Source: Pseudomonadota bacterium
GTDB lineage: Bacteria > Myxococcota_A > UBA9042 > CAIXZC01
DNA: 64,000 nt
Direction: 5' to 3'
NCBI GenBank assembly: GCA_043815665.1
Contig: JBDRIT010000025.1
Span: forward strand, 67,487-131,486
Part shown: positions 1 through 64,000 of the stretch, one piece after another
Position numbering within the stretch: the first letter of the stretch is position 1
Layout: every line of letters begins with the position of its first letter
Program-made: the position numbers and the translations under genes
Notes under the pieces: model-generated
The model's database searches: none
What the model was told of the DNA's origin: nothing
What the model saw: only the letters and a program-made list of their open reading frames with translations

Positions 1-766
1 AGAGCACCTTCGCTGCCTGGTCGGCCTGGCCGTTCCTGAGGTAGAGGGTCCCCAGGACGAGGCGCAGGCCCGAGTCCTCCGGGGCCTTCTTCATCAAGCC
101 CTCGTACAGCTCGATGGCCTCGTCCAGGCGGTTCAGCTTCTCATAGGCCTGGGCCAGGAGATCCCCGGCCTCCTGCACATCCGGTCGCAGTTCCACCGCG
201 CCCCTGAGGTGGGTCACCGCCTCCCCGGGCTGGCCTCGCTCCATGTAGACGAGGCCGAGGTTGTACCGGGCTTCGAAGAGCTCCGGGGCGACCCGGGCCG
301 CCTCCTTGAGGTACCTCAGCTCTTCGTCCTTCCGGCCCTCCTTGCCCGCGATCATCCCCATGAGGAAGAGGGCCTCCCCGTGGTCGGGCTTCATGTCCAG
401 GACCGCGCGCAGGTGCCCCTTCGCCTGGGCATCCCGGCCGGTCTCGTGGAACGCGACGGCCAGGTAGTACCGCACAGCGAGGAACTTCGGGTCCAGGGCC
501 GCCGCCTTCTCGAGGAAGGGGATCGAGTCTCCGTGCCGACCGAGACTCTGCTCGCACATCCCCAGGTAGAACCACGCCTCCAGGAAGCCGGGGGAGTCCT
601 TCGCCACCTGGTGAAAGAGCCCCCGGGCGGCCTGGATCCGATCTGCGTTGAAGTGGACGACCCCCTTCTCGAAGGAGGCCATCGCCTCCTCGGAGATTCG
701 GTCCTGCGCCACCGCACCGGAGCTCATGGAGAACAGAATCACGAGGATCAGGAGACCCCTCAGCAT
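1..766 (-). CDS. TPR-repeat protein with N-terminal signal peptide (3' end runs off window start)
   Basis: Minus-strand frame starting at ATG (complement of 764-766) reads MLRGLLILVILFSMSSGAVAQ..., followed by repeated ~34-aa TPR-like units (A..F..G..Y..A...F). GC3 is high. It is absent from the ORF track because no stop codon lies inside the window. Confidence 0.7.
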   Translation of the reverse strand, partial: MLRGLLILVILFSMSSGAVAQDRISEEAMASFEKGVVHFNADRIQAARGLFHQVAKDSPGFLEAWFYLGMCEQSLGRHGDSIPFLEKAAALDPKFLAVRYYLAVAFHETGRDAQAKGHLRAVLDMKPDHGEALFLMGMIAGKEGRKDEELRYLKEAARVAPELFEARYNLGLVYMERGQPGEAVTHLRGAVELRPDVQEAGDLLAQAYEKLNRLDEAIELYEGLMKKAPEDSGLRLVLGTLYLRNGQADQAAKVL

Positions 767-802
767 GCTATCTCGCCCCCATGCTGCCGCAGCCGCGTCA
801 CG

Positions 803-2005
803 TCAGCCCTCGGCCCAAAGCCTCGTTGACGAAACAGCTTCCCAGATGGTCGTCTTCCCCATGCCGCCGCCGACACAGAGGGACGCGAGGCCCTTGGAGA
901 CCCCGCGACGCTGCATCTCGTGCACCAGGGAGACGATGAGCCTCAGCCCCGTCGCGCCAACAGGATGGCCGAGGCCGACCCCGGAGCCGTTGACGTTGGT
1001 GATCCCACGATCCAGCTCCAGGAGCTTCTCGCATGCGATGTACTGCGCGGCGAAGGCCTCATTGACCTCGGCGAGGCCGATGTCGCCGAGGGTCAGACCG
1101 CCGCGCTCGAGGGCCTTGCGGGTCGCGGGGACCGGGCCGTAGCCCATGAGCTCGGGCTCCACCCCGGCGACCGCGTGGGACACGAGGCGCGCCATGGGCT
1201 TGAGGCCGTGGCGCTTCACCGCGTCCTCGGAGCAGATGATGGCCGCCGCGGCCCCGTCGTTGATGCCCGAGGAGTTGGCCGCGGTGACCGTGCCGTCCTT
1301 CTTGAACACCGGCCGCAGCTTCGCCAGGTCGTCCATGGTGATGTCGGCCCGGAAGTGCTCGTCGGTGTCGATGGTCCTCTCGCCCTTACGGGTCTTGAGC
1401 ACCACGGGCACGATCTCGTCTGCGAAGCGACCCTCCGCAGTGGCCCTGGCGGCGTTGTGGTTGGACCGCAGGGCGACCACGTCCTGCTCCTCCCGGGAGA
1501 TGTCGTACTTCTCCGCGAGGTTCTCCGCGGTGACGCCCATGATCGTCCCGGTGTTGGGATCGGTCAGCCCCTCCCAGAGGCAGTCGGTCATCTCCCCGTG
1601 CTGCATGCGCTTGCCCCAGCGGACGTCCTTGAGCATATAGGGGGTCTGGGACATGGCCTCGACGCCGCCCACGAGGATCATCTCCGCGCCGCCGGTCTGG
1701 ATCTGCTGGGCGGCGTAGACCACGGCCTGCATGCTCGAGGAGCACTGTCGTTGGATCGTGACCCCCGGGACGTGCCAGGGGATGCCGGCCTTGAGGAGGG
1801 TGACCCGGGCGATGTTGATGTCGTCGGAGCGCATGAAGCAGTTCCCGAAGATCACGTCCTCCAGATCCCCGGGATCGATGCCCGCCCGCTCGATGCACGC
1901 CTTCACGGGGTGGACCGCCAGGTCCGACCCCATCACGTCCTTGAACACCCCGCCGAAGCTCCCGATGGCCGTCCGGACCGGCGCTACGATGAACACATCC
2001 TTCAT
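803..2005 (-). CDS. acetyl-CoA C-acetyltransferase (thiolase II)
   Basis: 400-aa ORF with thiolase hallmarks: N-terminal VRTAIGSFGG, active-site Cys region, C-terminal GLASLCVGGGMG. A GGAGGTG RBS precedes the ATG. Confidence 0.93.
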   Translation of the reverse strand: MKDVFIVAPVRTAIGSFGGVFKDVMGSDLAVHPVKACIERAGIDPGDLEDVIFGNCFMRSDDINIARVTLLKAGIPWHVPGVTIQRQCSSSMQAVVYAAQQIQTGGAEMILVGGVEAMSQTPYMLKDVRWGKRMQHGEMTDCLWEGLTDPNTGTIMGVTAENLAEKYDISREEQDVVALRSNHNAARATAEGRFADEIVPVVLKTRKGERTIDTDEHFRADITMDDLAKLRPVFKKDGTVTAANSSGINDGAAAAIICSEDAVKRHGLKPMARLVSHAVAGVEPELMGYGPVPATRKALERGGLTLGDIGLAEVNEAFAAQYIACEKLLELDRGITNVNGSGVGLGHPVGATGLRLIVSLVHEMQRRGVSKGLASLCVGGGMGKTTIWEAVSSTRLWAEG

Positions 2006-2118
2006 GGCGTCACCTCCATATCTCAGACGAGGAACAACCTATCAGAAACCCAGGACCGAGTGTAGCGGTAACCTTGACGTGGGTCCCCGGCTCCATATGC
2101 TGACGGAGGAGGTCACCG

Positions 2119-2622
2119 ATGAAGCTCCTGGACCGACATACCCTGTTCAAGCGCGGCTTCGACGCGGTGCTGATCATCGCCGTCATCTACGCGCTCCTCC
2201 TCGCCACCGGGATCATCCGACGCGGCGGACGCTTCGAGGAGGGCCGTTCTGCGCCGGACTTCCAGGTGCAGAGCCTCCGGGACGGCAAGACCTACGGGCT
2301 GTCCGATTTCTCGGGCAAGACCCTCGTGATGACCTTCTTCTCCACCACCTGCCCCTCGTGCAAGCGGGAGCTCCCGGAGCTCCACGCGATGAAGGACGAA
2401 GTCGGGGACGAGGTGGAGTTCCTCATCGTCACCCACGACAACCCCCTGAAGGTCAGGGCCTACATGAAGTCCCAGGATCTCGACTTCCATGTCGCACACG
2501 ACAACGGCGGCACCCACGACGCCTACGCGGTGGACACCATCCCCTACAGCGTCGTCATCACCCCCGACGGAAGCATCAAGGCCGACGTGATCGGCGCGCT
2601 CCGGATGACCGACATCCTGTAG
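2119..2622 (+). CDS. TlpA/ResA-like thiol-disulfide oxidoreductase (thioredoxin fold, CPSC active site), membrane anchored
   Basis: 167 aa with an N-terminal TM segment. KTLVMTFFSTTCPSCKRELPEL matches the redoxin WCxxC region. A GGAGGAGG RBS precedes the ATG. Confidence 0.85.
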   Translation: MKLLDRHTLFKRGFDAVLIIAVIYALLLATGIIRRGGRFEEGRSAPDFQVQSLRDGKTYGLSDFSGKTLVMTFFSTTCPSCKRELPELHAMKDEVGDEVEFLIVTHDNPLKVRAYMKSQDLDFHVAHDNGGTHDAYAVDTIPYSVVITPDGSIKADVIGALRMTDIL

Positions 2623-2630
2623 AATGACCG

Positions 2631-3032
2631 ATGAGGCGCCCTGAAGGAATGCGGACCACTCTCCACCACAAGCGCCGAGTCCCATCGATCCTGCTCGTGG
2701 CCCTCCTGCTCTCCGCTTCGAGCGGGGCAGCGAAGGAGGAGCCCCGCGGAGGATCCCACGAGGCCCCGGAGCGCTGCGTTGCGGTCCTGGGGAATGCCCT
2801 CGAGGGAAGCGAAGCAGCCGGCGGCGAGGCGCGAGGGCCCCGGGGAGAGCGGCCTCGGCCTGTGCCCCTCGGGGGCCGCTGTGGAGTCCTCCCCGGAGGC
2901 CCAGCCGGGTCCCTGACCGCGTCTGCTGCGGCGCGGCGGGACGGGACCGCATCGAGCACCGGCCACCGTTGCCCCTGGGCGCGCCGCCTGGGCAACGCGA
3001 ACAAGGACCCCGATCCATTCCTCCTCTCCTGA
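2631..3032 (+). CDS. hypothetical secreted protein (weak call)
   Basis: 133-aa ORF with a signal-peptide-like SILLVALLLSASSGAA. No clear RBS, and overlapping antisense ORFs are common at this GC content. Confidence 0.25.
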   Translation: MRRPEGMRTTLHHKRRVPSILLVALLLSASSGAAKEEPRGGSHEAPERCVAVLGNALEGSEAAGGEARGPRGERPRPVPLGGRCGVLPGGPAGSLTASAAARRDGTASSTGHRCPWARRLGNANKDPDPFLLS

Positions 3033-3088
3033 GCACCGGCGTCAAGGCAAGAGTACTGGCTTCTGGTTTCCAATGGAGAGGTGAATCC

Positions 3089-3286
3089 ATGGACAGCGAT
3101 ACCAAGATGTACCTGGTGGTGGGCGGTCTGTTCCTGTTCTTCTGCGTCATCGTGCCGATCTTCATGTCCATCAGGAAGAAGTTCGAGGCGGGATCCCCAG
3201 AGGCCTCCGAGTCGGCGGAGGCGCCACCGCCCGCGCCCCGGCGGCCGCCGGAGCCCCGGGGGAAGGGCCAGCGTCGGGGCGCCTGA
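3089..3286 (+). CDS. small single-TM membrane protein
   Basis: GGAGAGG RBS 5 nt before the ATG. Reads MDSDTKMYLVVGGLFLFFCVIVPIFMSIRKKFE..., with a hydrophobic helix followed by a charged tail. GC3 is high. Confidence 0.45.
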   Translation: MDSDTKMYLVVGGLFLFFCVIVPIFMSIRKKFEAGSPEASESAEAPPPAPRRPPEPRGKGQRRGA

Positions 3287-3292
3287 GCGCCA

Positions 3293-5050
3293 TCACCGGC
3301 CGGTGCCCTCGCTCTCCTCCAGCCGGGTCCCCGTGAGGGGGCGGTAGCGGTTGATGGGGAGGATCTCATACCCCTCGAGGCGGCGGGACATCACGGCGAC
3401 GTTGTCCTCGTGCCACAGAGGCAGGAGCGGGAGCTCCGCGGCCAGGATCTCCTGGATGCGCCGGTAGTACCGGATCCGATCCTCCCGCGTCGGCGTGCGT
3501 CTCCCAAGGTCCAGCAGGCAGTCCACCTCGGGGTCCGTGAAGAAGCTCCGGTTCCCCGTGGTGAAGGGCAGGGTCCCCCCCGCGTCCACGATCCCGTGGT
3601 ACTCCCCGGCGCGGGCCTCCACCCACGGCACCCAGCGCTCCTCGCACTCTGCAGCGAAGGGTCCCTGAATGTCCTTGTATCCCGGCGGCAGGAAGCGCCG
3701 ATCCAGGCGGCCGTACTCCGTGTCCCCGATCCCCCCGGCCGGGACCGGGGTCCCCTGGGAGTGAAAGAGCCAGCGCAGGATGTCCGGGTCGATCACCTCG
3801 GGCACCTGGAGCACGTAGAGATCGAAGTTGCCCTGGCGGACGTCGGAGAGGAGGGTGGACAGCTCCGTGGGCACGGTCTCCACCTCCACCCCCACCGCGG
3901 CCAGCTGGTCCGCGAGGATCCGACCCACCGCGGTGCGGAACCTGTCCGTGGTGACCTTCAACGTAAGGGTCATGCGGATCCCTGTCTCCGGATCCCTGGG
4001 AATCCCGGCCTGGTCCAGGAGACGCTCGGCGCCTTCAACATCGTAGGGCGGCGGCTCGATGGCCCCGTGGAAGGCCCAGTGGAGGGGAGGCAGGATCCCC
4101 GCGGCCAGCCGGGCGCGCCCGTGGTACATGTGCGTAACGATCCCCCGCCGATCCAGGGCCAGCGCGAGGGCCTTTCGCACGTCCCGCCGGTCCAGGGGCG
4201 AGCGGGTGAGGTTCATGGCCATGTAGGTGGTGCAGGACGCCGGCCCGGCTTCGATGCGGAGCCCGGGCTCGTCCTGGAGGCTCCGGATCAGGGGAGGGGA
4301 GAGGTTGTTCACCGCGAGATCCGCGCTGCCGGCGAGGACCGAGAGCATCCGGGTCGCCTCGTCCCGGATCACCCGCGCCACGAGCCACCGTGCCGGCGGC
4401 TTGGGGCCGTGGTACTCCGGATTCCGCTCCAGGGTCACCTTCACGTCCCCGTACCGTGACTCGTATCGATAGGGCCCCGTTCCCACGTAGGCGGTCAGCC
4501 GCTGGGGCGGCTCCGTGCCCTCCAGGAGGTGGGCGGGCACCAGACCGATGGCGAGGTCCAGGGCGAAGAGCGCGTCCGGGTCCTTCAGCTCGAAGTGGAT
4601 CCGACGGTCTCCCTCGGCCCAGACCCGCGCAATCTTCTTCCTGAGATCTCCGGAGAAGGGGGACCCCAGGGAGGGGTCCAGGAGGGTCCTCCAGGTGTAC
4701 ACAGCGTCGTGCGCCCGCACCGGCACGCCGTCGTGCCAGAAGAGCCCCTCCCGGAGCGTCACGATCCAGTGGGTGCAGTCCCGAGGGCCCTCTTCGCAGG
4801 CCGGCTCCACGCTCTGCGCGAGGTCGGGTATCGGGGTGAGGTCCGGCGTCTCCACGGTGGTGAGGCCCGCGAAGATCAGCTTCGAGATCTTGGTGGAACT
4901 CGAGTCCGAGACGAAGCGCGGATCCAGATCCCGCGGGGGCGTCTCCAGGAGCAGGACGATCCGCTCCTCCCGCTCCCCAGGGTCCCTCGGCTCCGCCTGA
5001 CAGGCGACCAGGCAGAGGACCAGGAGGACGTGGAGGGACGACTTCGTCAC
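3293..5050 (-). CDS. ABC transporter substrate-binding lipoprotein, family 5 (peptide/nickel, DppA/OppA-like)
   Basis: C-terminal two thirds align to the SBP_bac_5 architecture. Probable GTG start gives VTKSSLHVLLVLCLVACQAEP, which has a lipobox. The longer ORF-track N-terminus is low-complexity Arg/Gly and is probably not translated. Confidence 0.8.
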   Translation of the reverse strand: MTKSSLHVLLVLCLVACQAEPRDPGEREERIVLLLETPPRDLDPRFVSDSSSTKISKLIFAGLTTVETPDLTPIPDLAQSVEPACEEGPRDCTHWIVTLREGLFWHDGVPVRAHDAVYTWRTLLDPSLGSPFSGDLRKKIARVWAEGDRRIHFELKDPDALFALDLAIGLVPAHLLEGTEPPQRLTAYVGTGPYRYESRYGDVKVTLERNPEYHGPKPPARWLVARVIRDEATRMLSVLAGSADLAVNNLSPPLIRSLQDEPGLRIEAGPASCTTYMAMNLTRSPLDRRDVRKALALALDRRGIVTHMYHGRARLAAGILPPLHWAFHGAIEPPPYDVEGAERLLDQAGIPRDPETGIRMTLTLKVTTDRFRTAVGRILADQLAAVGVEVETVPTELSTLLSDVRQGNFDLYVLQVPEVIDPDILRWLFHSQGTPVPAGGIGDTEYGRLDRRFLPPGYKDIQGPFAAECEERWVPWVEARAGEYHGIVDAGGTLPFTTGNRSFFTDPEVDCLLDLGRRTPTREDRIRYYRRIQEILAAELPLLPLWHEDNVAVMSRRLEGYEILPINRYRPLTGTRLEESEGTGR

Positions 5051-6552
5051 TAGAACGTGGCGTAGGTCTCTTGCTTGGCGAGCTCTTCGAGGAACGTCTC
5101 CAGATTCTCGGGGCTGGCGGCCATGGTGAGGTCCTTGATGCGGTCGAGGGTCTCGACGATCTCGGCGAAGATCACGGCCCGGTTGAGCATCTCGACGCTG
5201 TACTGTGCGTAGAGCTGGGCCACCATGGGCTCCATGACCGGTCGGATGTTGAGCTGGACCAGGTCGCCGAGGTTGGCGACCTTCTTGTCGCCGGTCTCGT
5301 CCAGGTACCGCTTGACCTTCACCTCGTGCCAGCGCTTGACCTCCTGCTCCGTGATCTTCAGGTGGACCTGCGGGGCGAGGACGAAGCCTTTGATCTCGGC
5401 TTCCTTGATGATGTCCGCGAGGATCTGCTCCACGACGTAGCTGTCGAACTGCTCCTCGCCCTCGGGGACCTCCTCGCACTTGGGCACCTTGATGTCCAGA
5501 TCCTGGCCGAACATCTCCTTGAAGGTCTGGTAGGTGAACTTGTCCTCGACCTTCTTCTTCTCCTCGGGCTCACCGCTCATCTCGACCAGCGCGCCCTTGA
5601 TGTCCTCCTGGCCTTCCTTCCGCGGGGCCCAGATGACCAGCTCCGTCTTGATGCCCGTGGGGGGCTCCGGGCTCCATTGGAATCCGTAGAGGAGGGTGAG
5701 GTTGTCCCGGAGGTCGTCCAGGGCCCGCCGCAGGCGGTTGGCCGCGGCCATGTAGTCTACGACCTTGTACGCGATCTCAGGGTGGAAGACCCGGTCCCCG
5801 AAGATCCCGTGAGGGGACATGTCCGCAACGCCGGTATCGACCTTCTCGAGCATCTTGATCAGCGGCTTCACGAGCTCGAGCTGCTTCTCCACCTTCTGGT
5901 ACTCGGCGAGCTGCGCCAGCATCGTGGGGTCGCCGGTCTCGAGGACCGGGATCAGGTTGCCCAGGGCGTTGATGTTGTCGTTGTACCAGACCAGGTATTC
6001 GTCCCGGAACTTCTGGATCGCCTCGACCCGGGCGGCGAGCTTCTGGCCCGTAGGATCGGTCTGGGGCTCGAAGAAGTAGGTCTTCAGGGTCTTCGCCTGG
6101 GTGACCCCGGCGTTGTGCAGGGAGCGGAGCCCGAGGTCACGACCGAACTGCATCCCGAGCCAGAGCGCTGCGCCAAATCCGATGATGGCGACGATGGACA
6201 CGACGAGGAACAGGCCCTTGGGCTTCGTGACCTTTCCGGTGTCGAGGTCATCCATGCTCACGGACTCCGTGACCTTCCCCCCGGCGCCGAAGTCCAGCTT
6301 GAAGTCGTCCGTGGAGATCTTCTGTGGATCAGCGCCGGAACCGGTGTCTTCTGTGGAAGGCCTCGTCTGGGCCCCGGTCTTCTTTGCGTCCTTCAGGCCC
6401 AGCCGGGCGCGCAAGGCGTCCAGATCCTTGCCTTTGTCCTTCGGCGTCTCCCCGCCCTCGATGCGCTCGTCGGTCTTGTCGTGGTCCACTCGGTCCTCCC
6501 GGGTTCCGCGGCCCAAGAAAGGGCACCAAAATTCGGAACTAGAGATTAACAC
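5050..6552 (-). CDS. hypothetical membrane-anchored protein (Lys-rich N-terminus, one TM, large exported domain)
   Basis: 500-aa ORF with high GC3. TM segment is LFLVVSIVAIIGFGAALWLGM. Start codon is uncertain: GTG at 6552 or internal ATGs. Confidence 0.6.
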   Translation of the reverse strand: MLISSSEFWCPFLGRGTREDRVDHDKTDERIEGGETPKDKGKDLDALRARLGLKDAKKTGAQTRPSTEDTGSGADPQKISTDDFKLDFGAGGKVTESVSMDDLDTGKVTKPKGLFLVVSIVAIIGFGAALWLGMQFGRDLGLRSLHNAGVTQAKTLKTYFFEPQTDPTGQKLAARVEAIQKFRDEYLVWYNDNINALGNLIPVLETGDPTMLAQLAEYQKVEKQLELVKPLIKMLEKVDTGVADMSPHGIFGDRVFHPEIAYKVVDYMAAANRLRRALDDLRDNLTLLYGFQWSPEPPTGIKTELVIWAPRKEGQEDIKGALVEMSGEPEEKKKVEDKFTYQTFKEMFGQDLDIKVPKCEEVPEGEEQFDSYVVEQILADIIKEAEIKGFVLAPQVHLKITEQEVKRWHEVKVKRYLDETGDKKVANLGDLVQLNIRPVMEPMVAQLYAQYSVEMLNRAVIFAEIVETLDRIKDLTMAASPENLETFLEELAKQETYATF

Positions 6553-6679
6553 CTACGGCCGCGGTGTCAAGCGCCTGGGCACGGGCGATGATTTGACTTC
6601 ATCGACGCGCGGAGGTCTCGATTCGGCCGTGGAGAAGACCTGCCCGAAATGCTTCGCCGGGGCTATCGTACTCGGCCCA

Positions 6680-6804
6680 CGTCATCCTGAGCAAACGAGT
6701 GAAACGAGTGCGTCGAAGGCCCCCCCCCGTTGGTGCGCAGAGCGATCTCTGCCGAGGAACCGGGAGGTCCTTCGACTCGGGCTACGCCCTCGCTCAGGAT
6801 GACG
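6680..6804. repeat. inverted-repeat-bounded intergenic element (13-bp perfect IR cgtcatcctgagc / gctcaggatgacg) containing a tandem aacgagtg x2 and a C9 homopolymer
   Basis: Arms at 6680-6692 and 6792-6804. ~125 nt. Lies between two co-directional minus-strand genes (terminator/promoter position). Confidence 0.35.
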
Positions 6805-6815
6805 GGAAGGCGTGG

Positions 6816-8036
6816 TTAGAACGTCAGGCCCAGGGTCACCCCACCGCCGTCGGGCAGGGCCATGGGCCGGATGCGGGTGGTCATGACCTCCGTGTCTGCG
6901 GGCGCGGAGGTCATGTCGATGATCAGGGTGACGAGGCCCGCGGTGGCGGCGGCGGCGCCGACGCCGTAGAGGACGTAGCCGGCGACGGCCTTCGGCAGGA
7001 CCGAGGAATCGAACTCGCTGTTGTACCGCTGCTGGTTCTCCACTGGCGCCGGATCGCCGGCGACGCCGTCGGGGTACTTCTTCTTCAGATCGTTGTTGTC
7101 CCTGGCGGCGATGCCGTGGAGCGCTGCGCCGGTGGCCACCATGGCCACGCCTCCGCCCAGGAGGGTCCACTTCCACCACTGGTTCCTGGCCGCCGGAGGC
7201 TTCCTCTCCGTCCCAGGATCGTCCACCAGGGGCTTCTTCACGGGGACCTCGGGGCGCTTGATCCGGGGCTCACGGGTGGTCGTACGACCGGCCAGTACCT
7301 CCACCTCGTCCTCCCAGGCCGGCAGCTCCGAGAGCGTCACCTTGATGTGGTACTTCCCGGACTTCATGCGCGCCTTGTAGGGGATCTTCCCGACCTCCTT
7401 GCCGCTCACGTAGACCTTCGCCCCCATCTCAGACCCCAGGATTGCGAGGACGCCGTCGGTCTCCTCCTCCAGGGTCACCGAGAGCCGCACCTCGCCCTTC
7501 TTGTCTGGCACGGAGATCGGCTTGACGGCTGCCTTGAAGCCTGGCTTGGAGAGGCGGATCTGGTGCTCGCCGGGCTCGAACCACCAGGTGAGCGGGCACT
7601 CGTGGATCGGCGCGCCCTCGTCCGTGGAGACCGCAACCATGGTGCCGAAGGGGATGCAGGTGATGGTCACGCGACGGAACTCGCCGAGGAGCTTCGCCTC
7701 GACCTCGTCCATCCAGCCCTCGGCCTTCTCGTTGTGGGGCCCGGAGATCCGGTACCGGCTCAGGTAGTACCACGCGTCGGGGTACCGCTCGAGCTTCTTG
7801 TAGGCCAGCCCCAGGTTCAGCTGCACCGCCGGGCGGTACTTGTCCGGGAGGGCCTCGTAGACCGAGATCCAGATCTCGACGGCCTTGGCGAGCTCACCAT
7901 TCTTGGCCAGCTTCGCGGCGTCGTTGAACTGCGCGACGGCCTCATCCTTGGTCTGGGCCATCGCATCCGGGGCGACCAGGCCCACGAGGAGACCAAAGAG
8001 GAGGGCGGCGAGGGTCAGCATCCGGGGTGCGCTCAT
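6816..8036 (-). CDS. secreted protein with TPR-like N-terminus, PEGA-like middle and C-terminal TM
   Basis: Signal peptide MSAPRMLTLAALLFGLLVGLVAPDAMAQ. Stretches such as KVYVSGKEVGKIPYKARMKSGKYHIKVT resemble PEGA domains. A C-terminal hydrophobic segment is present. Confidence 0.7.
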   Translation of the reverse strand: MSAPRMLTLAALLFGLLVGLVAPDAMAQTKDEAVAQFNDAAKLAKNGELAKAVEIWISVYEALPDKYRPAVQLNLGLAYKKLERYPDAWYYLSRYRISGPHNEKAEGWMDEVEAKLLGEFRRVTITCIPFGTMVAVSTDEGAPIHECPLTWWFEPGEHQIRLSKPGFKAAVKPISVPDKKGEVRLSVTLEEETDGVLAILGSEMGAKVYVSGKEVGKIPYKARMKSGKYHIKVTLSELPAWEDEVEVLAGRTTTREPRIKRPEVPVKKPLVDDPGTERKPPAARNQWWKWTLLGGGVAMVATGAALHGIAARDNNDLKKKYPDGVAGDPAPVENQQRYNSEFDSSVLPKAVAGYVLYGVGAAAATAGLVTLIIDMTSAPADTEVMTTRIRPMALPDGGGVTLGLTF

Positions 8037-8135
8037 GTCCGGGTCTTCCTCCGGTGAAGTTCCTGCGTCAATCTACCGCTTTTCCTTGGCACCTGCAATG
8101 TGTAACAATCAGACGGACACTGGAGGAGGTGTGAG

Positions 8136-8660
8136 ATGAAACGCATGGTGATGGCGCTCGTGGGTCTCCTGTTCGCCGGACCGGTGGCGGCGGAGGAAGC
8201 CAACTGCATGACCGACATGGTCACAGCCTTCGAGGGGGCCCTCATGGCAGGGAACCTCGACGGCATCATGGGGCTCTACGTGGACTCGAACGACGTCCTG
8301 GTGGTGGAGTCCACGGGGAAGGTCCGCCGGGGCCGGGAGGGCATCCGCGCGATGTACGGGGACGCCTTCGCCGAGGCGACCTGGACCAAGGCGGACTTCG
8401 AGCTGATCAAGACGGATCTGGGAGACGACGAGGGGTTCTGCTTCTTCCGGTTCGCCGCACGGGGAACCCTCAAGGGGGGAACCGACGAGTTCGCGCTCAA
8501 CGTGCAGGGCACCTGGCTGGTCCGGAACACGAAGACCGGTTGGAAGATCTTCCACGAGCACATGTCACCTACGGACGCGGTCCCGCGACTGGAGATCATC
8601 AAGACCGAGGCCGAAGCCGAGGCCGAAGCCGAACCGGAGAGTCCGTCGCCGCAGGACTGA
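8136..8660 (+). CDS. NTF2-like/SnoaL-like fold secreted protein
   Basis: Signal peptide MKRMVMALVGLLFAGPVAAEE followed by ~120 aa typical of NTF2-like (DUF4440-type) proteins. C-terminal (EA)n tail. Confidence 0.6.
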   Translation: MKRMVMALVGLLFAGPVAAEEANCMTDMVTAFEGALMAGNLDGIMGLYVDSNDVLVVESTGKVRRGREGIRAMYGDAFAEATWTKADFELIKTDLGDDEGFCFFRFAARGTLKGGTDEFALNVQGTWLVRNTKTGWKIFHEHMSPTDAVPRLEIIKTEAEAEAEAEPESPSPQD

Positions 8661-8687
8661 GCCTGAGGCAGGAGGCCGACGACGGAC

Positions 8688-8918
8688 CTAGTAAGGAACA
8701 GCCTCCACGGCGGTCACGTCCGGGACCTCCTCCATGACCTTGCGCTCGATGCCCATCTTCAGGGTGTACATCGCGCCCGGACAACCTGCGCAGGCGCCCT
8801 TGAGCTTGACCTTGACCACCTTCTCGTCGGTGATCTCGACGAACTCCAGATCCCCGCCGTCCATCTGCAGGAACGGGCGCAGGGTCTCGAGCACTGCCTT
8901 GACCTTGTCCTCCATCAT
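8688..8918 (-). CDS. NifU-like (NFU C-terminal domain) Fe-S cluster scaffold protein
   Basis: ...LKGACAGCPGAMYTLKMGIERKVMEEVPDV is the classic NFU CxxC motif. A GGAGGTGG RBS immediately precedes an ATGATG pair; either ATG may be the start. Confidence 0.8.
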   Translation of the reverse strand: MMEDKVKAVLETLRPFLQMDGGDLEFVEITDEKVVKVKLKGACAGCPGAMYTLKMGIERKVMEEVPDVTAVEAVPY

Positions 8919-9057
8919 CCACCTCCGGTTCGGGCGCCTTGTTCCGTGCGCCCATCGATGAGAGGGCACATCTTCACGGAAACGTCCCGTGTTTTCAAGC
9001 GCTCAATCGATGGACACCGCGCACCCTCCAGGCAAGGCGGGGGCGGAGCGGAGCAGC

Positions 9058-9564
9058 TCAGTCGTACTGGCAGGGAGAGGTATAGCCCTGAGGATCACAG
9101 GTCCCGTCAACCATGTACTTCCAGTCGTCGTTCTCCGTGAACGTGGAATCATAGCCGAAGGTACAGCAACTGCAGTAGGTCAGGTTGTCTCCGCCTGGGA
9201 CGCTCGGGGAGTCCATGCAGTTGCAGTAGTCATCATACTTCAGGTCGTTCCCCTTGCCCTCCAGGCAGGAACAGTACGTCTCGCTGCCGCTGCACACGAA
9301 GACCTCGACGTCGACGTCCGTCCCGCCGACGTCCTCCTCGACGACGGTGTCGGTGCCCCCGGTGGTGGCGTCCTTCTCCGCCTCGGGAGGGACGGCCGAA
9401 CCACCGGTGACCATCAGGCTCGGGTAGGCGTACCCGGGGCCGTAGGTGTTGTCGGCGATGGGCTCCGGATTGATGTCGTCCATGGCCCGGTCGCAGCCGG
9501 CGAGCACGAGGGCTCCGAAGAGGAGGCCGGTGGTGGTCACGAGGATCAGGGACAGGGTCTTCAT
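9058..9564 (-). CDS. Cys-rich lipoprotein
   Basis: MKTLSLILVTTTGLLFGALVLAGC lipobox. The mature part has 13 Cys in CSC/CNC/CSCC clusters. A GGGGGAA RBS precedes the ATG. It lies 54 nt downstream of, and co-directional with, the ECF sigma gene. Confidence 0.7.
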   Translation of the reverse strand: MKTLSLILVTTTGLLFGALVLAGCDRAMDDINPEPIADNTYGPGYAYPSLMVTGGSAVPPEAEKDATTGGTDTVVEEDVGGTDVDVEVFVCSGSETYCSCLEGKGNDLKYDDYCNCMDSPSVPGGDNLTYCSCCTFGYDSTFTENDDWKYMVDGTCDPQGYTSPCQYD

Positions 9565-9630
9565 GGGTTCCCCCACGCGCAGGTTGCATTACACGTCCAG
9601 TGGAGAGTGTAGGCTGCGCCGCTGGGGACG

Positions 9631-10233
9631 TCAAAAATTCAACACGGGCGCCGGGCCGGGAGGAGCGAGGAGCCGTCCCAGGAGCCGGCGGCCCCGGTGG
9701 AGGCGGGACATGACCGTACCGATGGGGATGCCCAGGCGCCCGGCGGCTTCCCTGTAAGAGAGGTCCGAGAGATCGCAGAGCTCGATGCAGCGCCGGAAGT
9801 CCGGCGGGATGTCCCGCAAGGCCGCCAGGACCCGATCCACCAGGAAGTAGTCGGGATCCCGCAGGGGCTTCTCGTCACGGAGCACCTTGAAGTACCGGTA
9901 CTCGTCCAGGAGCCGGACGCTGGTGCGGGCCTTCCGCCGGGTGTTGAGGAAGGTGTTGCGCAGGATCCGGGACAGCCACGGCCCCGGCTCGGTGCCGGAG
10001 CGAAACTGCTCCAGGTTCTGCAGCGCCTTCACCATGGTCTCCTGGAGCAGGTCCTCAGCCTCCGTCGCGTCCCGGCAGAGACCGAGGGCCTGCCGCCGGA
10101 GACGGGACATGCACCGCACGATGGCTCGGACCAGCGCCTCCTGATCTTCAGCGCTGCGTGGCGTAGCAGCGAGGGAGAGGTCCGTTTCCGGGAGCATCCT
10201 GTTGTGGTCGCGGGTCGCTTCTTTGGAAATCAT
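9631..10233 (-). CDS. ECF (sigma-70 family, RpoE-like) RNA polymerase sigma factor
   Basis: Region 2 (LLQETMVKALQNLEQF...PWLSRILRNTFLNTRRK) and region 4 (DLSYREAAGRLGIPIGTVMSRLHRGRRLL) motifs. Confidence 0.9.
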   Translation of the reverse strand: MISKEATRDHNRMLPETDLSLAATPRSAEDQEALVRAIVRCMSRLRRQALGLCRDATEAEDLLQETMVKALQNLEQFRSGTEPGPWLSRILRNTFLNTRRKARTSVRLLDEYRYFKVLRDEKPLRDPDYFLVDRVLAALRDIPPDFRRCIELCDLSDLSYREAAGRLGIPIGTVMSRLHRGRRLLGRLLAPPGPAPVLNF

Positions 10234-10346
10234 CCGTCCTCGAGCCTCCGTTCACAGGGGGAACCCCGGCGGTCACTCCACCGAACCCACCTCTCTACGA
10301 ACGAGCCGGGAGGAGGTTCTCCCGACGGAGCTTTTTCTTCGGGTTT

Positions 10347-10685
10347 TTGTCCCGCCGCCGTGCCGGGGCTACACTCGCAGGAACAGTGAACCGTCGTGAG
10401 GTGCTCGTGCTCCGACTCCTGCTCCTCGTCGCCCTCCTCGGGATCGTGGCCTGGTGTGTCCTCGTCGCACCGACCCGGGATCCGGAGTCGGTTGCGACCC
10501 CGCCTCCGTCCCTCACCCAGCCCATGTGCGACTCCCTCGACCAGGGCGTCCGAAACACCGTGGACCAGGCCCGGGATCGGGCAGAGCACGGCCTGCGACG
10601 CACCGGGCACCGCCTCGAGGAGGCCGGCACCGAGGCCAATGAGTGGCTGTCGGAGAAGACCGACGAAGTGGTCAAGCAGTTCTGA
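10347..10685 (+). CDS. small membrane protein, divergent from ECF sigma (weak)
   Basis: 112-aa ORF with one TM (VLVLRLLLLVALLGIVAWCVLV) and a charged C-terminus. Confidence 0.35.
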   Translation: MSRRRAGATLAGTVNRREVLVLRLLLLVALLGIVAWCVLVAPTRDPESVATPPPSLTQPMCDSLDQGVRNTVDQARDRAEHGLRRTGHRLEEAGTEANEWLSEKTDEVVKQF

Positions 10686-11483
10686 TCAATCCAGGTAGGG
10701 GATCATCGACTCGAGGCGGGACGCGATGACGTCCGGTCGGTGCCGGGCGGACTCCACCATCTCCAGGTCCGACTCCCCGGACAGCACCAGGACCGTGAGC
10801 ACCCCCGCGGCGTTGCCCGAGGCGACGTCGGTGTACAGCCTGTCCCCGACCATCGCCGTCTCCTCGGTTGCGGCCCCCAGCAGGGCCATGGCGCCCCGAA
10901 GGAAGTCCGGGTTCGGCTTCCCGATGACCCGATCGGGGCGACGGCCGGTGGAGGCCTCGATGGCCGCCATGAAGGACCCCGCATCGGGGATCGGTCCCGT
11001 GGGCGTGGGGCAGTTCACGTCGGGGTTGGTCGCGACGTAGGGCAGCCCTGCACGGAGCAGGGTGCAGGCGGTCCGGAGCTTCTCGTAGGTGAGGGTCCGG
11101 TCGAAGCCGAGGACGACCATCTCGGGATCCTCGGCGGTCAGACCCAGACCCACCCCGCGGAACTCCTCCTCGAGGGACGGCGTGCCCAGGAGGAAGACCC
11201 TGCGGATCCCCTCCCGGTGGAGGATCTCCGCGGTGGCGGCGCCGGATGTGAGGATGTCCTCCACCGGCACGGTCACCCCCATGTCCGCGAAGCGTGCGGC
11301 GTATCCTGCAGCGTCCCCGCTGGAGTTGTTGGTGAGGAAGAGGGCACGCCGTCCCGTCCCCCGAACCCGCTCGAGGAAGCGGTCGGAGCCGGAAATCATG
11401 TGCGGGCCGATGCTGAAGGTCCCGTCCATGTCCAGCAGGAAGAGCCGAACCTTCCCGAGCCCCTCGAGGTCGCCCCGGATCAT
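10686..11483 (-). CDS. HAD-superfamily subfamily IIA hydrolase (NagD-like sugar phosphatase)
   Basis: Motif I FLLDMDGT, then TNNS and GKP motifs. Start ATG at 11483 overlaps the upstream stop as ATGA. The ORF-track start at 11507 is an alternative. Confidence 0.85.
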   Translation of the reverse strand: MIRGDLEGLGKVRLFLLDMDGTFSIGPHMISGSDRFLERVRGTGRRALFLTNNSSGDAAGYAARFADMGVTVPVEDILTSGAATAEILHREGIRRVFLLGTPSLEEEFRGVGLGLTAEDPEMVVLGFDRTLTYEKLRTACTLLRAGLPYVATNPDVNCPTPTGPIPDAGSFMAAIEASTGRRPDRVIGKPNPDFLRGAMALLGAATEETAMVGDRLYTDVASGNAAGVLTVLVLSGESDLEMVESARHRPDVIASRLESMIPYLD

Positions 11484-12049
11484 TCCTCGCGCTCCCCCCG
11501 GGTCCACAGCAGCTCCCGCACCCGGGCGTCTCCCAGGCCGCTGTAGTGGGCGGCGTACTCCTCGTAGGCGGCACCGGTGCGCCGGATCCGGGCGCGCTCC
11601 TCGTCAGAGATCCCCCGCCGCACCGACCCGGGGACGCCGACCACCAGGCTCCCGGGGGGGACCTCCATCCCCTCGCGGACCAGGGCCCCGGCTGCGACGA
11701 TGGAGTCGTCACCGATCCGCGCCCCGTTGAGGATGATCGCACCCATGCCCACGAGGACCCGATCCCCCAGGGTACAGCCGTGGATGACGGCACCGTGCCC
11801 GATGGTGACGTCTTCGCCGACGATCACCGGGTTGTCCCCGGCCACGCGATCGCCGTGCATGACCACAAGATCCTGGATGTTGGAGCGGGCCCCCACGCGG
11901 ATCGCGTTGGCGTCTCCTCGAAGGACGCAGTGAAACCACACGCTGGCGCCAGGGCCGATCTCCACGTCCCCGAGCACGGCGGCGGTGGGGGCGATGAACG
12001 CAGTCGGGTCGATGCGGGGCGAACCCGCGAGTCTCTCCACGAAGTCCAT
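11480..12049 (-). CDS. gamma-class carbonic anhydrase family / hexapeptide-repeat protein (YrdA/PaaY-like)
   Basis: MDFVERLAG...IGPGASVWFHCVLRGDANAIRVGARSNIQDLVVMHGD..., left-handed beta-helix hexapeptide repeats. A GGGAGAG RBS precedes the ATG. The longer ORF-track N-terminus is Arg/Gly low-complexity noise. Confidence 0.85.
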   Translation of the reverse strand: MDFVERLAGSPRIDPTAFIAPTAAVLGDVEIGPGASVWFHCVLRGDANAIRVGARSNIQDLVVMHGDRVAGDNPVIVGEDVTIGHGAVIHGCTLGDRVLVGMGAIILNGARIGDDSIVAAGALVREGMEVPPGSLVVGVPGSVRRGISDEERARIRRTGAAYEEYAAHYSGLGDARVRELLWTRGEREE

Positions 12050-12060
12050 GGGTCTCTCCC

Positions 12061-12288
12061 TCAGCGCGCCAGTTCGTCCTCGAAGTACTGGATGATCGCC
12101 CGGAGCTGGGCCTCGTGCTGCTCCTCCTGCCCGGCCATCTCCTCGAAGAGGCGACGGGCCATCTCGCCGGGGGCGCGCTTCGCCGCGGCGAGGTAGCGAT
12201 CCCGGGCCTCCCGCTCCCGTGGGATGGCGAGGGAGGCGACCTCGATCATGTAGCGCAGCTCCCGGGCCCGTGGGTTGTCGTCGCGCAT
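12061..12288 (-). CDS. small hypothetical protein (possibly ferritin/rubrerythrin-like helical)
   Basis: 75 aa, helical, E/R-rich with EEMAGQEEQHEAQLRAI. Sits immediately upstream of the CA-like gene. Confidence 0.4.
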   Translation of the reverse strand: MRDDNPRARELRYMIEVASLAIPREREARDRYLAAAKRAPGEMARRLFEEMAGQEEQHEAQLRAIIQYFEDELAR

Positions 12289-12297
12289 GCCGTCTCC

Positions 12298-12978
12298 TCA
12301 GGAGGCCGGGAAGGTGATGCGGCCGCCGACCATCCCCAGCCCGAGGACCACGGGCAGGTGGAGCGCCAGCACGACGTCGTAGGCCACCCCGCCCCCCGCG
12401 AAGCGGAGCCCGAGGGCCACCGCCCCCAGGGACAGCAGCAGGAAGGAGAGGCCCATCTTCCACCCGAAGAGGGGGGTGATCCGCCCGCCGTACTGGTACC
12501 GCCAGTCCATGAGCCCGGACAGGATCGACGCAGGCGCCATGGCGAGACCGATCACCAGGTTGATCAGGGCCGCGGTCTCCAGGGCATCGGAGCCCGCGAG
12601 CCGCCCGACCAGGTTCAGGACCGCAGCCACCGCGCAGAGCGCGATGGGGAAGTGCACCGAGGCCGGATGGGCGTGGAGCCTGTAGGCCAGCGCAGCCAGA
12701 GGCGGCACCGGCTCCGGCTCCACCACGGGGACCGTCACCGGATCCCGGACCACCCCGACCCGGACCAGGCGCTCCAGGCGCTCCTTCGGGTGGGGCGCCA
12801 TGGTGATCTCGCGGCTCAGGTCCGCCCCCGCGCTGTGGGCGCGGACGTGGCTGCCTCCGCGCCAGAGGGCGGACCCGCTCGCGTCGTACACCACCCCGTC
12901 CACGGCGACGTAGGCCGGGTGGCCGTCACGACCGTCGAAGTCCGCCAGCTCTTCCCGTGTGAAGATCCTCTCGTTCAT
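12298..12978 (-). CDS. cytochrome b5-like heme/steroid-binding domain fused to a 4-TM membrane domain
   Basis: N-terminal FTREELADFDGRDGHPAYVAVDGVVYDASGSALWRGGSH matches the cyt-b5-like fold. The C-terminal half is hydrophobic. Confidence 0.7.
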   Translation of the reverse strand: MNERIFTREELADFDGRDGHPAYVAVDGVVYDASGSALWRGGSHVRAHSAGADLSREITMAPHPKERLERLVRVGVVRDPVTVPVVEPEPVPPLAALAYRLHAHPASVHFPIALCAVAAVLNLVGRLAGSDALETAALINLVIGLAMAPASILSGLMDWRYQYGGRITPLFGWKMGLSFLLLSLGAVALGLRFAGGGVAYDVVLALHLPVVLGLGMVGGRITFPAS

Positions 12979-13083
12979 GGACGGAATCTACCACAGACAG
13001 CTTGTCCGTTGAAGCGCGGCGTTGACCTTGGTATACCCGTGTCACAGGATCGTGGGCCCATCCCTGATGACGAGGCGGAGACC

Positions 13084-14748
13084 ATGTCGGAACCCCTGAA
13101 GTTCAACGTCGCAGCCCACCCGCCCCGCATCACGCGGGACTTCCCCTCCGAGGAGTTCAGCGGTCCCAGGCTGGACGCGTTCAACGAACGCCACATCGAG
13201 GTGCTCGCGCGCTACGGCATCCAGGCAGTGTCCATCCGACGCATACGCATCGACGAGAAGACCAACGGCCGGTCGAACCTGGGCGTGTTCCGCAACAAGC
13301 AGCTCAACCAGAGCGTGCTCCTCGCCGCAGGCCTGCCCGCAATCGCCGTGGCGCTCACCGGGCGCGGCGCGTTCGCCGCGCTGCCGAAGGCGGAGCAGAC
13401 CCCGGACCGCAAGGAGGCCCTCAAGCGGTCCAACGACCGGGTCGCGGCCCTGGCCATGGGGGAGACCTTCCAGCACACCTGCGACGCCCTCGAGGCGGGC
13501 GAGGACGTCCTGATCTCCACGGCGATCACCGAGGGCGTCCGGGCCAAGCCCGGGTACGAGGCCGGCGGAAATCCCACCATCGCGGTGGGCGCGGTCTTTG
13601 GCAAGGCGGAGATCCGGGCCCGATACGGCCGCCCGATGCCCCGGGACGTGACCCTGCTGTCCATGGGCAATGACGTCATCGACGGGACCACGAAGTCGGT
13701 CATGGGGACCCACAGCTCCCTCACATCGGTCTTCCTGAGCGAGTCGGGGGTGAAGCGCCACCTGCCGGACATCTATGTTCAACGTTGGGCCGCTGCGGTC
13801 CCCTTCGAGGAGTTCAATCCCCGGGACCTGGGCAGCGCGGACGTGGCCCGCCTCTTCGCGGATGCCTACGGGATCCCCGTAGAGCAGATGTCCGCGTTCT
13901 TCATCGACCGGCCCCGACACGTCCCGGCGATCGAGGCCCTCAACCGCATCGGGGTCTCCACACCCATGGACACGGACGGGGACCTCTTCCCCGGGGTCCT
14001 CCTGGGGGTCGAGGGGATCTCCTTCCCCGACGGCCGGGGGCTCATGTCCATGATCGGCGAGATCGGCGGCTCCGCGGAGTGGGCCGTGGCCGTCCTCCCC
14101 CTGGTCTGGCGTGGCGGCAACGCGCTGGGGATGCTCACCTCCCAGTCGAGCATCCAGCGGAAGGACCTGAGCCCGGAGGAGCTCTGGGCGGAGCGATTCC
14201 ACTACACCGCGGACGAGCTCCTGATGATCCAGGACGCCCGCTTCGAGCTGAAGCCCTGGTTCACCATCGAGGACATCATGGAGAACCCCTACGCGGGCGG
14301 CGTCTCCGCGTTCGGCGCGATCACGGACAACATCTACCTGCCCACGTTGAAGGGTGTCCGGGTGGACGAGGACGCGGGGCGGCTCTGCACCTCGGTGCTC
14401 ACGGTCAACTCCCTGGGCCTCGCGGACCAGTGGGACATCGAGTTCGAGGCCGCCGCCGGGGTCGGCGCCGTGCGGGACGCCATGCGGACCCCGAAGGAGC
14501 TGCTCCGGGGCCTCGACCAGGCCGGCATGGAGCGCGCCATCGGCGCCATGACCGACCACCCGACCCGTCGCGAGACCTTCCGGATCTTCTTCGGCAACGA
14601 ATACTACGGCGCGCTGGCGCACTCCGTGGGCCGGATGATGGTCCTCGATCGGACGGTCCGGTCCCTCATCGAGCGCGGCGCGCTGGAGCCCCTGGACACC
14701 ATGATCATCGCGGCGGCCAAGGCCGTGGTGCCCGACTGGTTCATCTGA
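13084..14748 (+). CDS. GlpX-like (class II fructose-1,6-bisphosphatase fold) family protein with ~200-aa C-terminal extension
   Basis: VIDGTTKSVMG aligns with the GlpX DPIDGT motif; DRPRH and GEIGGSAEWAVAV align with GlpX's KPRHD and GIGGAPEGVVSAA. The protein is 554 aa, against ~330 for GlpX. The leading part of the 877-aa ORF-track entry is antisense to real genes. Confidence 0.55.
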   Translation: MSEPLKFNVAAHPPRITRDFPSEEFSGPRLDAFNERHIEVLARYGIQAVSIRRIRIDEKTNGRSNLGVFRNKQLNQSVLLAAGLPAIAVALTGRGAFAALPKAEQTPDRKEALKRSNDRVAALAMGETFQHTCDALEAGEDVLISTAITEGVRAKPGYEAGGNPTIAVGAVFGKAEIRARYGRPMPRDVTLLSMGNDVIDGTTKSVMGTHSSLTSVFLSESGVKRHLPDIYVQRWAAAVPFEEFNPRDLGSADVARLFADAYGIPVEQMSAFFIDRPRHVPAIEALNRIGVSTPMDTDGDLFPGVLLGVEGISFPDGRGLMSMIGEIGGSAEWAVAVLPLVWRGGNALGMLTSQSSIQRKDLSPEELWAERFHYTADELLMIQDARFELKPWFTIEDIMENPYAGGVSAFGAITDNIYLPTLKGVRVDEDAGRLCTSVLTVNSLGLADQWDIEFEAAAGVGAVRDAMRTPKELLRGLDQAGMERAIGAMTDHPTRRETFRIFFGNEYYGALAHSVGRMMVLDRTVRSLIERGALEPLDTMIIAAAKAVVPDWFI

Positions 14749-14821
14749 TCCCCCTCCCCAGGGCGCCTGCGGGGCGCCCGCCCTCTTGTGGATTCCTCGA
14801 CCTTCTCGTAGAGTATTTCCC

Positions 14822-16282
14822 ATGAAAACGTCGCAACGAATCACCCTGGCGCTGCTCTTCACGGTCCTTTGCTCCGACGGGTGCATCCGGTCACGCTGCT
14901 ACCGCGACCGGGACTGCCCCGGCGGCCAGGTCTGCAACAGCGCCACCGGCGTCTGCGTCGTCCCGGACTGCATCGGTGACGACGCCTGCCTGGCGGGCCA
15001 GATCTGCCAGGCCAACGTCTGCGTGCCGGGCTGCCTCGGGGACGAGGACTGCGGCACGGCGAAGGTCTGCGTCGCGGGCCACTGCGTCCTCGAGACCTCC
15101 TCGGGGTCCGGCTGCATCTGCATCGCGGCGCCCTTGTTCTGCGCGCAGGACATCCACCCGGGCTCAACGACCTTCCAGTCCGAGATCTGCATGGGAGACA
15201 CCTCCCAGACCGCAAAGCTCCTCTTCTTCGGGAACACCGGGTGATTCCACTGCCGTCACCAGTTCGGTGACCTCTGGGACATGAAGGAGACGTTGCTGGC
15301 GGACGGGGTCGACAACGTCGAGCTCTGGTTCATCCAGATCGGGACCCAGGACAAGACGCCGGAGGAGGTCGAGGATCTCATCGGGGAGTACCCGACCACG
15401 GTCCTGGACGACGACCCCGAGCAGACCATCTGGACCGCCTTCGCGTCCACCTGGTACGAGGCGGTCCTCCTGGACCCGGAGGACTGCATCGTCGCGAAGT
15501 TCGGGCCCTTCACGACGTTCCCCCAGGATCCCGACGAGATCATCCCCCTGTGGAAGGGCGCCGCCCTCGGGACCCTCCCCTGTGACGAGCCCGAGCCCGG
15601 GCCGGAGTCCGGGGCCGAGCCCGCGCCCGACGTCTCCGAGCCGATGCCCGATGTCTTCGAGCACGACACCGTGGACGTCGTCGACATCCTCGACCTCGTG
15701 GACGCCATCGAAGATGTCCCCACGGACACGCTGGCGGACGTCCCCACGGACACCCCCGCGGATCTCCCCGGAGAGATCCCGGAGATCCCCCCCTGGTGGT
15801 GCCAGGTGGACGCGCCCCCGGCGCCCGTCGGCCCGGGGGATCCGCTGCCGTTCTTCACCTGCGTCGACATGAACCCCATGTCACCCACCGAAGGGGAGGT
15901 GGTCTCCAAGTCCTCCCTCAAGCAGAGGGTCTGGCTGGGATACGCCGGGAGTGGTGGCTGAGGCTTCTGCGTGCAGCAGGCTGCTGCGCTCGAAGACCTC
16001 GTGCTGGAGGCCCAGGCCCAGGGATGGGACGACCTGACCGCGGTGTTCCTCAACCAGGCCCAGGACGTAACCACCTTCGACTACCTGTCCACGGAGTTCG
16101 GCGGCCCCGCGGTCCAGGATCCCGATGACGGCAGCCTCTGGGCGGCCTTCGGGCTGGGCTACAACGGCGCGATGATCGTCGACCGGGACGGCGTGATGAC
16201 CGCGCTCTTCTCGACGCCATCGTTCCCCGATGACGCCGAGGCGATCTCCGCAGCCCTGCAGGAGGCCCTCGAGCAGCCGTGA
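14822..16282 (+). CDS. predicted selenoprotein: exported Cys-rich protein with two thioredoxin-fold (TlpA-like) domains, each with a UxxC active site (in-frame TGA at 15242-15244 and 15959-15961)
   Basis: Three ORF-track entries (14786-15244, 15281-15961, 15971-16282) share one frame and are separated only by TGA. FFGNTG-TGA-FHC and GYAGSGG-TGA-GFC each fall exactly on the WCxxC position of a redoxin fold. The rest of each fold continues after the TGA. A hairpin lies 9-10 nt after each TGA. Confidence 0.65.
15255..15271 (+). promoter_or_regulatory. candidate bacterial SECIS-like hairpin 1 (GTCACC-AGTTC-GGTGAC), 10 nt downstream of TGA 15242-15244
   Basis: Perfect 6-bp stem with a 5-nt loop containing GUU. 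The spacing is typical of bacterial SECIS apical hairpins. Confidence 0.45.
15971..15989 (+). promoter_or_regulatory. candidate bacterial SECIS-like hairpin 2 (GTGCAGCA-GGC-TGCTGCGC), 9 nt downstream of TGA 15959-15961
   Basis: 8-bp stem (one G.U pair) with a GGC loop. Confidence 0.45.
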
Positions 16283-17700
16283 GAACCAGCTTTACCTTCA
16301 TCCTCGTCCTCCTCCTGCTGGCACCCGCTGATGCCCTGGCCGAGGATTGCTGGGACGCGGCCCGCCCCTTCGCCGAGAAGAACGACTGGGCCGCGGTCGA
16401 GAAGACCCTGCGAGGCTTCCCGGCGCGGGACCGCGCCTGCCAGCTCCTCCTGGCCGAGGCCCAGATCCACCAGGGCAAGCACACCTGGGCCCTCCAGATC
16501 CTCCGACTCTTGGTGGAGGCGGACCCCCGGGACGCGGTGGCTCGGGGGCTCCTGGGCGCGGCGCTCCTGGGGATGGGGGACCACGAGAGCCTCCTCGAGG
16601 TGGCCAGGGAGCTGCCTCCGACCACGCCGGGGGATCCCTGGACCGGGATCCTGGAGCACCAGCGCGCGGCAGCGGAGCTCCGGACCGGAGACGCACACAC
16701 CGCCCGGCTTCGCCTGACCCGGGTTCTCCGTGAGCGCCCGCTGCATCCCTTCCGCGACGAGGCGAATCGGTTCCTGGGTCTGGCCTGGTGGTATGATTAC
16801 CGGGATCGGGGACAACCCACCCTGGACCTCGCCACGGGGTTCCAGTACGACTCCAACGCAGCCTTCGATCCGGACGACCCGCTGCTCTCCGTGGTCGAGG
16901 GGGATCCGGCGGCCTGGCGGGGCTGGCTGTCTGCGTCGGGGCGGATCCCGCTGGTCTGGGAGCCCCGCACGGTGGTCACGGCGAACGCGTCCGCGTACCG
17001 GAGCTTCCACAGCACGGCGATCGCGAACGACTTCAACTACACGGACGTCTCCGGCGGGGCGACCTTGGTCCACCGCATGCTGTGGGGACAGGCGGACGCA
17101 TCCATCGAGGTCGCGTGGCTCAGCCGCATCGGCCTCCTCGACGGCGGGCCCCTCCTGCCGGAGCCCAGGATCTTCGCGTTCCTGGAGAACCACTCCTTCG
17201 CTGCGGGGTTCCGGGTGGAGCCCGCCGCCGGCGTCCTGCTGGGGTTCACGGGGGTCGGGGGCTACCAACGCTTCGCGGAGCTGGCCAGGAACAACCTGGG
17301 GGGCGGGGGCCTCCTGTCCCTCCTCTGGTCGGTCGGAGTCGTCGACCTGGCGTTCACCGGCTCCGGGATCTACCGGGAGGCCGAGAGCGAGGGGTACGAT
17401 CGGTATGAGCTGGCCACCCGCCTCACGGTGAGCCTCCGCCTGCCCTGGGAGGTCCGTCTCGGCGCCTCCGGCGGACTGGGGCACGACGACTACCTCGACT
17501 CCGCAGGCTGGTTCGAGGCCGGCAGCCGGCGGCGGGACACCCGCTGGGACGCCCGGGCCACCCTGGGTCGCCCCATCGCAGCCGGCTTCGGCGTCGAGGT
17601 GCATGGGGGCTACGGGGAGCGACGCTCCACCGTGGGCGCGTTCGCCTACGATCACTGGACCGCAGGGCTCACCCTGAGCTGGAGTCATGCATGGGACTGA
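16279..17700 (+). CDS. TPR-containing putative outer-membrane beta-barrel protein
   Basis: GTG start overlaps the upstream stop (GTGA). Signal peptide RTSFTFILVLLLLAPADALA. N-terminal TPR-like helices. The C-terminal ~300 aa have alternating-hydrophobic beta-strand character and end ...GLTLSWSHAWD with a terminal aromatic. Confidence 0.6.
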   Translation: MRTSFTFILVLLLLAPADALAEDCWDAARPFAEKNDWAAVEKTLRGFPARDRACQLLLAEAQIHQGKHTWALQILRLLVEADPRDAVARGLLGAALLGMGDHESLLEVARELPPTTPGDPWTGILEHQRAAAELRTGDAHTARLRLTRVLRERPLHPFRDEANRFLGLAWWYDYRDRGQPTLDLATGFQYDSNAAFDPDDPLLSVVEGDPAAWRGWLSASGRIPLVWEPRTVVTANASAYRSFHSTAIANDFNYTDVSGGATLVHRMLWGQADASIEVAWLSRIGLLDGGPLLPEPRIFAFLENHSFAAGFRVEPAAGVLLGFTGVGGYQRFAELARNNLGGGGLLSLLWSVGVVDLAFTGSGIYREAESEGYDRYELATRLTVSLRLPWEVRLGASGGLGHDDYLDSAGWFEAGSRRRDTRWDARATLGRPIAAGFGVEVHGGYGERRSTVGAFAYDHWTAGLTLSWSHAWD

Positions 17701-18053
17701 GAACGATCCTCGTCATCTCCATCGCGCTCCTCGCCACCGCCTGCGCCCACGCGCCGCGATACAGCGGTGAGCCAGCGAACCGCCAGGAGGCCTTCCTCCT
17801 CGAGCACCTCCCCTCCCCCGCACCGACCCGTGACGACGAGGCCTGGGCCCGGAGCGCCAAGGCGTTCCTGGCCCGCGCCGCCGGCCGCGGCCTCGAAGGC
17901 ACCGTGGACATCTCCGCCGCCTGCGGCTGCGTGGACAGCGGCGACGGCGGCGGCAGCGGCGGCGGCCCCGGTGGGCCGGTGGGGCCGGACATCGAGGGGC
18001 CGTCCAAGGAAGCGACGATCCGCGTGAAGGTCGTGCTGCCCGACCCCTCCTGA
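17691..18053 (+). CDS. small lipoprotein
   Basis: MGLRTILVISIALLATAC lipobox-like sequence. Gly-rich C-terminus. Overlaps the upstream gene by 10 nt. Confidence 0.55.
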   Translation: MGLRTILVISIALLATACAHAPRYSGEPANRQEAFLLEHLPSPAPTRDDEAWARSAKAFLARAAGRGLEGTVDISAACGCVDSGDGGGSGGGPGGPVGPDIEGPSKEATIRVKVVLPDPS

Positions 18054-18138
18054 CCGAGGATTTGGTGATTGCGCTCCCCCCCACCCTCGGTTACCTTCCC
18101 CGCGTAATTGAATCCCTGCCCTCGCCCTGGAGGTCCCG

Positions 18139-20181
18139 ATGACCTGTTCACGTCCTCTCCCGAAGGCCTCTCCCGAGCTGTTGAAGCGCTGCGCGGACAC
18201 CATCCGGATGTTGTCCGTCGAGGCCATCGAGCGGGCCAACTCCGGGCACCCCGGGGCGCCCATGGGGATGGCCGACCTGGCGACGGTCCTGTGGACCCGC
18301 TACCTGCGTCACGATCCCCGGGATCCCGCGTGGATGGATCGGGACCGCCTGGTCCTGTCGGCGGGCCACGCGTCCATGCTGCTCTACTCCCTGCTCCACC
18401 TGGGCGGCTTCGGGGTGTCCATGGAGGACATCAAGGCCTTCCGCCAGTGGGGCAGCCCCACCCCAGGCCACCCGGAGTACGGGCACCTCCCCGGGGTCGA
18501 GGTCACCACGGGCCCCCTGGGGCAGGGCTTCGCCCACGCGGTCGGCATGGCCATCGCCCGGGAGCGCCTGCACGAGAGCGTCGGCGGCGGCGACTTCAAC
18601 CCGGTCTCCCACCGGATCTTCACCCTCATGGGCGACGGCTGCATGATGGAGGGCGTGACCCAGGAGGCGGCGTCCCTGGCGGGACATCTCGGCCTCGGGA
18701 ACCTGGTCGCGATCTACGACGACAACGGGATCTCCATCGACGGCCCCACCTCCCTCGCGTTCTCCGACGACACAGCGGCGCGGTTCCGGGCCCTGGGCTG
18801 GCACACCGTGGCCTGCAACGGCCATGACTACGACGACGTCGCGGGGGCCCTCGACGAGGCCCTCTCCGTGACCGATCGACCCTCTCTGATCCTCGCGAAG
18901 ACCACCATCGGCCACGGCGCGCCCAACAAGTGCGACGACTCGGGGGTCCACGGCGCCCCCCTGGGCGGGGTGGAGCTGGCGGCGACCCGGGCCGCCCTCG
19001 CCTGGGACCTGCCCCCCTTCGAGGTCCCCGACGAGGTGCGATCCTACTTCGCTGCCTGCGCAGAGACGAAGCAGACCGATCGGGACGCCTGGGACGACGC
19101 GATGCTCACCTGGCGGCGCGATCCGGAGCGGGCCCGGCGCTGGGACGCGCACGTCCTCCAGGCGGAGCCCGGGGATCTGCGCAGCGCCCTCATCGCCTCC
19201 GTGGCCGATGCGAAGGGCGCCACCCGGCAGCTGTCGGCGAAGGTCCTCAAGGTCGCGGCGGAGAAGATGGGCTGGATCATGGGCGGAAGCGCGGACCTGA
19301 CCCCCTCCAACGGGACCATGTTCGCCGGCGGCGTCTTCGGCGACCCGGCCTCCGCGTCGCCCCACGGGGGCCGCTACATCCACTACGGCGTGCGCGAGCA
19401 CGCGATGGGCGCGGTGGCCAACGGCCTGACCCTCCACGGCTCGGCCCGGGGCTTCACCGCGACCTTCCTGGTCTTCGCCGACTACATGCGGCCCCCCATG
19501 CGCCTCGCAGCGCTCATGGGCGCGCCCACGATCTTCGTGTTCACCCACGACAGCATCTTCCTGGGCGAGGACGGCCCGACCCACCAGCCCGTGGAGCACC
19601 TCGCGAGCCTCCGGGTGATCCCCGGGATGGAGGTGTTCCGCCCCGCGGACAACATGGAGACGGCCATGGCCTGGTACCGGGCCCTGGTGCGCCAGGACGG
19701 CCCGGTGACCTTGAGCTTCACGCGCCAGGGGGTCCGGAACCTGGACCGACCCGCGGGCTGGGATCCCGACGAGATCCTCCGAGGCGGCTACGTGGTCCAC
19801 GGGCGGGACATCGACGATCCCGACCTGGTGCTCATCGCGACGGGCTCTGAGGTCGGACTGGCCATGGACGCGGCGGCGCTCCTCGGGGCCGAGGGGCACC
19901 GGGTGCGGGTGGTGAGCATGCCCTGCCAGGAGCTCTTCGATCAGCAGGACGCCTCGTGGCGGAACGCGGTGATCCCCGCGGGGCACCCCCGCCGGGTCTC
20001 CATCGAGGCCGGTGCGACCCAGGGCTGGCGTCCCTACGTCGGCGACGCCGGGCTCTGCATCGGCCTGGACCGGTTCGGCGCCTCAGCCCCCGCGGAGGTC
20101 CTGGCCGAGAGGTTCGGGTTCATCCCCGACGCCGTGGTCGCCCGCATCAAGGCCCACTTCTCCCTGGACGTCCCCCGGTAG
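18139..20181 (+). CDS. tkt: transketolase
   Basis: 680 aa with SGHPG and GDGCMMEG thiamine-diphosphate motifs. Full-length collinear match to Tkt. Confidence 0.95.
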   Translation: MTCSRPLPKASPELLKRCADTIRMLSVEAIERANSGHPGAPMGMADLATVLWTRYLRHDPRDPAWMDRDRLVLSAGHASMLLYSLLHLGGFGVSMEDIKAFRQWGSPTPGHPEYGHLPGVEVTTGPLGQGFAHAVGMAIARERLHESVGGGDFNPVSHRIFTLMGDGCMMEGVTQEAASLAGHLGLGNLVAIYDDNGISIDGPTSLAFSDDTAARFRALGWHTVACNGHDYDDVAGALDEALSVTDRPSLILAKTTIGHGAPNKCDDSGVHGAPLGGVELAATRAALAWDLPPFEVPDEVRSYFAACAETKQTDRDAWDDAMLTWRRDPERARRWDAHVLQAEPGDLRSALIASVADAKGATRQLSAKVLKVAAEKMGWIMGGSADLTPSNGTMFAGGVFGDPASASPHGGRYIHYGVREHAMGAVANGLTLHGSARGFTATFLVFADYMRPPMRLAALMGAPTIFVFTHDSIFLGEDGPTHQPVEHLASLRVIPGMEVFRPADNMETAMAWYRALVRQDGPVTLSFTRQGVRNLDRPAGWDPDEILRGGYVVHGRDIDDPDLVLIATGSEVGLAMDAAALLGAEGHRVRVVSMPCQELFDQQDASWRNAVIPAGHPRRVSIEAGATQGWRPYVGDAGLCIGLDRFGASAPAEVLAERFGFIPDAVVARIKAHFSLDVPR

Positions 20182-20211
20182 CACGGTTCGAACCGGGGGC
20201 TCGGCAGGTAC

Positions 20212-20790
20212 CTACTCGCACTCCTGGTATTCGACCTTGACCTCACCGCCGGAGGTGGCCTTGACGCGGACACGCCAGACGCCGTCGGACTGGTTGGCGC
20301 GTACGGTGAAGCCCTGCCCCTTCTCGGGCTTGGAGATCATCGCGTTCTTGTCGCTGTCCGCAGGCGCGGTGCAGGGGACATCGGCGAGGTTCCCGAAGGT
20401 CTGGGTCCCGAAGCGGTGCAGGGGCAGGTAGGAGGTCCCCTGCCGGCCCGCCTTCAGGTCCAGGCCGGTGCCGTGCTTGTACGCGATCAGGTCGACCTTC
20501 ATCCCCGAGCCGTCCGCGAGGACCGTCCCCGTTGCGAAGACCGCGCCCTTGTCCGCCTGGAGCGCTGCGGTGCGGATCTTGGCAGCAGGGACAGGGGCCT
20601 TCTTCTTCACGGCAACGGTCTTCTTCTGCTGTGGCTTGTTCTTCTTCTGCTTCTTCTGCTTCTTGTTCTTCTTCTGCTTCTTCTGGGCCGTCAGCGCGCT
20701 CTTGCTGGTCTTCTTGCTCCCGCTCGAGCCGGAGCAGCCACCCAGGGCCAGCGCAATGGCCATGATCACGATCCAGGGGAACCTGCCCAT
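20212..20790 (-). CDS. lipoprotein with poly-Lys low-complexity tract
   Basis: MGRFPWIVIMAIALALGGC lipobox, then KKQKKNKKQKKQKKNKPQQKK, then a globular C-terminal domain. A GGGAGGG RBS precedes this ATG. Confidence 0.65.
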   Translation of the reverse strand: MGRFPWIVIMAIALALGGCSGSSGSKKTSKSALTAQKKQKKNKKQKKQKKNKPQQKKTVAVKKKAPVPAAKIRTAALQADKGAVFATGTVLADGSGMKVDLIAYKHGTGLDLKAGRQGTSYLPLHRFGTQTFGNLADVPCTAPADSDKNAMISKPEKGQGFTVRANQSDGVWRVRVKATSGGEVKVEYQECE

Positions 20791-20807
20791 GATCGTCCCT
20801 CCCATTC

Positions 20808-23498
20808 CTATTTCCAGTACCCGTAGTCCTTGAGGATCCCGCGGGTCGCGGGATCCACGATCCGCTCCTTCTCGAAGTCACCCTCCTCCAGGAGGTCGTC
20901 CGTGGCCCCCGCGGCCCGGGGCCCGGTGCGCCACACGAAGACGCCCAGGTCCTCGCCGGGGATCCGGTGGGGCGGGGTTCGGGCGCTGAGCACGGTCGCG
21001 GCCTCCTCGGGGCCCCAGGTCGGCGCACCGAGGATCGCCAGACCGTCGCGCCCGGCGTAGACCCTGCTGCCGTCCACCGGTGCGCCGTCCAGGGTGAGCT
21101 CCAGGGTCACCGCCGCATCCGGCGGCGCGGTGCGCAGCCTCAGCTGCGGCTCCGTACCCGGCGCCACGTCCAACGCCACCGTGATTCCGTCACGTCCGTT
21201 GCGCTGGTGGAATGCGCCGTCCGGGCCGAGGAACTCCGCGTCGGCGATCCGTCCTGAGATCCGGATGGTGCCTTCGAAGCGTCGGATCTCCGGCCCCTTT
21301 CCCGAGAACGCCAGGTGGTAGACCGCTGTCCCGGGGCGGTCCCCCTGCTCGGGGGTGGCCGCGGAGGGCGCGGCGGCGGGGCCAGCACCGGGGATCGGTG
21401 GTGTCGGCCGCGGTAACGCAGTCTCGGGATTCCACTCGTCGTCCCGGGCCTGCTCCACGTAGTCTTTGTAGAGGGTCCTGGTCTCGCCCAGGAGCTGGCG
21501 GAGCTGCTTGCGGCGGGGATCCTGCTGACGGACGAGGTTCTTCTTCTCATCGGGATCCGTTGTGAGATCGTAGAGCTCCTCCTGGCCGGACTCGCCGCCG
21601 GAGTTCCACGCAGGGGTCCGCGCGTCGTCCTTCTGGTGGTGGAGGATGTACTTCCAGCCCCAGGCCCGAACCGCGCTGCTGAGGCGGCTCTCCACGTAGA
21701 CCACGTCCGGACGGTCCGCGGCGCTGCCCTCCCCGCGCAGCTCATCCCAGAGGGTGAGGCCGGTGTGGGCCGGGTGCGCTGGCAACCCCGCCGCGTCCAG
21801 GAGCGTGGGGGCCACGTCCAGGTGGCTGACCGTGTGTTCGTGGACCACGCCGGGGGTCACGCCCCATCCCCACCAGATGAGGGGGGTCCGGAGCTCCTCG
21901 TCGTAGAGCGTCAGGCCGTGGCTGTTGTTGCAGATCGTCTCGAAGACCTCGGATCGGCAGGAGTGCTCCGTACGCATGACCTCGCCGTGGTCCGCGGTGA
22001 GGAGGAAGATCGTACGCTCCGCGAGGCCCAGGGAGTCCATGTGCTCCACGAGCCGCTTGAGCGCTGCGTCCGCGTAGCGGACCTCGCCCAGGTAGTCCTT
22101 CCTGGCGGGGAGACGACCCTCGTACTGAGCGAGCCGCGCCTCGGTCCAGCGGGCATGCTCCTCCGGCGCCTTGTAGGGCTGGTGGGGCGGGGAGATGTTC
22201 ACGAGCATCAGGAACTTGCGCGCATGGTTCCCGTCCAGCCATCGCACCGCCCTGTCGATGATCCGCTCGGTATCCTCGACGGACTTGCGGTTGTCCCAGA
22301 CCTCGTCGAAGCCGGGGTCCAGGCCCATCAGGGTCGTCCCGAACTGGAAGTGGTTCCGCCCGAAGGTCACGGTCTCGTAGCCGGCCTGCGCGAGGAGGAG
22401 GGGCAGGAGCGGCGGGCGGTGGGCGTAGTATTCGTCGATCTTCTCCTTGCGGAAGTTCCACCACTTCGCGTGGTAGGCGCCCACGGTGGGGTGCTGGGAC
22501 TGGAGGAAGCCCACGATGGAGGGCCGGGTCTGGTTGGACACCGTAAAGTTCGACGTGTAGGTGGTCCCCGTTGCGGCCCGTGCGTCCAGGAAGGGGGTCA
22601 CCGAGGGGAAGCCGGGGTTGCCCGCGCCGACACAGTCCGCGCGCAGCGCGTCCACGAAGAGGACCACCAGGTTGGGGCCCTGCCGGAGCCGCGCAGGCGC
22701 GTCCGCCGCGTCGGACGCCGGGACCGTGACGTGGACGTCGGCGAGCCCTATCCCGGGCTTGAGGCCGACGCCCGCGGGGCTCGAGACCCGAACGGTCACC
22801 GCGCCGGCGTCGGCGGGCAAAGGTACGGTGCCCTCCTCCCAGCGCGTCGACGGCTCCCGACCGGAGAGGTCGAACCGCGACACCACCACGTCGGCGACAA
22901 GGATCTCCAGGCTCAAGGCCTCTGCTCTGCGCCCCTGGAAGGCCTTGGGGAACGCCGCGATCGAGACATGGAGCACGCGCCCCTCCCCCGCCGGGGGGTC
23001 CCACCGCAAGGACGCGCCCGCAGGCAGGAGGAGGCCCGTCCGCATGTCCCAGGTGTGGGCGTCGTGGTCCACGGTGATCAGTCGCCTGAGGAGGAGCTCC
23101 AGGGGCCCCTTTCCGGCGCGGAAGGGGTACGGATAGCTGACTTCGGTGAGGCCCTCGACGTCCAGGCGCAGACCGTCGAAGCCGCGGAGGAGCTCGAGAT
23201 CGGCGGGGGCGTCGATGAGACGCGCGGCGACGGCGCGGGTCCCGGCGAAGGTCGATGCCGTCAGCTCCTCAGCCTGTGGGAGGGGTTCTTCAGCCTCGAA
23301 TCGGCCTGTGGACGGGCCTCCCACACTGTGGGAGGGGCCTCCGGCCCCGATGTCCGGCTCTTCACCCTCGACCGGGACGGGGCGCCACCCAGGCACAGGC
23401 GCAGGCCCGGTGGCCGCCTCGCCCGGGGCCATCCCCGAGCAGGAGGCCAGCCCGAAGAGGACCGCGCCCAGGGTGGCGGCGCGTGTTACGAATCTCAT
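20808..23498 (-). CDS. sulfatase-like (alkaline phosphatase superfamily) lipoprotein with large N-terminal extension
   Basis: LVVLFVDALRADC...LTADHGE are sulfatase-family motifs. Start MRFVTRAATLGAVLFGLASC has a GGAGGA RBS. The active-site region reads SNQTRPS rather than the canonical C/SxPxR. Confidence 0.7.
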   Translation of the reverse strand: MRFVTRAATLGAVLFGLASCSGMAPGEAATGPAPVPGWRPVPVEGEEPDIGAGGPSHSVGGPSTGRFEAEEPLPQAEELTASTFAGTRAVAARLIDAPADLELLRGFDGLRLDVEGLTEVSYPYPFRAGKGPLELLLRRLITVDHDAHTWDMRTGLLLPAGASLRWDPPAGEGRVLHVSIAAFPKAFQGRRAEALSLEILVADVVVSRFDLSGREPSTRWEEGTVPLPADAGAVTVRVSSPAGVGLKPGIGLADVHVTVPASDAADAPARLRQGPNLVVLFVDALRADCVGAGNPGFPSVTPFLDARAATGTTYTSNFTVSNQTRPSIVGFLQSQHPTVGAYHAKWWNFRKEKIDEYYAHRPPLLPLLLAQAGYETVTFGRNHFQFGTTLMGLDPGFDEVWDNRKSVEDTERIIDRAVRWLDGNHARKFLMLVNISPPHQPYKAPEEHARWTEARLAQYEGRLPARKDYLGEVRYADAALKRLVEHMDSLGLAERTIFLLTADHGEVMRTEHSCRSEVFETICNNSHGLTLYDEELRTPLIWWGWGVTPGVVHEHTVSHLDVAPTLLDAAGLPAHPAHTGLTLWDELRGEGSAADRPDVVYVESRLSSAVRAWGWKYILHHQKDDARTPAWNSGGESGQEELYDLTTDPDEKKNLVRQQDPRRKQLRQLLGETRTLYKDYVEQARDDEWNPETALPRPTPPIPGAGPAAAPSAATPEQGDRPGTAVYHLAFSGKGPEIRRFEGTIRISGRIADAEFLGPDGAFHQRNGRDGITVALDVAPGTEPQLRLRTAPPDAAVTLELTLDGAPVDGSRVYAGRDGLAILGAPTWGPEEAATVLSARTPPHRIPGEDLGVFVWRTGPRAAGATDDLLEEGDFEKERIVDPATRGILKDYGYWK

Positions 23499-23633
23499 CA
23501 CGTCCTCCGGATGCCCGCGGGGGGTCCGGGCCCACGGATTGTCGCCAGTATCGCGCATCGGACCGCCCCGTCCATTGAAATCGAATGTCAGCCCGTGTTA
23601 CTAGTCAACCCGATGAACCCAAGGAGGTGTCCC

Positions 23634-24305
23634 ATGAATCGACTCGGAATCCTGACGATCCTCTGCCTGTTCGCGCTCACCCTCGCGGCCCCGGCGGCCG
23701 CTCAGCATCATCCCCACGAGAAGGGCATGGTCCCGGCCACGCCGGGCCCCAAAGAGGAGTCCCGCCGACTGCTCCAGAAGTCGATGCAACGCCTGGGTGA
23801 GGTCCAGAAAATCCTCCAGCAGCGCGGCAAGCTCGAGCAGAAGGCCAGGGAAGAGGTCGCGCAGGAACTGAAGGACATCGCCCTGGACCTCAAGACGGTG
23901 CAGATCAACCTTCGCGAGCTCACCGTCGGTTCCGGCGTGCTGCTCCCGACCGGTCCGCAGATCGTCGTCATTGAGGCCCCTCCGGAGCCCGTTCTCCCCC
24001 TCGAACCCGCGGGGCCGATGCCGATGGAGCCCGCCAGCTTCCGCGCCCTCCTGGCCGAGGTCGACGGGCAGTCCTTCTCGGACGACAAGCTCCTGGTCGT
24101 CCGCAGCGCCAGCCGTGAGGCCTTCTTCATGACGGCCCAGGTCAAGGCCATGCTGGACGCGTTCGTGCACTCTTCGGACAAGATCGAGCTCCTGCGCGTC
24201 GTCGCTGATCGCATCGTGGACCGGGAGAACATCTTCACGATCTACGGCTCCCTCGTGCACTCCTCCGACAAGGAGGAGGCTCGAGAGATCCTCGAGGGCC
24301 GCTAG
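23634..24305 (+). CDS. secreted hypothetical protein
   Basis: AAGGAGGTG RBS. Signal peptide MNRLGILTILCLFALTLAAPAAAQ. Confidence 0.6.
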   Translation: MNRLGILTILCLFALTLAAPAAAQHHPHEKGMVPATPGPKEESRRLLQKSMQRLGEVQKILQQRGKLEQKAREEVAQELKDIALDLKTVQINLRELTVGSGVLLPTGPQIVVIEAPPEPVLPLEPAGPMPMEPASFRALLAEVDGQSFSDDKLLVVRSASREAFFMTAQVKAMLDAFVHSSDKIELLRVVADRIVDRENIFTIYGSLVHSSDKEEAREILEGR

Positions 24306-24468
24306 ATGACCTCGGCGCAAATGATGATGCGGCCTGGGCGAGGAACCGGCGTCGAGGTCAAGGCGCTTCTACGAAGACGTGGTAGAGCCACTTCGAGGAG
24401 GAGCAACGCCGAGATCGGCGTCTGGGACCGGCCAGGGGGTATCATCACCTCAGCCGAGTTCATCTAGA

Positions 24469-25869
24469 ATGTCCACGCTGCTCCTACGTCGCCTCAACAC
24501 CCTCGTCACCATGGATCCCGACCTCGGGATCCTCCACGACGTGGACGTCCGGATTCGGGACGGACGCGTCTCTTCCGTGGGAAACAACCTCACCCTCGCA
24601 CCGGGGGAGCGCGTCATCGAAGGTGCTGACATCGTCGCCTACCCGGGCTTCGTCAACACCCACCACCACCTGTACCAGACGCTGCAACGTTGCGTGCCGC
24701 GGGTCCAGGACGCCAAGCTCTTCGACTGGCTCACGGGCCTGTACGAGGTCTGGCGCCACCTGACCCCGGAGGGCGCCTACCGATCCGCGCAGGTCGGGCT
24801 GGCGGAGCTCCTCCTGTCGGGCTGCACCACCGTTGCGGACCACCACTACCTCTTCCCCGTGGACCAGCCCCTGGATCTCCTGGACCGGAGCATCGAGGCG
24901 GCCCGGGATCTCGGGGTGCGGTTCCACCCCACCCGGGGGAGCATGAGCCTGGGCAGGTCCGGCGGGGGCCTGCCCCCGGACTCGGTGATCCAGACAGCGG
25001 ACGCGATCCTCGAGGACAGCGTCCGCGTCATCGACACCTGGCACGACCCGTCCCCCCTGTCCATGTGTCGCGTCTCCCTGGCCCCCTGCTCGCCCTTCTC
25101 GGTGACCGCGGACCAGCTGCGCGAGACCGCAGCCCTGGCCCGGTCGAAGGGGGTGCGCCTGCACACCCACCTCGCCGAGACCCGGGACGAGGACGACTAC
25201 TGCCAGCAGCACGTCGGGATGCGCCCCCTCGCGTACATGGAGTCCCTGGGCTGGGTCGGCGATGACGTGTGGTTCGCGCACGGGATCCACTTCAACGACG
25301 CGGAGCTGGATCTCCTGGCGGAGACCGGCACCGGCGTCGCGCACTGCCCGTCGTCCAACCTCCGCCTCGGCTCCGGGATCGCCCGGGTGCCGGAGATGCT
25401 CGAGCGGGGGGTCCCCGTGGGCCTCGCTGTGGACGGCAGCGCGTCCAACGACTGCTCGAACATGCTCCTGGAGATTCGCATGGCCCTGCTGGTGCACCGC
25501 ATCGGCACCGGGGTCAATCGCATGCCCGTCGTGGACGCCCTGCGCCTCGCCACCACAGGTGGCGCCAGGGTCCTGGGCCGGGACGACATCGGGCGGATCG
25601 CACCGGGCATGGCAGCGGACCTGGCCCTCTTCGATCTCACCGACGTGGGCCTCGCCGGCGCCCTGCACGACCCCGCAGCGGCGCCGATCCTGTCCTTCGG
25701 GACCGGCCGGACCCTCTACACCATCGTGAACGGCGAGGTCGTGGTGGATCAGGGCCGTCTGGTCACCGGCGACCTCAAGGAGATCAGCCGGGAGGCGAAC
25801 CGGATCGCTGCGGAGATGCTCGACGCGGCGTCGGCACGCACCGGCGTGGATTATCGGAGTCGGGGCTGA
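24469..25869 (+). CDS. amidohydrolase family protein (TRZ/ATZ / 8-oxoguanine-deaminase-like)
   Basis: GFVNTHHHLYQT metal-binding HxH, then HLAE, then the HGIHF/ DG motifs. Start at MSTLLLRRLNTLVTMDPD. Confidence 0.85.
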   Translation: MSTLLLRRLNTLVTMDPDLGILHDVDVRIRDGRVSSVGNNLTLAPGERVIEGADIVAYPGFVNTHHHLYQTLQRCVPRVQDAKLFDWLTGLYEVWRHLTPEGAYRSAQVGLAELLLSGCTTVADHHYLFPVDQPLDLLDRSIEAARDLGVRFHPTRGSMSLGRSGGGLPPDSVIQTADAILEDSVRVIDTWHDPSPLSMCRVSLAPCSPFSVTADQLRETAALARSKGVRLHTHLAETRDEDDYCQQHVGMRPLAYMESLGWVGDDVWFAHGIHFNDAELDLLAETGTGVAHCPSSNLRLGSGIARVPEMLERGVPVGLAVDGSASNDCSNMLLEIRMALLVHRIGTGVNRMPVVDALRLATTGGARVLGRDDIGRIAPGMAADLALFDLTDVGLAGALHDPAAAPILSFGTGRTLYTIVNGEVVVDQGRLVTGDLKEISREANRIAAEMLDAASARTGVDYRSRG

Positions 25870-25887
25870 AGCCCCTCCCACAGGGGC
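25862..25887. terminator. GC-rich hairpin(s) between convergent genes (putative bidirectional terminator, no U-tract)
   Basis: ggggc-tgaa-gcccc and gcccct-cccac-aggggc overlapping stem-loops lie directly after the amidohydrolase stop. Confidence 0.3.
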
Positions 25888-25963
25888 GCAGCAGGAACTG
25901 AGGTCATCGGAAAGATGGGCGTCCGCCCCGAGGGCGAGGCGGACTTCCCCAGGCGCTACGGCC

Positions 25964-26293
25964 TCAGTCCGCGCCCGGGAACGCCTCCACGTACTTGATC
26001 TTGATGTCGGGGAACGCAGTGACGAACTGGATCTTCAGGTCCGGGAACGCCTCCACCATCTTCCACTTGCCGCAGGAGTCGGGGAAGGCTTCGACCATCT
26101 TGACCTTGAGGTCCGGGAACGCTTCCACCACCTGGACCTTCAAATCCGGGAACGCGTCCACCACCTTGATCTTGCCGTAGAGCTTGAAGCCCTTGCAGGT
26201 GCACGAGCCCTTGTCGACCTTGTCCTCTGCCTGGACGGGCGCCGCCAGGGCCACCATCGCCAGCACCACCACGGCTCCGATGAATCGTCTCAT
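25964..26293 (-). CDS. small secreted tandem-repeat protein (5-6 x 9-aa VEAFPDLKV repeats)
   Basis: Perfect GGAGGA RBS. Signal peptide MRRFIGAVVVLAMVALAAPVQA. KVVDAFPDLKVQVVEAFPDLKVKMVEAFPD...MVEAFPDLKIQFVTAFPDIKIKYVEAFPGAD. A 27-nt DNA periodicity is visible. Confidence 0.7.
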   Translation of the reverse strand: MRRFIGAVVVLAMVALAAPVQAEDKVDKGSCTCKGFKLYGKIKVVDAFPDLKVQVVEAFPDLKVKMVEAFPDSCGKWKMVEAFPDLKIQFVTAFPDIKIKYVEAFPGAD

Positions 26294-26340
26294 GTTTCCT
26301 CCTTCGAAGGCTGCGGCCACCGACCGGTCACTGGGGGATT

Positions 26341-29334
26341 CTATTCATTCGGGAGCGTCGGAGCGAGGTGGATCTCCACCCGCCGGTTCCTGGCCCGTCC
26401 CTCGTCCGTGTCCGCAGGATCGACGAGGTCTGCGTCGCTGACCCCCACAACCTCGAGGATCTCGTCGGCGAGACCTGCACGCTGGAGGGCGGCCCCTACG
26501 GACCGGGCGCGCTCGAGGGAGATCTCGCGCTTCGACTCCGGCGTCCCCACCTGATCCGAATGCCCTTCGATCCGCAGGCGGAGCGGCGGCAGGCTACGGA
26601 GAAGGTCCACCGCGCTCCTGAGGGCCTCCACGGTCTCCCCGGGGAGGCTCACGGAGCTTCGCGGGAAGGGGACCGGGCGGAGGGCGCCCTCCAGATCCAC
26701 CATCCCCGGAGGGATCCGCGCCGGCGGGTCGGGCTCGGGGCAGCCGTCACCGTCCCGGTCCCCGTCGGGGTCCTCGGCCTCATCCTGGCAGAGATCGAAG
26801 GGATCCGTGATCCCGTCGCCATCCCTGTCCGGGTGCTGTGCGTCCCGGTCTTCCACACCCCAGTCCGCCTCCGGCGCCTCCGGAGGCGGGCGCCCCCCGA
26901 AGTGCGTCCCCCAGGAGACCCCCAGGCGGCCCTCGGCGCGGTCCCCGAAGGCCGTGTCCGTGATCCAGTGCGGGGTCCACCGATACTCCACCCGCGCCTC
27001 CCTGCTGTTGGCGTCCGGGGGCGCGTTGTGGTGGTAGACCGTCTCCAGGTAGAGCTCCCGTGTCACCTGCTTCCCCACGGTGAGGATCGGGTTCGCGGCG
27101 GACCTCCCGAACCCCAGGCCGAGGTTGTCCACGCCGATGTTGTCGAAGAGCTGCCGCTTGAGATCCGGGTTGTGGTACCGCTCGACCATGGAGGCGACCT
27201 GTCGCCGGACCTCACCGTCGCGAGAATCAACCACGTCCACCCGCCCCAGGATCAGCAGGGTCATGATCTGGAACTCCGGGAGCGGGGGGCTCGACAGGAG
27301 GACCAGGTCGGGCCGGTGCCCGGGCCCGGCGACGCGGACCAGGACGTGGGTCCGCTGCACCCGCCCCCGGGCGACCACGTCCAGCACCGGCTCCAGGGGA
27401 CGCGCCTCCCGCTCAGCAGACGCGCGCCTGAGGTGGCCCTCCGCGAGGGTGATGCGCCCGGCCCGAAGTTCGAAGCGGTTGTCGAAGAGGTCGATCCAGC
27501 CCCCGGGGGTGAGGTCCAGGCCACCGTGGACCCGCACCAAGGGCCCCGTCCGCTCCGTGCGGAGGGTCCCCGTGAGCTCCAGGGACACCCCCGGCCCCCG
27601 CACCTTGACGGGCGTACCCAGCGCCAGCACCAGCCTCCGGATCTCCGACCCATCCGACCCCTCTGCCGAGGCGCCGTCCTCGCGGGAGCCGACCACGCGC
27701 ACCGCAGGGTTCGTCGGAATGGCGCGGGGCTCCGGCACCTCGTCGTCGGTGATCCGGACCGCGCCCTTCACGACCGTCACGGTGAGGGTCCGCTCACCCG
27801 GGCGTGCGGTGAGACCGAGGTCCGCGACTGCAGTCAGGAGGACCACGGGCAACCCCTCCCGCAGCACCGGGAACCGCTGGAGTTTGAGCGCGGCCGTCCC
27901 GGTCAGGGTCGACGCGCTCCAGAGGGGTGCGTCCCCGGGGGTCCCCGCCGGGGTCGGATCCCAGGACAGGGCGCCGCGCCCCAGGACCTCCCCGGGCGCG
28001 GCCAAGGCAACCAGCTCGTCAATCTCCAGGGTCGTCCCGTGCACCCTCGCCCGCGCTCGGACCCCCCGCAGCCGCCGCCCGACGGGCAGCAGGTCGAAGG
28101 CTGCGTCCTCCACGGAGAGGGTGCCATCGAGCACAGGCGCCCCCAGAGTCCCGGACAAGCGGACCCCGCCGTGGACGCTGCCGCGGCCCCCGTCCAGGCC
28201 AGCCCCCAGGAAGGGGACCACCCGCCCGGCGGGGAGGTCCGCGGACAAGGTCCCATGCACCGGCGCGTCGACCAGGGACACCCCGGCCCTCCGGAGCCCG
28301 AGGAGAGGCATCCCGGCGGTCAGGTCGAGGTCGATCTCGCCCTCCCCCAGGGTGGCCCTGAGACGCTGGGTGTCCGGACCCGCCTCGAAGTGCGCGTCCA
28401 GGTCGACCCGGTCGCTGCCGGCCGCCACCGCCCCCTGCAGGGTCGCATCGATCCGGAGATCGTCCAGGGTTCCGGCGCCCCGCAGGGTGAAGCCCAGGAG
28501 GAAGTCGAGGTCCGGAGGAGCGCGCCAGAAGGGGCGGAGGAGGGACGGATCGATGACCCCCGCGGTCACGGAGATCCGGTGCTCCTCGTGGTCCCGCCAG
28601 GTCAGGCCGCCCCCGAGGAGGTCGAGACCGACAGGGAGCTCCCCGTCCAGGGTCAGGGCGGGGTCGTCCTCGGAGCCCCACAGCAGGTGCACCCGGGACC
28701 GGCCGGCGCTGTGCTGGACACGGGCCTCCACCGCACCGAGGACCGCGCCCCCCCAGGTTGCGTCCGCGACGCTCAGATCCAGCTCCAGGGCCGGCGCCCG
28801 GGGGTCCCCCGAGAGGCGGATCTCGCCCTGCAAGGTGCCGCCCAGGGGGGCCCAGCCCAGGACCTCGCCGAGGGCCCCGAGATCCACGCCATCCACGCGC
28901 AGCGCCGCGGCCAGGGGCCCTGGACCCAGCGAGATCGTTCCCTGGGACAGCTCCACTGCGGCCTCGAAGGTGGCGTCGAGGGCCAGGCGGCCGATGCCGC
29001 CCTCCACCACGGCGGACAGCTCCCCGGGGGAGCCGGCCGGGGACCAGAGCTCCAGGGAGAGCGCGCCCAGGGGCACCCCCCCCACGTGGAGCTCCTCCAC
29101 CCTGCAGCGGAGGAGCCGATGCATGCCGGCGTCGTCCATGACCACGGCGAGTCGGACCTCCACCACCCCGTCGACTGCCTCGAGGGCCGGCCAGTCACTG
29201 AGCAGGCTCGCCAGGGAGCTGCGCCAGGACAGGTGCAGGTCCGGATCCTCCGCCACGACCTCCCGCTGGGGCGCACCCCAGGCCACCGCCGGCAGGAGCA
29301 GACAGGCGACCAGGAGAATCTGCCGGGCGCTCAA
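26341..29334 (-). CDS. TamB-like translocation/assembly module protein (DUF490) with TSP3-type Asp repeats and C-terminal OmpA-like peptidoglycan-binding domain
   Basis: N-terminal signal-anchor. A long beta-rich body. DUF490-like ...VTRELYLETVYHH..., then DRDGDGITDPFD...DPDGDRDGDG, then OmpA_C (LRIEGHSDQVG...NRRVEI). Confidence 0.7.
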   Translation of the reverse strand: MSARQILLVACLLLPAVAWGAPQREVVAEDPDLHLSWRSSLASLLSDWPALEAVDGVVEVRLAVVMDDAGMHRLLRCRVEELHVGGVPLGALSLELWSPAGSPGELSAVVEGGIGRLALDATFEAAVELSQGTISLGPGPLAAALRVDGVDLGALGEVLGWAPLGGTLQGEIRLSGDPRAPALELDLSVADATWGGAVLGAVEARVQHSAGRSRVHLLWGSEDDPALTLDGELPVGLDLLGGGLTWRDHEEHRISVTAGVIDPSLLRPFWRAPPDLDFLLGFTLRGAGTLDDLRIDATLQGAVAAGSDRVDLDAHFEAGPDTQRLRATLGEGEIDLDLTAGMPLLGLRRAGVSLVDAPVHGTLSADLPAGRVVPFLGAGLDGGRGSVHGGVRLSGTLGAPVLDGTLSVEDAAFDLLPVGRRLRGVRARARVHGTTLEIDELVALAAPGEVLGRGALSWDPTPAGTPGDAPLWSASTLTGTAALKLQRFPVLREGLPVVLLTAVADLGLTARPGERTLTVTVVKGAVRITDDEVPEPRAIPTNPAVRVVGSREDGASAEGSDGSEIRRLVLALGTPVKVRGPGVSLELTGTLRTERTGPLVRVHGGLDLTPGGWIDLFDNRFELRAGRITLAEGHLRRASAEREARPLEPVLDVVARGRVQRTHVLVRVAGPGHRPDLVLLSSPPLPEFQIMTLLILGRVDVVDSRDGEVRRQVASMVERYHNPDLKRQLFDNIGVDNLGLGFGRSAANPILTVGKQVTRELYLETVYHHNAPPDANSREARVEYRWTPHWITDTAFGDRAEGRLGVSWGTHFGGRPPPEAPEADWGVEDRDAQHPDRDGDGITDPFDLCQDEAEDPDGDRDGDGCPEPDPPARIPPGMVDLEGALRPVPFPRSSVSLPGETVEALRSAVDLLRSLPPLRLRIEGHSDQVGTPESKREISLERARSVGAALQRAGLADEILEVVGVSDADLVDPADTDEGRARNRRVEIHLAPTLPNE

Positions 29335-31253
29335 AATGTCTCCCCGAAGCCGAAGTAGATCCCCCAGGCCGGCTCATCGGGGTAGACCCCCGGGTCGTTG
29401 AGGCGGAAGCCGGCGTCCAGGCGCAGCAGTCCGATGGGGCTGGTCACACGGATCCCGGGCCCCGCGGAGACGTTCCACTCCTCGGGGCGCCAAGTCGCCT
29501 GTCCCGCCTGGACGTCCCCGAAGTCCAGAAAACCCACCAGGTGGATCATGGTGATGATCTTGAGGCGGAGCTCGAGGTTGCCCTGGATCATGGTGGCCCC
29601 ACCCACGGGGATCGAGGTGCACGTCCCCTGGTCGTCGCACTCCTCGACCCTGGGTGAGAGGCGCCGGTTGCCCCAGCCCCGCACCGTGTCCGCACCGCCG
29701 AGGTAGAGGGTGTGGGTCAGGGGCGCGCCCGGGTTCTGGCCGAAGGTCAGGATGAGGCCTGTACGCAGCTTGGCCGCCACCTGGAGACGGCCCCAGGGGC
29801 GCCACCAGGCACGCACCCCGCCCAGGAGGCGCTGGAAGTCGTAGTCGCTGCCCAGGTACTTCGCCGCCACGAGGTAGGAGGCGTCCAGGGTGACGCCATT
29901 CCTGGGCGTGAGGATCGAGTCCGTGAACCAGGCCGCGGCCTGGAGCTCCACATAGCCCAGGAGGAACGGGTCCCGGAAGTCCCGGCCCAGCAGGGACGCC
30001 TGGGCGTCCAACGCCGGGGTGGTCGCGAAGAAGTCCACGAAGCGGATGTTGTGGCTCACGCCCAGCTGGTATCGGCCGGCGAACCAGCGACTCACCCCGA
30101 TCCGGTTCGCCGGAGAGTAGTACTGGTAGCCCTCCTGGATGTCCACGTCGAAGCGCGGCGTGAGCTCCCAGATCAGGTGCTTCTCCAGGAGGCCCTTCCG
30201 GGTGAACCGGGGCACCAGGGAGACCGCGGGGCCGTGCTGGAGGGGCGCCCAGGGGTTGGGCAGCTCCGCCCAGCCGGCGAGGACCGTCGCGTCGAGGCGC
30301 ACCAGGCGCCCGAAGAGGTTGGTGTGGGTGTACTCCGCCGCGATCTGCTCCTGCCAGCGGGAGGTCTCGACGGCCAGCCGGACGCCCACGCGGACGCTCT
30401 GGGGATCCGCCTCGTCCACCCGGATCGTGACCTGGACGCCGCCACGATCCACTTCGGTCGCAGGCTGGACCGCGACCCATCGGAAGACCCGGGTGCTCTT
30501 CAGGGCCGTCTCGATCTGCTGGATCAGCGCCGGGGTGTAGAGGGCCCCGAGGGCGAAGTCGATCTCGTTGCGCGCCAGGTTCTCCGGGACCCGGTCCAGC
30601 CCCTCAAAGCGGATCCCGGAGAGGAGGGCGGCGGGTCCCGGATCGACCTCCAGGACCACGTCCGCCTTGCGCGTGAGGGGGTGGACCTCCGCGCTCCCCC
30701 GCACGCGGGCCAGGGGATGACCCCGGTTGCGCAGGGTCTGGGAGAGTCTGCCCACGGTCGCGTTGAGTCTGTCCACCTCCCAGGGGCCACCGGGGTCGAG
30801 GGTGACCATGGTCTCGAGATCCTCCCGCACGGGCGGAGGAAGCGGACACCCGGGCGCCCACCGGACATCGATCCCGCTGACCCGGGTTCGGGGGCCCTCA
30901 TCGACGACGATCCGCAGGCCGGCGCGGCGCCGTCGGCGGTCGAGGCGCGTCTCCACCGCGAGGACCTTCGCGTCGAGGAAGCCGTAGGCGCGGTAGAGCG
31001 CCTCGATGCGGTCGGCGTCGATGCCCACGATGCCGTCGTCGAGATGGTAGGTCGGCGCGGTCGGCATCCAACGCGTCACGCCGAGGTGGAGATGCTCCAG
31101 GAGGGTCTCCTGGTCAAAGCGCGTCACCCCGACGAGCTCCACCCCCTTGATCCGGTAGCCGGACCGCAGCACATGGCGCTCCTTCCGGCCACACCCGGGT
31201 GCGAGGAAGAGAGCGGCGAGGAGGAGGAGCGTGAAGCGGGCGCGTCGGGGCAA
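29331..31253 (-). CDS. Omp85-family outer membrane protein (BamA/TamA-like; POTRA + beta-barrel)
   Basis: 640 aa with a lipobox/signal start. POTRA-like N-terminus. C-terminal surface-antigen barrel ending ...GIYFGFGETF. 4-nt overlap with the TamB-like gene. Confidence 0.8.
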   Translation of the reverse strand: MPRRARFTLLLLAALFLAPGCGRKERHVLRSGYRIKGVELVGVTRFDQETLLEHLHLGVTRWMPTAPTYHLDDGIVGIDADRIEALYRAYGFLDAKVLAVETRLDRRRRRAGLRIVVDEGPRTRVSGIDVRWAPGCPLPPPVREDLETMVTLDPGGPWEVDRLNATVGRLSQTLRNRGHPLARVRGSAEVHPLTRKADVVLEVDPGPAALLSGIRFEGLDRVPENLARNEIDFALGALYTPALIQQIETALKSTRVFRWVAVQPATEVDRGGVQVTIRVDEADPQSVRVGVRLAVETSRWQEQIAAEYTHTNLFGRLVRLDATVLAGWAELPNPWAPLQHGPAVSLVPRFTRKGLLEKHLIWELTPRFDVDIQEGYQYYSPANRIGVSRWFAGRYQLGVSHNIRFVDFFATTPALDAQASLLGRDFRDPFLLGYVELQAAAWFTDSILTPRNGVTLDASYLVAAKYLGSDYDFQRLLGGVRAWWRPWGRLQVAAKLRTGLILTFGQNPGAPLTHTLYLGGADTVRGWGNRRLSPRVEECDDQGTCTSIPVGGATMIQGNLELRLKIITMIHLVGFLDFGDVQAGQATWRPEEWNVSAGPGIRVTSPIGLLRLDAGFRLNDPGVYPDEPAWGIYFGFGETF

Positions 31254-31260
31254 GACGATC

Positions 31261-33333
31261 TCAGCCGTCCGCGTTGAACTGGGCTTGGATCTCCTTGACG
31301 ATGGGGGTGGACGCCTTGTCCTCGGAGAAGAGCCAGAGGCGGACCTCGAGGTACTTCCCGTCCATCGCAGGGAGGATCGAGAGATCCAGGGGGAAGGTGT
31401 CCGGCGGGAAGGGCCCGAACATGCCCTGCCAGGGCGTGACCTCGAGGACCTCCTCGGTCATGGCGGTGCGGACCTCCACCATGATGTTCGCACCGACGGG
31501 GATCTCCGCGTTCACCCAGAGGGACTCCCACTTGACCCGGATCTCGGACCAGCCGCCCAGGGTGGTGGAATAGGAGCCCTGGGGCGCGGTGAAGTTCTGC
31601 AACGCGTAGCCGGTCATGTCCGAGTAGGTGTACGGGCTCTGCCCCACGGGGTAGGGCCCGAACTTCTGGCCGGTATGGGGGTCGATCTTCATCGCGTTGC
31701 TGGAGCCGTAGTTCACCGCCCAGACGTATCCCCCGGAGTCCAGGGCCACGCCGATGGGCGTGTTCCCCGGGGAGATGTCCAGGATGGAGACCTGGAGGGT
31801 GTCGATATCGACCTTGGCGATGCTCGAGCCGCCGCACCCGAGCCCGGAGTACATGTACCCGTCCGTGGAGCCGGCCATGCCCCGGGGGCAATGACCGCTC
31901 AGGTTCTGGGTGATGGCGTTGAACTGGTTGGTCTGCGGGTTGAACCGGGTGATGCAGTTGGCGCTGTAGTGGCCGATCCACACCATCCCGTTCATGTCCA
32001 CGGTGATCCCGTAGAGGCTGTTGCAGGGCGGCGACCAGGACTGGACCTGGGCCGGCTCCACGTTGGGATCGACCCGCACGAGCTTGTCGCCGCCGCGGCC
32101 GCTCACCCAGATGACGCCTTCGCCGTCGAGGACGAGGCCGTAGGGGTTCGCGGGGATGCTCACCTGGTGGGTCTGGATCCCGGTGTCCGGCGTGAGGCGC
32201 CGCAGGATCTGCTGGTTCCACATGCCCACCCAGACGTGGTTGTCCGCGTCGACCCCCAGGGCCCGTGCGCAGGTGCCGCCGGGATACACGGTGAAGAGGA
32301 CGCACTCGTCCTGCCCAAAGGGCAGCATCTCGTTGGACTGGATCTGCCCGTCGCCGCTGGCGTCATTGGACGTGTCGATGACCCCGTTGCCGTTCAAGTC
32401 CACGCAGAGGGCCTCGTCGATCGCGATCTTCATGACGCCGCCGTCCGAGCGACAGCCCACCCAGGCGTTCCCGTAGAGGTCCACCGCGGTCCGGGAGGGG
32501 CTCCCGCACCCGTGGTACCGGCCGAGCTCCTTCCCGGTCTCCGTGTCCAGCTTCGACACAGTGGCCTCGCCGGAGTTGGCGATCCAGATGAAAGCCAGGT
32601 TGAGCTTGGTGGAGTCGAGGATCAGGAAGCCGTCGAGGTTGAGGCCCACGCCGTCGGAGTTCTCGTCTGTAGGGACGAAGGGGTTCTCCGAGTTCGGCCC
32701 CGCCTTCAGGGTGTCGCACATGGGGTCACAGTCGCCGCAGGGGGAGAGCACCCCCTCGTCCACCTGCCCGTCACAGTCATCGTCCAGGAGGTTGCAGGCC
32801 TCGGGCGTCGCCACCACCTGGCCCAGGCACTCGCTCCAGTACTGGCCGTCGCAGTACCGCTCCCCGAGGGAGCAGACCCCGATGCCGACCTCCGCGGGGT
32901 CACCCTCGTAGCAGAACTCCACGAGGTTGGGCTGCTCGCAGGGACAACCCGCGGTGGTCTGGTACGCGCAGGGCGGACAGTAGACGTTGAAATTCGGGTT
33001 CGACTCGTCGCAGTCGCCGCCGACGAAGCACCCGGGCCCGTACCCGTCGCCATCCAGATCCAGGCAGTCCTCCGGCAGCTGCCCGGTGTCGAGCCCGGGG
33101 ACGATCTCCGGGCCCCCCGCGTCGGGGATTGCTTCGGCGCTGTCGGGGTCACCCCAGATCACCTCGGGATCAGCGGGGTCACCCGCGTCCTCCCCCGGTT
33201 CGGATCCCGCTACGTCCTCCCCGTTCCAGCTGAATCCCGAGTCCTCGGGGGCAGAGCCTCCACCGGTCTTGTTGGACTTTCCGCACGCTGCGAGGGCAAC
33301 GATGACGAGCATGACGACGGTCGTTCGAGGCAT
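31261..33333 (-). CDS. lipoprotein with MopE-like Cys/Asp 'putative metal-binding' motifs and beta-propeller repeats
   Basis: MPRTTVVMLVIVALAAC lipobox. CLDLDGDGYGPGC...DCDESNP and CNLLDDDCDGQVDEG motifs. Repeated G..WV propeller-like blades. Confidence 0.7.
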   Translation of the reverse strand: MPRTTVVMLVIVALAACGKSNKTGGGSAPEDSGFSWNGEDVAGSEPGEDAGDPADPEVIWGDPDSAEAIPDAGGPEIVPGLDTGQLPEDCLDLDGDGYGPGCFVGGDCDESNPNFNVYCPPCAYQTTAGCPCEQPNLVEFCYEGDPAEVGIGVCSLGERYCDGQYWSECLGQVVATPEACNLLDDDCDGQVDEGVLSPCGDCDPMCDTLKAGPNSENPFVPTDENSDGVGLNLDGFLILDSTKLNLAFIWIANSGEATVSKLDTETGKELGRYHGCGSPSRTAVDLYGNAWVGCRSDGGVMKIAIDEALCVDLNGNGVIDTSNDASGDGQIQSNEMLPFGQDECVLFTVYPGGTCARALGVDADNHVWVGMWNQQILRRLTPDTGIQTHQVSIPANPYGLVLDGEGVIWVSGRGGDKLVRVDPNVEPAQVQSWSPPCNSLYGITVDMNGMVWIGHYSANCITRFNPQTNQFNAITQNLSGHCPRGMAGSTDGYMYSGLGCGGSSIAKVDIDTLQVSILDISPGNTPIGVALDSGGYVWAVNYGSSNAMKIDPHTGQKFGPYPVGQSPYTYSDMTGYALQNFTAPQGSYSTTLGGWSEIRVKWESLWVNAEIPVGANIMVEVRTAMTEEVLEVTPWQGMFGPFPPDTFPLDLSILPAMDGKYLEVRLWLFSEDKASTPIVKEIQAQFNADG

Positions 33334-33353
33334 GGCACACCTCCGTGCAGCCC

Positions 33354-33382
33354 ATTCTATAACTTCTGAATAATCATATCAA
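33354..33382 (-). promoter_or_regulatory. near-consensus sigma70-type promoter (TTGATA-N17-TAGAAT on minus strand) for the lipoprotein/Omp85/TamB operon
   Basis: The reverse complement of 33354-33382 reads TTGATA tgattattcagaagtta TAGAAT, about 20 nt before the GGAGGTG RBS and the ATG at 33333. It sits in an AT-rich divergent intergenic region. Confidence 0.45.
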
Positions 33383-33492
33383 TTAGGTTCGCTTGAAAAC
33401 GCCCCGGGTGCTGCTGGATCGGCCCGTGCACATGGAGCGATATTTGGTGTGCGCGGCGGCGAAACCTACAATCCCCCCTACGGAGGTGTGTC

Positions 33493-34284
33493 TTGAGTAC
33501 GGGGGAGGAACCGATCGTCGTCGTCGAGGAGCTGCGAAGGCGGTTCGGGGACAACGAGGTCCTCAAGGGGATCGACCTGCCCATCCCCGAGGGCCTGGTC
33601 ACGGTGATCATCGGCGCCTCGGGCTCCGGGAAGTCCGTGCTCGTGAAGCACATCATCGGGTTGCTCCTGCCCACGTCCGGACGAATCCTGTTTCGGGGGA
33701 ATGATGTGACGTCGATGTCGAGACGAGCGCGGGACCGGATCCGGCACCACTTCGGGATGCTGTTCCAGCACTCCGCGCTCTTCGACTCCATGAGCGTCGA
33801 GGAGAACATCGCGTTCCCCCTGGTGGAGCACACCCGGAAGACCCGCAAGGAGATCCGGCGGGTCGTCGCAGAGAAGCTCGAGCTCCTCGGGCTCTCCGGG
33901 ATCGAGCGGATGAACCCCTCGGACCTCAGCGGCGGCATGCGCAAACGCGTCGGTCTCGCTCGGGCCATCGTCCTCAACCCCGACGTCCTGATCTACGACG
34001 AGCCCACCACGGGCCTGGACCCCATCACCACCATCCAGGTGGACCGGATGATCAAGGAGGCCCAGCAGAAACTCCACGTCACCTCCGTGGTCATCAGCCA
34101 CGACATGGCCTCTACCTTCCGCATCGCAGACCAGGTGGCCATGATCCACGATGGCCGCATCGTCGAGCGGTGCCCGCCGGACGCGTTCCGAGTGAGCGCG
34201 AAGCCCGAGGTCCGGGAGTTCCTCATGGCCTCCTCCCTGGGGGGCGATGGCCTCGCGCTCATGGAGCGGGAGGACGCATCATGA
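33493..34284 (+). CDS. ABC transporter ATP-binding protein, MlaF-like
   Basis: Walker A GASGSGKS, signature LSGGMRKRV, Walker B LIYDEPTTGLD. TTG start after a GGAGGTG RBS. Confidence 0.9.
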   Translation: MSTGEEPIVVVEELRRRFGDNEVLKGIDLPIPEGLVTVIIGASGSGKSVLVKHIIGLLLPTSGRILFRGNDVTSMSRRARDRIRHHFGMLFQHSALFDSMSVEENIAFPLVEHTRKTRKEIRRVVAEKLELLGLSGIERMNPSDLSGGMRKRVGLARAIVLNPDVLIYDEPTTGLDPITTIQVDRMIKEAQQKLHVTSVVISHDMASTFRIADQVAMIHDGRIVERCPPDAFRVSAKPEVREFLMASSLGGDGLALMEREDAS

Positions 34285-36086
34285 AGCGCCTCTACGCGCC
34301 CCTCTCCGTGGGTGTCATGCTCGTGCTGGGGGTGGCCGGCCTCCTCTACGCGCTCGGAGAGATCCGGGGGACAACCTACGACGCCACGAACTCCTACACC
34401 GTCTGGGCCCGCTTCAGCGACGCGTCGGGCCTCGCTGTGGACTCGTCGGTGACCATGGCCGGCATCCAGGTCGGGGTCATCGAGGCCATCGTTCTGGAGC
34501 AGGATGCGACGGGGCAGGTCTCCGCAAAGGTGACCCTCAGGGTCAAGAACGACGTCTCCCTGCGCTCGGGCGGCCCCGGGGAGTCCGGCCCAAACGAGGG
34601 CGGCGCCGTGGTCTTCAGGGAGAACTCCTCGATCCTGGGTGACTACTTCCTCTCGTTGCTGCCGGGGGTCCAGGGCGGGAAGCTCGCAGCAGGAGACGAG
34701 ATCCCGAAGGTGGTCGGGAAGACGGGCCTCGACGCGGTCATGGAGCAGCTCTCCAAGGTCAAGGACCTCTACCCGAAGATGGAGAAGATCGTCACCAACC
34801 TCGCCGACGTCAGCGAGGGCCTGTCCACGGCCATGGGTGGGAAGGACGGCGGCGAGAGACTCAAGGTGATCGTCGAGAACGCAGGGCGCATCAGCGAGGA
34901 CATGAAGCAGATCTCGGACGACGTGAAGCGGGTATCGGGTGCGATGAAGGGCTTCGTGGACGACGGCACCGTGAACACCATCGCCATGGATCTGGCCTCC
35001 ACCTCCCGGGACGCCGCCTCCGTGGTCGGCCGGATCGACGAGCTCATGAGCGCCGGGGACGTAGAGCAGCTCGTCGCCAACCTCGTGGAGACCTCCGAGG
35101 CCATCTCCCGGTTCGGCAAGGACCTCGAGGAGCTGGTCGAGAGCGGCATCAAGCCGCAGATCTCCAAGCTGGACCGGACCTTCGGCAACCTGGACCGCTT
35201 CGCGTCCAACATCGCCACCCTCTCGGACCACGGCGGCAGGACCCTGGGACAGACCCTGGACAACTTCAAGACCATCTCCGAGGAGGCCCTCGCGGTCATC
35301 GGCCGCTCCAAGGGCGACGTGGAGACCTCCCTGGGCACCCTCAAGGGGACCCTGGCCGCGGCCCAGGGCTCCATCGGAAAGCTGGACGAGGTCCTGGACG
35401 ACGTGCGGGCCGTGACCCGGGACGTGCGGGCGGGCAAGGGCACCATCGGGCGGCTCCTCACCGACGACAAGCTCATCGGACAGGTCGAGGAGGTCGTGGA
35501 CGACACCGCGAGCTTCATCAAGCAGTACACCCTGATGCAGACCCACGTGCAGATGTCCTCGGCCTGGTACTGGAACCAGCAGGCGGCGCGCACGGCCTTC
35601 GAGCTGCGGTTCCAGCCGAAGGACGACAAGTACTACCTCTTCCAGCTCGTGGACGACCCCCGGGGCTCGACGAAGCAGACCACCACGGTCACCCAGACCA
35701 ACGATCCGGCCCTCCCGTCGGTCCTCAAAGAGAACGAGACCAGGACCACGTCGTCCTTGAAGTTCACGTTCCAGTTCGCCAAGCGCTGGTACTTCCTCAC
35801 CGGACGCTTCGGGATCATGGAGAACACCGGGGGGGCCGGCGTGGACTTCACGTTCTTCCGGGACCGCCTGGACTTCCAGTTCGACCTCTTCGACTTCGCG
35901 ATGGACCACAACCCGCGGCTGCGCACCCAGGTGGCCTTCGAGGTGATCCGGCACCTGTTCCTCTACGGCGGCGTGGACGACCTCGTGAACCCCAGGATGC
36001 GGGACTACTACTTCGGCGCGGGCCTCCGGTTCACCGACGAGGACATCCGCTCCCTCCTCATGGCGGCCCCGTCCCTCAACCTCTGA
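34281..36086 (+). CDS. MCE/MlaD-family protein with long coiled-coil-rich C-terminus
   Basis: N-terminal TM, then an MCE domain (TVWARFSDASGLAVDSSVTMAGIQVGVIEAI). ATGA overlap with the MlaF-like gene. Confidence 0.8.
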   Translation: MKRLYAPLSVGVMLVLGVAGLLYALGEIRGTTYDATNSYTVWARFSDASGLAVDSSVTMAGIQVGVIEAIVLEQDATGQVSAKVTLRVKNDVSLRSGGPGESGPNEGGAVVFRENSSILGDYFLSLLPGVQGGKLAAGDEIPKVVGKTGLDAVMEQLSKVKDLYPKMEKIVTNLADVSEGLSTAMGGKDGGERLKVIVENAGRISEDMKQISDDVKRVSGAMKGFVDDGTVNTIAMDLASTSRDAASVVGRIDELMSAGDVEQLVANLVETSEAISRFGKDLEELVESGIKPQISKLDRTFGNLDRFASNIATLSDHGGRTLGQTLDNFKTISEEALAVIGRSKGDVETSLGTLKGTLAAAQGSIGKLDEVLDDVRAVTRDVRAGKGTIGRLLTDDKLIGQVEEVVDDTASFIKQYTLMQTHVQMSSAWYWNQQAARTAFELRFQPKDDKYYLFQLVDDPRGSTKQTTTVTQTNDPALPSVLKENETRTTSSLKFTFQFAKRWYFLTGRFGIMENTGGAGVDFTFFRDRLDFQFDLFDFAMDHNPRLRTQVAFEVIRHLFLYGGVDDLVNPRMRDYYFGAGLRFTDEDIRSLLMAAPSLNL

Positions 36087-36087
36087 T

Positions 36088-36909
36088 TCAGGGATACAGC
36101 CGCGACAGCACCCAGGTGGAGACCTGGCTCTCCCAGGCGCAGGCGGCGAGGAGGGTGAGCAGGGCGAGGCCGCTGGTCATGGCGCTGGCGTCCAACACCC
36201 GGCGCAGCTCCGGCGACCCCGAGCGGTATCGCTGGAGGCCCTTGGAGAGGAAGACCCCGGCCATGGCGACCAGGACGTAGGCCATGGACTCCAGGAGCAG
36301 GTGGGGCAGGATGCCGGGGAGCAGGCGGCCCAGCTCCGCGACGGCGGTGATGCCCTCACCGGGGGCGGCGCGCCGCACCAGCACGGGGAACGCGCTGCCC
36401 CAGAGGGACGCGTTCCATCCGAGGACGAGGAGGATCCCGCCCTCCCGGTAGACCAGCGCGGCCAGGAAGCCCGCGATCATCACCAGCGCGTTGTGACCCA
36501 GGAGGGTCAGGAAGCCCGGCAGGATCAGGTCCCCCGCGGTGCGCCCGCCGAAGGGGGCGAGCTGGGGATCGAAGATCCGGTCCAGGCTGGCCACCGGCGC
36601 AGCCAGGGACACCAGGGCGTACGCGGCCAGGAGCCCCGTGAACATGGAGAGGACCGCGAAGGCCAGGCGCTCGTTGGCCCGGTAGGATCCGTCGCCGCGA
36701 CGCCAGATATCGTCCTGATTCCGTTCGAAGAGCCGCTGGAGGGTGTCCGCCGCGGCGAAGCCCACCAGGAAGACCGAGACCAACCCTGCGTACTGCGGAA
36801 AGAGCACCCAGGCGGCCCCGATGCCAGCGAGGCCCAGGAGGAAGGCCTCCGCGAGGATCAGGCGGTTGGAGAGACCCTGCCGGTCGTAGAGGGGGTGGAA
36901 GAGGTACAT
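36088..36909 (-). CDS. polytopic membrane protein (SpoIIM/DUF95-like)
   Basis: 273 aa with ~6 hydrophobic helices. 10 nt downstream of the transglutaminase-like gene. Confidence 0.6.
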   Translation of the reverse strand: MYLFHPLYDRQGLSNRLILAEAFLLGLAGIGAAWVLFPQYAGLVSVFLVGFAAADTLQRLFERNQDDIWRRGDGSYRANERLAFAVLSMFTGLLAAYALVSLAAPVASLDRIFDPQLAPFGGRTAGDLILPGFLTLLGHNALVMIAGFLAALVYREGGILLVLGWNASLWGSAFPVLVRRAAPGEGITAVAELGRLLPGILPHLLLESMAYVLVAMAGVFLSKGLQRYRSGSPELRRVLDASAMTSGLALLTLLAACAWESQVSTWVLSRLYP

Positions 36910-36919
36910 GGGGCGGCGG

Positions 36920-38896
36920 TCAGCCCCCCTGCGGTGTCAGGCGGAGGGCCAGATGGCCTCCGGGCGGGATCTCGAAGGGGGTCTCCAGGGCCTCCGGCCA
37001 GCCGGCGTCGTTTCCGTCCAGGGGCGTCACCGTGAGGGTCGCCCCCCCCAGGACCACCGTGTGGAGGAAGCCCGGGTTCGCAAGAACCACGACCCAGTCC
37101 CGATCCAGGGGCACCGCGACGGAGAGGACGTCGTCGTCGCCCTCGAGCAGCAGCACCGCCGCGGCGGGTGGGTCATCCCCCGCCTGGAAGGCCGCGTAGC
37201 CCTCGGCGTCGGTGACGAAGCCCAGGACCGGGGCGCGTTCGTCCGCCCGGGAGAAGGTGGTGTCGTAGGTATAGGTGGCCTGGAGGGTCCGGGTCCCGTC
37301 GAGGCGGGCCGCGAGGCGGAGCTCCACCTCGGGGGTCGCGTCCCCGATCAGATCCGCCTCGGCGGGGGCGGGGCCAGGCTCCTTGTGGCCGGGCACCGTC
37401 ACCGCAGCGGAGAAGAGATCCTCCTCGACGGGGCCCGTGACCAGGGGTCCGAGGGAATCGACATCAGGCCAGTCACCGAAGGGGGTCTTCACCAGCATGG
37501 CGTAGTCGTGGGCGCGCCCGATGTTGGCCCGAGCCACCCCCGCGATGTCCGAGAAGGCCTCGTACACGTAGTACCAGAGGCCATCGTCCTTGGCCCCGTA
37601 GATCAGCACCCGGGCGCCGTCCACGGGCGCGCCGGCCTCGTCGGTGACCGTGACCTCGACGTCGAAGGCCTCCCCCCAGGTCTGGGAGTCCGTGGTCACC
37701 AGGGAGTCCCCCCGGGTCCAGGTGCAGGCGAAGACGTTGTCCCCGTAGTACTTCTTGTGCCCGATGAACGCGCCGATGGGCTCCATGCCGATCCACTCCG
37801 CCCCGTCCCAGATCTCGTCCCAGGTATGATCGTTGGTGTGCGCGCCCACGTTGCGGGCGGGGATCAGCCCGGTCCGCGCAGCCGCGGAGGTGAGATCCGC
37901 GTGCTCCCCGCAGTTGCCCCACTTGATCGCGTAGATCCGGTTGGGCTGGATCGGCCGCTCCCCGGCCATCGCGCCGAAGTCCAGGGCCTCGAGGACGAAC
38001 CGCGTGACCCCCCCCAGCGCCCCGTTGTCGTCGACGGTGTTGGGCAGGGACCTCCAGAGGACGTCCTCTCCGACGAGGAAGTCCGCCAGGAGGGGGCAGG
38101 TGGAGTAGCCCGGACACGCGAACATGCCCTCCAGCGCGCCGTCCCAGAGGAAGGTCCGCCAGAACTGGCCCTCCTCCGGCGCCACGGGGCACTGGGTCGG
38201 CTGCTTGAGGCACTGGGCCCATCCGTCGATGTAGAAGGGCCACTCGTCCTCCAGGCGGGGATGGACAACGAACCAGTAGTAGATGTCGGGATCGATGGTC
38301 CGCTCCTCGAGGTCGCCCTCGGCGGTCTCGATGGTGTAGGTCGCGGTGGTGTGGAAGTCGTCGTCCTGATCCGGGACGCCCACGTCCACCGGGGTCACGT
38401 AGTCGAGGACCTCGTCCTTCGCGTAGAGGTCCGCGGCGCTCTCCACGATGAGCTCCGGGTAGAACGCGGGATCCACGAGGATCTCCGGGCTCACGTGGGC
38501 CAGCATGAAGGCCACCTCGTCCAGGATCCGGGGATCCTCGATCCCCAGGATCAACGCGGCGAACACCTCCTGCTGGTCGGCGAAGAGCATGTCGAACTGG
38601 ATCCGGAGATCCGGGCGGAGCCAAGCCGGTGCCCGGGCGATCGCGTCCGCCGCGGTGGGCATGAGCGGGATCGCCGGGGTCGCGATCTGGAGGAGCGGCG
38701 GGAGGCGGGCGGGGGGGAGATCGGGGACCGTGTCCGCGACGGGCTCGGCGTCGGCGACGGAGGCCGCATCGTCCGCAGAGTCGGGCCAGGGGGTGACGTC
38801 GGGATCAGCGCCTGAGTCGCCGCTCTCGCCACAGGACATAGCGACAAATATGCAGCATATCAAAGTAGCTAAACGACATTTCTTAATGTATTTCAT
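36920..38896 (-). CDS. transglutaminase-like cysteine protease-fold lipoprotein
   Basis: MKYIKKCRLATLICCIFVAMSCG lipobox-type signal sequence. Core GNCGEHADL...H...D catalytic triad context. The 5' end is strikingly AT-rich. Confidence 0.75.
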   Translation of the reverse strand: MKYIKKCRLATLICCIFVAMSCGESGDSGADPDVTPWPDSADDAASVADAEPVADTVPDLPPARLPPLLQIATPAIPLMPTAADAIARAPAWLRPDLRIQFDMLFADQQEVFAALILGIEDPRILDEVAFMLAHVSPEILVDPAFYPELIVESAADLYAKDEVLDYVTPVDVGVPDQDDDFHTTATYTIETAEGDLEERTIDPDIYYWFVVHPRLEDEWPFYIDGWAQCLKQPTQCPVAPEEGQFWRTFLWDGALEGMFACPGYSTCPLLADFLVGEDVLWRSLPNTVDDNGALGGVTRFVLEALDFGAMAGERPIQPNRIYAIKWGNCGEHADLTSAAARTGLIPARNVGAHTNDHTWDEIWDGAEWIGMEPIGAFIGHKKYYGDNVFACTWTRGDSLVTTDSQTWGEAFDVEVTVTDEAGAPVDGARVLIYGAKDDGLWYYVYEAFSDIAGVARANIGRAHDYAMLVKTPFGDWPDVDSLGPLVTGPVEEDLFSAAVTVPGHKEPGPAPAEADLIGDATPEVELRLAARLDGTRTLQATYTYDTTFSRADERAPVLGFVTDAEGYAAFQAGDDPPAAAVLLLEGDDDVLSVAVPLDRDWVVVLANPGFLHTVVLGGATLTVTPLDGNDAGWPEALETPFEIPPGGHLALRLTPQGG

Positions 38897-39042
38897 TAGC
38901 GCACCTGCCTGCAAACCGGGTCCAGGATGACTTTATCGGAGCCCGGGGATTGCGTAAAGGGCGGGGAATCGAGGACGGGAACGCGGAGGCTTGCTTCGAG
39001 TTTGTGTGGGAGGCTATGCTCCGGGCGAAGGTGGAGGGGGAC

Positions 39043-39951
39043 ATGGCAAAGATCACGGCGCATCCGGAGTACTTGTTCGATCGGGACACGCGGCACCTGA
39101 TGGTCTGGCCGCACCAGGACGACGAGGTGATGTACGCGGGGCTCATCAGCCGCCTCGGTGCGGAGGTGGACTTCGTCTGGGTGACCAATGGGGACGGTCT
39201 GGCCCCCGAGGCGGGTGCGGACCCCGCCGAGTACGCGGTGATGCGCATGAAGGAGACCGACGCGGTCCTGGGGACCCTCGGTCGGCCCCTGGCGCGACGG
39301 ACGAACCTCGCGTACTCGGAGATCGCCATCTACGATGGCTTCGCCGACCTGACCCGCACCCCGGAGCGGCGGGACGGGATCATGGACTTCTTCGGCGGGA
39401 TCGCGGACGCGGTCTACCGGGAGGTTGCACGGGTCCGACCCCAGGTGGTCTGGGTCCCCGCGTTCCAGAACGGCCACCCGGAGCACGACCTGGTGCACAT
39501 CGTCACCGCCCTGGCCCTCCGGCGCCTCCGACGGGAGGGCCACGAGATCGCCCTCTACCACGTCCCGGAATACGAGTACCTGATCTTCATCCCCCACCGG
39601 TTCCACCCGCGGTACAAGGGCGTCGTCCACGCCCTCCGGCTCACCCCGGAGGAGGTCGCGCTGAAGCACCGGTGCCTCGCGTGTTACCCCAGCCAGCTGG
39701 GCCTGTTCCGGTACTTCGAGCGGATCATCACCGGGATCGGAAGCTCCGGGCGGCTGGTCGGGCGCGGGTTCACCGTCGAGGACTTCATGGCCCTGGAGCA
39801 GTTCGGTCCCGTGGACCGGGATCTGGACTACACCCGGTCGACCCACGTCTTCGAGTGGGCCAACTACATCAACGAGAAGCACGACGGCGTGAAGATCCGC
39901 TTCGACCGCCACATCGCCGAGATCGCGAGGGAGTTGGTGAGGAGACTCTGA
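39043..39951 (+). CDS. LmbE/PIG-L family N-acetylglucosaminyl deacetylase
   Basis: VWPHQDDEVMYAG matches the PIG-L HPDDE motif. A GGAGGGGG RBS before MAKITAHPEY. Confidence 0.75.
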   Translation: MAKITAHPEYLFDRDTRHLMVWPHQDDEVMYAGLISRLGAEVDFVWVTNGDGLAPEAGADPAEYAVMRMKETDAVLGTLGRPLARRTNLAYSEIAIYDGFADLTRTPERRDGIMDFFGGIADAVYREVARVRPQVVWVPAFQNGHPEHDLVHIVTALALRRLRREGHEIALYHVPEYEYLIFIPHRFHPRYKGVVHALRLTPEEVALKHRCLACYPSQLGLFRYFERIITGIGSSGRLVGRGFTVEDFMALEQFGPVDRDLDYTRSTHVFEWANYINEKHDGVKIRFDRHIAEIARELVRRL

Positions 39952-39966
39952 GCCGCTCGCTCAGGA
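39947..39966. terminator. hairpin between convergent genes (tctgagc-cgctc-gctcaga-like)
   Basis: 6-7-bp stem overlapping the LmbE stop codon. No U-tract. Confidence 0.3.
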
Positions 39967-39980
39967 TGACCGGGGAGCTA

Positions 39981-41798
39981 TCAATCCAGGCAGTACTCGT
40001 AGTTGTTCCGGATCGCGTCGTCCCCGGGGAACGCCCCCATGCCCTCCTCCGCGGCTTTGAGGCAGCGGACCCGATCACCGGCCCGGGCAGCCTCGGCGGT
40101 CCAGGTCACGTAGATCCCGCGCAGGAGCTCCCGGTCGTCCCGGGGGAGGCCGATCCCCATCGTGTCCTCGATGAGCCGGACTCCCTGCGCAGCCTTCCCC
40201 TGTCTCCCGAGACGCTTCGCCGCGTTGAGGACCACCCGCCAGAGCGCGGCGAGGACCTCCCCGTCCCCTTCCAGGAGCGCGGTCCCCTCCACCAGGAGCG
40301 CGAGGCCCGCGTCGGTGCCGTCCCCGATCCCCTGACCGGACAGGTTGACCAGGGCGCTCACGTAGTTCTGGCGCCATCGGTCCCCGGTCGCGCCGTCGAC
40401 GAAGCCATCCCGGAACAGGGTCGCGGCCGCAGCCCAATCCTTGGTGCGGAAGGTCGCGATGGCCACCTGGAAGCGCAGGAGATCCAGCGCGACGGCGGCG
40501 AGGGCGCGTCGCAGCCCCACGTCCCGGGCCCTGTGGGCCAACGCGAGCCCCTCGGCCACCCGGCCCTCCTCGACCTGGATCCGCTGGACGCTGCGCTGCA
40601 CGGCGACGGCGTAGTTGTGTCCCACGGTCTCGGGGACCGGTTCGAACGCCTCCAGCCCCTCACGGGCCACCGTGAGACCCTCGGGGATCCGGCCGGAGTC
40701 CAGCAGCCTGGAGACGTGGCGGGTGTAGCAGACCTCGAGGTTGTTCAGGAGCACCCCCTGCCCCGGATGTCGACCCAGACCTTCCAGGAGCGCGTCCCGG
40801 GCGTCGGTGAAGCGCTCGGCCTCGACCAGGGCCATCCCCTTCTTGTGGAAGGCGTAGATCGCCCACTCGTCCATGCTGTCCCGGAGCTTCCGGGTCAGAT
40901 CCCCGATGGTGCGGGCCCGATCCATCAGCTCGATGGCGGCGTCGTACCGGCGCTCCTTGAGGAGGCTCCAGGCGAGGTTGTTGATCATCCCGTCCCGGGA
41001 CTCCCGGAAACGACGGATCCCCCCCCCAACGGCGGTCGCCTTGCTGAACGCGGCCAGCGCGCCCTCGGGGTCCCGGTCCCGGAGGCGGGCCACTCCGATG
41101 TTGGAGTAGACCAGGGCCACGAGGACCCGGTTGTCCACACGCTCCCGTTCCCCCTCGATCTCCTTGATCAATGCAGTGTTCTCCACGGCGTCGCCCCCCT
41201 GATGACGGACGGCCTCGCCGCCGAGGTTCCGCGCCTCGAGGAACCGCTTGTACTCGTCCAGGGTCCGCGCCGGCGAGAACCCCTTCGGCGACGTGGTCTC
41301 CACCTCGATCCAGCGATCGCCCGCACGGACCACGGAGTAGACGTGGCTCGGCACGAGGACCGCAGCAGAGCGGATCCCCAGCTCCTCGAGGAGGCCGTTG
41401 TAGAGGAGGGTCGCGGACACGCAGTTGTACCGGCCGTCGTTCAGGACCCCGGGGAGGTCCACGCCGTGGACCTCGTAGCGAACGAGGATCTCCTGATGGA
41501 GCCACTCGAAGACCCGGCGGGCGCGGTCCCTGTTGGCCCCCTCCCCTGCCGCCGCCCGGGCTGCGTCCACCAGGCCCTCGACGCGGGGCCGGAACCGGCC
41601 CAGGTCCTCGGTCCAGACCACTCCAGAGGCCACCAGCCCGGCCTCCACCAGGTTCATGTCGTCCAGGCTGCCGTCGGCCATGTCCGCCAGCAGCGCCTTC
41701 TCCGCCGGCCCAGTGACGGAGTCCGTGCCGGGTTCGGCAGCGGCCCACGGTGAACCCAGGAACGTGAACAGGGAAAGGGTGATGATGAGATCTCGCAT
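39981..41798 (-). CDS. secreted transglutaminase-like domain + TPR-like helical repeat protein
   Basis: Signal peptide MRDLIITLSLFTFLGSPWAAA. GRYNCVSATLLYNG...VPSHVYSVV is a transglutaminase-like Cys/His core. The C-terminal ~350 aa are helical repeats. Confidence 0.65.
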   Translation of the reverse strand: MRDLIITLSLFTFLGSPWAAAEPGTDSVTGPAEKALLADMADGSLDDMNLVEAGLVASGVVWTEDLGRFRPRVEGLVDAARAAAGEGANRDRARRVFEWLHQEILVRYEVHGVDLPGVLNDGRYNCVSATLLYNGLLEELGIRSAAVLVPSHVYSVVRAGDRWIEVETTSPKGFSPARTLDEYKRFLEARNLGGEAVRHQGGDAVENTALIKEIEGERERVDNRVLVALVYSNIGVARLRDRDPEGALAAFSKATAVGGGIRRFRESRDGMINNLAWSLLKERRYDAAIELMDRARTIGDLTRKLRDSMDEWAIYAFHKKGMALVEAERFTDARDALLEGLGRHPGQGVLLNNLEVCYTRHVSRLLDSGRIPEGLTVAREGLEAFEPVPETVGHNYAVAVQRSVQRIQVEEGRVAEGLALAHRARDVGLRRALAAVALDLLRFQVAIATFRTKDWAAAATLFRDGFVDGATGDRWRQNYVSALVNLSGQGIGDGTDAGLALLVEGTALLEGDGEVLAALWRVVLNAAKRLGRQGKAAQGVRLIEDTMGIGLPRDDRELLRGIYVTWTAEAARAGDRVRCLKAAEEGMGAFPGDDAIRNNYEYCLD

Positions 41799-41902
41799 TT
41801 CCGCTCCGTCGCCCGAGGCCCTCTCCGGAGAACGTGACCGCCGACCCGTTTATTCTGGACATGCCCCCGGGTTTTTACAAACATGCAGACGGGAGGTGAC
41901 CC

Positions 41903-43666
41903 ATGAGCTGGAGGGACTGGAAGTACGCGCTGGTCCAGTTCAACCCGGTGCCCGGGGCCCTGGAGCACAACGCGTCCCGGATCATCGCGCTGGGTCGCGC
42001 CGCCCGGGACCTGGGCGCGGACGTCGTGATCTTCCCCGAGACCGCGCTCCCCGGATACTGCATCGCCGACCTCCACAAGGACATGAGCTTCGTCCGCCGC
42101 AACCGGCGGATCCTCGAGGAGACCCTCGCCCCCGCGCTCGCCGACGTGGTCACGGTGCTGGGCTACATCGACGTTGACGACGTACGTCGCATGGCAGATG
42201 GGCTCCCGGCCCGCAGGAACCGCTACGCGGTGTGCCAGGGCGGTCGCGTCCTGGCGACGGGCACGAAGACCCTCCTCGTCGACGACGGGGTCCTGGAGGA
42301 CTCACGCCACTACCTGCCGGGGGACCCGGACGAGGTCCGCCCCGTGGAGGTCGTCTGCGGCGGTCGTCGGCTCCGCATCGGGGTGCTGATCTGCCAGGAT
42401 CTCTGGGACGACGAGGCCCAGGTCAAGCCGGCGCTGCTCCAGCGGGACCGGGGCGCCGAGATCCTGGTCGCGATCAACTCCTCGCCCTTCCACGTGGGCC
42501 GCCTCGCGGACCGCCGGGCGGTGGCCGCGGCCCGGGTCCGGGAGACCGGCCTGCCCCTGCTCTACGCCAACACCGTGGGTGCGCAGGACAACGGCAAGAA
42601 CATCATCCTCTTCGACGGCGGCGGCTTCGCGCTTGGCCCCGACGGCGGACTCCTCGCCCAGGGACCGCTCTTCGACGAGACCCCCGTCCTCTTCGACCCC
42701 GCCGCTCCGGCCACGTCCATCCCTCCCCTGGAGCCCGTGGACGAGCTGCACAGGGCCCTGGTCATGGGGATCGCGGACTTCTACGTGAAGACCGGGGTGT
42801 TCCGGGGCGCGGTCATCGGCCTCTCGGGGGGCATCGACTCCACCGTGGACGCGGCCCTCCTGGTGGAGGCCCTCGGCGCGGATCGGGTCCTGGGCGTCAA
42901 CATGCCCAGCCGCTTCAACAGCGACATCACCCGGGGCATCGCCGCGGACCTGGCCGGCAACCTGGGCATCGAGTACCTGGTCCACCCGATCCAGGAGATC
43001 GTGGATGCGAAGGTCGCCGCCTGGCGTCGGGCCACGGGGAGCGACCTCGCCTCCCTCACCCTGGAGAACATCCAGGCCCGGGAGCGGGGCAACATCCTGA
43101 TGACCGCCTCCCAGGAGCGGCGCTTCATGGTCGTGGGGAACGGGAACAAGACCGAGTTCCAGCGGGGCTACGCGACCTTGTACGGCGACATCGTCGGCGC
43201 GCTCATGCCCCTGGGGGACGTGCACAAGCTCGATGTCTACCGGCTGGGCCGACATCTGAACGGACTCCTGGATGGTGCGATCCCCGAAGCGGTCTTCGGG
43301 ATCAAGGCCTCCGCGGAGCTCTCCGACGCACAGGACGTGTCCCGGGGCGGCGGGGATCCCTTCGACTACCACGTCGAGGCCCCCCTGGGGGTGGAGCTGG
43401 TCGAGCGGGGCCGCAGCCCCGAGGAGCTGGCCGCCCTGTTCCAGGCCAGGGAGCTGGATCCCTTGCTCTGGGTCCGGGACGGGACCGGGCGCCTGGTCTA
43501 CGACAAGCTCACACCCGAGGCCTTCCGGGACGCGGCGCTGGCCACCCTCCGGGCGATCCGCTCCAGCGTGTTCAAGCGGGTCCAGGCGCCGCCGATCCTG
43601 GTGGTCTCCCCCCGGGCCTTCGGTTTCGACTTCCGGGAAGCCCTCCTGGTCCGGGACCGCTGTTGA
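41903..43666 (+). CDS. nadE: glutamine-dependent NAD+ synthetase (CN-hydrolase + NadE domains)
   Basis: N-terminal nitrilase-like domain (VIFPETALPGY...CQDLW). C-terminal SGGIDS PP-loop. Confidence 0.92.
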   Translation: MSWRDWKYALVQFNPVPGALEHNASRIIALGRAARDLGADVVIFPETALPGYCIADLHKDMSFVRRNRRILEETLAPALADVVTVLGYIDVDDVRRMADGLPARRNRYAVCQGGRVLATGTKTLLVDDGVLEDSRHYLPGDPDEVRPVEVVCGGRRLRIGVLICQDLWDDEAQVKPALLQRDRGAEILVAINSSPFHVGRLADRRAVAAARVRETGLPLLYANTVGAQDNGKNIILFDGGGFALGPDGGLLAQGPLFDETPVLFDPAAPATSIPPLEPVDELHRALVMGIADFYVKTGVFRGAVIGLSGGIDSTVDAALLVEALGADRVLGVNMPSRFNSDITRGIAADLAGNLGIEYLVHPIQEIVDAKVAAWRRATGSDLASLTLENIQARERGNILMTASQERRFMVVGNGNKTEFQRGYATLYGDIVGALMPLGDVHKLDVYRLGRHLNGLLDGAIPEAVFGIKASAELSDAQDVSRGGGDPFDYHVEAPLGVELVERGRSPEELAALFQARELDPLLWVRDGTGRLVYDKLTPEAFRDAALATLRAIRSSVFKRVQAPPILVVSPRAFGFDFREALLVRDRC

Positions 43667-43691
43667 ACGCCTGCGGGTCTCCTCGTATAAT
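43663..43691 (+). promoter_or_regulatory. near-consensus sigma70-type promoter TTGAAC-N17-TATAAT
   Basis: TTGAAC at 43663-43668 (overlapping the nadE stop), a 17-nt spacer, then TATAAT at 43686-43691. About 40 nt upstream of the Cys-rich gene start. Confidence 0.5.
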
Positions 43692-43732
43692 GCCTTCGCT
43701 CCGATCCGGGAGACATCTGCACGGGGGTCTGC

Positions 43733-46700
43733 ATGAGCATGAAGGGACGTTGGACGATGCGCTTCGCGATGACCGCGATCCTGGTTGCGGCCCTGGCCGC
43801 GCCGGCCGCCGCTGCGACCTGGAGCTACGGCTTCGACAATGACCTCCAGGAGTTCTCGGGGACCGACGGCTGGGTCTCCCAGTACTGCTCGGACCCGTGG
43901 ACCACCGCGCTCAACGGCGGCGTCACGCCGAAGACCGACGACGGCTGCAACGTGGAGCAGTGCACCCCGAGCAACAACTGCGGGTACAACTGGGGCTACT
44001 GGCTCCAGTGGGGCCAGTGCATCCAATCCGACCCCCTGGACAACCACATCACCTACGGCCCGAAGACCTGGCAGGACTACGTCTTCCGGGCGGACATGCG
44101 CAACGACGACGACGACACCTTCGGGTTCGTGTTCCGCTACCAGAACTCGGGGCAGTTCTACCTCTTCATGATCTCCCGGAACATCGCCCCCCTGCCGAAC
44201 CTCGGCTGCGGTCACGAGATCTATGGCGCGGCCCTGTACCGGATCGAGGGGTCCGACGGGACCGTGCTGGGCACGGCGGAGAACGTCGTCTACCAGCCCG
44301 GCCAGGTGCACAAGGTGCAGATCACGGTGCAGGGGAACCACCTCACCGTCCAGTTCGACACGAACCACGACGGCGCGTTCGGCGCCGACGAGACCATCTT
44401 CGACCTGGACGACCCCGATCCGCTGCCCTCGGGCCAGGTGGGCTTCTTCGCCTGGGAGAACGGCGCAACAGGGAACGACGCCGACCCCTGCTCCGCGGGG
44501 GGCTGCTGGTTCGACAACGCAGAGGTGGACGTCCTGGCGGTCGACGATCCCTGCGACGGAATCTCCTGGGAGGGCTACTGCGAAGGGAACACCGCGGTCT
44601 ACTGCGACGACGGCGTGGTCAAGGAGGTCAACTGCCAGGGCTGCTGCGCCTGGATCCCCCAGCAGGAGTACTACTGGTGCACCAACGGACCCTCCTGCCA
44701 GCAGGACTGCATCCCCGAGTGCGGGCAGGGGGACTTCGGCTGCTCGGACCAGGGGACCCACGCCTGGGTCTGCGGACAGGACTCCACGGGGTGCTGGATC
44801 CGGTCCTGGACCGCGTGTACCCAGTCCGGCGTCTGCGATGCGGCGACGGGGCAATGCGCGGGCAACCCCTGCGAGCCCCAGTGCGTCGGCGAGGACGGCC
44901 AGCTGATGGCGTGTGGACCCGATGGCTGCGGCGGCGCTTGCGGCACCTGCCCCGGGGACTCCTACTGCGGCGCCGGGTTCACCTGCGTCGAGGACTGCAT
45001 GCCGAACTGCGGCGGAAAGATCTGCGGCTCTGACGGCTGTGGCGGCGCCTGCGGCGCCTGCCCCCCGGGCTTCGAGTGCAACCAGCAGGGCTTGTGCCAG
45101 GCCCAGTGCCTGCCCAACTGTGTGGGCAAGCAATGCGGCAACGACGGCTGCGGCGGGTCCTGCGGGATCTGTCCGCCGGGCCTCACCTGCGTGGACTACC
45201 AGTGCACCGTCTGCACCCCGGACTGCACCGACAAGCAATGCGGCGGCGATGGCTGCGGCGGCCTCTGCGGGACCTGCCCCGAGGACTTCACCTGCGAGGA
45301 CAACCTGTGCGTCGAGGGCCCCTGCGAGCCCCAGTGCGTCAGCGCCGACGGCCTGATGAAGCAATGCGGCCCGAACGGGTGCGCCGGCTTCTGCGGCTTC
45401 TGCCCCCCGGGCCTGGAGTGCAACGACGCTGGGATGTGCATCTCCACCTGCACGCCGGACTGCGAGGGAAAGGACTGCGGCCCCGACGGGTGCGACGGTT
45501 TCTGCGGACAATGCGACGACGACGCGCTCTGCTGGGACGGCCAGTGCATCGTCCAGGACAGCTGCGTGGGCTTCTGCGGCGAGCAGGGACCGAGCTGCTA
45601 CTGTGACCCGCAGTGCCAGGACTACGGCGACTGCTGCGACGACGCCTGCGAGGCCTGCCCTGACCTCCCCTTCTGCGGTCAGTGCCAGCCCCTCTGCGCC
45701 GATCCCCTCGGCAACCCCTTCGAGTGCGGCGACGACGGCTGCAGCGGCGCCTGCGGTCTCTGCGGCGACGGTGACGTCTGCCAGGGACACGTCTGCGTCC
45801 CCGACGGCCCCGTCATCCCCGAGACCTGCAGCGAGATCCAGGGCTGCATCGAGCAGTGCGGGGACGACGAGGCGTGCGCAGCCGCATGCTTCGAGGTGGC
45901 CCCGCCGGACGCCCAGCAGCTCTACTTCGAGCTGGTGCAATGCTATCAGGGCGCAGAGGGACTCTGCGACTGCGTCGGAGAGGACGACAACTGCTGGCTC
46001 GTCTGCCTCTTGACGGAGTGCGAGGCGGTCATCGACGCGTGCTATGCGTTCCAGGGGGACTGCGGCGACATCGTCGGCTGCACCCAGGAGTGCACGGGCG
46101 GCACCTGCATGGCGGACTGTCTGAACTCCGAAGGCGACGTCGCGGCCAAGCTCCTCTTCATGGAGGTCGCCGCCTGCGTCGAGAACGCCTGCGCCGATCC
46201 CTTCCCCGGCTGCGTCGAGGACGCGCTCCAGGGACCCTGCGCCGACCTCTTCGAGGAGTGCACCGGCGGCGCCTGCGAGCCCGACTGCCAGGGCCCCGAC
46301 GGACCGATGCAATGCGGCGGCGACGGCTGCGGCGGGAGCTGCGGCGAGTGCGGGGCCGGCGCCTCCTGCGTCGGCGGGGAATGCGTCGACGACGGAGACC
46401 CCTGTGGGCTCGCCTGCGCAGGCAAGGAGTGCGGCTCCACCAACGGCTGCCTCTGCGGCACCTGCGACGCGGGCCAGGCCTGCGACGACGGCGAGTGCAT
46501 CCCCGTAGGAGAGTGCACCCCGGGCGACTACAAGCAGTGCGTGGGCGACATCCTGTACTGGTTCGACTCCTGTGACCAGCAGGGGCCGCCCACGGAGATC
46601 TGCAAGGGGACCTGCGTCGAGGACAAATGCGTGGACGAGGAGCCTGGCACCGGGGACGTGATCGATCCCGAGGACGCAGGCCCGGACCCGGACATCACCG

Positions 46701-46861
46701 ACCCCACGATCTTCCCGAAGTCCGAGACCTCCTCGGGCTGCACCCGGGCCCCAGCCGGTTCGACCGCTACGGTCTGGCTGCTCCTCCTGGCCCTTGCGGG
46801 CCTCATCGGCGTGCGCCGTGTCCGTCGGGGCGACCTGAAGGACGCCCGCACCGGAGGATGA
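43733..46861 (+). CDS. large secreted Cys-rich repeat protein (LamG-like N-domain, ~9 CGxDGCGGxCGxC repeats, MYXO-CTERM-like tail)
   Basis: Signal peptide. Repeat units such as CMPNCGGKICGSDGCGGACGACPPGFEC. C-terminus GCTRAPAGSTATVWLLLLALAGLIGVRRVRR. Confidence 0.8.
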   Translation: MSMKGRWTMRFAMTAILVAALAAPAAAATWSYGFDNDLQEFSGTDGWVSQYCSDPWTTALNGGVTPKTDDGCNVEQCTPSNNCGYNWGYWLQWGQCIQSDPLDNHITYGPKTWQDYVFRADMRNDDDDTFGFVFRYQNSGQFYLFMISRNIAPLPNLGCGHEIYGAALYRIEGSDGTVLGTAENVVYQPGQVHKVQITVQGNHLTVQFDTNHDGAFGADETIFDLDDPDPLPSGQVGFFAWENGATGNDADPCSAGGCWFDNAEVDVLAVDDPCDGISWEGYCEGNTAVYCDDGVVKEVNCQGCCAWIPQQEYYWCTNGPSCQQDCIPECGQGDFGCSDQGTHAWVCGQDSTGCWIRSWTACTQSGVCDAATGQCAGNPCEPQCVGEDGQLMACGPDGCGGACGTCPGDSYCGAGFTCVEDCMPNCGGKICGSDGCGGACGACPPGFECNQQGLCQAQCLPNCVGKQCGNDGCGGSCGICPPGLTCVDYQCTVCTPDCTDKQCGGDGCGGLCGTCPEDFTCEDNLCVEGPCEPQCVSADGLMKQCGPNGCAGFCGFCPPGLECNDAGMCISTCTPDCEGKDCGPDGCDGFCGQCDDDALCWDGQCIVQDSCVGFCGEQGPSCYCDPQCQDYGDCCDDACEACPDLPFCGQCQPLCADPLGNPFECGDDGCSGACGLCGDGDVCQGHVCVPDGPVIPETCSEIQGCIEQCGDDEACAAACFEVAPPDAQQLYFELVQCYQGAEGLCDCVGEDDNCWLVCLLTECEAVIDACYAFQGDCGDIVGCTQECTGGTCMADCLNSEGDVAAKLLFMEVAACVENACADPFPGCVEDALQGPCADLFEECTGGACEPDCQGPDGPMQCGGDGCGGSCGECGAGASCVGGECVDDGDPCGLACAGKECGSTNGCLCGTCDAGQACDDGECIPVGECTPGDYKQCVGDILYWFDSCDQQGPPTEICKGTCVEDKCVDEEPGTGDVIDPEDAGPDPDITDPTIFPKSETSSGCTRAPAGSTATVWLLLLALAGLIGVRRVRRGDLKDARTGG

Positions 46862-48174
46862 ACCCCGTGCACACCACCGGCCGGGTCGTGGCCCTTTCCC
46901 TCCTCGCGTTCCTGTGCGGCGGGTGCGGCGGGGATGCTCCGAGGGCGGGGACCGGCTGGATCCTCCCCGGAGAGGTCGGGGCATGGCCGGACGCCCTCTC
47001 GGGGGATGACACAGCAGCGGACATCGCCATCGGCGAAGGCGGCGATTCGAACTGCGATCCCCCCGACGTCTGCGCCCACGAAGTCACCTCGGACACGGAC
47101 GCCGGGCTCCTCTGCACCCCCGGGGAGAGGTCCTGCGACGGGGCCGACGTCATCGAGTGCGGAGGAGACGGGCTCGCCTGGGAATCCCTCGGGGACTGCG
47201 ACGACGGGGACTTCTGCACCGAGGACCAGTGCCTGGGCGGGGAGTGCCTCAACGAGGCCCTCGGGTCCTGCTGCGAGCCGCCCTGCCCCCTCGGACAGCT
47301 CTGCTTCAACGGGGAGTGTGTCTGCGCATCCCAGTGCTTCGGCAAGGAGTGCGGCGACGACGGCTGCGGCGGGACCTGCGGCGAGTGCCCTCTGCAGCAC
47401 CACTGTTCCCCCGCGGGCCAGTGCACCTGTGATCCGGATTGCGCGGGGCCAGACGGGACGGAGAAGGAGTGCGGCGACGACGGCTGCGGCGACGCCTGCG
47501 GATTCTGCCTCGGGCCCCAGGATCTCTGCCTCGAGGGGCTCTGCGTCTGCCAGCCCGCCTGCGAGGCGATGGAGTGCGGCCCGGACGGCTGCGGCGCCGA
47601 CTGCGGTGTCTGCCCCGCCCAGCACCAATGCTCCCCGGAGGGCCAGTGCGTCTGTGTCCCGGACTGTGCTGGCAAGACCTGCGGCGGCGACGGGTGCGGC
47701 GGCCTCTGCGGCGAATGCGACGCCCCGCTGTATCTCTGTGACGCCGCGGGGCAGTGCGTCCAGGACCCGGCCTTCTCACCGGTGCTCGGTGCGTGCACAC
47801 CCCACCTCCTCGGGCCGACGGTCTATTACATCTGCTGGCAGGCCAAGAAGTGGGACGACGCAAAGGACTACTGTGCGGACAACGGCACCTGGCTCGCCAC
47901 GATCACGTCCCAGGCCGAGCAGGACTTCCTCGCCGGTCTCGCTGGCGCGGCGGGGCAGACCCTCTGGATCGGTCTGAGCCAGGGCTTCTGGGAGTGGGAC
48001 TCCTTCGAGTGGGTCACCGGCGAGGGAAAGCCCGTGGAGTTCTGGGGCGAGGGTGAGCCCAACGATGGCGGGTTCTTCGAGAGCGAGGACTGCGGCGAGA
48101 TGCACCCCGCCGGGTTCTGGAATGACGAAAAATGCGGCGACGAGCAGTGGTTCTTCTGTGAGCACTCCTCCTGA
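46858..48174 (+). CDS. Cys-rich repeat lipoprotein with C-terminal C-type lectin-like domain
   Basis: ATGA overlap with the upstream gene. LSLLAFLCGGCGG. Four CGDDGCGGTCGEC-type repeats. C-terminal WIGL...WEW...GEPND...WNDEKC...FFCE is a CTLD signature. Confidence 0.8.
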   Translation: MNPVHTTGRVVALSLLAFLCGGCGGDAPRAGTGWILPGEVGAWPDALSGDDTAADIAIGEGGDSNCDPPDVCAHEVTSDTDAGLLCTPGERSCDGADVIECGGDGLAWESLGDCDDGDFCTEDQCLGGECLNEALGSCCEPPCPLGQLCFNGECVCASQCFGKECGDDGCGGTCGECPLQHHCSPAGQCTCDPDCAGPDGTEKECGDDGCGDACGFCLGPQDLCLEGLCVCQPACEAMECGPDGCGADCGVCPAQHQCSPEGQCVCVPDCAGKTCGGDGCGGLCGECDAPLYLCDAAGQCVQDPAFSPVLGACTPHLLGPTVYYICWQAKKWDDAKDYCADNGTWLATITSQAEQDFLAGLAGAAGQTLWIGLSQGFWEWDSFEWVTGEGKPVEFWGEGEPNDGGFFESEDCGEMHPAGFWNDEKCGDEQWFFCEHSS

Positions 48175-48223
48175 CCCAGGGGCGCCGACGGCGCGCCGGA
48201 CGGTTCCCCGGAGCCGCGGCTGG

Positions 48224-48706
48224 ATGGTGCCTGCCGGAGGCATCGGCCTCGCCGGCCTTCTCGCCCTCACCGAGGCCGCGTTCGGCGTCGGCTATCCGAC
48301 CCCATACAGCCCACCGGAGGCACCGCTCATGGCGGCTGCGTGGGGCCTGCCCGCAGGGATGCTCCTCACGGAGGCCTGGTTCGATCTGCGCACCTACGGC
48401 CTCGGCCGGAAGGGCCTGTTCCTCCTCTTCGGGATGGTCCTCGCGGCCACAGGATGCCTCCTCCCGTGGCCCATCGCGGTGCCGCCGAGCATCCACGGCG
48501 CGGTGGTCGGCCTCGCGGTGCTCCACGAGCTCATCGACTACCGGCCGACGAGCTCCCACCGGCTCGTGCTCGTGATGTTCTCCCTCCTGCTGGCCGCCTG
48601 GCACGAGCTGTTCCGCTTCCCCGCGCCCGCGTCCCTCCTGGTGGGGGTCGGGGTGGGGATCGCTGCCTGGTGTGTCGCGAGGATCAGCGCCGGCGCAACG
48701 CGGTGA
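48224..48706 (+). CDS. hypothetical polytopic membrane protein
   Basis: ~160 aa with 4-5 hydrophobic helices. Weak similarity to A24 prepilin peptidases (FDLRT), but no GxGDVK motif. Confidence 0.45.
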   Translation: MVPAGGIGLAGLLALTEAAFGVGYPTPYSPPEAPLMAAAWGLPAGMLLTEAWFDLRTYGLGRKGLFLLFGMVLAATGCLLPWPIAVPPSIHGAVVGLAVLHELIDYRPTSSHRLVLVMFSLLLAAWHELFRFPAPASLLVGVGVGIAAWCVARISAGATR

Positions 48707-49955
48707 CCGTCTCGATGTGCGGCGTGTGGGGGAAGAGATCCACCGGGATGACCCGGTCCACCCGCCAGCCTGCGTCCACGAGGATCCCGAGGTCTCTCCC
48801 CAGGGTGTAGGGGTCACAGGACACGTAGACGATCCCTTGGGTCGGGTGATCGCGAAGGGCCTCGCAGACGGCACGGGCGCCGGCCCGGGGCGGGTCCAAC
48901 AGGACCAGGTCCGGAGCAGGGCCATCCTGACCGAGCGCCCGCACGGCGTCCCCGTGGTGAACGCGGAGGGTCGCTCCCCGCGGGGCGGCGCCCTCGAGGG
49001 CACGCACCGCAGGCCCCGACGACTCCCAGGCCTCGACAGCCAGCCCTGCTCCGAGCAGGGGGAGGGTCATGTTTCCGCTCCCGGAGTACAGCTCCAGGAT
49101 CCTGCCGGATGGGGGCACCATCGCCTCCACCGCGGCGATGACACGCTCCACGAGGAGCCCGTTGGCAGCCCAGTTTGCCTGGAGGAACGCGCCCGCGGCC
49201 ACGGGGATTCGCCAGGTCCTGCCTGTGACCTCGAGGATCTTGGACCCGGTGGCCTCGCTGAAGCGGTGGCTGCCCAGCCCCGGAGCTCCGAGGATCCCCC
49301 CCCGGATCGCCTTGGATTGAGCCAGCGCAACCTGGAGACCATCGAGATCCCGGGGCACGTTCGAGAGGTTGATCGCGACCAGGACGCCCTCGTCGGCGAG
49401 GCTCAGCTCCACGGTCCCGGCGGCGCCCCGCCCGGCCAGGGCGGCGCGCAGGGCCGCGGCCGCGTCGAGGAGCGGCCGCATCAGCACGGGACACTCCGGC
49501 GCATTCACGACCTCGTGGGTCCCGGGACGGAAGAAGCCCAGGCGGACGCGACCGCCGTCGGAGGCAATGTGGAGCCGTGCCCGGTGGCGCCAGGCCCGCT
49601 CTTCCGGGCTGGGCACCACCTCCTCCGGCGGCATCTCCACGCCGGCCCGGCCCAGCGCGTCGGAGAGGATCTGGCGGCATGCGTCCCGCTGCGCAGCGAC
49701 CGCGACGTGCTGCCAATCGCACCCCCCGCACGTCCCGGCGAGGGGACAGAAGGGCTCGACCCGACACACAGACGGTCGGATGACCCGGGTCACGACCGCC
49801 AGGTCGAACCGTGCACGCTGCTGGAACAGGCGGACCTCCACGACCTCGTCCGGCGCGGCGCCGCGCACGAAGACCACCTTCCCGTCGGTTGCCCGCGCAA
49901 CGGCGCCGCCCAGGAACGCGAGGGCGCCGGTCTCCAGGGTGACGACGTCGGTCAA
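48684..49955 (-). CDS. rlmD: 23S rRNA (uracil-5-)-methyltransferase RlmD/RumA family
   Basis: TRAM-like N-terminus. Cys cluster CRVEPFCPLAGTCGGCDWQH. SAM-MTase motifs LELYSGSGN and DPPRAG. Confidence 0.88.
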   Translation of the reverse strand: MTDVVTLETGALAFLGGAVARATDGKVVFVRGAAPDEVVEVRLFQQRARFDLAVVTRVIRPSVCRVEPFCPLAGTCGGCDWQHVAVAAQRDACRQILSDALGRAGVEMPPEEVVPSPEERAWRHRARLHIASDGGRVRLGFFRPGTHEVVNAPECPVLMRPLLDAAAALRAALAGRGAAGTVELSLADEGVLVAINLSNVPRDLDGLQVALAQSKAIRGGILGAPGLGSHRFSEATGSKILEVTGRTWRIPVAAGAFLQANWAANGLLVERVIAAVEAMVPPSGRILELYSGSGNMTLPLLGAGLAVEAWESSGPAVRALEGAAPRGATLRVHHGDAVRALGQDGPAPDLVLLDPPRAGARAVCEALRDHPTQGIVYVSCDPYTLGRDLGILVDAGWRVDRVIPVDLFPHTPHIETVTALRRR

Positions 49956-51028
49956 GGCAGGTCGAGCCCGAGGAGGAGGGGCACGTGGTCGGAGAGGTCG
50001 GGCATGGGCTCGAGGAGCTTCGGGGTCGAGGTGTTGATGGAGCCACCCGTGAGGAGGTAGTCGAACCGCCGGATCGGCGCCGCCCCTTCCGCCCCCAGCC
50101 AGGTGGCGTGGGCCGCCGGATCCTGGAAGAAGTCCCGGTCCTGGACGACCTCTTTCAGGCTCCCCTTGTGGCGCAGGAGATCCATGGTGTACTCCATCTC
50201 GCCCATCTGCTTCGCCTCTTCGGGGTTCTTGGGGCGCTGCGCGGGCTCCGTCCAGGTCGTTGCGTAGACCACCGCATCATGGAAATCCCGGGTCTCGATC
50301 CACTCGGCGGCAGCGCTCGCCTGGCGCTCCCGAGCCCTGGAATCGACCTGGTCGAGGACCACCTGCAGGATCTTGAGCTCCTTCTCGTCGCCTACCCGGA
50401 TCCGGGCCTCATGGACCACCGCAATGGGACCGAATGCATCGTCCATCCAGCCCCTGTCCCTGGAGCCGGGGAGGGGGTAGAGCACGCTCTTCGCAATCGG
50501 GTATCGGCTGAGCACGGCCACGCCGGAGTCGATCCCCCCCGAGAAGTTGAGCACAAGGGGCCGCGGGTAGAGCGGGTACGGGCTCATCTGCGTCCGCGCC
50601 CGGGCCACGTAGGCCCAGCCGAGGCGCCGCGCGAGGATCTCGGCCTGGTCGCGCTCCCCCGTGGCCCGGGACCCGAAGTCCACCTCCTGGAGCACCAGCG
50701 CATCCGCCGCCTGGTCCCGGACCAGGGCCACCACCTGATCCAGACGGTGGGAGATCGCCTGGTCCTCATGAGCCACCTCGGCGGGCGGGTTCCGCTCGTA
50801 CCAGATCAAGTCCCGACCCAAGCCGTGGTTGAGGTTCAGGAACAGGATCTTGAGCCCCTTGCCGGTGCTCTGGGGTGGGTCCTCACCCGCCCAGGAACCC
50901 TGCTCCACGTCCAGATTCGTCTCCCCGATCGGGTGGTACCCGGACTTGTAGATCCCGAGGACCAACAGCACCAGGACGATGAATGCCACGATCAAAATGG
51001 TCACGATGACGGAAAAAAAGCGTCTCAT
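49952..51028 (-). CDS. endonuclease/exonuclease/phosphatase (EEP) family protein, N-terminal TM
   Basis: LKILFLNLNHG...LVLQEVD...SDHVPLL are EEP-fold motifs. Confidence 0.8.
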   Translation of the reverse strand: MRRFFSVIVTILIVAFIVLVLLVLGIYKSGYHPIGETNLDVEQGSWAGEDPPQSTGKGLKILFLNLNHGLGRDLIWYERNPPAEVAHEDQAISHRLDQVVALVRDQAADALVLQEVDFGSRATGERDQAEILARRLGWAYVARARTQMSPYPLYPRPLVLNFSGGIDSGVAVLSRYPIAKSVLYPLPGSRDRGWMDDAFGPIAVVHEARIRVGDEKELKILQVVLDQVDSRARERQASAAAEWIETRDFHDAVVYATTWTEPAQRPKNPEEAKQMGEMEYTMDLLRHKGSLKEVVQDRDFFQDPAAHATWLGAEGAAPIRRFDYLLTGGSINTSTPKLLEPMPDLSDHVPLLLGLDLP

Positions 51029-51037
51029 CGGTCTCCT

Positions 51038-51898
51038 CTAGAGGTGGATCCTCAGCGGTCTGGTTGAACGTCGCGGCTCGATCACATCACCGTAACCGAG
51101 ATCGTGGCGGATGTGCCCGCCATCCACCCAGACCGCTGCCTCCGGGGTGAGGTTGGTGATACGCAGGCCGCCGGTGAACGTCTCCCGCAGGAGACGGAGG
51201 GTGTCCTGTCGGCGAAATACCTCCCGCACTGCGAACTGGAGCATGCACGCGCCCAGGGGCATACGCGTTCCCCCGGCGTTCAGGATCCCCGCGGTGGATC
51301 CGGCCGGGGTCGAGACCCAGATTCCTGAGCTCTTCTGCAGCTCCCGGCGCCCGTCCAGCTCGATGGAGTACACCGTCGACGTCGCCGGGTTCACCGCGGT
51401 GTACAGGAAGTCGTTGAGGGCTGGAGGCGGCAGCTCCACGCCTCCCACAGAAACGGAACACCTGGTGAGGTTTCGTGGCGCAACCTCACCGGCCAGGATC
51501 GGCCGCAGACGGTCCGGAAAATCGTGCCGGGTCGCCGCGCAGAACCAGCCTACGCTGAAGGTCGGCCTCGAGTTGATCCCGACGATCGGGGTGTCCACGA
51601 GCCAGTGGGACGCATCCAGCAGGGTCCCGTCACCGCCCACGGTGATCACGAGGTCGTACTCACCGTCCTGGTCCACCCCCGGAGGAGCGCCCAGCCGGTA
51701 GGAAATCCCACCGCCAGTAAGGAAGGCCTCGACGGCCTCCGTGACCTTGAGGTTCTCATCGTGATCCCGGAGCAGACGGGCGGCGTGCTCGCCGCTCTGC
51801 GCCATCAACTCAAGGAACCGCGGCACCTTCTTCTCCAGCCCGAAGTGCTGGTAAAAGCTCCGCTTGGTCACGAGCAGGACCTGCGCGGTCCGTCCCAC
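51038..51898 (-). CDS. nadK: NAD kinase
   Basis: DLVITVGGDGTLL GGDG motif and the NE/D short motif. 286 aa, typical for PpnK. Confidence 0.9.
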   Translation of the reverse strand: MGRTAQVLLVTKRSFYQHFGLEKKVPRFLELMAQSGEHAARLLRDHDENLKVTEAVEAFLTGGGISYRLGAPPGVDQDGEYDLVITVGGDGTLLDASHWLVDTPIVGINSRPTFSVGWFCAATRHDFPDRLRPILAGEVAPRNLTRCSVSVGGVELPPPALNDFLYTAVNPATSTVYSIELDGRRELQKSSGIWVSTPAGSTAGILNAGGTRMPLGACMLQFAVREVFRRQDTLRLLRETFTGGLRITNLTPEAAVWVDGGHIRHDLGYGDVIEPRRSTRPLRIHL

Positions 51899-52061
51899 GT
51901 TGGTCCCTCCTTTTTCTCTGGTCCTCGGGCAGTCGGGGCGCTATCGGTCAGTATCCAGCAGGGAACGTTTGTCCACAACCCAAAAAAATGTCATGAAAGG
52001 GGTAAAGGCGTCGGGCGATGGTCCGTTTCACGCCGGAACCGTGGGGACCTGGAGGAAGATC

Positions 52062-53039
52062 ATGCGATACAAGGCAATGCTCGGAGCGATGGTTCTGGTC
52101 CTCATGGCCGGCCTGGCCCTCCTGATCAACAGTGGCCTCCAGGCCCCGTCCGGGGCAGCCACAGGGGAAGCCACCGGCTGCGGCGGCGACCCCACCGCGC
52201 CCATGGATACGGCGGAGGCGGACTATGTCCTCGGGTCCGCAGAGGGCGATCCCGACACGCCAGTGAAGATCACCTACAAGGGCGCCGCCACGGAAAAGAG
52301 CTGCCCGACCCTCAGCGTGGAGCCGGGGGACCTGGTCGCCGCGTTCGAGGACCCCTGCGCCGACCCCGGCGCGATCCGGATCTGGGAGCTCACCCCCGGC
52401 GAGGCCGCCAGTCTGATCGCTGCATTCCAGGCGATTCGTGATCTGAACTGCACCTCCCAGGATTGCCTCGACGTGCTGACCCAGGCGGAGGAGTCCCTGC
52501 AGCTGGAGCTCGAGGCGCCCATGGAGGCCCAGATCGCGAACCTCCTGAAGAAGGCCCAGTCCGTGCCCCCCACGGGGACCGGCGAGGAGGCCCCGGAGCC
52601 CGATCCCCCCGCGGTGGCCGACCCGGGGGCCCCTGAGGTCCAGCAACAGATCTCCCAGGTGACCTTCAAGGCCGAGGAGGGCGTAGACTTTGCAGCGGAC
52701 GCGGTGGTCAAGGACGGCCACCCCCTCAAGGTGGACCTGATCTGCTACGCCGGCTCCCAGGGCCTCGACTGCCAGGCCGGCGCGGGTCCCACGATCAGCA
52801 AGCAGAAGCACCTGAAGCTCTTCCGCACGCCCGGGGGCACCATCGAGACCTTCGGCGGCGTCACGGAGCTGCCCACGGACCTCCCCTTGGACGCGGACCG
52901 GGACATGCTCAACGGCGCCGAGGCCGGCTGGGGCTTCGTCCTCGAGAACAACCTCTCCAAGACCTACACCCGCGCCTTCATCAAGAAGGCCACCCAGGAC
53001 TCCATCACGATCCAGTACGTCGTCTTCGCCGCCGACTGA
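52062..53039 (+). CDS. secreted hypothetical protein
   Basis: GGAGGA RBS. Signal peptide MRYKAMLGAMVLVLMAGLALLINSG. High GC3. Confidence 0.6.
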   Translation: MRYKAMLGAMVLVLMAGLALLINSGLQAPSGAATGEATGCGGDPTAPMDTAEADYVLGSAEGDPDTPVKITYKGAATEKSCPTLSVEPGDLVAAFEDPCADPGAIRIWELTPGEAASLIAAFQAIRDLNCTSQDCLDVLTQAEESLQLELEAPMEAQIANLLKKAQSVPPTGTGEEAPEPDPPAVADPGAPEVQQQISQVTFKAEEGVDFAADAVVKDGHPLKVDLICYAGSQGLDCQAGAGPTISKQKHLKLFRTPGGTIETFGGVTELPTDLPLDADRDMLNGAEAGWGFVLENNLSKTYTRAFIKKATQDSITIQYVVFAAD

Positions 53040-53060
53040 TTCCGACCCGCCTCACAATCT

Positions 53061-53525
53061 CTACCGTGAAACGACCCGCGGTGGTGCGGACCTCGACGCC
53101 GAACCGGGCCAGGACGTCCCGGATCGGCCCCTGGACCGTTCGAAGGGGGTGTGGACGTCGAAGCGGCCTTCCGATCGGGCGCTCGCGGCGATCACGAGCA
53201 TCCTGGGCCCGAGCACCACCGCGCCGCCACCTCCCCTCCGTCTGTGCACCGGGACCCCGTCGGCCTCTGCCACATGGGTGTTGACCACGCAACCGATGTC
53301 CTGGGAACGGCCCACCACGAGCCCGGTGCGCGCGCTCAAACACGTCCGCGCGAAGACCCGCCCCCCGTCGTCGACCGAGACCCGGAATCCCCCGTCGTAC
53401 AAGGCCGAAAGCGCATCGGACACGTGGCTCCCAGGGCCCGCCAGCGCGGCGTCTCCGGGGTACGGACTCCCGGCATCCCTGGGCAGGAGATCGGCGACCG
53501 CAAGGGTCCGATCCATGGGCTCCAT
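53061..53525 (-). CDS. hypothetical protein
   Basis: GAGGAG RBS before ATG. MEPMDRTLAV... 154 aa. The longer ORF-track version (to 53981) overlaps hupB and the HU promoter and is rejected. Confidence 0.4.
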   Translation of the reverse strand: MEPMDRTLAVADLLPRDAGSPYPGDAALAGPGSHVSDALSALYDGGFRVSVDDGGRVFARTCLSARTGLVVGRSQDIGCVVNTHVAEADGVPVHRRRGGGGAVVLGPRMLVIAASARSEGRFDVHTPFERSRGRSGTSWPGSASRSAPPRVVSR

Positions 53526-53711
53526 CTCCTCACTGATCGCCGCCCTTCGGGACCTCGGGGGCTGTCGCGAATCCCTCGACGTTTCGTCTTCATGAAATAA
53601 ACTGTGCATTTTTCGCTTGTCGTTCCAGATGCGCAGTGTTAAAAAGCCCCCAGAGCCAGTGATGGCAACGCATAACGCAATTGGGTCATTCAAACCGGAA
53701 GGGGGACTACC

Positions 53712-53975
53712 ATGACCAAGGCCGAGCTGATCAGCGCCGTGAGCGGAGACTACACCAAGAAGGATGCCGAGGCCGTCGTGAACGCGGTCTTCGAGGTCAT
53801 CAAGGGCACCCTGGCCACGGACGGGACCTTCTCGTTCCCGGGCTTCGGGACGTTCAAGGTCAAGACCCGCGCCGCCCGTAAGGGCCGGAACCCGCGGACC
53901 GGCGCCGAGATCACCATCAAGGCGAGCAAGACCGTGACCTTCAAGCCCGCGCCGAGCTTCAAGGGCGACCTCTAG
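53712..53975 (+). CDS. hup: HU family DNA-binding protein
   Basis: [11 protein letters not shown]...[26 protein letters not shown] is the canonical HU/IHF fold signature. GGAAGGGGG RBS. Confidence 0.95.
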
Positions 53976-54151
53976 TCCCAAAACAAGCGAAGATACCGTA
54001 GCGAGGCGGTCGAGATGGCGGTGCTGACAAGGATAGCGAACGAAGGCGATGCCGAGTATCGTCGAGTTCGAGTGAGCATGGCGAACGGTCTATCCGCCGT
54101 TCAGCACTGGCAGATCGGCTGCCGCAGTAGGCAGATGCGCTTGTTTTGGGG
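53976..54151. repeat. inverted-repeat-bounded intergenic element (13-bp perfect terminal IR cccaaaacaagcg / cgcttgttttggg); candidate structured ncRNA (6S-like size) or MITE-like element
   Basis: IR arms at 53977-53989 and 54138-54150 close a ~176-nt unit with lower GC and internal hairpins. Exactly fills the gap between convergent hup and lemA. Confidence 0.35.
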
Positions 54152-54778
54152 CTAAAACCCCACCTTCGGCGGCTTCTTCGTGGCCTCCTTCTCGGCCTCG
54201 TCCAGCTCGTAGTATGGCGCCTCCTCGAGGTCGGTCATGCCAGCGAAGAACCGCCCGAAGAAGGAGCGACGGTACGCGTTCAGGGCCCGGGCAGCCTCGT
54301 TGTAGCGCTTGCGGGCCACTGCGATGCGGTTCTCCGTGCCCTCGATGGAGTCCTGGAGCTTGAGGAAGGACTGGTTGGCCTTGAGGTCAGGGTACTTCTC
54401 CTTCAGGAGGAGGAGCCGGGACAGCGCCCCATCCAGGCCCGAGGCGGCCTTGATCTTGTCCGTCATGGAGCCGCCCTTGGCCGCGGAGAAGTACGCCTTC
54501 CTCGCGTCGGCGAGGTGGGTGAAGACCTCCTTCTCGTGCTTCGCGTAGCCCTTCACGGTCTCCACGAGGTTGTCCAGGAGGTCCAGGCGTCGCTTGAGCT
54601 GGTTCTCCACCTCGCTCCAGCCCTCCTTGACCTGTTCGTCGTAGGTGACGCCCTTGTTGTACATCCGCACGAACCAGAGCCCTGCGATCAGGGCGATGAT
54701 CAGGAGAATGCCGACGGGCAGCAGGCAACCAAGCTTCCAGTTGAAGCCGGCGCGGCCGGGTGTGGAATCGTCGTTCAT
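54152..54778 (-). CDS. LemA family protein
   Basis: N-terminal TM then the LemA domain (VTYDEQVKEGWSEVENQLKRRLDLLDNLVETVKGYAKHEKEVF...). Confidence 0.9.
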   Translation of the reverse strand: MNDDSTPGRAGFNWKLGCLLPVGILLIIALIAGLWFVRMYNKGVTYDEQVKEGWSEVENQLKRRLDLLDNLVETVKGYAKHEKEVFTHLADARKAYFSAAKGGSMTDKIKAASGLDGALSRLLLLKEKYPDLKANQSFLKLQDSIEGTENRIAVARKRYNEAARALNAYRRSFFGRFFAGMTDLEEAPYYELDEAEKEATKKPPKVGF

Positions 54779-54787
54779 TGGGAGCTC

Positions 54788-56524
54788 CTATAGCTTGAGA
54801 CCGGTGAATGGGACGGTCACCGCCCCGTTGTCTGCACCGCCGAGGATCCACGTCCCCGTGAACGCGCCCATCAGCGCATCGGCTTCCAGATCCTTGTCGT
54901 CATCGCTCAGCGCCGCGGCGCCGGAGACCACGAGCGCCTGCTCGGCGCCGACGATGGCGGCGAGGGCCAGGTAGTCACCCAGGGCGGCGTAGACCGCATC
55001 GTCACAGTCTTCGACGAGCTCGCTCATGGGGCGGTTGATGCAGGTCAGGGTGGACTGCTTCACGCCGGCGAGCATGGCCGCGCAGTCGAAGTGTCCGGTG
55101 AAGAGCTCCACCATGGAGGTCGCGCCGTCCGCGACGTCCGGGAGGACGACGTTCACGAAGGCGAAGAGCAGGAGCCGGCCCGGGTTGACGTGGAGCTCGA
55201 ACTCATGGAGGAGGAGCTCGTTTGCGGAGGTCACCTCGCAGACGATGTCGCTGTCACCAGCCTTGAGCCATGCCTCACCGGTCTCGAACGCATCCTCCAG
55301 GAACAGGGCATCGCCGAGCTCCAGGGACTTGATGTCCAGGGTGGCGACGCAGGCTCCACCGAACGCGCCGCCCTCGATGGCCAGGGAGGCGCCGAAGATC
55401 GGGTCCGTGAGCAGATCCTGCAGGGGCGCGGCGACGTCCTCGAGACCGACGGCCCAGGCCGGGGGGAGATGCGCCGCCGCCCACACGTCCACGGACTCGT
55501 TGATCTCGACGCTCACGTCATCGCATTGCTCCGGCAGGACGCCATCGTCCATCCAGACGAGGATCCCGTCCAGCACCGTGGTCTTCACGTCCCCGGGGAC
55601 CGTGTCCAGGCCCGCCTCGAGGGCAGCGGACCACCCCGGTGCGTGGCCCGTGGTCAAGACCCCGAAGTCCGGCGCCATGGTCAGCTCGTAGCTCCCCGTC
55701 GGGCTGATCTGCAGGGGACCGAGGGTGACCGCCGCGACGGTCTCCTTCCCGGCGAAGACGCTGATCCCCTCAGTGCATCCGGCGCCCACCGGGGAATCTC
55801 CGTCGTCATAGCCGACCACCATGATGGTGGTCCCCGGGCCCGCCACCGCGTCCTCGATGAGGAGCTGGTTCTCCTCCGCACCCAGGGTGTAGAGAGCCAT
55901 GTCCGGGGACGGGGAGACCGGCTCCGCGGCGGCGCAGAGGAGGCCCGACTGGGAGACATAGACCCCGAAGTGGTCGATCTTCTCCGGGTCGGTCACGTCC
56001 CCGCCCACCGTGAGGGTGAGGAGGATCGTGCCCGTGGCGTGGGCCCGGACATCGAGGACCACGTCGATCCCCGGCGCGCAGGGGGTGTCGATGCGCAGGT
56101 CATAGAGGACCGGCGCCTGGGCGCCCGTGGAGAGGTCCACCGCGGCCACGCCGAAGCCGTCGGTCTCCGCGGCCGCCTGGAGGATCTGCCCGTCGCCGTC
56201 GCCGGTGAGGGCGAAGGTCACGACCTCGCCCTCGGGGGTGTCCCCGGTGACGGGGTCGTAGATCCGAGCTTGGAGCACGTACTCCCGGTCCACCTCCAGC
56301 ACCAGGGGGGAGGCGCCGTTGAACAACTCCAGAATGAGCTCGGCACCACAGTGACCGCCCGGTTCGAGGTCCTCGAGATCCGCCGAGATCGTCACGTCGG
56401 GGGTGGTCGTCTCACCCTGGGCGACATCCTCGGTGCCATGAGTCCCACCGCCGCCGCCCGTGCAACCGACCACCAAAATCACAGCGATGATGCCAACCCA
56501 TCCGGCTCGCTGCTGCTGCACCAT
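54788..56524 (-). CDS. large hypothetical lipoprotein
   Basis: MVQQQRAGWVGIIAVILVVGC lipobox. 578 aa. Acidic, beta-rich. Confidence 0.6.
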   Translation of the reverse strand: MVQQQRAGWVGIIAVILVVGCTGGGGGTHGTEDVAQGETTTPDVTISADLEDLEPGGHCGAELILELFNGASPLVLEVDREYVLQARIYDPVTGDTPEGEVVTFALTGDGDGQILQAAAETDGFGVAAVDLSTGAQAPVLYDLRIDTPCAPGIDVVLDVRAHATGTILLTLTVGGDVTDPEKIDHFGVYVSQSGLLCAAAEPVSPSPDMALYTLGAEENQLLIEDAVAGPGTTIMVVGYDDGDSPVGAGCTEGISVFAGKETVAAVTLGPLQISPTGSYELTMAPDFGVLTTGHAPGWSAALEAGLDTVPGDVKTTVLDGILVWMDDGVLPEQCDDVSVEINESVDVWAAAHLPPAWAVGLEDVAAPLQDLLTDPIFGASLAIEGGAFGGACVATLDIKSLELGDALFLEDAFETGEAWLKAGDSDIVCEVTSANELLLHEFELHVNPGRLLLFAFVNVVLPDVADGATSMVELFTGHFDCAAMLAGVKQSTLTCINRPMSELVEDCDDAVYAALGDYLALAAIVGAEQALVVSGAAALSDDDKDLEADALMGAFTGTWILGGADNGAVTVPFTGLKL

Positions 56525-56666
56525 CTCGATCCCTCCTTGAAACAAGGCTTGGATACCATACACGAACTCCACCTTCCAATCGTTCATTTTCTCCATGCAT
56601 TTCAGGAAAATATGTGCTAACTTCCCGCTTCCGCGAGGGAGAGGCCCATTGAATTCGGAGACGCCG

Positions 56667-57041
56667 ATGGTACGGATCGCGTATGTTGCCCAGCACAGGC
56701 GGGGGCTCAGGGAGCTGCTCGAGCAGCTCGCCGAGACCGGCTACATGGTCTACCGAATCGATCCCACGGTGCTGGCCTACAAGAAACTCCGAGACAACCC
56801 GCCGGACATCATCATCGCCGACGCCACCCTCAGGGAGGGGCACGTCAAGGAGGTGGTGGAGTCCGTGAGCAGCTCCCGCATCACCAAGGAGATCCCCATC
56901 TGTGTCGTGGGCTGCCGCTTGGAGGTCCTCGACCGGATGCGGAAGGCCGCCCCCAACGCGAAGGTCGTCCTCTCCGGCGAAGTGACCCGAAAGATGCTCG
57001 TGGAGATCGTGAAGCAGCTCGCGACGGTCCTGCAGCACTAA
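56667..57041 (+). CDS. single-domain receiver-like (CheY-fold) protein with degenerate acidic pocket
   Basis: Flavodoxin-like alpha/beta pattern with DIIIAD at the phospho-acceptor position. No N-terminal DD pair (IAYVAQHRR). Confidence 0.55.
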   Translation: MVRIAYVAQHRRGLRELLEQLAETGYMVYRIDPTVLAYKKLRDNPPDIIIADATLREGHVKEVVESVSSSRITKEIPICVVGCRLEVLDRMRKAAPNAKVVLSGEVTRKMLVEIVKQLATVLQH

Positions 57042-57044
57042 GGG

Positions 57045-57218
57045 CCTGCGGCGAAATAAGTGGATCGCACCGAGAGCGCCGAAGCGCCCTGGCCGGAAGG
57101 CGCGGAGGTGCACGCCGACCGCAGGCGTACTTGAGGTACGTCGAGGGAGGTGGGGGCCCCGCAACGCACCGGGCGGGGCGGCAGCGGGGCTCGAATGCAC
57201 CACTTGTTTCGCCGCAGG
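57045..57218. repeat. inverted-repeat-bounded intergenic element (19-22-bp terminal IR cctgcggcgaaataagtgg / ccacttgtttcgccgcagg); candidate structured ncRNA or MITE-like element
   Basis: Arms at 57045-57063 and 57200-57218 with one G.U position. ~174 nt. Followed by the ggtcc-taa-ggacc hairpin at 57217-57229. Sits between convergent genes. Confidence 0.35.
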
Positions 57219-57309
57219 TCCTAAGGACCCGTTCCGAAACAACCTGCTCGTTCGGCTTCCGCTGCATCCCGCCCTGCTGCGTTGCTCTCCCTGCGACGCT
57301 GATCCGACA

Positions 57310-60265
57310 TCAGTCCCCGACGAGGATCACCACGTCGTCCAGGTAGATCGTCCCGAAGGCCTGGTTGGTCAACTCGAACCTGAAGGTATGCGCGCCCGCG
57401 CCCATCGTCGTGACCTCGGCGGACAGGTGGTGCCAGGTGTTGTCGCCGCAGACGGAGCTGGAGGGGACCGCCAGGAGGGTCCCGCCGTCACCCTTGACGT
57501 TCAGGTTCCAGTTCGGCGTGATGCCGGCCGGACAGAGGAGCATGAAGGAGATGTAGGACTCCGTGCCGCTCGGGAGGACCGCGCTGAACTCCATCCAGCC
57601 ATCCAACTTGTACTTGTTGTACCGGAAGGAGTGGGTCGGGGAGTTGGCGAACTCCGGTGTCCCGGAGGCGTCATAGACGAGCCAACCGGGGTTGAACGCC
57701 GGCCACGAGTCGGAGTAGCTGAACTTTGCGGAGGTGACGCCCGCCGCCTCGTCGTCGAAGTTGGCCTGGAACAAAGGCGTCATGGAGAGGCACAGGGTGT
57801 TCCCGTCGCCGGGGTCCGCACAGATCTCCAGCGCGCCGCACTCCGATGAGGTCTGGCAGCAGGTGTCGCAGATGCACTGGTGGAGCTCCTCGTTGCAGGT
57901 CTCGCTGCTCAGACAGGTCCCGCAGGTGCCACCGCAGCCGTCGGCGCCGCACTCGTAGCCGCCGCCATCGCCGTCATCGCAGACGGGCACGCAGCAGCTG
58001 CCGTCGATGCAGGGCAGTCCTCCGCAATCGTCCTCCGTGGTGCAGCACCCGGGGATCGGGTCGAAGAGACAGGCGGACCCGTCCTCGGTGCAGGTGTTCA
58101 GGGTGCACTCATCGCCGTCGTCGCAGGGGAGCGCGGGCGCAGGGGCGTGGGCGCAGCCGTCCACGGGCTCGCAGGAGTCGACGGTGCAGGGCTCCCCGTC
58201 GTCGCAATCGATGGGCGCGCCGCCGGTGCACTCGCCCGCGGCGCAGGTCTCCCCGGTGGTGCAGACGTCCACGTCGTCGCAGGTCCCGCCGTCATTGATC
58301 CCCGTGGGCACGCAGTCCCCGGTCCCCGGATCACAGGCCAGCTCGTAGCAGGTCCCGCCGGGGCCGCACTCCACCGCGGAGTCGGGATCGTTCGCGCAGG
58401 TGTACGGGAAGGAGGCGATGTCGCATTTCGGGGTGCCGTTGCAGAGATCCCCGTCGTCCGTGCAGTCCCCGGCCACGAGACACTCGCAGAGAAACACCCC
58501 GTGCTGGCACGCCCCCGCCGCGTCGCATTGGGCGTTCGGGTAGCAGGCGCCCGCCTCACCTGCGGAGGCGTCGGGGTAGGAGCACGCGGTCCCCAGCAGG
58601 GCAGGGCCGTGGATGCAGGCTCCGGTGAGCGGGTTGCAGGAGTCGACGGTGCAGTCGTTCTGATCGTCGCAGTCCACGGTGAGCACCCCTGCGCAGCCGC
58701 CGGACGCGGTGCAGGCGTCCACGTCGGTGCAGGCGTCCCCGTCGTCACAGGTCTCTCCGGTGAGGGCCACGTTGGCGCAGGCCCCGGTGAGCGCGGTGCA
58801 GGAGTCCGCGGTGCAGGCATTCAAGTCGTTGCAGTCCTTGGCCCCACCTGCACAGCCCCCCACCCCGTCACAGACGTCGACCTCGGTGCAGGGATCGCTG
58901 TCGTCGCAGGGCTCCCCGTCGAGCGCGGCGGCGTCGTGCTCGCATTCGCCGGAGATCGGATCGCAGGAGTCCGCGGTGCAGCCGTTGCCGTCGCCGCACT
59001 CCGTCTTGTCGCCCGGGACGCACGCGACGCCCACACAGATGGCGCTCCCCGTGCACGCGTCCCCGTCATCGCAGCCTCCGCCGGGGTTGGCCGCCTGCTG
59101 CTCACAGACGCCGGTCCCTGCCTGGCACTGCCAGGTGGAGCACTGGGTGTCGGCCGGGCACTCCACGGGCGCGCCCGCATCCACGCACATCCCCTCCTGG
59201 CAGACCCTTCCTCCGTCGCAGAGGTCGACGTCCAGGCAGTCCGCGTCCGCCGCACATTCGCCGACGCACTGAGCGGCCTCGGCGTCGCAGAGGAACTTCC
59301 CCTCGAATCCTTCGATGCACTCCTGGGACTCGGTGAACAGGCCCTCGTTGCACTGGCGGTAGGTGGTCGCGCCGGTGCAGAGGATCCCTTCGTCCACCAC
59401 ATGGGTGGCGAGGTCCTCGATGAGGATCACGCAGCCCCCTGCGGTCTCCGCGCAGACGGCCTGGGCGCCGCCGTAGGTCCAGGCGCAGGTCCCGCTCGCG
59501 CACATGGAGCCCATGAAGCAGGCCTCCCCCGCGGCGCAGATCGCCTCGTCGATCTCGCCGTCGCAGTCGTCGTCCAGGCTGTTGCACAGCTCGTCAACCG
59601 GAGTGCAAGAGGAGCCGCTGCCGCCACCGAGGCCGCCGACGAAGAGGGAGAAGTGGGTCGTGGGGATGCTCACGGTGCCCTTCACGAGGTTCACCGAGGC
59701 CGGGAGCTTCGTCCAGTCCTCCTCGAGGCTCAGGGGCTGCCGGAAGCCGCCCAGCTGATCCCAGGTCACGTCCTCGGGCAGCTCCGTGGGGAGGTCGTCG
59801 AGGAGCGGCAGGATGAGGAGCACCGGCTTGTTGAACACCGCGCCCTCGTTCGCGACGTCGATGCGCCACACCGCGGTGAGCGCCACGACGCCTTCCGGCG
59901 GCGCAGCGCCGCCCTGCACGCCGATGAAGACGTTGATCTCCACCGGAAACGCGTCGGGGGGGACGACCAGCGTCACGCCGCCGTCGAAGAGGAACGTGCC
60001 CCCCGCGGGGCCGATGTCCCACGCCTCCTTCGAGACACCGGTGATGTCCTCCGGCGGGGCGGTGTCTTCCCCGTCCGCATCTCCAGTGACGTCCAGGTCC
60101 TCGTCGGTGGTGTCCGGCGGGGTGGTCAGGTCCTCCTCAGCGGTGTCCGGTGCGATGAGGATCTTCTTCTCGGCCGTGACCACACAGGACTGCGCAGCCA
60201 GGGCCACCAGGGCCAGGAACAGGGCGATCCGGCTCATCCCATGGAACGCTGTTGTCGCTCTCATT
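57310..60265 (-). CDS. large secreted Cys-rich protein with Dictyostelium-type CTDC repeats (CxDGDxCTxDxC), one CGADGCGGTCGTC unit and a C-terminal lectin/LamG-like domain
   Basis: Signal peptide MRATTAFHGMSRIALFLALVALAAQSC with GGAGAG RBS. More than 12 CDDGDACT...C repeats. Confidence 0.8.
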
Positions 60266-60287
60266 CGTCTCTCCACAGTCGCAGGGT

Positions 60288-63236
60288 TCAGAACCGCAGG
60301 GTACCCGTCAGGCCCATGGGACCCTCCGCCCCGATGAGGGGCGCGACGTCCCAGGGACGCTGCTCGGCCGCGGTGGTCCCGGTCCGGGTCAGGATGAGCC
60401 AGAGGCCCACGCCGATGCCCACCGCGCCGAGACCGTAGCCCGAGTAGGCGATGATCATCTTCATCTGCGCGTCACGAACCAGCCCGTCGAATCGGCTCTC
60501 GTAGTTGGTGATGAACGGATCCAGGCCGTCCGCCTTCCGTCCGTCCTCCATGGCCAGGTGATTCACGACGCCGCCCGCCACGGCCACGGCCCCGCCCATG
60601 GCCAGGGTGAACCAGGGCCAGAAGGGTTTCTTGGTGGGGATGAAGGTCTTGCCCACCTGCCCACCGCTGCCGCTCGGCTCGATGGCCGCGACCCCCCCGG
60701 GGTCATCGATGGGCGGGACATCCGCGATCAGGGGGTTCATCTTCAGCATGTTCGCGAGGCCCACGGGATCCGGCCCCACGGTGTTCAGGGAGACGGGCCC
60801 GGAGAGGTCCTCCACGCTCGCGGTGAGGCCGCGCTCACCGATGGTGACCACGGCGCTCGGCACCACGCCGGCGGCGCCGGAGGTCACCGGCGCGCCGTCC
60901 ACCTCGACGAGGAACTTCTTCACCGCCGAGAGGAACATCTGCGGCTTGCTGATGTGGGGGAAGTGCCTCGCACCGGGGATCGTGGCGATCATGTAGTTCC
61001 CGCGGATGCGTCCGATGCGCCGGAAGGACTCCAGGCTCGCAGGGGGGACGGGGTCGCTCTCACCGACCACCAGGAGGACCGGGGCGCGCACCTGGGTGAA
61101 GGCGGCCTCCAGGGCCGAGTCCCCCTCCGGGATGTAGGCCTCACGGACGAACCAGCTCAGGCCGTAGTAGCTCCCCACAAGACTCGCGACGCCCTGGCCG
61201 CTCACCAGCGCGCCCAGCTCCGCCCGGTGACGATACCGGTGATAAGCCCTGGGGTTCATCCTGCCCCGGAGACCGTCGAGCTGATCCAGCTCCTGGCGCC
61301 ACCGCGCCGGGATCCCGTCCTCGATCCGTCGCACGGTCTCCCGCAACAGGCTCGGCTCGGGATAGACCGGCGCGATGAGGACCAGCTTGGACACCGCGTC
61401 GGGGTGCTTCGCTGCGTACCACACCGCGGCGTAGGCGGCCACGGAGTGCGAGATCAGCACAACCTTGCCCGACGTGAAGGCGCTCCGCACCAGCTCGATC
61501 CGTTCTGCGTGCCGGGCCATGCACTGATCCACCTCGGGGCGGGCATCCTCCACGAGGGCATCACAGCCCGGGAAGTCCATGAGCACGAGCCTGTAGTCAC
61601 CGGCCAGGGGCCGGAGCGCCTCGAGGAACCAGGGATCTTCCAGGGAATCGCCGGAGCGGAGCAGGAGGAGGGTCCCACGATCCGGGGTCCCGCCCACGAG
61701 GACCTCGATGGTCTCGTTCCCCGCACGGATCTCCTTGCGGTCCACCGCCAGGGGGGTGCCGTTCTTGCCCAGGCGCTCGGACTGGATGGCCTTCACGTCC
61801 CGACTCCAGTCCTCCAGGCTCCGCGCCCCGTCCAGGTAGGACAGGTTCGCCAGCACCCGCTCGGCGAGGCTCGCGATCTCCGGCTTCCGATGGGCGAGCT
61901 GATCGGCGATGGCACCCACGTGCCCTGCCCGGCCCATCCACAGGAGGGCCTTCAGGATCTCTTGACGGATGGGCCACTTCTCGTACTGGAGCATTCGGAC
62001 CATGCTCGAAACGGCGCTGGTCTCGCCGAGGTAGAAGAGCGCCTGGATCGCCGCGATGCGGATGTTCAGCTCCGAGTCCTCCTCGGCGCGGGACAGGAGG
62101 AGCGGGACGGTCATCGGCAGCCCGCTCCGGGCGATCATCTCCATGGCGGCGAGGCGCACGTTTGCGTCCTTGTCCTTGATCCCGAACTCCAGGATCCGGA
62201 TCGCGGCCTCGTCGCGGTAGAGGCCGGCGATGCGCACCACGTTGGAGCGCACCAGGGGGTCCCCCTTCTGGTAGGTCTGCGCCAGGATCGGGAGGATCGC
62301 CGGGTCGCGATAGAACGACAGGAACTGGGTGGCCAGATCCCGCATCTTGCTGTGGCGGGCCGTGAGCAGGGAGACCACCTCGGGGGCGGCCTCGGGCCCG
62401 ATCTGCATCATCGCCTCCATGGCAGCCGGAGCGCGGTTCTCGTCGCCCTGCTTGAGCACCATGAGGAGGGAGGGCACCGAGCGCTCGCCGAGTCCCACCA
62501 GGGCAGCGGACGCGGACTTCCTCTGATCCTGGCGGGAGAGGGCCTGGATCAGGGTCGGGATGACCCGGTCCGCGGCTTCCGGAGCTGAGGCGCCCACGAT
62601 CCCGAGGGTGCGGATCAGGACCTGGCGGAGCAGGAGGTTGGAGCGGGTCGGGCTCATGGCCTCCGCGCGAAAGAGGTCCATGAGGGTTGGCACGCTGTCC
62701 TTTCCCAGGTCCCGGGCGATGATCTCGCCGGCGGTGTTGCGCACCTCCTCGGAGGGATCGTTCAGGAGCTCGAAGAGCTTCTTCGGCAGGCCCTTGCCCG
62801 AGGCCCCGCTGTCCTTGATCCACTGGATCGCAGCCCAGCGGACCTTCGGGTTCGCAGACTCCAGGGCCCCGAACATCACCGGAAACACCTGGTCCGCCGC
62901 CTCGATGGTTGCGATCTGCCGTACCGCCTCGAACTCCACCCTGCGGTCCGCGAGGGCCACCTTCAAGGGCTTGATCCCCGCCGCGCCGAACCGCGGCAGG
63001 AGGGCGACGATCTCACGTCGCAGCAGGTCGCTCGACCCGGACTCCTTCAGCGCCTGGGTCAGATACGGCAGCGCGACCTCTCCTTTCTCGATGAGGTCGC
63101 GGGCCGCCGCCTCCCGGGTCACCGGATCTTCGAGCCGGGTCACCAGGGTCTGCAGCTCCTCTTTTTCGCCAGCCCGGGCCCCGGCCAGGGCCGGGATCAC
63201 CAGGAGCAGAGCCAGGATCATCATCCGTCTTCTCAT
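60288..63236 (-). CDS. HEAT/PBS-lyase-like repeat protein fused to alpha/beta-hydrolase domain and C-terminal TM helices
   Basis: Signal peptide MRRRMMILALLLVIPALAGARA. ~450 aa of HEAT-like repeats. Hydrolase core ...VLISHSVAAY...GESDPV...HFPH. Two C-terminal hydrophobic helices. 11 nt upstream of the Dicty-repeat gene. Confidence 0.75.
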   Translation of the reverse strand: MRRRMMILALLLVIPALAGARAGEKEELQTLVTRLEDPVTREAAARDLIEKGEVALPYLTQALKESGSSDLLRREIVALLPRFGAAGIKPLKVALADRRVEFEAVRQIATIEAADQVFPVMFGALESANPKVRWAAIQWIKDSGASGKGLPKKLFELLNDPSEEVRNTAGEIIARDLGKDSVPTLMDLFRAEAMSPTRSNLLLRQVLIRTLGIVGASAPEAADRVIPTLIQALSRQDQRKSASAALVGLGERSVPSLLMVLKQGDENRAPAAMEAMMQIGPEAAPEVVSLLTARHSKMRDLATQFLSFYRDPAILPILAQTYQKGDPLVRSNVVRIAGLYRDEAAIRILEFGIKDKDANVRLAAMEMIARSGLPMTVPLLLSRAEEDSELNIRIAAIQALFYLGETSAVSSMVRMLQYEKWPIRQEILKALLWMGRAGHVGAIADQLAHRKPEIASLAERVLANLSYLDGARSLEDWSRDVKAIQSERLGKNGTPLAVDRKEIRAGNETIEVLVGGTPDRGTLLLLRSGDSLEDPWFLEALRPLAGDYRLVLMDFPGCDALVEDARPEVDQCMARHAERIELVRSAFTSGKVVLISHSVAAYAAVWYAAKHPDAVSKLVLIAPVYPEPSLLRETVRRIEDGIPARWRQELDQLDGLRGRMNPRAYHRYRHRAELGALVSGQGVASLVGSYYGLSWFVREAYIPEGDSALEAAFTQVRAPVLLVVGESDPVPPASLESFRRIGRIRGNYMIATIPGARHFPHISKPQMFLSAVKKFLVEVDGAPVTSGAAGVVPSAVVTIGERGLTASVEDLSGPVSLNTVGPDPVGLANMLKMNPLIADVPPIDDPGGVAAIEPSGSGGQVGKTFIPTKKPFWPWFTLAMGGAVAVAGGVVNHLAMEDGRKADGLDPFITNYESRFDGLVRDAQMKMIIAYSGYGLGAVGIGVGLWLILTRTGTTAAEQRPWDVAPLIGAEGPMGLTGTLRF

Positions 63237-63384
63237 GAGCGGTCCGTCCCCCTGCCGTCCTCGAAGGCAAATCGGTCGCACGCGAGCGCACCCGCATGTG
63301 TCCGCACGCTGTTCATTGTAGCGGATCTCGCTGACTTCCAAAATAGCGGACTGGGGGATGGGCGCAGAAGCGGCGTTCCGGGGG

Positions 63385-64000
63385 TCAGTTCCCCGGGTTC
63401 ACGCCGTTGCCGATGACGATCTTGTAGGAATTGCAGGTGACCGGAGCCCCAGGGTGCCGATAGACCCTGACGAAGTACCACGAGGTCTGATCGGCGCACT
63501 CGTGTTCGCCGATGGTGTCGGTGGCACCGTAAGGGGCGCACGGGCACTCCCCGCCGCCGTTCGGGTAGCCCTGCTGCTTGTCGTCGTGGAAGTCCACGTA
63601 GTCGTCGAACTCCGTCGAACCCACACAGATGTTGTCCGCGCCAGCGCAGGAAGACCGGAACACGTCGAAGAGGAACTCCACCTGCGAGGGGTCCGGACCC
63701 CACTGGGGGTTGTCCTCGAACCAGGCGGTCACGTGGAAGGTGTCGCAGGCCTGGGGATCCGTGCCATCGAGGGCCTGGAACTTGTACCAGTCCGAGTCCC
63801 CCGCGGGGACGAGCTTCGCCGTGGTGATCACGGTGGCGCCGGAGTCGGGGAGGTTGCCGAGGTGGGTCGCTGTGTCGCATTGCTGGGCCACGACCTCGCC
63901 CTCCTCGAGCTGGCACTCGCAGCCGTTGACGTAGTTCTGGTCGATGTCGAAGAAGCTGGCGTCGCACTCCGAGATGACGCAGCCGCCGGCGCAGATCACG
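63385..64000 (-). CDS. Cys-rich secreted protein with PPC-like (pre-peptidase C-terminal, DWYKF) domain, 5' end beyond window
   Basis: ORF runs off the window end. MopE-like C/D motifs and DWYKFQALDG. Confidence 0.55.
   Translation of the reverse strand, partial: VICAGGCVISECDASFFDIDQNYVNGCECQLEEGEVVAQQCDTATHLGNLPDSGATVITTAKLVPAGDSDWYKFQALDGTDPQACDTFHVTAWFEDNPQWGPDPSQVEFLFDVFRSSCAGADNICVGSTEFDDYVDFHDDKQQGYPNGGGECPCAPYGATDTIGEHECADQTSWYFVRVYRHPGAPVTCNSYKIVIGNGVNPGN

What the first reader, a model, noticed from the sequence alone, without database searches (positions are those of the whole stretch)
26341..33333. TamA/TamB-like operon with unusual additions: beta-propeller MopE-motif lipoprotein upstream, and TamB carrying a C-terminal OmpA-like peptidoglycan-binding domain
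The gene order on the minus strand is: lipoprotein (33333-31261), Omp85 (31253-29331), TamB-like (29334-26341), repeat protein. There is a near-consensus promoter at 33354-33382.

The TamB-like protein ends with TSP3-type Asp repeats and an OmpA_C domain (LRIEGHSDQVG...NRRVEIHL). OmpA_C is not part of canonical TamB. Canonical TamB spans the periplasm and contacts TamA through DUF490. A peptidoglycan anchor would tie the translocon to the cell wall.
Basis: partly seen in the sequence, partly recalled or inferred. Interest (0 to 1): 0.5.

Follow-up and report, generated by a model that had tools for sequence, protein, structure and literature searches.

The report
Cell-wall-anchored short TamB with lipoprotein Omp85
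An uncultured, probably myxobacterial genome encodes an outer-membrane assembly pair (Omp85 plus TamB) in which TamB is half the usual length, appears to lack its usual inner-membrane anchor and ends in a peptidoglycan-binding OmpA domain; this layout is conserved in a small clade and I found no description of it in the papers I searched.

Summary
Four co-directional minus-strand genes follow a near-consensus promoter: a beta-propeller lipoprotein, an Omp85 protein, a 997-aa TamB-like protein and a small repeat protein. The TamB-like ORF is uninterrupted. It hits Pfam TamB (residues 524-812, E 6e-31) and OmpA (890-984, E 1.5e-13).

The fusion is not an artefact. It recurs in independent assemblies down to about 35% identity. 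About 24 of about 40 cluster representatives of one "short TamB" clade carry it, and none of the long TamBs among the best 150 hits do.

- The clade is half-length. Its N-termini look like cleavable Sec signal peptides (AxA|Q), not the TamB membrane anchor, and it lacks the N-terminal region of long TamBs.
- The Omp85 partner keeps a lipoprotein-type cysteine in 16 of 16 loci, as TamL does.
- The upstream lipoprotein and the downstream repeat protein are lineage-specific neighbours, not conserved parts.

The OmpA module starts just after the strand equivalent to E. coli TamB's last strand, which pairs with TamA beta1. It should therefore emerge in the periplasm under the outer membrane, as in OmpA itself.

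Most likely this is a TAM variant tethered to the cell wall at its outer-membrane end. It is a new variant of a known kind, of moderate interest.

The parts
33354..33382 (-). Sigma-70-like promoter TTGATA-17 nt-TAGAAT in an AT-rich island. It lies about 20 nt upstream of the lipoprotein ATG, with a GGAGG ribosome-binding site in between.
   Evidence: 10 of 12 positions match; 1 site found against 0.2 expected. Sequence read.
31261..33333 (-). 690-aa lipoprotein with a LAAC lipobox. It has an acidic linker, a Cys-rich region with a sub-threshold MopE-type motif, a Vgb-lyase/SGL-like beta-propeller and a C-terminal domain. It is a lineage-specific first gene of the operon, not a conserved part of the TAM-like pair.
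   Evidence: for domains; more than 466 homologues; next to Omp85-TamB only in the window and in L009/L010 (85% identity).
29331..31253 (-). 640-aa Omp85-family protein with a signal peptide ending in Cys (LFLAPG-C), three POTRA domains and a C-terminal beta-barrel. It is TamA/TamL-like by architecture and operon position.
   Evidence: Omp85 96.5 bits, POTRA 64.1 bits. BamA, TamA and TamL models all below their cut-offs; residues 33-321 align to BamA model positions 150-431; the Cys is conserved in 16 of 16 loci.
26341..29334 (-). 997-aa TamB-like protein, one uninterrupted ORF. Its TTG start overlaps the Omp85 stop codon (TTGA).
   Evidence: NCBI record P0001 has the same 997 residues.
29275..29334 (-). 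Residues 1-20, a predicted cleavable Sec signal peptide (MSARQILLVACLLLPAVAWG|AP). It stands where canonical TamB has its inner-membrane signal anchor.
   Evidence: Short clade: median uncharged run 17 aa and hydropathy 1.69, with AxA before Q in most. Long TamBs: run 24 aa and hydropathy 2.72, with a conserved LYT..GTR motif. This is a heuristic; SignalP was not available.
27289..29238 (-). Residues 33-682, a continuous beta-taco (repeating beta-groove) domain. It aligns with roughly the C-terminal 750-800 residues of long (1500-1700 aa) TamBs.
   Evidence: AF2 model with 33 sequences, pLDDT mostly 80-96. Foldseek match to 9xdc_B and 9xdd_B (E. coli TamAB), E 2e-11; alignment ranges.
26899..27276 (-). 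Residues 687-812, the C-terminal TamB domain, with three helices and then five or six amphipathic beta-strands. It ends in the beta-signal-like strand GRLGVSWGTHF (F812).
   Evidence: the last position of the Pfam TamB model (381 of 381) aligns to residue 812; secondary structure. PMC12800296: E. coli TamB has two helices and six strands, and the last strand pairs with TamA beta1.
26701..26898 (-). Residues 813-878, a Pro- and Asp-rich hinge. It contains GGRPPPEAPE, a TSP3-like calcium-binding-type motif DRDGDGITDPFDLC, DPDGDRDGDGC and PEPDPPARIPP.
   Evidence: composition and motifs; aligns to the TSP3 region of Capnocytophaga OmpA 5wtl. Pfam TSP_3 not significant.
26359..26700 (-). Residues 879-992, an OmpA_C-type peptidoglycan-binding domain. 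The Asp927/Arg942 pair is conserved (GHSD...ERA...NRRVE).
   Evidence: PF00691 E 1.5e-13. TM-score (target-normalised) 0.8-0.9 and rmsd 1.3-2 A to Pal, OmpA, OprF, YfiB and TagL, including 3td5 bound to a peptidoglycan peptide. D927 and R942 invariant.
25964..26293 (-). 109-aa secreted protein with six repeats of about 11 residues (xVEAFPDLKVx), behind a strong ribosome-binding site. It is the lineage-specific last gene of the operon.
   Evidence: A 91%-identical copy follows TamB in L002, and a copy follows TamB in L009/L010. It is absent from L013-L016.

Best explanation
The core of the locus is a two-gene TAM-like module. It pairs a lipid-anchored Omp85 protein (three POTRA domains plus a barrel) with a short TamB-like protein.

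The TamB-like protein is exported by a cleavable signal peptide. Its roughly 650-residue hydrophobic beta-groove is followed by the usual TamB C-terminal domain of helices and amphipathic strands. By analogy with E. coli TamAB, this domain docks into and onto the Omp85 barrel, with the last strand pairing with barrel strand beta1.

That last strand runs back toward the periplasm. The extra 185 residues therefore emerge just under the outer membrane. A Pro/Asp-rich hinge, probably calcium-binding, lets an OmpA_C domain reach the peptidoglycan and bind it non-covalently through the conserved Asp/Arg pair. This is the same layout as OmpA itself: a membrane beta-element, then a hinge, then a wall-binding domain.

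The result is a TAM variant fixed to the cell wall at its outer-membrane end rather than to the inner membrane at its N-terminus. Its groove projects inward to receive unfolded outer-membrane proteins and/or phospholipids.

Shown: the domains, the continuity of the ORF, the conservation of the fusion, the predicted fold, and the conservation of the binding residues and of the Omp85 cysteine.

Inferred: signal-peptide cleavage, lipidation, docking to the Omp85 barrel, periplasmic location of the OmpA domain, peptidoglycan binding, and the cargo.
For: - Domains and ORF continuity.
- The fusion is conserved in independent assemblies at 60%, about 40% and down to about 35% identity. These include named Myxococcota MAGs and one MAG labelled Oligoflexales.
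- Pfam finds OmpA in 20 of 33 aligned clade members and TamB in 33 of 33.
- In a neighbour-joining tree the OmpA-bearing members are basal and paraphyletic, and the OmpA-less ones mostly form one nested group. This suggests an old module that was later lost.
- The Pfam TamB model ends at F812, and OmpA-less relatives stop 15-35 residues after the same FGGPPP.
- In the E. coli TamAB cryo-EM structure the last TamB strand pairs with TamA beta1, and the preceding loop LP5 contacts extracellular loop ECL1: PMC12800296. From that I infer that the chain end faces the periplasm.
- The AF2 model has mean pLDDT 80.6. It shows a taco, then helices and strands, then a flexible hinge, then an OmpA fold.
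- Foldseek matches TamAB (E 2e-11) and peptidoglycan-binding domains (TM-score, target-normalised, 0.8-0.9).
- D927 and R942 are invariant.
- Signal-peptide-type N-termini, and no match to the first ~570 positions of an HMM built from the N-terminal 850 residues of long TamBs.
- The Omp85 cysteine is kept in 16 of 16 loci, and the Omp85 gene sits directly upstream wherever sequence is available.
Against: - Nothing here is experimental, and all members come from uncultured MAGs or metagenomes.
- Signal-peptide cleavage rests on my own heuristic, not on SignalP. An uncleaved short hydrophobic segment could still hold the N-terminus at the inner membrane.
- The C-terminal strands are modelled with low confidence (pLDDT 40-55), and no complex with the Omp85 protein was modelled.
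- The Omp85 protein scores best against the BamA model and below every equivalog cut-off, so calling it TamA or TamL is architectural only.
- Whether the genome also has a full-length TamB, or a separate N-terminal half, could not be checked. None lies in the 64-kb window.
- A third of the clade lacks the OmpA module, so it is not essential to the pair.
Confidence: 0.6

Rival explanations
1. It is a conventional inner-to-outer-membrane TamB bridge. The N-terminal hydrophobic segment stays uncleaved as a signal anchor, or the protein joins end to end with an inner-membrane partner or a second AsmA-like protein. The OmpA domain only stabilises the bridge where it crosses the wall.
For: [quoted passage not shown] Two-protein bridges exist, such as YdbH-YnbE (PMC11126948, listed). 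The mature N-terminus carries a conserved motif (L..L...WP....L.G, with G56 invariant), which could be a docking site.
Against: The hydrophobic runs are 11-20 residues, with AxA|Q sites in most members, against about 24 residues in long TamBs. The groove is only about half the length of the related long TamBs. No candidate partner is conserved next to the pair.
Confidence: 0.25
2. The Omp85 gene is one of the several BamA paralogues of myxobacteria. The pair is then a BamA-TamB couple of the kind seen in lineages without TamA, and not a distinct TAM variant.
For: The best NCBIfam hit is BamA TIGR03303 (155.9 bits), above TamA (81.5) and TamL (75.6). [quoted passage not shown] TamB often sits in an operon with BamA outside the Proteobacteria (PMC4494059).
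Against: It has only three POTRA domains and a conserved lipoprotein cysteine. Those are the hallmarks of TamA and TamL, not of housekeeping BamA. All scores are far below the equivalog cut-offs. This rival concerns the name more than the mechanism.
Confidence: 0.3
3. The OmpA-like domain does not bind peptidoglycan. It acts instead as a protein-interaction or regulatory module (as YfiB uses its OmpA-like fold with YfiR), or it is surface-exposed.
For: Foldseek also matches YfiB. The Asn of the usual 'YN..LS..RA' motif is replaced by K/R in the window protein.
Against: The Asp/Arg pair and NRRVE are conserved. The closest sequence relatives are wall-binding proteins: OmpA, Pal, PA1041 and YiaD. 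The strand topology inferred from E. coli TamAB points the chain into the periplasm.
Confidence: 0.1
4. The fusion is an artefact: a frameshift, a missed stop or a chimeric assembly has joined a TamB gene to a neighbouring OmpA gene.
For: None found. High-GC DNA does give long spurious ORFs.
Against: It is a single ORF with both Pfam domains in frame. The same architecture occurs in more than 20 independent cluster representatives and in loci from different studies and assemblers. The hinge is conserved across them.
Confidence: 0.01

Closest known systems
E. coli TamA-TamB (translocation and assembly module; PDB 9xdc and 9xdd)
   Same: An Omp85 gene is immediately followed by a TamB gene. The TamB has a beta-taco groove and a C-terminal DUF490 domain of helices plus amphipathic strands, ending in an aromatic beta-signal-like strand. 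Foldseek E is 2e-11.
   Different: The TamB part is about 810 residues rather than 1259. It has a cleavable-type signal peptide instead of a signal anchor, and no TamB_N/Chorein-N region. It carries 185 extra C-terminal residues (hinge plus OmpA_C). The Omp85 partner has a lipoprotein cysteine. The NCBIfam TamB and TamA equivalogs score far below their cut-offs (30 against 825, and 81.5 against 625).
TamL-TamB of Bacteroidota and Chlorobiota
   Same: [quoted passage not shown]
   Different: This one sits in probable Myxococcota. It scores 75.6 bits against the TamL model (cut-off 400). The papers I read do not report TamL systems with an OmpA-fused or anchor-less TamB.
OmpA-family wall tethers with a TSP3-like hinge (Capnocytophaga gingivalis OmpA 5wtl; PA1041-family anchor; Myxococcus TraB C-terminus; E. 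coli OmpA and Pal)
   Same: The order is the same: a membrane-associated beta-element, a Pro/Asp-rich hinge, then an OmpA_C domain with the conserved Asp/Arg pair. The best PDB sequence hit is 5wtl, E 1.2e-14 over residues 821-990. The NCBIfam PA1041 and TraB models align over 821/833-990.
   Different: Here the module is attached to the end of a TamB groove protein, not to an 8-stranded barrel or a lipid anchor.
Other envelope machines with an OmpA-like wall anchor (MotB/PomB stators, T6SS TagL/TssL, Dot/Icm T4SS outer-membrane cap)
   Same: A trans-envelope or envelope-embedded machine is fixed to peptidoglycan by an OmpA_C-type domain. These appear among the structural matches.
   Different: In those systems the anchor belongs to an inner-membrane or core-complex subunit. 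Here it sits at the outer-membrane end of a TamB-like (AsmA-family) protein of the TAM.

Membership tests
TamB / AsmA-like (PF04357, NF047952) | C-terminal DUF490/TamB domain | tested here: met
   PF04357 scores 108.5 bits against a cut-off of 22.4, over residues 524-812, reaching the last model position. It is found in 33 of 33 clade members.
TamB / AsmA-like (PF04357, NF047952) | Long beta-taco / repeating beta-groove fold | tested here: met
   The AF2 model has mean pLDDT 80.6, with a continuous strand array over residues 33-682. Foldseek matches 9xdc_B and 9xdd_B with E 2e-11 and 2e-9.
TamB / AsmA-like (PF04357, NF047952) | N-terminal inner-membrane signal-anchor helix | tested here: not met
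   The hydrophobic run is 14-17 residues and is followed by AWG|AP. The clade median run is 17 residues against 24 in long TamBs, and AxA|Q occurs in most members. This is a heuristic; no SignalP.
TamB / AsmA-like (PF04357, NF047952) | N-terminal TamB_N / Chorein-N-like region | tested here: not met
   No PF27051 hit in any of the 33 members at E 1e-3. An HMM built from the N-terminal 850 residues of long TamBs matches only through its positions ~570-840. One precomputed 'faint' TamB_N hit exists, in P0003.
TamB / AsmA-like (PF04357, NF047952) | NCBIfam TamB equivalog score | tested here: not met
   NF047952 scores 30.1 bits against a cut-off of 825.
TamB / AsmA-like (PF04357, NF047952) | Encoded next to, and working with, an Omp85 partner | tested here: met
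   An Omp85 gene lies directly upstream in the window and in every locus where upstream sequence is available. Physical interaction cannot be tested here.
OmpA_C peptidoglycan-binding domain (PF00691) | Profile match above the curated cut-off | tested here: met
   51.3 bits against a cut-off of 27.2, over residues 890-984.
OmpA_C peptidoglycan-binding domain (PF00691) | Beta-alpha-beta-alpha-beta-beta fold of solved wall-binding domains | tested here: met
   TM-score (target-normalised) 0.78-0.89 and rmsd 1.3-2.3 A to Pal, OmpA, OprF and TagL, including 3td5 (A. baumannii domain with a peptidoglycan pentapeptide).
OmpA_C peptidoglycan-binding domain (PF00691) | Conserved Asp and Arg that hold the diaminopimelate residue (from my knowledge of A. 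baumannii OmpA D271/R286) | tested here: met
   D927 (GHSD) and R942 (ERA) align with the Asp and Arg of E. coli OmpA and Pal. Both are invariant in the three-sequence alignment A1 (P0001-P0003) and conserved in the five fused homologues compared.
OmpA_C peptidoglycan-binding domain (PF00691) | Actual binding to peptidoglycan in the periplasm | not testable with these tools
   Needs a pull-down or in-situ localisation.
Thrombospondin type 3 repeat (PF02412) | Profile match | tested here: not met
   9.2 bits against a cut-off of 25, E 1.3. There is only the motif DRDGDGITDPFDLC and an alignment to the TSP3 region of 5wtl.
TamL (lipoprotein Omp85, NF052279) / TamA (NF047950) / BamA (TIGR03303) | Equivalog score | tested here: not met
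   TamL 75.6 against 400, TamA 81.5 against 625, BamA 155.9 against 297. Omp85 superfamily and POTRA are met.
TamL (lipoprotein Omp85, NF052279) / TamA (NF047950) / BamA (TIGR03303) | Three POTRA domains plus an N-terminal lipoprotein signal with a conserved Cys, in an operon with TamB | tested here: met
   Residues 33-321 align to BamA model positions 150-431, which I read (from my knowledge of BamA) as POTRA 3-5. A Cys follows the signal-peptide core in 16 of 16 loci. Lipidation itself is not testable, and LipoP/SignalP were not available.
MopE-type metal-binding motif (PF11617), upstream lipoprotein | Profile match | tested here: not met
   18.8-20.8 bits against a cut-off of 27. This is a motif-level resemblance (CNLLDDDCDGQVDEG).

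The most novel reading that the evidence does not exclude
The short clade is a TAM that does not bridge the two membranes at all. It would consist of a Sec-secreted, anchor-less half-TamB hung from a lipidated Omp85 barrel and pinned to peptidoglycan. If so, the TamB groove can work without direct contact with the inner membrane, for example as a periplasmic chute for unfolded outer-membrane proteins. Alternatively it meets a still unknown inner-membrane partner at a conserved N-terminal WP motif. Either way it would be a natural experiment separating TamB's outer-membrane-proximal function from lipid bridging.
Probability: 0.3. Interest if true: 0.7.

Novelty: new variant of a known kind. Interest (0 to 1): 0.5.

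Why it matters
Two questions about TAM are open. One is whether TamB mainly assembles proteins or mainly carries phospholipids. The other is how the complex is placed relative to the cell wall (PMC11014939 lists both under 'in need of answers').

This conserved natural variant has three unusual features: a wall-binding domain fused directly behind the strand that engages the Omp85 barrel, a groove about half the length of the related long TamBs, and no apparent inner-membrane anchor. That combination gives a testable case of what the outer-membrane-proximal half of TamB can do by itself.

It would also extend lipoprotein-type Omp85 partners of TamB beyond Bacteroidota and Chlorobiota. It adds TAM to the envelope machines that use an OmpA-like wall anchor.

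Its limits are that it is confined to uncultured lineages and that every functional step is inferred.

Tried and rejected
- A profile search of the 5.8-billion-protein set with the 33-sequence alignment returned only 14 hits and missed known clade members. It gave no census. I relied instead on the exhaustive representative search and the metagenome scan.
- The Pfam TSP_3 and MopE assignments did not reach their cut-offs.
- The precomputed 'Septknot' label for the small repeat protein was not reproduced by hmmscan, even at E 1.
- The same-MAG paralogue of the lipoprotein (P0011) could not be located on a contig.
- I tested whether the upstream lipoprotein is a conserved accessory subunit and rejected the idea.
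- I considered the divergent ABC-ATPase/MlaD pair as a functional partner. In L009/L010 another gene separates it from the operon, and it is absent from the other loci, so I treat it as a neighbour only.
- A 10-bp GC hairpin follows the last gene, but the 67-nt fold is not significant (z -1.4) and there is no T-run.
- Literature searches found no description of a TamB-OmpA fusion or of an anchor-less TamB. Absence from this library is not proof of absence.


Full report
**What is there**

On the minus strand, four genes follow one another with almost no spacing:
- a 690-aa gene at 33333-31261;
- a 640-aa gene at 31253-29331;
- a 997-aa gene at 29334-26341;
- a small gene ending at 25964.

The second and third genes overlap by 4 nt (TTGA). 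The first and second are 7 nt apart.

The only sigma-70-like site in 10.5 kb is TTGATA-17-TAGAAT at 33382-33354. It lies in an AT-rich island just upstream of a GGAGG site and the first ATG. One site was found against 0.2 expected.

The flanks are unrelated. Downstream is a convergent amidohydrolase gene. Upstream, on the other strand, is a divergent ABC-ATPase gene followed by an MlaD-domain gene.

**Domains**

Gene 1 is a lipoprotein with a LAAC lipobox and a Vgb-lyase/SGL-type beta-propeller. Its MopE-type motif is sub-threshold.

Gene 2 has Omp85 and POTRA domains.

Gene 3 hits Pfam TamB at 524-812 (E 5.8e-31) and OmpA at 890-984 (E 1.5e-13), in one uninterrupted frame. The TamB model's last position aligns to F812 of '...GRLGVSWGTHF'. 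After that come:
- a Pro-rich hinge (GGRPPPEAPE);
- Asp-rich motifs of thrombospondin type 3 style (DRDGDGITDPFDLC). These are not significant by Pfam (9.2 bits against 25);
- the OmpA domain.

TSP3 and MopE hold at motif level only.

**The fusion is real and conserved**

The identical protein is in an NCBI MAG record. Homologues at 60% and 38% identity keep the hinge and the OmpA domain.

An exhaustive HMMER scan of 1.84 billion cluster representatives returned 164 proteins at E<=1e-30. The best ~42 form a distinct group of 830-1100 aa. After them come long TamBs of 1300-1800 aa.

An OmpA HMM that I built finds a C-terminal OmpA domain in about 24 full-length members of the short group. It finds none in the long TamBs among the top 150. 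Pfam confirms TamB in 33 of 33 and OmpA in 20 of 33 aligned members.

A metagenome scan added 14 TamB-like loci, 13 of them of the short type (L030 encodes a long TamB), and 10 carry the OmpA domain. Named sources are Myxococcota or Myxococcales MAGs, plus one MAG labelled Oligoflexales. The window's own record is labelled 'Pseudomonadota bacterium', which is probably a default label.

In a neighbour-joining tree without support values, the OmpA-bearing members are basal and paraphyletic. Most OmpA-less members form one nested group. That pattern fits an old acquisition followed by loss. OmpA-less relatives end 15-35 residues after the same FGGPPP.

1. The short clade aligns with roughly the C-terminal 750-800 residues of the related long TamBs. 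It lacks their N-terminal region. An HMM built from the N-terminal 850 residues of long TamBs matches only through its positions ~570-840. No member hits TamB_N.

   The N-termini look like classical cleavable signal peptides. The window protein starts MSARQILLVACLLLPAVAWG|AP. Across the clade the median uncharged run is 17 residues and the best 19-residue hydropathy is 1.69, with AxA before Q in most members. Long TamBs have runs of 24 residues and hydropathy of 2.72, followed by a conserved LYT..GTR motif. Reviews describe bacterial AsmA-like proteins as anchored in the inner membrane by an N-terminal helix (PMC10345924). This clade therefore departs from the family at a defining feature. 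My test is a heuristic, not SignalP.

2. The Omp85 partner has a cysteine at the end of its signal peptide in 16 of 16 loci. Examples are APG-C, VAG-C, LAA-C and LVG-C. It also has three POTRA domains. That is the architecture of the 'Omp85 lipoprotein' TamL, which the papers report in Bacteroidota and Chlorobiota (PMC4104836, PMC4494059, PMC12045153). By score it fits no equivalog: BamA 155.9 against 297, TamA 81.5 against 625, TamL 75.6 against 400.

3. The upstream propeller lipoprotein and the downstream repeat protein are not conserved parts. The lipoprotein has more than 466 homologues, including a paralogue in the same MAG. At 60-64% identity its homologues sit in unrelated contexts. 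Only the closest relatives (85% identity, L009/L010) keep the four-gene order. Other fused loci have only the Omp85-TamB pair.

**Structure**

With the 33-sequence alignment, AlphaFold2 gives mean pLDDT 80.6. The model shows:
- a short N-terminal helix;
- a continuous beta-taco over residues 33-682, with pLDDT 80-96;
- three helices over 687-732;
- five or six low-confidence strands over 750-808;
- a flexible hinge;
- a confident OmpA fold over 879-992.

Foldseek against the PDB puts E. coli TamB from the TamAB cryo-EM structures first (9xdc_B, E 2e-11). Then come dozens of peptidoglycan-binding domains (Pal, OmpA, OprF, TagL, YfiB, MotB) at TM-score (target-normalised) 0.7-0.9. One of them is the A. 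baumannii domain bound to a peptidoglycan pentapeptide.

The Asp and Arg that hold diaminopimelate in OmpA-like domains are conserved here as D927 and R942. That role is from my knowledge of A. baumannii OmpA.

The best sequence match in the PDB is the TSP3-plus-OmpA_C periplasmic portion of Capnocytophaga OmpA (5wtl, E 1.2e-14 over 821-990). The appended piece is therefore a familiar 'hinge + OmpA_C' cassette.

**How it most likely works**

In E. coli TamAB, the C-terminal domain has two helices and six strands. The very last strand (1251-1259) pairs with TamA beta1. The preceding hairpin loop touches extracellular loop 1 (PMC12800296).

From that I infer that the last strand runs from the outer face back to the periplasmic face. 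Anything appended to it would then emerge in the periplasm directly under the outer membrane. That is exactly where OmpA's own wall-binding domain hangs from its barrel.

The window protein's '...LGVSWGTHF-GG-PPPEAPE...' even resembles OmpA's 'last barrel strand, then Pro-rich hinge' layout. The OmpA sequence here is from memory.

The hinge is 66 residues. [quoted passage not shown] Reaching the peptidoglycan is therefore geometrically easy.

I conclude that the module is a TAM variant whose outer-membrane end is pinned to the wall. Its half-length groove projects inward.

I cannot tell whether it still bridges to the inner membrane, through an uncleaved N-terminus or through a partner. No other TamB-like or OmpA-like ORF lies in the 64-kb window.

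**Comparison and novelty**

It works like TAM and contains a TamB domain. It fails three TamB membership features: the anchor, the N-terminal region and the equivalog score. Its Omp85 protein fails all equivalog cut-offs.

I found no paper describing a TamB-OmpA fusion or an anchor-less TamB. Database annotators label members either 'TamB domain-containing protein' or 'OmpA-like peptidoglycan-associated protein'.

I rate it a new variant of a known kind, with interest about 0.5. It is conserved and mechanistically suggestive. But it is confined to uncultured lineages, and every functional step is inferred.

Noticed in passing
window 33493-34284 (+) and 34170-36086 (+): An ABC-transporter ATPase gene and a 638-aa MlaD/MCE-domain gene are transcribed divergently from the operon's promoter region. 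This is a second putative envelope lipid-trafficking system next door. In L009/L010 the same pair lies nearby, but a Pyr_redox gene separates it from the operon. No MlaE-type permease was seen between them.
   Followed up: partly
window 25964-26293 (-): A 109-aa secreted protein with six ~11-residue repeats (xVEAFPDLKVx) and two Cys pairs, behind an AAGGAGG ribosome-binding site. A 91%-identical copy follows TamB in L002, and a copy also follows TamB in L009/L010. A precomputed Pfam label 'Septknot' (PF19647) was not reproduced by hmmscan.
   Followed up: partly
window 25921-25944 (-): A 10-bp GC-rich hairpin (GUCCGCCUCG/CGGGGCGGAC) lies right after the small gene's stop and could end the operon. 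It has no T-run, and the 67-nt fold is not significant (z -1.4).
   Followed up: yes
protein P0270 (from the representative search): A 1580-aa protein with seven tandem OmpA-like domains. It appeared among the hits only because of the OmpA part of the query.
   Followed up: no
L003 1-528 and 6226-9960: In a Myxococcota MAG the Omp85-TamB-OmpA pair is flanked on both sides by paralogous Cys-rich MopE-motif proteins. They are 87% identical over their first 103 residues. This hints that MopE-motif proteins recur near this pair, although they are not homologous to the window's lipoprotein.
   Followed up: partly
L015 4034-6001; L022/L024 2052-3980: In these metagenome contigs the Omp85 gene upstream of the fused TamB is split into two ORFs (POTRA part and barrel part). 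This is either a sequencing or frameshift error or a decaying gene.
   Followed up: no
window as a whole; protein P0011: The NCBI record calls the MAG 'Pseudomonadota bacterium', but all named relatives of its proteins are Myxococcota, Myxococcales or Deltaproteobacteria MAGs. The propeller lipoprotein has a 65%-identical paralogue elsewhere in the same MAG (ABIK09_20715).
   Followed up: partly
window residues ~40-60 of the TamB-like protein (about 29155-29217, minus strand): A motif near the mature N-terminus (L..L...WP....L.G, with G56 invariant) is conserved across the short clade. It could be a cap or a docking site for an unknown partner at the open end of the groove.
   Followed up: no

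What the first reader, a model, noticed from the sequence alone, without database searches (positions are those of the whole stretch)
43733..48174. Two adjacent paralogous secreted proteins built from CGxDGCGGxCGxC ~37-aa Cys repeats: one with a MYXO-CTERM-like tail, one with a C-type lectin domain. A third copy of the repeat lies in the 57310-60265 gene
Each repeat unit has ~8 Cys, e.g. CLPNCVGKQCGNDGCGGSCGICPPGLTCVDYQC. About 9 units occur in the first protein and 4 in the second, at 111-nt DNA periodicity. Tandem arrays like this are substrates for recombinational expansion and contraction.

The first protein starts with a LamG/concanavalin-like domain and ends GC...TVWLLLLALAGL...RRVRR, which is MYXO-CTERM-like. 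The second ends with a textbook CTLD (WIGL...GEPND...WND..C). CTLDs are rare in bacteria. The pair is translationally coupled (ATGA). This suggests a carbohydrate-binding surface module.
Basis: partly seen in the sequence, partly recalled or inferred. Interest (0 to 1): 0.5.

Follow-up and report, generated by a model that had tools for sequence, protein, structure and literature searches.

The report
Two lectin-tipped, cysteine-stalk surface proteins
An uncultured myxobacterium-like genome carries a conserved gene pair for two envelope-anchored proteins, each predicted to hold a sugar-binding head on a disulfide-rich stalk built from a very common but uncatalogued 37-residue repeat; this is a new variant of a known surface-receptor design, not a shifting repeat array.

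Summary
p1 (43733-46861, 1042 aa) and p2 (46858-48174, 438 aa) overlap by ATGA. They carry 9 and 4 copies of an 8-Cys, 35-42-aa unit with the core CGxDGCGGxCGxC. A further copy lies in the gene at 57310-60265.

p1 is: signal peptide, concanavalin-like head (fold match to the thrombospondin C-terminal domain and CBM66), Cys-rich modules, then a tripartite Cys/TM/Arg tail. The tail scores 18.2-18.9 bits against MYXO-CTERM (cut-off 20).

p2 is a lipoprotein with a canonical C-type lectin domain (Pfam 63.9 bits) with WIGL, EPN, E and WND intact. Two orthologues have QPD instead of EPN.

The repeat matches no Pfam or NCBIfam model and no solved fold. Even so, its profile finds 6,955 protein clusters.

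The array is not dynamic. DNA identity between units is 60-80% and TRF finds no array. Seven lineages, including the window, keep 9 units; eight keep 4 in p2. One relative shows a unit-7/unit-8 fusion that deletes about 190 aa.

Best reading: a TraA-like pair of lectins on stalks that binds glycans at the cell surface. This is a new variant of a known kind, of moderate interest.

The parts
43663..43691 (+). Sigma-70-like promoter candidate TTGAAC-17 nt-TATAAT upstream of p1
   Evidence: It matches 10 of 12 consensus positions. It is the only such site in 5.5 kb, where shuffles give 0.3. Both hexamers are invariant in five lineages while the spacer varies.
43733..46861 (+). p1: 1042-aa secreted Cys-rich protein (whole CDS with stop)
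   Evidence: ORF. Orthologues at 70-98% identity sit in the same synteny.
43733..43816 (+). p1 signal peptide (aa 1-28, AAA|ATW)
   Evidence: Direct reading of MSMKGRWTMRFAMTAILVAALAAPAAAA. This is inference; no predictor was run.
43817..44542 (+). p1 concanavalin-like beta-sandwich head (aa 29-270), with an EF-hand-like loop D209-x-N-x-D-G-x5-E220
   Evidence: The AF2 model is confident over aa 105-270. Foldseek against PDB: thrombospondin C-terminal domain, CBM66, GH43 C-terminal domain, galectin and LNS domains at E about 1e-6, probability 1.0. Sequence hits are weak: 3keto-disac_hyd 19.9-23.7 bits, TSP_C, Laminin_G_2. Invariant residues are listed.
44543..44878 (+). p1 conserved Cys-rich beta domain (aa 271-382) between head and repeats
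   Evidence: There are 14 invariant Cys in the family alignment. pLDDT is 80-93 in the model. No Pfam hit.
44879..45580 (+). p1 units 1-6: six tandem 8-Cys repeats (aa 383-616)
45581..45691 (+). p1 Somatomedin-B-like Cys knot (aa 617-653)
   Evidence: PF01033 scores 17.4 bits, below the gathering score of 23.1. Present in all aligned orthologues at 76-100% identity.
45692..45808 (+). p1 unit 7 (aa 654-692)
   Evidence: Its 5' half is fused to the 3' half of unit 8 in relative L085.
45809..46282 (+). p1 helical Cys-rich module, two copies (aa 693-850). No family match.
   Evidence: No Pfam or NCBIfam hit. The same module ends proteins P0015, P0020, P0021, P0036, P0039 and P0040. It is absent from L085.
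46283..46507 (+). p1 units 8 and 9 (aa 851-925). Unit 9 is degenerate.
46508..46732 (+). p1 small C-terminal Cys domain and acidic/Pro linker (aa 926-1000)
   Evidence: Alignment of orthologues.
46733..46858 (+). p1 tripartite sorting tail of MYXO-CTERM type: SGC signature, TM helix VWLLLLALAGLIGV, RRVRR, plus a 10-aa extension
   Evidence: TIGR03901 scores 18.2-18.9 bits against a cut-off of 20. In the family, 16 of 32 tails at the same position hit TIGR03901, best E 3e-7.
46858..48174 (+). p2: 438-aa lipoprotein with repeats and a C-type lectin domain (whole CDS with stop)
46858..46926 (+). p2 signal peptide and lipobox (Cys23)
   Evidence: Cys23 aligns with clear lipoboxes (LAAC, VGAC, VAGC, IGAC, LGGC, LAGC, VASC) in orthologues. 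The window's own lipobox (CGG|C) is atypical.
46927..47109 (+). p2 acidic low-complexity linker (aa 24-84)
   Evidence: It is the least conserved part of p2, at 34-57% identity.
47110..47316 (+). p2 N-terminal Cys-rich domain (aa 85-153)
   Evidence: pLDDT 62-88.
47317..47760 (+). p2 units 1-4 (aa 154-301)
   Evidence: The AF2 model has pLDDT about 90 over the units.
47761..48171 (+). p2 long-form C-type lectin domain (aa 302-438) with WIGL, EPN, E and WND
   Evidence: Pfam PF00059 scores 63.9 bits and covers 105 of the 107 profile positions. PDB sequence hits to langerin, SP-D, DC-SIGN and mannose-receptor CRDs at E 1e-16 to 1e-10. Motifs read.
48224..48706 (+). Conserved third gene: 160-aa multi-TM protein of unknown family. 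Membership in the system is uncertain.
   Evidence: It lies at the same position in L081, L082, L086 and L087. No Pfam or NCBIfam hit.
57310..60265 (-). p3: lipoprotein-like Cys-rich protein with Dicty_CTDC repeats and one CGxDGCGGxCGxC unit
   Evidence: Dicty_CTDC scores 50.1 bits. One strict motif at aa 776. The N-terminus reads LALVALAAQSC.
57865..57987 (-). The single repeat unit inside p3 (CVPVCDDGDGGGYECGADGCGGTCGTCLSSETCNEELHQCI)

Best explanation
p1 and p2 are two envelope-anchored lectins that are probably co-transcribed. Each has a membrane anchor, a disulfide-rich stalk and a distal carbohydrate-binding head.

p1 is exported by Sec. [quoted passage not shown] That would leave the C-terminus lipid-anchored and the N-terminal concanavalin-like head about 700 residues away, on a stalk of nine 8-Cys units plus other Cys-rich modules.

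p2 is lipidated at Cys23 by the ordinary lipoprotein pathway. It carries an acidic linker, a shorter stalk of four units and a canonical Ca2+-dependent C-type lectin domain at its far end. The EPN/E/WND site predicts binding to sugars of the mannose/glucose/GlcNAc/fucose type.

The repeats serve as inert, rigid spacers and do not bind ligand. The pair most likely mediates adhesion to glycans on prey, particles, matrix polysaccharide or other cells.

Shown: sequence features, domain identities, predicted folds, conserved synteny, fixed repeat number.
Inferred: localisation, processing, sugar binding, biological role.
For: Anchors:
- The p1 tail is tripartite with an invariant Cys. TIGR03901 scores 18.2-18.9 bits against a cut-off of 20.
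- Tails of family members aligned at the same position include clear MYXO-CTERM hits: 16 of 32, best E 3e-7. The Cys is the only invariant column.
- Relatives are almost all MAGs labelled Myxococcales or Myxococcota.
- The lipobox Cys of p2 is conserved in all orthologues.

Heads:
- CTLD: Pfam 63.9 bits. PDB hits are to Man-type CRDs. WIGL, EPN, E at +6, WND and six Cys are intact.
- Two orthologues carry QPD with WND kept. The EPN/QPD rule is described in PMC7276794.
- The p1 head has a concanavalin-like fold at E about 1e-6, with a conserved D-x-N-x-D-G-x5-E loop.
- The head is the best conserved part of p1: 83-90% identity versus 49-86% in the other mature regions, in the three orthologues at 75-79% overall identity.

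Stalk role:
- The units are modelled with pLDDT about 90 in a model whose pTM is only 0.48.
- Conserved positions are Cys, Gly and Asp only.
- The same unit is fused to many unrelated domains: PAD/agmatine deiminase, M23, FGE-sulfatase, PPC, TIG, VCBS.
- In proteins anchored by a tail the repeats abut the C-terminal anchor. In lipobox proteins they start near the N-terminus.
- Family members with the same head and tail have 0-14 units.

Operon:
- The junction is an ATGA overlap or a gap of no more than 39 nt.
- The order NadE-p1-p2 is seen in L001, L081, L082-L084 and L085, and p1-p2 in every related locus. Where the contig extends further, the TM protein follows.
- The promoter-like hexamers are invariant.

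Precedent: TraA is built as a lectin-like head, Cys-rich repeats proposed to act as a rigid stalk, and MYXO-CTERM. Its cleavage by MrtX has been shown, and its surface delivery is attributed to the T2SS (PMC3325183; PMC11980579).
Against: - There is no experimental datum for this protein or for any close homologue.
- The tail is below the curated MYXO-CTERM cut-off. It has a 12-residue gap between Cys and TM and a 10-residue extension after the Arg cluster.
- JDVT-CTERM scores about the same (17.4-18.7 bits), although the DP motif typical of that signal is absent.
- No myxosortase/CPBP or T2SS gene was found among the window ORFs scanned. The rest of the genome is not available.
- The window's own p2 lipobox is atypical, with C at position -3.
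- The head also resembles 3-keto-disaccharide hydrolase (DUF1080) and GH43 accessory domains, so an enzymatic role is possible.
- aa 17-103 of p1 are modelled poorly.
- The CTLD neighbour is confined to the closest clade. More distant p1-like genes have other neighbours.
- Whether p2 faces the periplasm or the outside is unknown.
Confidence: 0.6

Rival explanations
1. Contingency or variable-array locus. The tandem repeats exist to be expanded and contracted by recombination, giving variation in stalk length or in antigen within populations.
For: One relative (L085/P0003, 841 aa) has a chimeric unit-7/unit-8 repeat and lacks the roughly 190 aa between those units. The switch lies in the conserved GACGGNTGCGGCGG core. 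Unit number in the wider head+tail family ranges from 0 to 14, and from 1 to 27 among the repeat-bearing homologues retrieved.
Against: TRF finds no array. DNA identity between units is 60-80%. The longest exact match between two units is 28 nt and the median is 10 nt. p1 has 9 units and p2 has 4 at identical positions in seven and eight lineages respectively, counting the window, including a strain 99-100% identical in DNA. Apart from start-site differences, indels are 1-6 aa and never a whole unit.
Confidence: 0.05
2. The repeats are the active part: arrays of small disulfide-rich inhibitor or binder domains, for example multi-headed protease inhibitors of the pacifastin type or chitin-binding peritrophin-like domains. 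The lectin domains would only target them.
Confidence: 0.08
3. p1 is a surface-displayed or secreted enzyme, not a lectin. Its DUF1080/3-keto-disaccharide-hydrolase-like head would act on a sugar substrate, and p2 would deliver or hold that substrate.
For: The best Pfam hit of the head is 3keto-disac_hyd at 19.9-23.7 bits. Fold matches include accessory domains of glycoside hydrolases.
Against: The hit is below the gathering score of 26.8. The best structural matches are non-enzymatic: the thrombospondin C-terminal lectin-like domain, CBM66, galectins and LNS domains. No catalytic residues could be assigned.
Confidence: 0.12
4. Cys-rich metal-binding or redox-buffering proteins of the envelope, in the manner of metallothionein or MopE.
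For: Cys makes up 12-13% of both proteins. Neighbouring or related proteins carry Cu-binding_MopE motifs.
Against: Each unit has an even number of Cys (8). The units fold into compact beta-hairpin modules with high confidence. The proteins are exported to an oxidising compartment. No MopE, metallothionein or other metal-site model hits p1 or p2.
Confidence: 0.05

Closest known systems
TraA (MXAN_6895) of Myxococcus xanthus and its paralogue MXAN_4924, with the traAB operon
   Same: Both have a type I signal peptide, an N-terminal lectin-like head, a region of about nine Cys-rich repeats (proposed in TraA to be a rigid stalk) and a C-terminal sorting tail with an invariant Cys, a TM helix and an Arg cluster. 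Both are encoded next to a second envelope protein and belong to Myxococcota (PMC3325183; PMC11980579).
   Different: The head here is concanavalin-like, not PA14, and no PA14 hit was found. The repeat matches no NCBIfam Cys-repeat model. The partner is a CTLD lipoprotein, not an OmpA-domain TraB. The head is the most conserved part of p1, unlike the polymorphic TraA receptor (titles and abstracts of PMC3820747 and PMC6372800). That argues for a fixed ligand and against kin discrimination.
Animal C-type lectin receptors with a neck or stalk (langerin, DC-SIGN, collectins such as SP-D and MBP)
   Same: All have a canonical long-form CTLD with WIGL, EPN/QPD, E and WND, displayed at the far end of a spacer from a membrane anchor. 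PDB sequence hits are at E 1e-16 to 1e-10. An EPN-to-QPD change occurs among orthologues.
   Different: This is a bacterial lipoprotein. The spacer is a disulfide-rich repeat stalk, not a coiled-coil or collagen neck, so there is no evidence for trimerisation. Sugar binding has not been tested.
Thrombospondin/COMP C-terminal lectin-like domain, and CBM66 and DUF1080-type concanavalin-like modules
   Same: These are the best structural matches to the p1 head. There is also a shared sequence signature, DDD-x-GFVF-YQ-x4-FY.
   Different: Only 12-15% identity, and Pfam scores are below the gathering thresholds. The p1 head has an extra, poorly modelled region of about 75 residues with 4 invariant Cys.
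Curated Cys-rich repeats: TIGR02232 (myxo_disulf_rpt), TIGR04201 (TraA-type), Pfam Dicty_CTDC, EGF-like and pacifastin domains
   Same: All are short extracellular disulfide-rich units used in tandem. Dicty_CTDC repeats coexist with one CGxDGCGG unit in p3.
   Different: No Pfam or NCBIfam model hits the p1 or p2 repeats even at E <= 10. No solved structure matches significantly. The unit has 8 Cys and a distinctive CGxDGCGGxCGxC core.

Membership tests
MYXO-CTERM sorting domain (NCBIfam TIGR03901) | HMM score at or above the curated cut-off (20 bits) | tested here: not met
   18.2 bits on a 57-aa tail and 18.9 bits on a 48-aa tail. There is no hit at E <= 0.1 when the whole protein is scanned. 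Haft notes that one HMM does not cover all lineages and that curatorial review is needed.
MYXO-CTERM sorting domain (NCBIfam TIGR03901) | Tripartite layout close to the C-terminus: signature with an invariant Cys, a TM helix free of charged residues and Pro, and an Arg-rich cluster | tested here: met
   The tail reads SSGC, then 12 aa, then VWLLLLALAGLIGV, then RRVRR, then 10 more residues. The Cys is the only invariant column in 32 family tails. The 10-aa extension is atypical.
MYXO-CTERM sorting domain (NCBIfam TIGR03901) | Homologous tails in relatives are recognised as MYXO-CTERM | tested here: met
   16 of 32 tails of proteins with the same head hit TIGR03901 (best E 3e-7), and 4 hit TIGR03382. 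JGI names P0022 a MYXO-CTERM protein.
MYXO-CTERM sorting domain (NCBIfam TIGR03901) | The genome encodes a myxosortase (MrtX, MrtC or MrtP; core model NF040914) and a T2SS | not testable with these tools
   Only 64 kb is available. No CPBP or T2SS hit was found among the 18 other window ORFs scanned with Pfam.
MYXO-CTERM sorting domain (NCBIfam TIGR03901) | Host belongs to Myxococcota or Bradymonadales | tested here: inconclusive
   The closest loci are MAGs labelled uncultured Myxococcales, Myxococcota or Deltaproteobacteria. The window itself is unnamed.
JDVT-CTERM (NF033191) | Score at or above 27 bits, and a nearly invariant DP motif before a Leu-rich TM segment | tested here: not met
   17.4-18.7 bits. 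There is no DP before the TM segment. The motif is described.
C-type lectin domain (Pfam PF00059 Lectin_C) | HMM above the gathering score (22.6 bits) with full-length coverage | tested here: met
   63.9 bits, E 2.7e-17, profile positions 2-106 of 107. There are 145 PDB sequences at E <= 1e-3.
C-type lectin domain (Pfam PF00059 Lectin_C) | WIGL motif, four core Cys and the extra N-terminal Cys pair of long-form CTLDs | tested here: met
   Read directly: LWIGL, and Cys at ...GAC......YYIC......DYCAD......SEDCGE......DEKCGD......FFCEH. The assignment to disulfides is by analogy.
C-type lectin domain (Pfam PF00059 Lectin_C) | Ca2+ site 2 and sugar site: EPN or QPD, Glu in the loop, WND | tested here: met
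   The sequence is GEPNDGGFFESEDC...FWNDEKC. EPN is present in six orthologues and QPD in P0126 and P0128. WND is present in all. The rule is from PMC7276794.
C-type lectin domain (Pfam PF00059 Lectin_C) | Ca2+-dependent carbohydrate binding | not testable with these tools
   Needs a glycan array or ITC.
Concanavalin-like lectin/glucanase fold (LamG, TSP_C, 3keto-disac_hyd/DUF1080) | A Pfam member model above its gathering score | tested here: not met
   3keto-disac_hyd 19.9-23.7 bits (gathering score 26.8), TSP_C 15.6-18.1 (25.6), Laminin_G_2 14.5 (22.9).
Concanavalin-like lectin/glucanase fold (LamG, TSP_C, 3keto-disac_hyd/DUF1080) | Beta-sandwich fold matching solved members | tested here: met
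   281 PDB matches at E <= 1e-3. The top ones are thrombospondin-2 and COMP C-terminal domains and CBM66, at probability 1.0. The model has pLDDT mostly 79-96 over aa 111-240.
Myxobacterial Cys-rich repeats (TIGR02232 myxo_disulf_rpt; TIGR04201 TraA-type) | HMM hit to the repeat region | tested here: not met
   No NCBIfam family hits a 190-aa block of five units at E <= 10, nor p1 or p2 at E <= 0.1. The presence of these two models in the library copy was not checked separately.
TraA family | PA14 head, TIGR04201 repeats and an adjacent traB (OmpA domain) | tested here: not met
   No PA14 and no TIGR04201 hit. The neighbour is a CTLD lipoprotein. Only the architecture is analogous.
Tandem-repeat contingency locus | Near-identical DNA repeats, and copy number that varies between close relatives | tested here: not met
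   The one exception is a unit-7/unit-8 fusion in L085.
Somatomedin B domain (PF01033) | HMM above the gathering score (23.1 bits) | tested here: not met
   17.4 bits over p1 aa 613-646, as mapped from the fragment scanned. The 8-Cys pattern is similar.

The most novel reading that the evidence does not exclude
The C-x3-C-x4..10-CGxDGCGGxCGxC-x6-C-x4..5-C unit is a distinct disulfide-rich fold family that has not yet been curated. It has no Pfam or NCBIfam model and no significant PDB counterpart, yet it is present in about 7,000 protein clusters. On this reading it is the standard rigid stalk of surface proteins in uncultured Myxococcota. The conserved p1-p2-TM-protein trio would then be a dedicated two-lectin, Ca2+-dependent apparatus for glycan recognition, a bacterial counterpart of animal C-type lectin receptors. 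Its sugar specificity would be retuned between lineages by the same EPN/QPD switch that animals use.
Probability: 0.35. Interest if true: 0.6.

Novelty: new variant of a known kind. Interest (0 to 1): 0.4.

Why it matters
If the reading is right, four things follow.

1. Canonical Ca2+-type C-type lectin domains would work as cell-surface lectins in free-living bacteria. This locus offers natural EPN and QPD alleles for a direct test.
2. The TraA design (head, Cys stalk, MYXO-CTERM) would extend to a second head family and a second stalk family in uncultured aquatic Myxococcota. That supports the idea that this design is a general way for the phylum to display binding domains.
3. A very abundant repeat would be marked out for curation and structure determination. 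Its profile finds 6,955 clusters at E <= 1e-3 and up to 47 matched stretches in one protein, and automated annotation currently leaves these proteins 'hypothetical'.
4. A diverged protein repeat array would be shown not to be a dynamic DNA array, which is a useful caution.

Tried and rejected
- TRF and DNA repeat search: no long-period tandem array, only 60-80% identity between units.
- Pfam and NCBIfam on the isolated repeats, the Cys-rich linker domain and the helical module, at E <= 10 or E <= 1: nothing usable.
- Literature search for the motif strings DGCGG, CGDDGCGG and others: only unrelated nucleotide strings.
- Literature search for bacterial C-type lectins in myxobacteria: nothing relevant.
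- DGR-type diversification of the CTLD: no template-like repeat of the CTLD DNA anywhere in the window. The only Y-x-DD matches in long ORFs fall inside p1 and p3, so no reverse transcriptase was seen.
- A weak blastn hit to 32896-33034: it is a MopE-like Cys-rich stretch of another lipoprotein.
- CTLD-only homologue search: one hit from 37 candidates. This reflects a limit of the word index and says nothing about rarity.
- Alignment of 59 representative repeat proteins for a census of partner domains: failed. The precomputed Pfam columns were used instead.
- hhalign of the p3 C-terminal domain against the p1 head: no relation.
- Myxosortase (CPBP) or T2SS genes in the window: none among the ORFs scanned.
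- First Pfam query for the small TM gene (protein 1): it was out of frame. The in-frame ORF (protein 2) and later NCBIfam scans also gave nothing.

Full report
**Observation**

The window has 65-73% G+C throughout. On the + strand, ORF p1 runs 43733-46861 (1042 aa, 135 Cys). ORF p2 runs 46858-48174 (438 aa, 54 Cys) if the ATG that overlaps the p1 stop is used. The sequence there is GGAGGATGA, so the reported ATGA overlap and a Shine-Dalgarno-like GGAGG are both real.

The strict motif CG.[DN]GC[GSDA][GDA].CG.C occurs 8 times in p1, 4 times in p2 and once in the ORF at 57310-60276 (-). It occurs nowhere else in the six frames. It never appeared in 5000 residue shuffles of either protein. An HMM built from the 12 units finds a ninth, degenerate unit in p1 (aa 891) and four in p2.

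Aligned, the unit is C-x3-C-x4..10-C-G-x-D-G-C-x3-C-G-x-C-x6-C-x4..5-C. It has eight Cys, a length of 35-42 aa, and only Cys and Gly invariant (Pro3 and Asp13 nearly so).

'111-nt periodicity' holds for only three of the five intervals in p1's tandem block. The spacings are 111, 111, 105, 126, 111 nt in p1 and 120, 105, 105 nt in p2. 'Paralogous' is true only of the repeat module: BLASTP aligns nothing else.

**The array at DNA level**

- TRF finds no long-period array. Units are 60-80% identical in DNA.
- The longest exact match between any two units is 28 nt and the median is 10 nt.
- p1 keeps nine units at the same positions in the window and in six related lineages (L081, L002/L004, L001, L082-84, L086, and P0001/P0002, which duplicate two of these loci). 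These lineages are 70-98% identical to p1. Apart from start-site differences, indels are 1-6 aa.
- p2 keeps four units in all orthologues down to 53% identity. The 36% relative P0128 has three.
- L081 is 99-100% identical in DNA over 10.5 kb and has the same units.

One exception is worth noting. P0003/L085 is an 841-aa orthologue close to the L086 lineage. It has a single unit whose 5' half matches unit 7 and whose 3' half matches unit 8. The switch lies in the conserved GACGGNTGCGGCGG core, and the roughly 190 aa that normally separate the two units are missing. That is the signature of one repeat-mediated deletion. Over longer times the number of units changes freely: proteins with the same head and tail have 0-14 units, and the repeat-bearing homologues retrieved have 1-27.

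**What p1 is**

- The N-terminus is a typical Sec signal ending AAA|ATW (direct reading).
- The first roughly 375 aa form a module conserved in many proteins (alignment A1: 14 sequences, 53% mean column identity, 18 invariant Cys).
- Pfam gives only sub-threshold hits, all to concanavalin-clan families: 3keto-disac_hyd 19.9-23.7 bits, TSP_C and Laminin_G_2. A profile search of PDB sequences finds thrombospondin-1 at E 0.002 through a DDD-x-GFVF-YQ-x4-FY signature.
- An AlphaFold2 model has mean pLDDT 71.5. It is confident over the beta-sandwich at aa 105-270 and the following Cys-rich domain, and poor for aa 17-103.
- The model matches thrombospondin-2 and COMP C-terminal domains, CBM66, GH43 accessory domains, galectins, LNS domains and VIP36 at Foldseek E 1e-6 to 1e-4, probability 1.0. 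'LamG/concanavalin-like' is thus supported at fold level.
- The head carries a conserved D209-x-N-x-D-G-x5-E220 loop with EF-hand spacing (direct reading).

After the head come, in order:
1. a Cys-rich beta domain;
2. six tandem units;
3. a Somatomedin-B-like knot (17.4 bits, below the gathering score of 23.1);
4. unit 7;
5. two copies of a helical Cys-rich module with no family match;
6. units 8 and 9;
7. a small Cys domain and an acidic linker;
8. the tail SSGC-TRAPAGSTAT-VWLLLLALAGLIGV-RRVRR-GDLKDARTGG.

Scanned alone, the tail scores 18.2-18.9 bits on MYXO-CTERM (TIGR03901, cut-off 20). JDVT-CTERM scores about the same (17.4-18.7 bits, cut-off 27). The DP motif that defines JDVT-CTERM is absent (description).

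The decisive point is homology. I took 32 tails from proteins that share the p1 head, drawn from GTDB genomes labelled Myxococcales, Myxococcota or Deltaproteobacteria. They align on a single invariant Cys. Sixteen hit TIGR03901 (best E 3e-7) and four hit TIGR03382. Haft's paper states that one HMM cannot cover all lineages and that membership needs review.

I therefore treat the tail as a lineage-specific variant of MYXO-CTERM. I record that the formal cut-off is not met and that a myxosortase could not be looked for, because only 64 kb is available and no CPBP or T2SS hit was found among the ORFs scanned.

**What p2 is**

- Its Cys23 aligns with clear lipoboxes (LAAC, VGAC, VAGC, IGAC, LGGC, LAGC, VASC) in all orthologues. 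The window's own CGG|C is atypical.
- After the lipobox come an acidic linker, a Cys-rich domain, four units and a C-type lectin domain.
- Pfam Lectin_C scores 63.9 bits and covers profile positions 2-106 of 107.
- phmmer finds 145 PDB sequences. Beyond the multi-CTLD receptors of the mannose-receptor family, the single-CRD hits include langerin, SP-D, DC-SIGN and mannose-receptor CRD4, at E 1e-16 to 1e-10.
- WIGL, the six Cys of a long-form CTLD and the whole Ca2+ site 2 (EPN, Glu six residues later, WND) are present.
- Six orthologues have EPN. P0126 and P0128 have QPD with WND kept.
- In animal CTLDs these motifs form the sugar-binding Ca2+ site. EPN is associated with Man-type specificity and QPD with Gal-type (PMC7276794).

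**The repeat as a family**

- No Pfam or NCBIfam model hits it, even at E <= 10.
- An AlphaFold2 model of p2 aa 85-302 (40-sequence alignment) has pLDDT about 90 over the four units and pTM 0.48.
- A profile of the 13 window units finds 6,955 representatives of 50%-identity clusters at E <= 1e-3 (2,928 at 1e-10 and 644 at 1e-30), with up to 47 matched stretches in one protein.
- The named sources are Myxococcota, Deltaproteobacteria and Proteobacteria/Pseudomonadota MAGs.
- The units are fused to PAD/agmatine deiminase, M23 peptidase, FGE-sulfatase, PPC, TIG, VCBS, FG-GAP and other domains.
- About half of the carriers look like lipoproteins, and 15-40% have MYXO-like tails.
- In tail-anchored proteins the last unit ends at a median 0.91 of the protein length. 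In lipobox proteins the first unit starts at a median 0.17. In both cases the repeats sit between the anchor and the functional domain.

p1, p2 and p3 all follow that logic. p3 is lipoprotein-like, has Dicty_CTDC repeats at 50 bits, one unit and a C-terminal domain.

**Context**

- Gene order is conserved in all related loci: NadE - p1 - p2 - a 160-180-aa multi-TM protein with no family match - tRNA U5-methyltransferase-like - Exo_endo_phos - NAD kinase.
- The p1/p2 junction is a 4-nt overlap in the window, L081, L082 and L085. It is a gap of 5-39 nt in L001, L002 and L086.
- TTGAAC-17-TATAAT at 43663-43691 is the only promoter-like site in 5.5 kb. Both hexamers are invariant in five lineages while the spacer varies. 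An own promoter for p1-p2 is therefore likely.
- The CTLD neighbour is specific to this clade. More distant p1-like genes have other neighbours, one of them a 1403-aa TSP_3/MopE/Lectin_C protein.

**Mechanism proposed**

By analogy with TraA, I read p1 as a surface-displayed, C-terminally lipid-anchored lectin. [quoted passage not shown] Its cleavage by the CPBP protease MrtX has been shown, its surface delivery is attributed to the T2SS, and lipidation of the invariant Cys is proposed (PMC11980579). I read p2 as an N-terminally lipid-anchored C-type lectin on a shorter stalk.

The head is the most conserved part of p1: 83-90% identity versus 49-86% in the other mature regions, in the three orthologues at 75-79% overall identity. 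This is unlike the polymorphic TraA receptor (titles and abstracts listed). It points to a fixed glycan ligand such as prey, particle or matrix polysaccharide, and away from kin discrimination.

The steps that are shown are the domain identities, predicted folds, synteny and repeat stability. Localisation, processing, Ca2+ and sugar binding, and the biological role are inferred.

**Rivals**

- Contingency array: largely refuted.
- Repeats as inhibitor or chitin-binding arrays: only non-significant local fold similarity.
- Head as an enzyme: possible.
- Metal binding: unlikely.

**Comparison and novelty**

The locus works like TraA and like animal stalked C-type lectin receptors, but it is not a member of the TraA family. 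It has no PA14 domain, no TIGR04201 repeats and no TraB. The CTLD is a bona fide Lectin_C member.

The tail is a probable MYXO-CTERM variant that fails the curated cut-off. The repeat belongs to no curated family and has no solved counterpart. I rate the locus a new variant of a known kind. The main open value lies in the uncatalogued stalk repeat and in a testable bacterial CTLD with natural EPN and QPD alleles.

Noticed in passing
window 46768-47100 (compared with L081): L081 is 99-100% identical to window 41867-52360 except for a sharply bounded patch of about 330 nt with roughly 105 mismatches (57-82% identity per 60 nt). The patch covers p1's TM helix, Arg cluster and extension, the ATGA junction, p2's signal peptide and lipobox, and p2's acidic linker. 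Neither allele is clearly closer to the other lineages. It could be an allelic exchange or an assembly chimera. No DGR was seen.
   Followed up: partly
L085 330-2855 (P0003), compared with window 45692-46400: This orthologue of p1 is only 841 aa long. A chimeric unit (5' half like unit 7, 3' half like unit 8) replaces units 7 and 8 and the helical module between them. This looks like one deletion by recombination between repeats.
   Followed up: yes
window 45581-45691: p1 contains a Somatomedin-B-like 8-Cys knot (SCVGFCGEQGPSCYCDPQCQDYGDCCDDACEAC). PF01033 scores 17.4 bits against a gathering score of 23.1. It is present in all aligned orthologues.
   Followed up: partly
window 45809-46282: p1 contains two copies of a helical Cys-rich module with no Pfam or NCBIfam match. 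The same module forms the C-terminus of several very long repeat proteins (P0015, P0020, P0021, P0036, P0039, P0040).
   Followed up: partly
window 48224-48706 (+): A 160-aa multi-TM protein lies directly downstream of p2 in the window, L081, L082, L086 and L087. Conserved motifs include DLR-x-YG-x-GRKG and HELIDYRP. No Pfam or NCBIfam hit. It may be a third member of the cluster.
   Followed up: partly
window 44357-44392 (p1 aa 209-220): An EF-hand-like loop, D-x-N-x-D-G-x5-E, lies inside the concanavalin-like head. It is invariant or nearly so in 14 family members and suggests a Ca2+ site.
   Followed up: no
window 57310-60265 (-): p3 starts with a lipoprotein-like signal (LALVALAAQSC). It has Dicty_CTDC-type CDDGxxCT repeats (50 bits), one CGxDGCGG unit and a C-terminal domain of about 160 aa that is unrelated to the p1 head.
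   Followed up: partly
window 52364-52960: A second, milder divergent patch (91-93% identity) between the window and L081. It lies inside the ORF at 51855-53039, which has no Pfam hit.
   Followed up: no
window 9058-9588 (-), 63385-63999 (-), 31261-33378 (-): Further Cys-rich or secreted ORFs. Two have 6-7% Cys and no Pfam hit. The third is a lipoprotein with a MopE-like Cys motif and an SGL/Vgb_lyase beta-propeller.
   Followed up: no
L017, L024, L029, L032, L039, L052: These GTDB MAGs encode proteins that match the p1-type head. Four of the six (L017, L024, L029, L032) end in a Cys/TM/Arg tail like p1's. They are titled 'Klebsiella pneumoniae', 'Enterobacteriaceae' or 'Enterobacterales', which are probably wrong taxon labels.
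   Followed up: no
locus of P0005 (no DNA held): In a distant p1-like locus the convergent neighbour is a 1403-aa protein with TSP_3, Cu-binding_MopE and Lectin_C domains. So Lectin_C domains occur in other architectures in these MAGs.
   Followed up: no

What the first reader, a model, noticed from the sequence alone, without database searches (positions are those of the whole stretch)
53976..54151. 176-nt element with perfect 13-bp terminal inverted repeat between convergent hup and lemA: candidate 6S-like ncRNA or MITE
cccaaaacaagcg (53977-53989) and its exact reverse complement cgcttgttttggg (54138-54150) close a unit with lower GC than its flanks and several internal hairpins (ggcgaacggtctatccgcc, ctgcc-gcagtag-ggcag).

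The size and the long closing stem fit a 6S RNA-type fold. Alternatively it fits a miniature inverted-repeat element that has landed in a safe convergent intergenic site. A 13-bp IR within 200 nt is expected only ~0.2 times by chance in 64 kb.
Basis: seen in the sequence. Interest (0 to 1): 0.6.

Follow-up and report, generated by a model that had tools for sequence, protein, structure and literature searches.

The report
Small hairpin-forming transposon (MITE), not 6S RNA
The 176-nt unit between hup and lemA is one copy of a small non-coding mobile DNA element that inserts at CTAG-type sites, which in this GC-rich genome are mostly stop codons; it is not a 6S-type regulatory RNA, and it sits exactly where the gene order of this genome breaks from that of its relatives.

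Summary
The perfect 13-nt inverted repeat lies at 53977-53989 / 54138-54150 and closes a 174-nt rod-like hairpin (RNA fold -93 kcal/mol, z -7.3).

The 6S reading fails:
- No Rfam match even at E<=10.
- The fold has no large central bubble.
- The element is absent next to both hup and lemA in every sampled relative.

The MITE reading holds:
- One metagenome scan found five homologues at unrelated loci. At least one host is of another phylum (Verrucomicrobia-like).
- All five have the same termini, CCCAAAACAAGCG...CGCTTGTTTTGGG, the same ~175-nt rod, and 6-bp flanking direct repeats N-CTAG-N.
- A second, distantly similar foldback element (B, 57044-57219) has a perfect 6-bp repeat (CTAAGG). It is an insertion relative to two relatives.

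In the window, element A's two flanks match at only 3 of 6 positions. Each flank equals the ancestral sequence of a different locus, and synteny with relatives breaks exactly at A. So A is probably a recombinant copy left by a rearrangement between two copies, or an assembly join at a repeat.

The parent transposase is unidentified. The 6-bp NCTAGN duplication is IS481-like, but the CCC...GGG termini are not.

One point is unexplained: pairing is kept through compensatory changes, with a G·U excess on one strand.

The parts
53977..54150 (+). Element A proper (174 nt): a non-coding foldback element running from CCC to GGG. The + strand is the G-rich strand and the one with the much more stable fold.
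   Evidence: Sequence read. Folds are -93.2 kcal/mol (z -7.3) on + and -69.5 (z -3.4) on -. The covariance model built from the family scores 138 bits on + and 41 on -. The boundaries come from the 6-bp direct repeats of the homologues.
53977..53989 (+). Left terminal inverted repeat, CCCAAAACAAGCG.
   Evidence: It is invariant in all six family members (alignment A2).
54138..54150 (+). Right terminal inverted repeat, CGCTTGTTTTGGG.
   Evidence: It is invariant in all six family members.
53971..53976 (+). Left flank TCTAGT, the N-CTAG-N target type. It contains the hup stop codon TAG (53973-53975) and is identical to the sequence after hup in relative L090.
54151..54156 (+). Right flank GCTAAA. 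It contains the lemA stop (CTA, 54152-54154, minus strand). Relatives have N-CTAGA here. It matches the left flank at only 3 of 6 positions, so the two flanks are not a simple duplication.
53712..53975 (+). hup (HU family, 87 aa). It is the last gene of the synteny block window 41560-53977, which matches L090.
54152..54778 (-). lemA (208 aa). It is the first gene of the synteny block window 54149-64000, which matches L081/L082/L086 reversed.
57044..57219 (+). Element B (176 nt), a second foldback element. Its ends are GCCTGCGGCGAAATAAGTGG ... CCACTTGTTTCGCCGCAGGTC. It shares the core CRAAAYAAGYG and the tip hairpin GGCG-NNNN-YGA-NNNN-CGUC-GAG with A. It is absent from relatives.
   Evidence: Sequence. 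Folds are -127.8 kcal/mol (z -8.7) on + and -104.1 on -. The family model gives only a weak hit, 9.5 bits, E 0.86. L082 and L086 have 7-17 nt at this site instead of 268 nt.
57038..57043 (+). Left copy of B's 6-bp target-site duplication, CTAAGG. It includes the TAA stop (57039-57041) of the 148-aa gene 56595-57041.
57220..57225 (+). Right copy of B's 6-bp target-site duplication, CTAAGG.

Best explanation
Element A is one copy of a family of about 175-nt non-autonomous foldback transposons (MITEs). The family is defined by 13-bp termini, CCCAAAACAAGCG...CGCTTGTTTTGGG, and by an interior that pairs end to end.

Inferred mechanism: a transposase encoded elsewhere binds the two identical termini and inserts the element at N-CTAG-N (less often N-CTAA-N) with a 6-bp staggered cut. 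Repair of that cut gives the 6-bp direct repeats.

In this 68.6% GC genome such TA-containing sites are extremely rare and lie largely at stop codons or between genes. Copies therefore end up flush against stop codons, and the duplication restores the stop of the gene on each side.

The copy in the window is not a fresh insertion. Its left flank is the ancestral hup-side site and its right flank is the ancestral lemA-side site, and the conserved gene order of relatives breaks exactly at the element. It is therefore most likely the product of recombination between two copies, one beside hup and one beside lemA, which joined two formerly separate regions.

Shown here: family membership, termini, duplications, presence/absence among relatives, the synteny break, and the scarcity of targets. 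Inferred: a DDE-type enzyme acting in trans, and recombination as the cause of the break.
For: 1. Family. The scan CAAAACAAGCG-N{135,160}-CGCTTGTTTTG of JGI metagenomes gave 10 loci. Five are full-length homologues: L105, L107, L108, L110 and L111. They are rods of -103 to -147 kcal/mol. They score 146-168 bits with a model that scores window A at 138 bits.

2. Target-site duplications. The 6-nt flanks are identical in L107 (GCTAGG), L111 (ACTAGG), L110 (TCTAGC) and L105 (CCTAAG). L108 has one mismatch (CCGAGG/CCTAGG). Element B has CTAAGG/CTAAGG. The variable outer bases agree 8 times out of 8, and CTAA is a direct repeat rather than an inverted one, so these are duplications and not part of the inverted repeat.

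3. Mobility.
- B is an insertion relative to L082 and L086.
- The L107 copy lies between gspE and trxB, and it is absent there in the 81%-identical relative L141.
- A is absent after hup in L090, L094 and L095 and after lemA in L081-L089.
- The hosts differ. The window's LemA is named 'Pseudomonadota bacterium' at NCBI and its HU resembles Myxococcales/Deltaproteobacteria proteins. The TrxB next to the L107 copy is closest to Verrucomicrobia, Lentisphaerae and Kiritimatiellales proteins.

4. Target scarcity. CTAG occurs 8 times in 64 kb where 186 are expected. YTAR occurs 19 times, 7 on predicted stop codons and 5 intergenic. Four of the 19 are the flanks of A and B.

5. Recombinant copy. Window 41560-53977 is colinear with L090, where hup is followed by pyrG and ftsK. 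Window 54149-64000 is colinear with L082 reversed, where lemA is followed by an MS-channel gene. L090 and L082 come from the same sample. Flank TCTAGT equals the sequence after hup in L090. Flank GCTAAA corresponds to CCTAGA/ACTAGA after lemA in L081/L082.

6. The element is non-coding. The only ORF is 46 aa with no Pfam match.
Against: - No autonomous element with these termini was found.
- No IS5-like transposase occurs in the window or in any fetched locus.
- Only one A-type copy lies in the 64 kb, and copy number per genome could not be measured.
- The feature combination fits no insertion-sequence family I could check. The 6-bp N-CTAG-N duplication is that of IS481 (PMC3053399, PMC2516522), but IS481 ends are TG...CA (PMC10045372). 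CC...GG ends are those of IS1380/piggyBac, which make 4-bp duplications according to PMC10045372. The AAYAAG core resembles IS5 ends, but IS5 duplicates 4 bp (PMC5493358).
- The interior keeps pairing through compensatory changes and has a G·U excess on one strand. A plain double-strand cut-and-paste element does not require either.
Confidence: 0.8

Rival explanations
1. A mobile structured RNA. The element is a transposon copy, but its rod is a functional, strand-specific RNA (or single-stranded DNA) structure kept by selection. For example it could be a portable two-way transcription stop or insulator between genes, an mRNA 3'-end stabiliser, or a double-strand RNase substrate. This adds to the MITE explanation rather than excluding it.
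For: - Across six members, 87% of cells in 49 pairs are paired against 75% in shuffles (0 of 500 shuffles as high). 21 pairs have changes on both sides (0 of 500). Slid controls give about 40% paired.
- Within subfamilies, substitutions fall 2-3 times more often at unpaired than at paired positions: 12/36 against 21/154, and 13/52 against 16/144. Each subfamily pair has 3 double compensations.
- G·U outnumbers A·C 56:23 on the homologous G-rich strand. Fold energies differ by 23-43 kcal/mol between strands in all six family copies, and by about 24 in B.
- The termini place an A-tract 5' and a U-tract 3' of a GC-rich hairpin on both strands.
Against: - The stable strand has no fixed relation to neighbouring genes. 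In L107 it is antisense to both gspE and trxB.
- No promoter-like or canonical terminator-like site is found at A.
- Window A itself shows no G·U excess: 4 against 5, and 6 against 7.
- The copies were oriented by the more stable strand, and two pairs of copies are close relatives, so the counts are not independent.
- Palindromic interiors that differ between subfamilies could arise at the birth of each subfamily, by inverted duplication of one half, without any selection.
- There are no expression data.
Confidence: 0.12
2. A single-copy regulatory ncRNA gene, 6S-like or another sRNA, or a structured 3' UTR of hup that evolved in place.
For: The size is about 176 nt, there is a long closing stem, the fold is very stable, and the location is intergenic.
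Against: - No Rfam match at the gathering threshold or at E<=10, and none for the homologues or for B.
- No large central bubble.
- It is not conserved with hup or lemA in any relative.
- Homologues lie in unrelated contexts with target-site duplications.
- No promoter-like site.
Confidence: 0.02
3. A REPIN-type element: a doublet of REP sequences moved by a RAYT tyrosine transposase through single-stranded DNA.
For: It forms a long hairpin, it is intergenic, and one strand folds better than the other, as expected for single-strand recognition.
Against: REP/REPIN elements make no target-site duplication (own knowledge). Here 6-bp duplications are exact in 5 of 7 copies. At about 175 nt the element is also longer than typical REPINs. 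No RAYT gene was looked for beyond a tblastn search for IS5 transposase.
Confidence: 0.03
4. The palindrome is a by-product of the rearrangement itself, or of a metagenome assembly error, and is not an element.
For: It sits exactly at a synteny breakpoint, and the window comes from a metagenome-assembled genome.
Against: The arms are imperfect, about 73% complementary, unlike an assembly fold-back. Homologous copies exist in five independent assemblies. An assembly join at a repeat remains possible for the junction, but that would itself require several copies of the element.
Confidence: 0.03

Closest known systems
MITEPsy1 of Pseudomonas syringae (an IS5-family-derived MITE; PMC3189936)
   Same: It is short and non-coding, has terminal inverted repeats with an A-rich ...AAAAAGC core, inserts at CTAG or YTAA, and is shown experimentally to move.
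   Different: MITEPsy1 is 100 nt, duplicates 4 nt and starts with GGAAGG. The present family is about 175 nt, duplicates 6 nt, starts with CCC, and pairs along its whole length.
IS481 / IS1002 / ISLxc2 (IS481 family; PMC3053399, PMC2516522)
   Same: The 6-bp target-site duplication has the consensus N-CTAG-N. The TAG of the target can serve as a stop codon for a frame reading out of the element. Here the frame through the right end reads ...R-L-F-W-x-stop.
   Different: IS481-family ends are TGT...ACA (PMC2516522, PMC10045372), while these are CCC...GGG. No rve-type transposase was found nearby.
E. coli IS5 (ends read from NC_000913; target described in PMC5493358)
   Same: The IS5 ends GGAAGGTGCGAAYAAG share the GCGAA(A)YAAG core with element B and AAYAAGCG with A. 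IS5 prefers CTAG > CTAA/TTAG.
   Different: IS5 duplicates 4 bp, not 6. The outer parts of the ends differ. No IS5-like transposase was found in the window or loci.
Foldback intergenic repeats such as Neisseria Correia elements, enterobacterial ERIC and Rickettsia palindromic elements (from my own knowledge, not tested here)
   Same: They are 100-200-nt imperfect palindromes with terminal repeats, inserted at TA-containing targets, often next to gene ends. They can be transcribed into hairpins and are associated with rearrangements.
   Different: They have different termini, different duplications (TA for Correia) and different hosts. No sequence similarity was detected.
6S RNA (Rfam RF00013 and related families)
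   Same: It is about 180 nt with a long closing stem.
   Different: There is no model match, no central bubble, no conservation in relatives, and the element is mobile with target-site duplications.

Membership tests
MITE (non-autonomous DNA transposon) | Short (under about 500 bp) and without coding capacity | tested here: met
   The element is 174 nt. Its only ORF is 46 aa with no Pfam match. Peptides read from related copies are not conserved.
MITE (non-autonomous DNA transposon) | Terminal inverted repeats shared by all copies | tested here: met
   The 13-nt termini are invariant in six copies from six assemblies.
MITE (non-autonomous DNA transposon) | Target-site duplication of fixed length | tested here: met
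   The 6-bp flanks are identical in L105, L107, L110, L111 and B, and L108 has one mismatch. Window A matches at 3 of 6 positions, explained as a recombinant copy.
MITE (non-autonomous DNA transposon) | Presence/absence at orthologous sites in relatives | tested here: met
   B against L082/L086. L107 against L141. A against L081-L095.
MITE (non-autonomous DNA transposon) | Several copies within one genome | not testable with these tools
   Only 64 kb of the genome is available, with one A-type copy plus the distant B. The genome is not in the searchable collections. The mismatched flanks at a breakpoint imply a second copy only indirectly.
MITE (non-autonomous DNA transposon) | An autonomous partner with the same termini | tested here: not met
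   None was found in the window, in the fetched loci (143 in all), in plasmids or in viral contigs. The transposase next to a solo end in L105 has its own, different 20-bp ends. The search space was small, so this is absence of evidence.
IS5-group derivative | 4-bp duplication of YTAR | tested here: not met
   The core is YTAR but the duplication is 6 bp. IS5 duplicates a tetranucleotide (PMC5493358).
IS5-group derivative | Ends resembling GGAAGGTGCGAAYAAG | tested here: inconclusive
   Only the core is shared: B has GCGAAAYAAG and A has AAAACAAGCG.
IS481-family derivative | 6-bp duplication of N-CTAG-N | tested here: met
   compared with PMC3053399 and PMC2516522.
IS481-family derivative | TG...CA (TGT...ACA) termini | tested here: not met
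   The termini are CCC...GGG. The IS481 signature is described in PMC10045372 and PMC2516522.
6S RNA | Match to the Rfam 6S covariance models | tested here: not met
   No hit at the gathering threshold over the window, and none at E<=10 over 53550-54350.
6S RNA | A large central bubble between a closing stem and a terminal stem | tested here: not met
   The minimum-energy and centroid folds are a rod with small internal loops and a small three-way tip.
6S RNA | Conservation as a single-copy gene in related genomes | tested here: not met
   It is absent at both flanks in relatives.
6S RNA | An abundant transcript that binds RNA polymerase holoenzyme | not testable with these tools
   No expression data are available.
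REPIN / RAYT system | No target-site duplication, and an associated RAYT gene | tested here: not met
   Copies carry 6-bp duplications. A RAYT gene was not specifically searched for.

The most novel reading that the evidence does not exclude
The family is a horizontally spreading, strand-specific structured RNA (or single-stranded DNA) module carried on a transposon. Its whole-length hairpin would be kept by selection, shown by compensatory changes and by G·U pairs that keep the RNA helix while weakening the DNA palindrome. Hosts in different phyla would then gain a ready-made two-way insulator or terminator, or an RNase target, exactly at stop codons. It would be moved by a transposase type with a so far undescribed combination of CCC...GGG ends and a 6-bp N-CTAG-N duplication.
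Probability: 0.12. Interest if true: 0.6.

Novelty: new member of a known kind. Interest (0 to 1): 0.33.

Why it matters
For annotation, this removes a false ncRNA candidate and explains why long hairpins abut stop codons in this GC-rich genome: the element's target is nearly confined to stop codons.

For genome evolution, it gives a concrete case of a small repeat marking the exact junction of a rearrangement. It also makes a testable prediction: a reciprocal junction, MS-channel gene / element / pyrG, should exist elsewhere in the genome.

For mobile-element biology, the family is present in at least two phyla. It combines an IS481-like target duplication with non-IS481 ends, so finding its transposase could define an undescribed subgroup.

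The signs of selection on the hairpin would, if confirmed, link transposon spread to an RNA-level function.

Tried and rejected
- Rfam at the gathering threshold (whole window) and at E<=10 (A, B and three homologue contigs) gave nothing meaningful.
- BLAST of A and B against the window found no further copies and no A/B similarity. MAFFT of A against B was uninformative.
- The exact-protein look-up of the window's HU and LemA found nothing on record.
- The genome-contig scan with LemA found no close relative, best 62%. The single scan of that collection was thereby spent.
- I first read the flanks as a 4-bp IS5-type duplication, and before that as 2-3 bp. I rejected this once the outer bases were seen to agree in every copy, which gives 6 bp.
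- The IS630 model (CTAG target, TA duplicated) was rejected. It would require the element's ends to vary with the flank.
- Retron, integron attC and IS200/IS605 readings were considered and dropped. The neighbouring ORFs that were called or scanned include no reverse transcriptase or integrase, the elements are not in same-orientation arrays, and true duplications are present.
- Viral-contig scans with two-arm patterns gave six loci, of which only L098 is a rod, and it has no clear duplication. The single-end pattern gave 28 loci, roughly what I estimate chance would give from an assumed collection size, and none has a partner end. Two CTAG-T-CCC ends at contig edges could not be extended. Stricter A and B patterns gave no hits.
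- Plasmid BLAST gave only short chance hits.
- A text search of papers for the terminal sequence found nothing relevant.
- The L105 solo end lies next to a Transposase_29 insertion sequence, but that element has its own unrelated 20-bp ends.
- Peptides read through the right end have no Pfam match and are not conserved. I therefore did not spend the large protein-representative search on them.
- The promoter and terminator scan at A found nothing.

Full report
**What is there.** The window is 68.6% GC. Between the convergent genes hup (53712-53975, +, PF00216) and lemA (54152-54778, -, PF04011) lie 176 nt.

With one G-T it extends to 17 nt and takes in both stop codons.
- A perfect 13-mer repeat within 200 nt is not rare here. 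There are four in the window, against 0.76 expected in shuffles.
- The whole unit is exceptional. As RNA the + strand folds into one long rod of -93.2 kcal/mol, z -7.3. The - strand gives -69.5, z -3.4.
- In a scan of the 64 kb in 200-nt windows, this region and one other (57038-57225, element B) are the top outliers.

**Not 6S, and not a conserved RNA gene.**

- No Rfam family matches at the gathering threshold over the window, or at E<=10 over 53550-54350. The same holds for B and for homologues.
- The fold has no large central bubble, and there is no promoter-like or terminator-like site.
- The element is not conserved. LemA relatives at 83-93% identity (loci L081-L089) have an MS-channel gene converging on lemA with a 4-nt overlap or a 6-nt gap, and no hup and no element.
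- HU relatives at 86-95% identity (L090-L095) have hup followed within 12-90 nt by pyrG and ftsK, or in L094 by an unrelated 304-nt spacer and another gene. Again there is no element.

**A family of mobile elements.** Element B was the first clue.

- B is a 176-nt rod (+ strand -127.8 kcal/mol, z -8.7) that starts at the TAA stop of a 148-aa gene. It lies between convergent genes where relatives L082 and L086 have only 7-17 nt.
- BLAST sees no similarity between A and B. They do share an 11-nt subterminal core, CRAAAYAAGYG, on both arms, and an 8-bp tip hairpin, GGCG-NNNN-YGA-NNNN-CGUC-GAG, whose inner four pairs differ but stay paired.

I spent the single metagenome scan on A's termini (CAAAACAAGCG-N{135,160}-CGCTTGTTTTG), which returned 10 loci.

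- Five are unmistakable homologues: L105, L107, L108, L110 and L111. Their termini are identical over 13 nt, they are 170-180 nt long, and they fold as rods of -103 to -147 kcal/mol.
- A covariance model built from the six scores them at 146-168 bits and window A at 138 bits, all in the same orientation. B reaches only 9.5 bits, E 0.86.
- The other five loci are not rods. L103, L104, L106 and L109 are chance matches or something else, and L112 is a perfect 190-nt palindrome at a contig end, probably an artefact.

**Target-site duplication.**

- The six nucleotides outside the termini are the same on both sides: GCTAGG (L107), ACTAGG (L111), TCTAGC (L110), CCTAAG (L105) and CCGAGG/CCTAGG (L108). 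For B they are CTAAGG/CTAAGG.
- The outer variable bases agree 8 times out of 8, and CTAA is repeated directly, not invertedly. These are therefore true 6-bp duplications of N-CTAG-N. I had first read them as 4-bp IS5-type duplications and corrected that.
- A 6-bp N-CTAG-N duplication is the published hallmark of IS481, IS1002 and ISLxc2 (PMC3053399, PMC2516522). IS481-family ends, however, are TG...CA (PMC10045372, PMC2516522), and these are CCC...GGG.
- CC...GG ends are typical of IS1380/piggyBac, which make 4-bp duplications according to PMC10045372.
- The AAYAAG core recalls the IS5 ends GGAAGGTGCGAAYAAG, which I read from E. coli K-12. IS5 and its derivative MITEPsy1 duplicate 4 bp (PMC5493358, PMC3189936).
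- No IS5-like transposase is present in the window or in any fetched locus, and no element with these ends carries a gene. The parent family is unassigned.

**Mobility and host range.**

- Besides B, the L107 copy sits between gspE and trxB, and the 81%-identical relative L141 lacks it at that site. L107 also has a solo 14-nt end directly after the complete copy.
- The TrxB next to the L107 copy is closest to Verrucomicrobia, Lentisphaerae and Kiritimatiellales proteins.
- The window's LemA is named 'Pseudomonadota bacterium' at NCBI, and its HU resembles Myxococcales/Deltaproteobacteria proteins.
- The family therefore crosses phyla, as expected for something carried with a mobile enzyme.

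**Why it sits on stop codons.** CTAG occurs 8 times in the 64 kb, where base composition predicts 186. All YTAR tetramers together occur 19 times, 7 on predicted stop codons and 5 in intergenic DNA, and four of the 19 are the flanks of A and B. In relatives, lemA and the MS-channel gene overlap in a shared CTAG. An element that needs N-CTAG-N can hardly land anywhere else, and its duplication restores a stop codon on each side. This step is inference from the counts, not an observed insertion.

**The copy in the window is a junction.**

- Window 41560-53977 is colinear with L090, and window 54149-64000 is colinear with L081/L082/L086 reversed. L090 and L082 are contigs of one sample. The two blocks meet exactly at element A.
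- A's flanks, TCTAGT and GCTAAA, agree at only 3 of 6 positions, unlike every other copy.
- TCTAGT is the sequence after hup in L090. GCTAAA corresponds to CCTAGA/ACTAGA after lemA in L081/L082, with a synonymous change in the last Phe codon.
- This is the pattern expected when two copies, each with its own duplication, recombine and exchange flanks. An assembler crossing over at a repeat would give the same picture. Either way a second copy is implied.
- The reciprocal junction (MS-channel gene / element / pyrG) is a direct prediction for the full genome.

**What is not explained.**

- The interior differs between subfamilies but stays paired. On the MAFFT alignment, 87% of cells in 49 pairs are paired against 75% in shuffles. 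21 pairs have changes on both sides, 0 of 500 shuffles reach either value, and slid controls give about 40%.
- Between close copies (L105/L107 and L110/L111, 80-83% identical), substitutions are 2-3 times more frequent at unpaired positions, and each pair has three double compensations.
- On the homologous, G-rich strand, G·U outnumbers A·C 56:23. That strand folds 23-43 kcal/mol better in all six family copies, and by about 24 in B.
- This points to selection on a single-stranded form, RNA or DNA, of one strand.
- Several cautions apply. The orientation was chosen by stability. Only about four lineages are independent. Window A itself shows no G·U excess. The stable strand is antisense to both neighbours in L107. 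Palindromic interiors could also be born by inverted duplication. I therefore rate a functional-RNA layer at about 0.12.

**Verdict.** The element is a new family of a known kind, non-autonomous foldback transposons. Three features deserve follow-up: an unassigned transposase type, a position exactly on a rearrangement junction, and hints of strand-specific structural selection. Interest is modest (0.33).

Noticed in passing
window 57038-57225: Element B is a second 176-nt foldback element with a perfect 6-bp duplication, CTAAGG. It is inserted between convergent genes where relatives have 7-17 nt. About 85 further window-specific nucleotides (57226-57309) follow it.
   Followed up: yes
window 6680-6804: A third intergenic palindrome of about 125 nt has 13-nt perfect ends, CGTCATCCTGAGC...GCTCAGGATGACG. 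It folds at -68 to -78 kcal/mol (z about -4 to -5) and is unrelated in sequence to A and B.
   Followed up: partly
window 53040-53609: About 570 nt upstream of the hup promoter region is absent in relative L090, which has 4 nt there, and is replaced by two genes in L095. It shows no convincing ORF and no similarity to anything fetched. This is a second variable spot next to hup.
   Followed up: partly
window 53976/54150 junction; L090, L094, L095: The DNA downstream of hup differs in three ways among four relatives: pyrG-ftsK in L090 and L095, an unrelated 241-aa gene after a 304-nt spacer in L094, and lemA in the window. The 3' side of hup is a rearrangement hot spot.
   Followed up: partly
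window, whole: CTAG is about 23-fold under-represented, 8 observed against 186 expected from base composition. Half of the sites overlap predicted stop codons.
   Followed up: yes
L107 2047-2063: A solo terminal repeat, CCCCAAAACAAGCG, follows the complete copy directly and shares its CTAG. It is then followed by a short GC-rich hairpin. It is a remnant of a second insertion or of a deletion.
   Followed up: partly
L105 7336-7362 and 7371-9857: A solo right end, CTCGCTTGTTTTGGGG, lies 9 nt from an insertion sequence that encodes a Transposase_29 (PF21804) protein and has its own perfect 20-bp ends, TTCAGACCTCCTGACATACC.
   Followed up: yes
L098 5820-5988: A viral-collection contig holds a 170-nt rod hairpin whose ends, AAGGTTGCGAAATAAGTGG, closely resemble IS5 ends. 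No clear target-site duplication is visible.
   Followed up: partly
L104 482-652: This stretch is bounded by the same 12-nt termini as A but is not a rod. It has an internal B-type end (ATCGCTTATTTCGCGCC) and no CTAG flanks. It may be a composite or decayed copy.
   Followed up: no
window 53976-54156 and homologues: In A, L105 and L107 the reading frame from the left TAG through the whole element to the right TAG is open, giving xQNKR...RLFWx-stop. The encoded peptides are not conserved, so this is probably a composition effect.
   Followed up: partly
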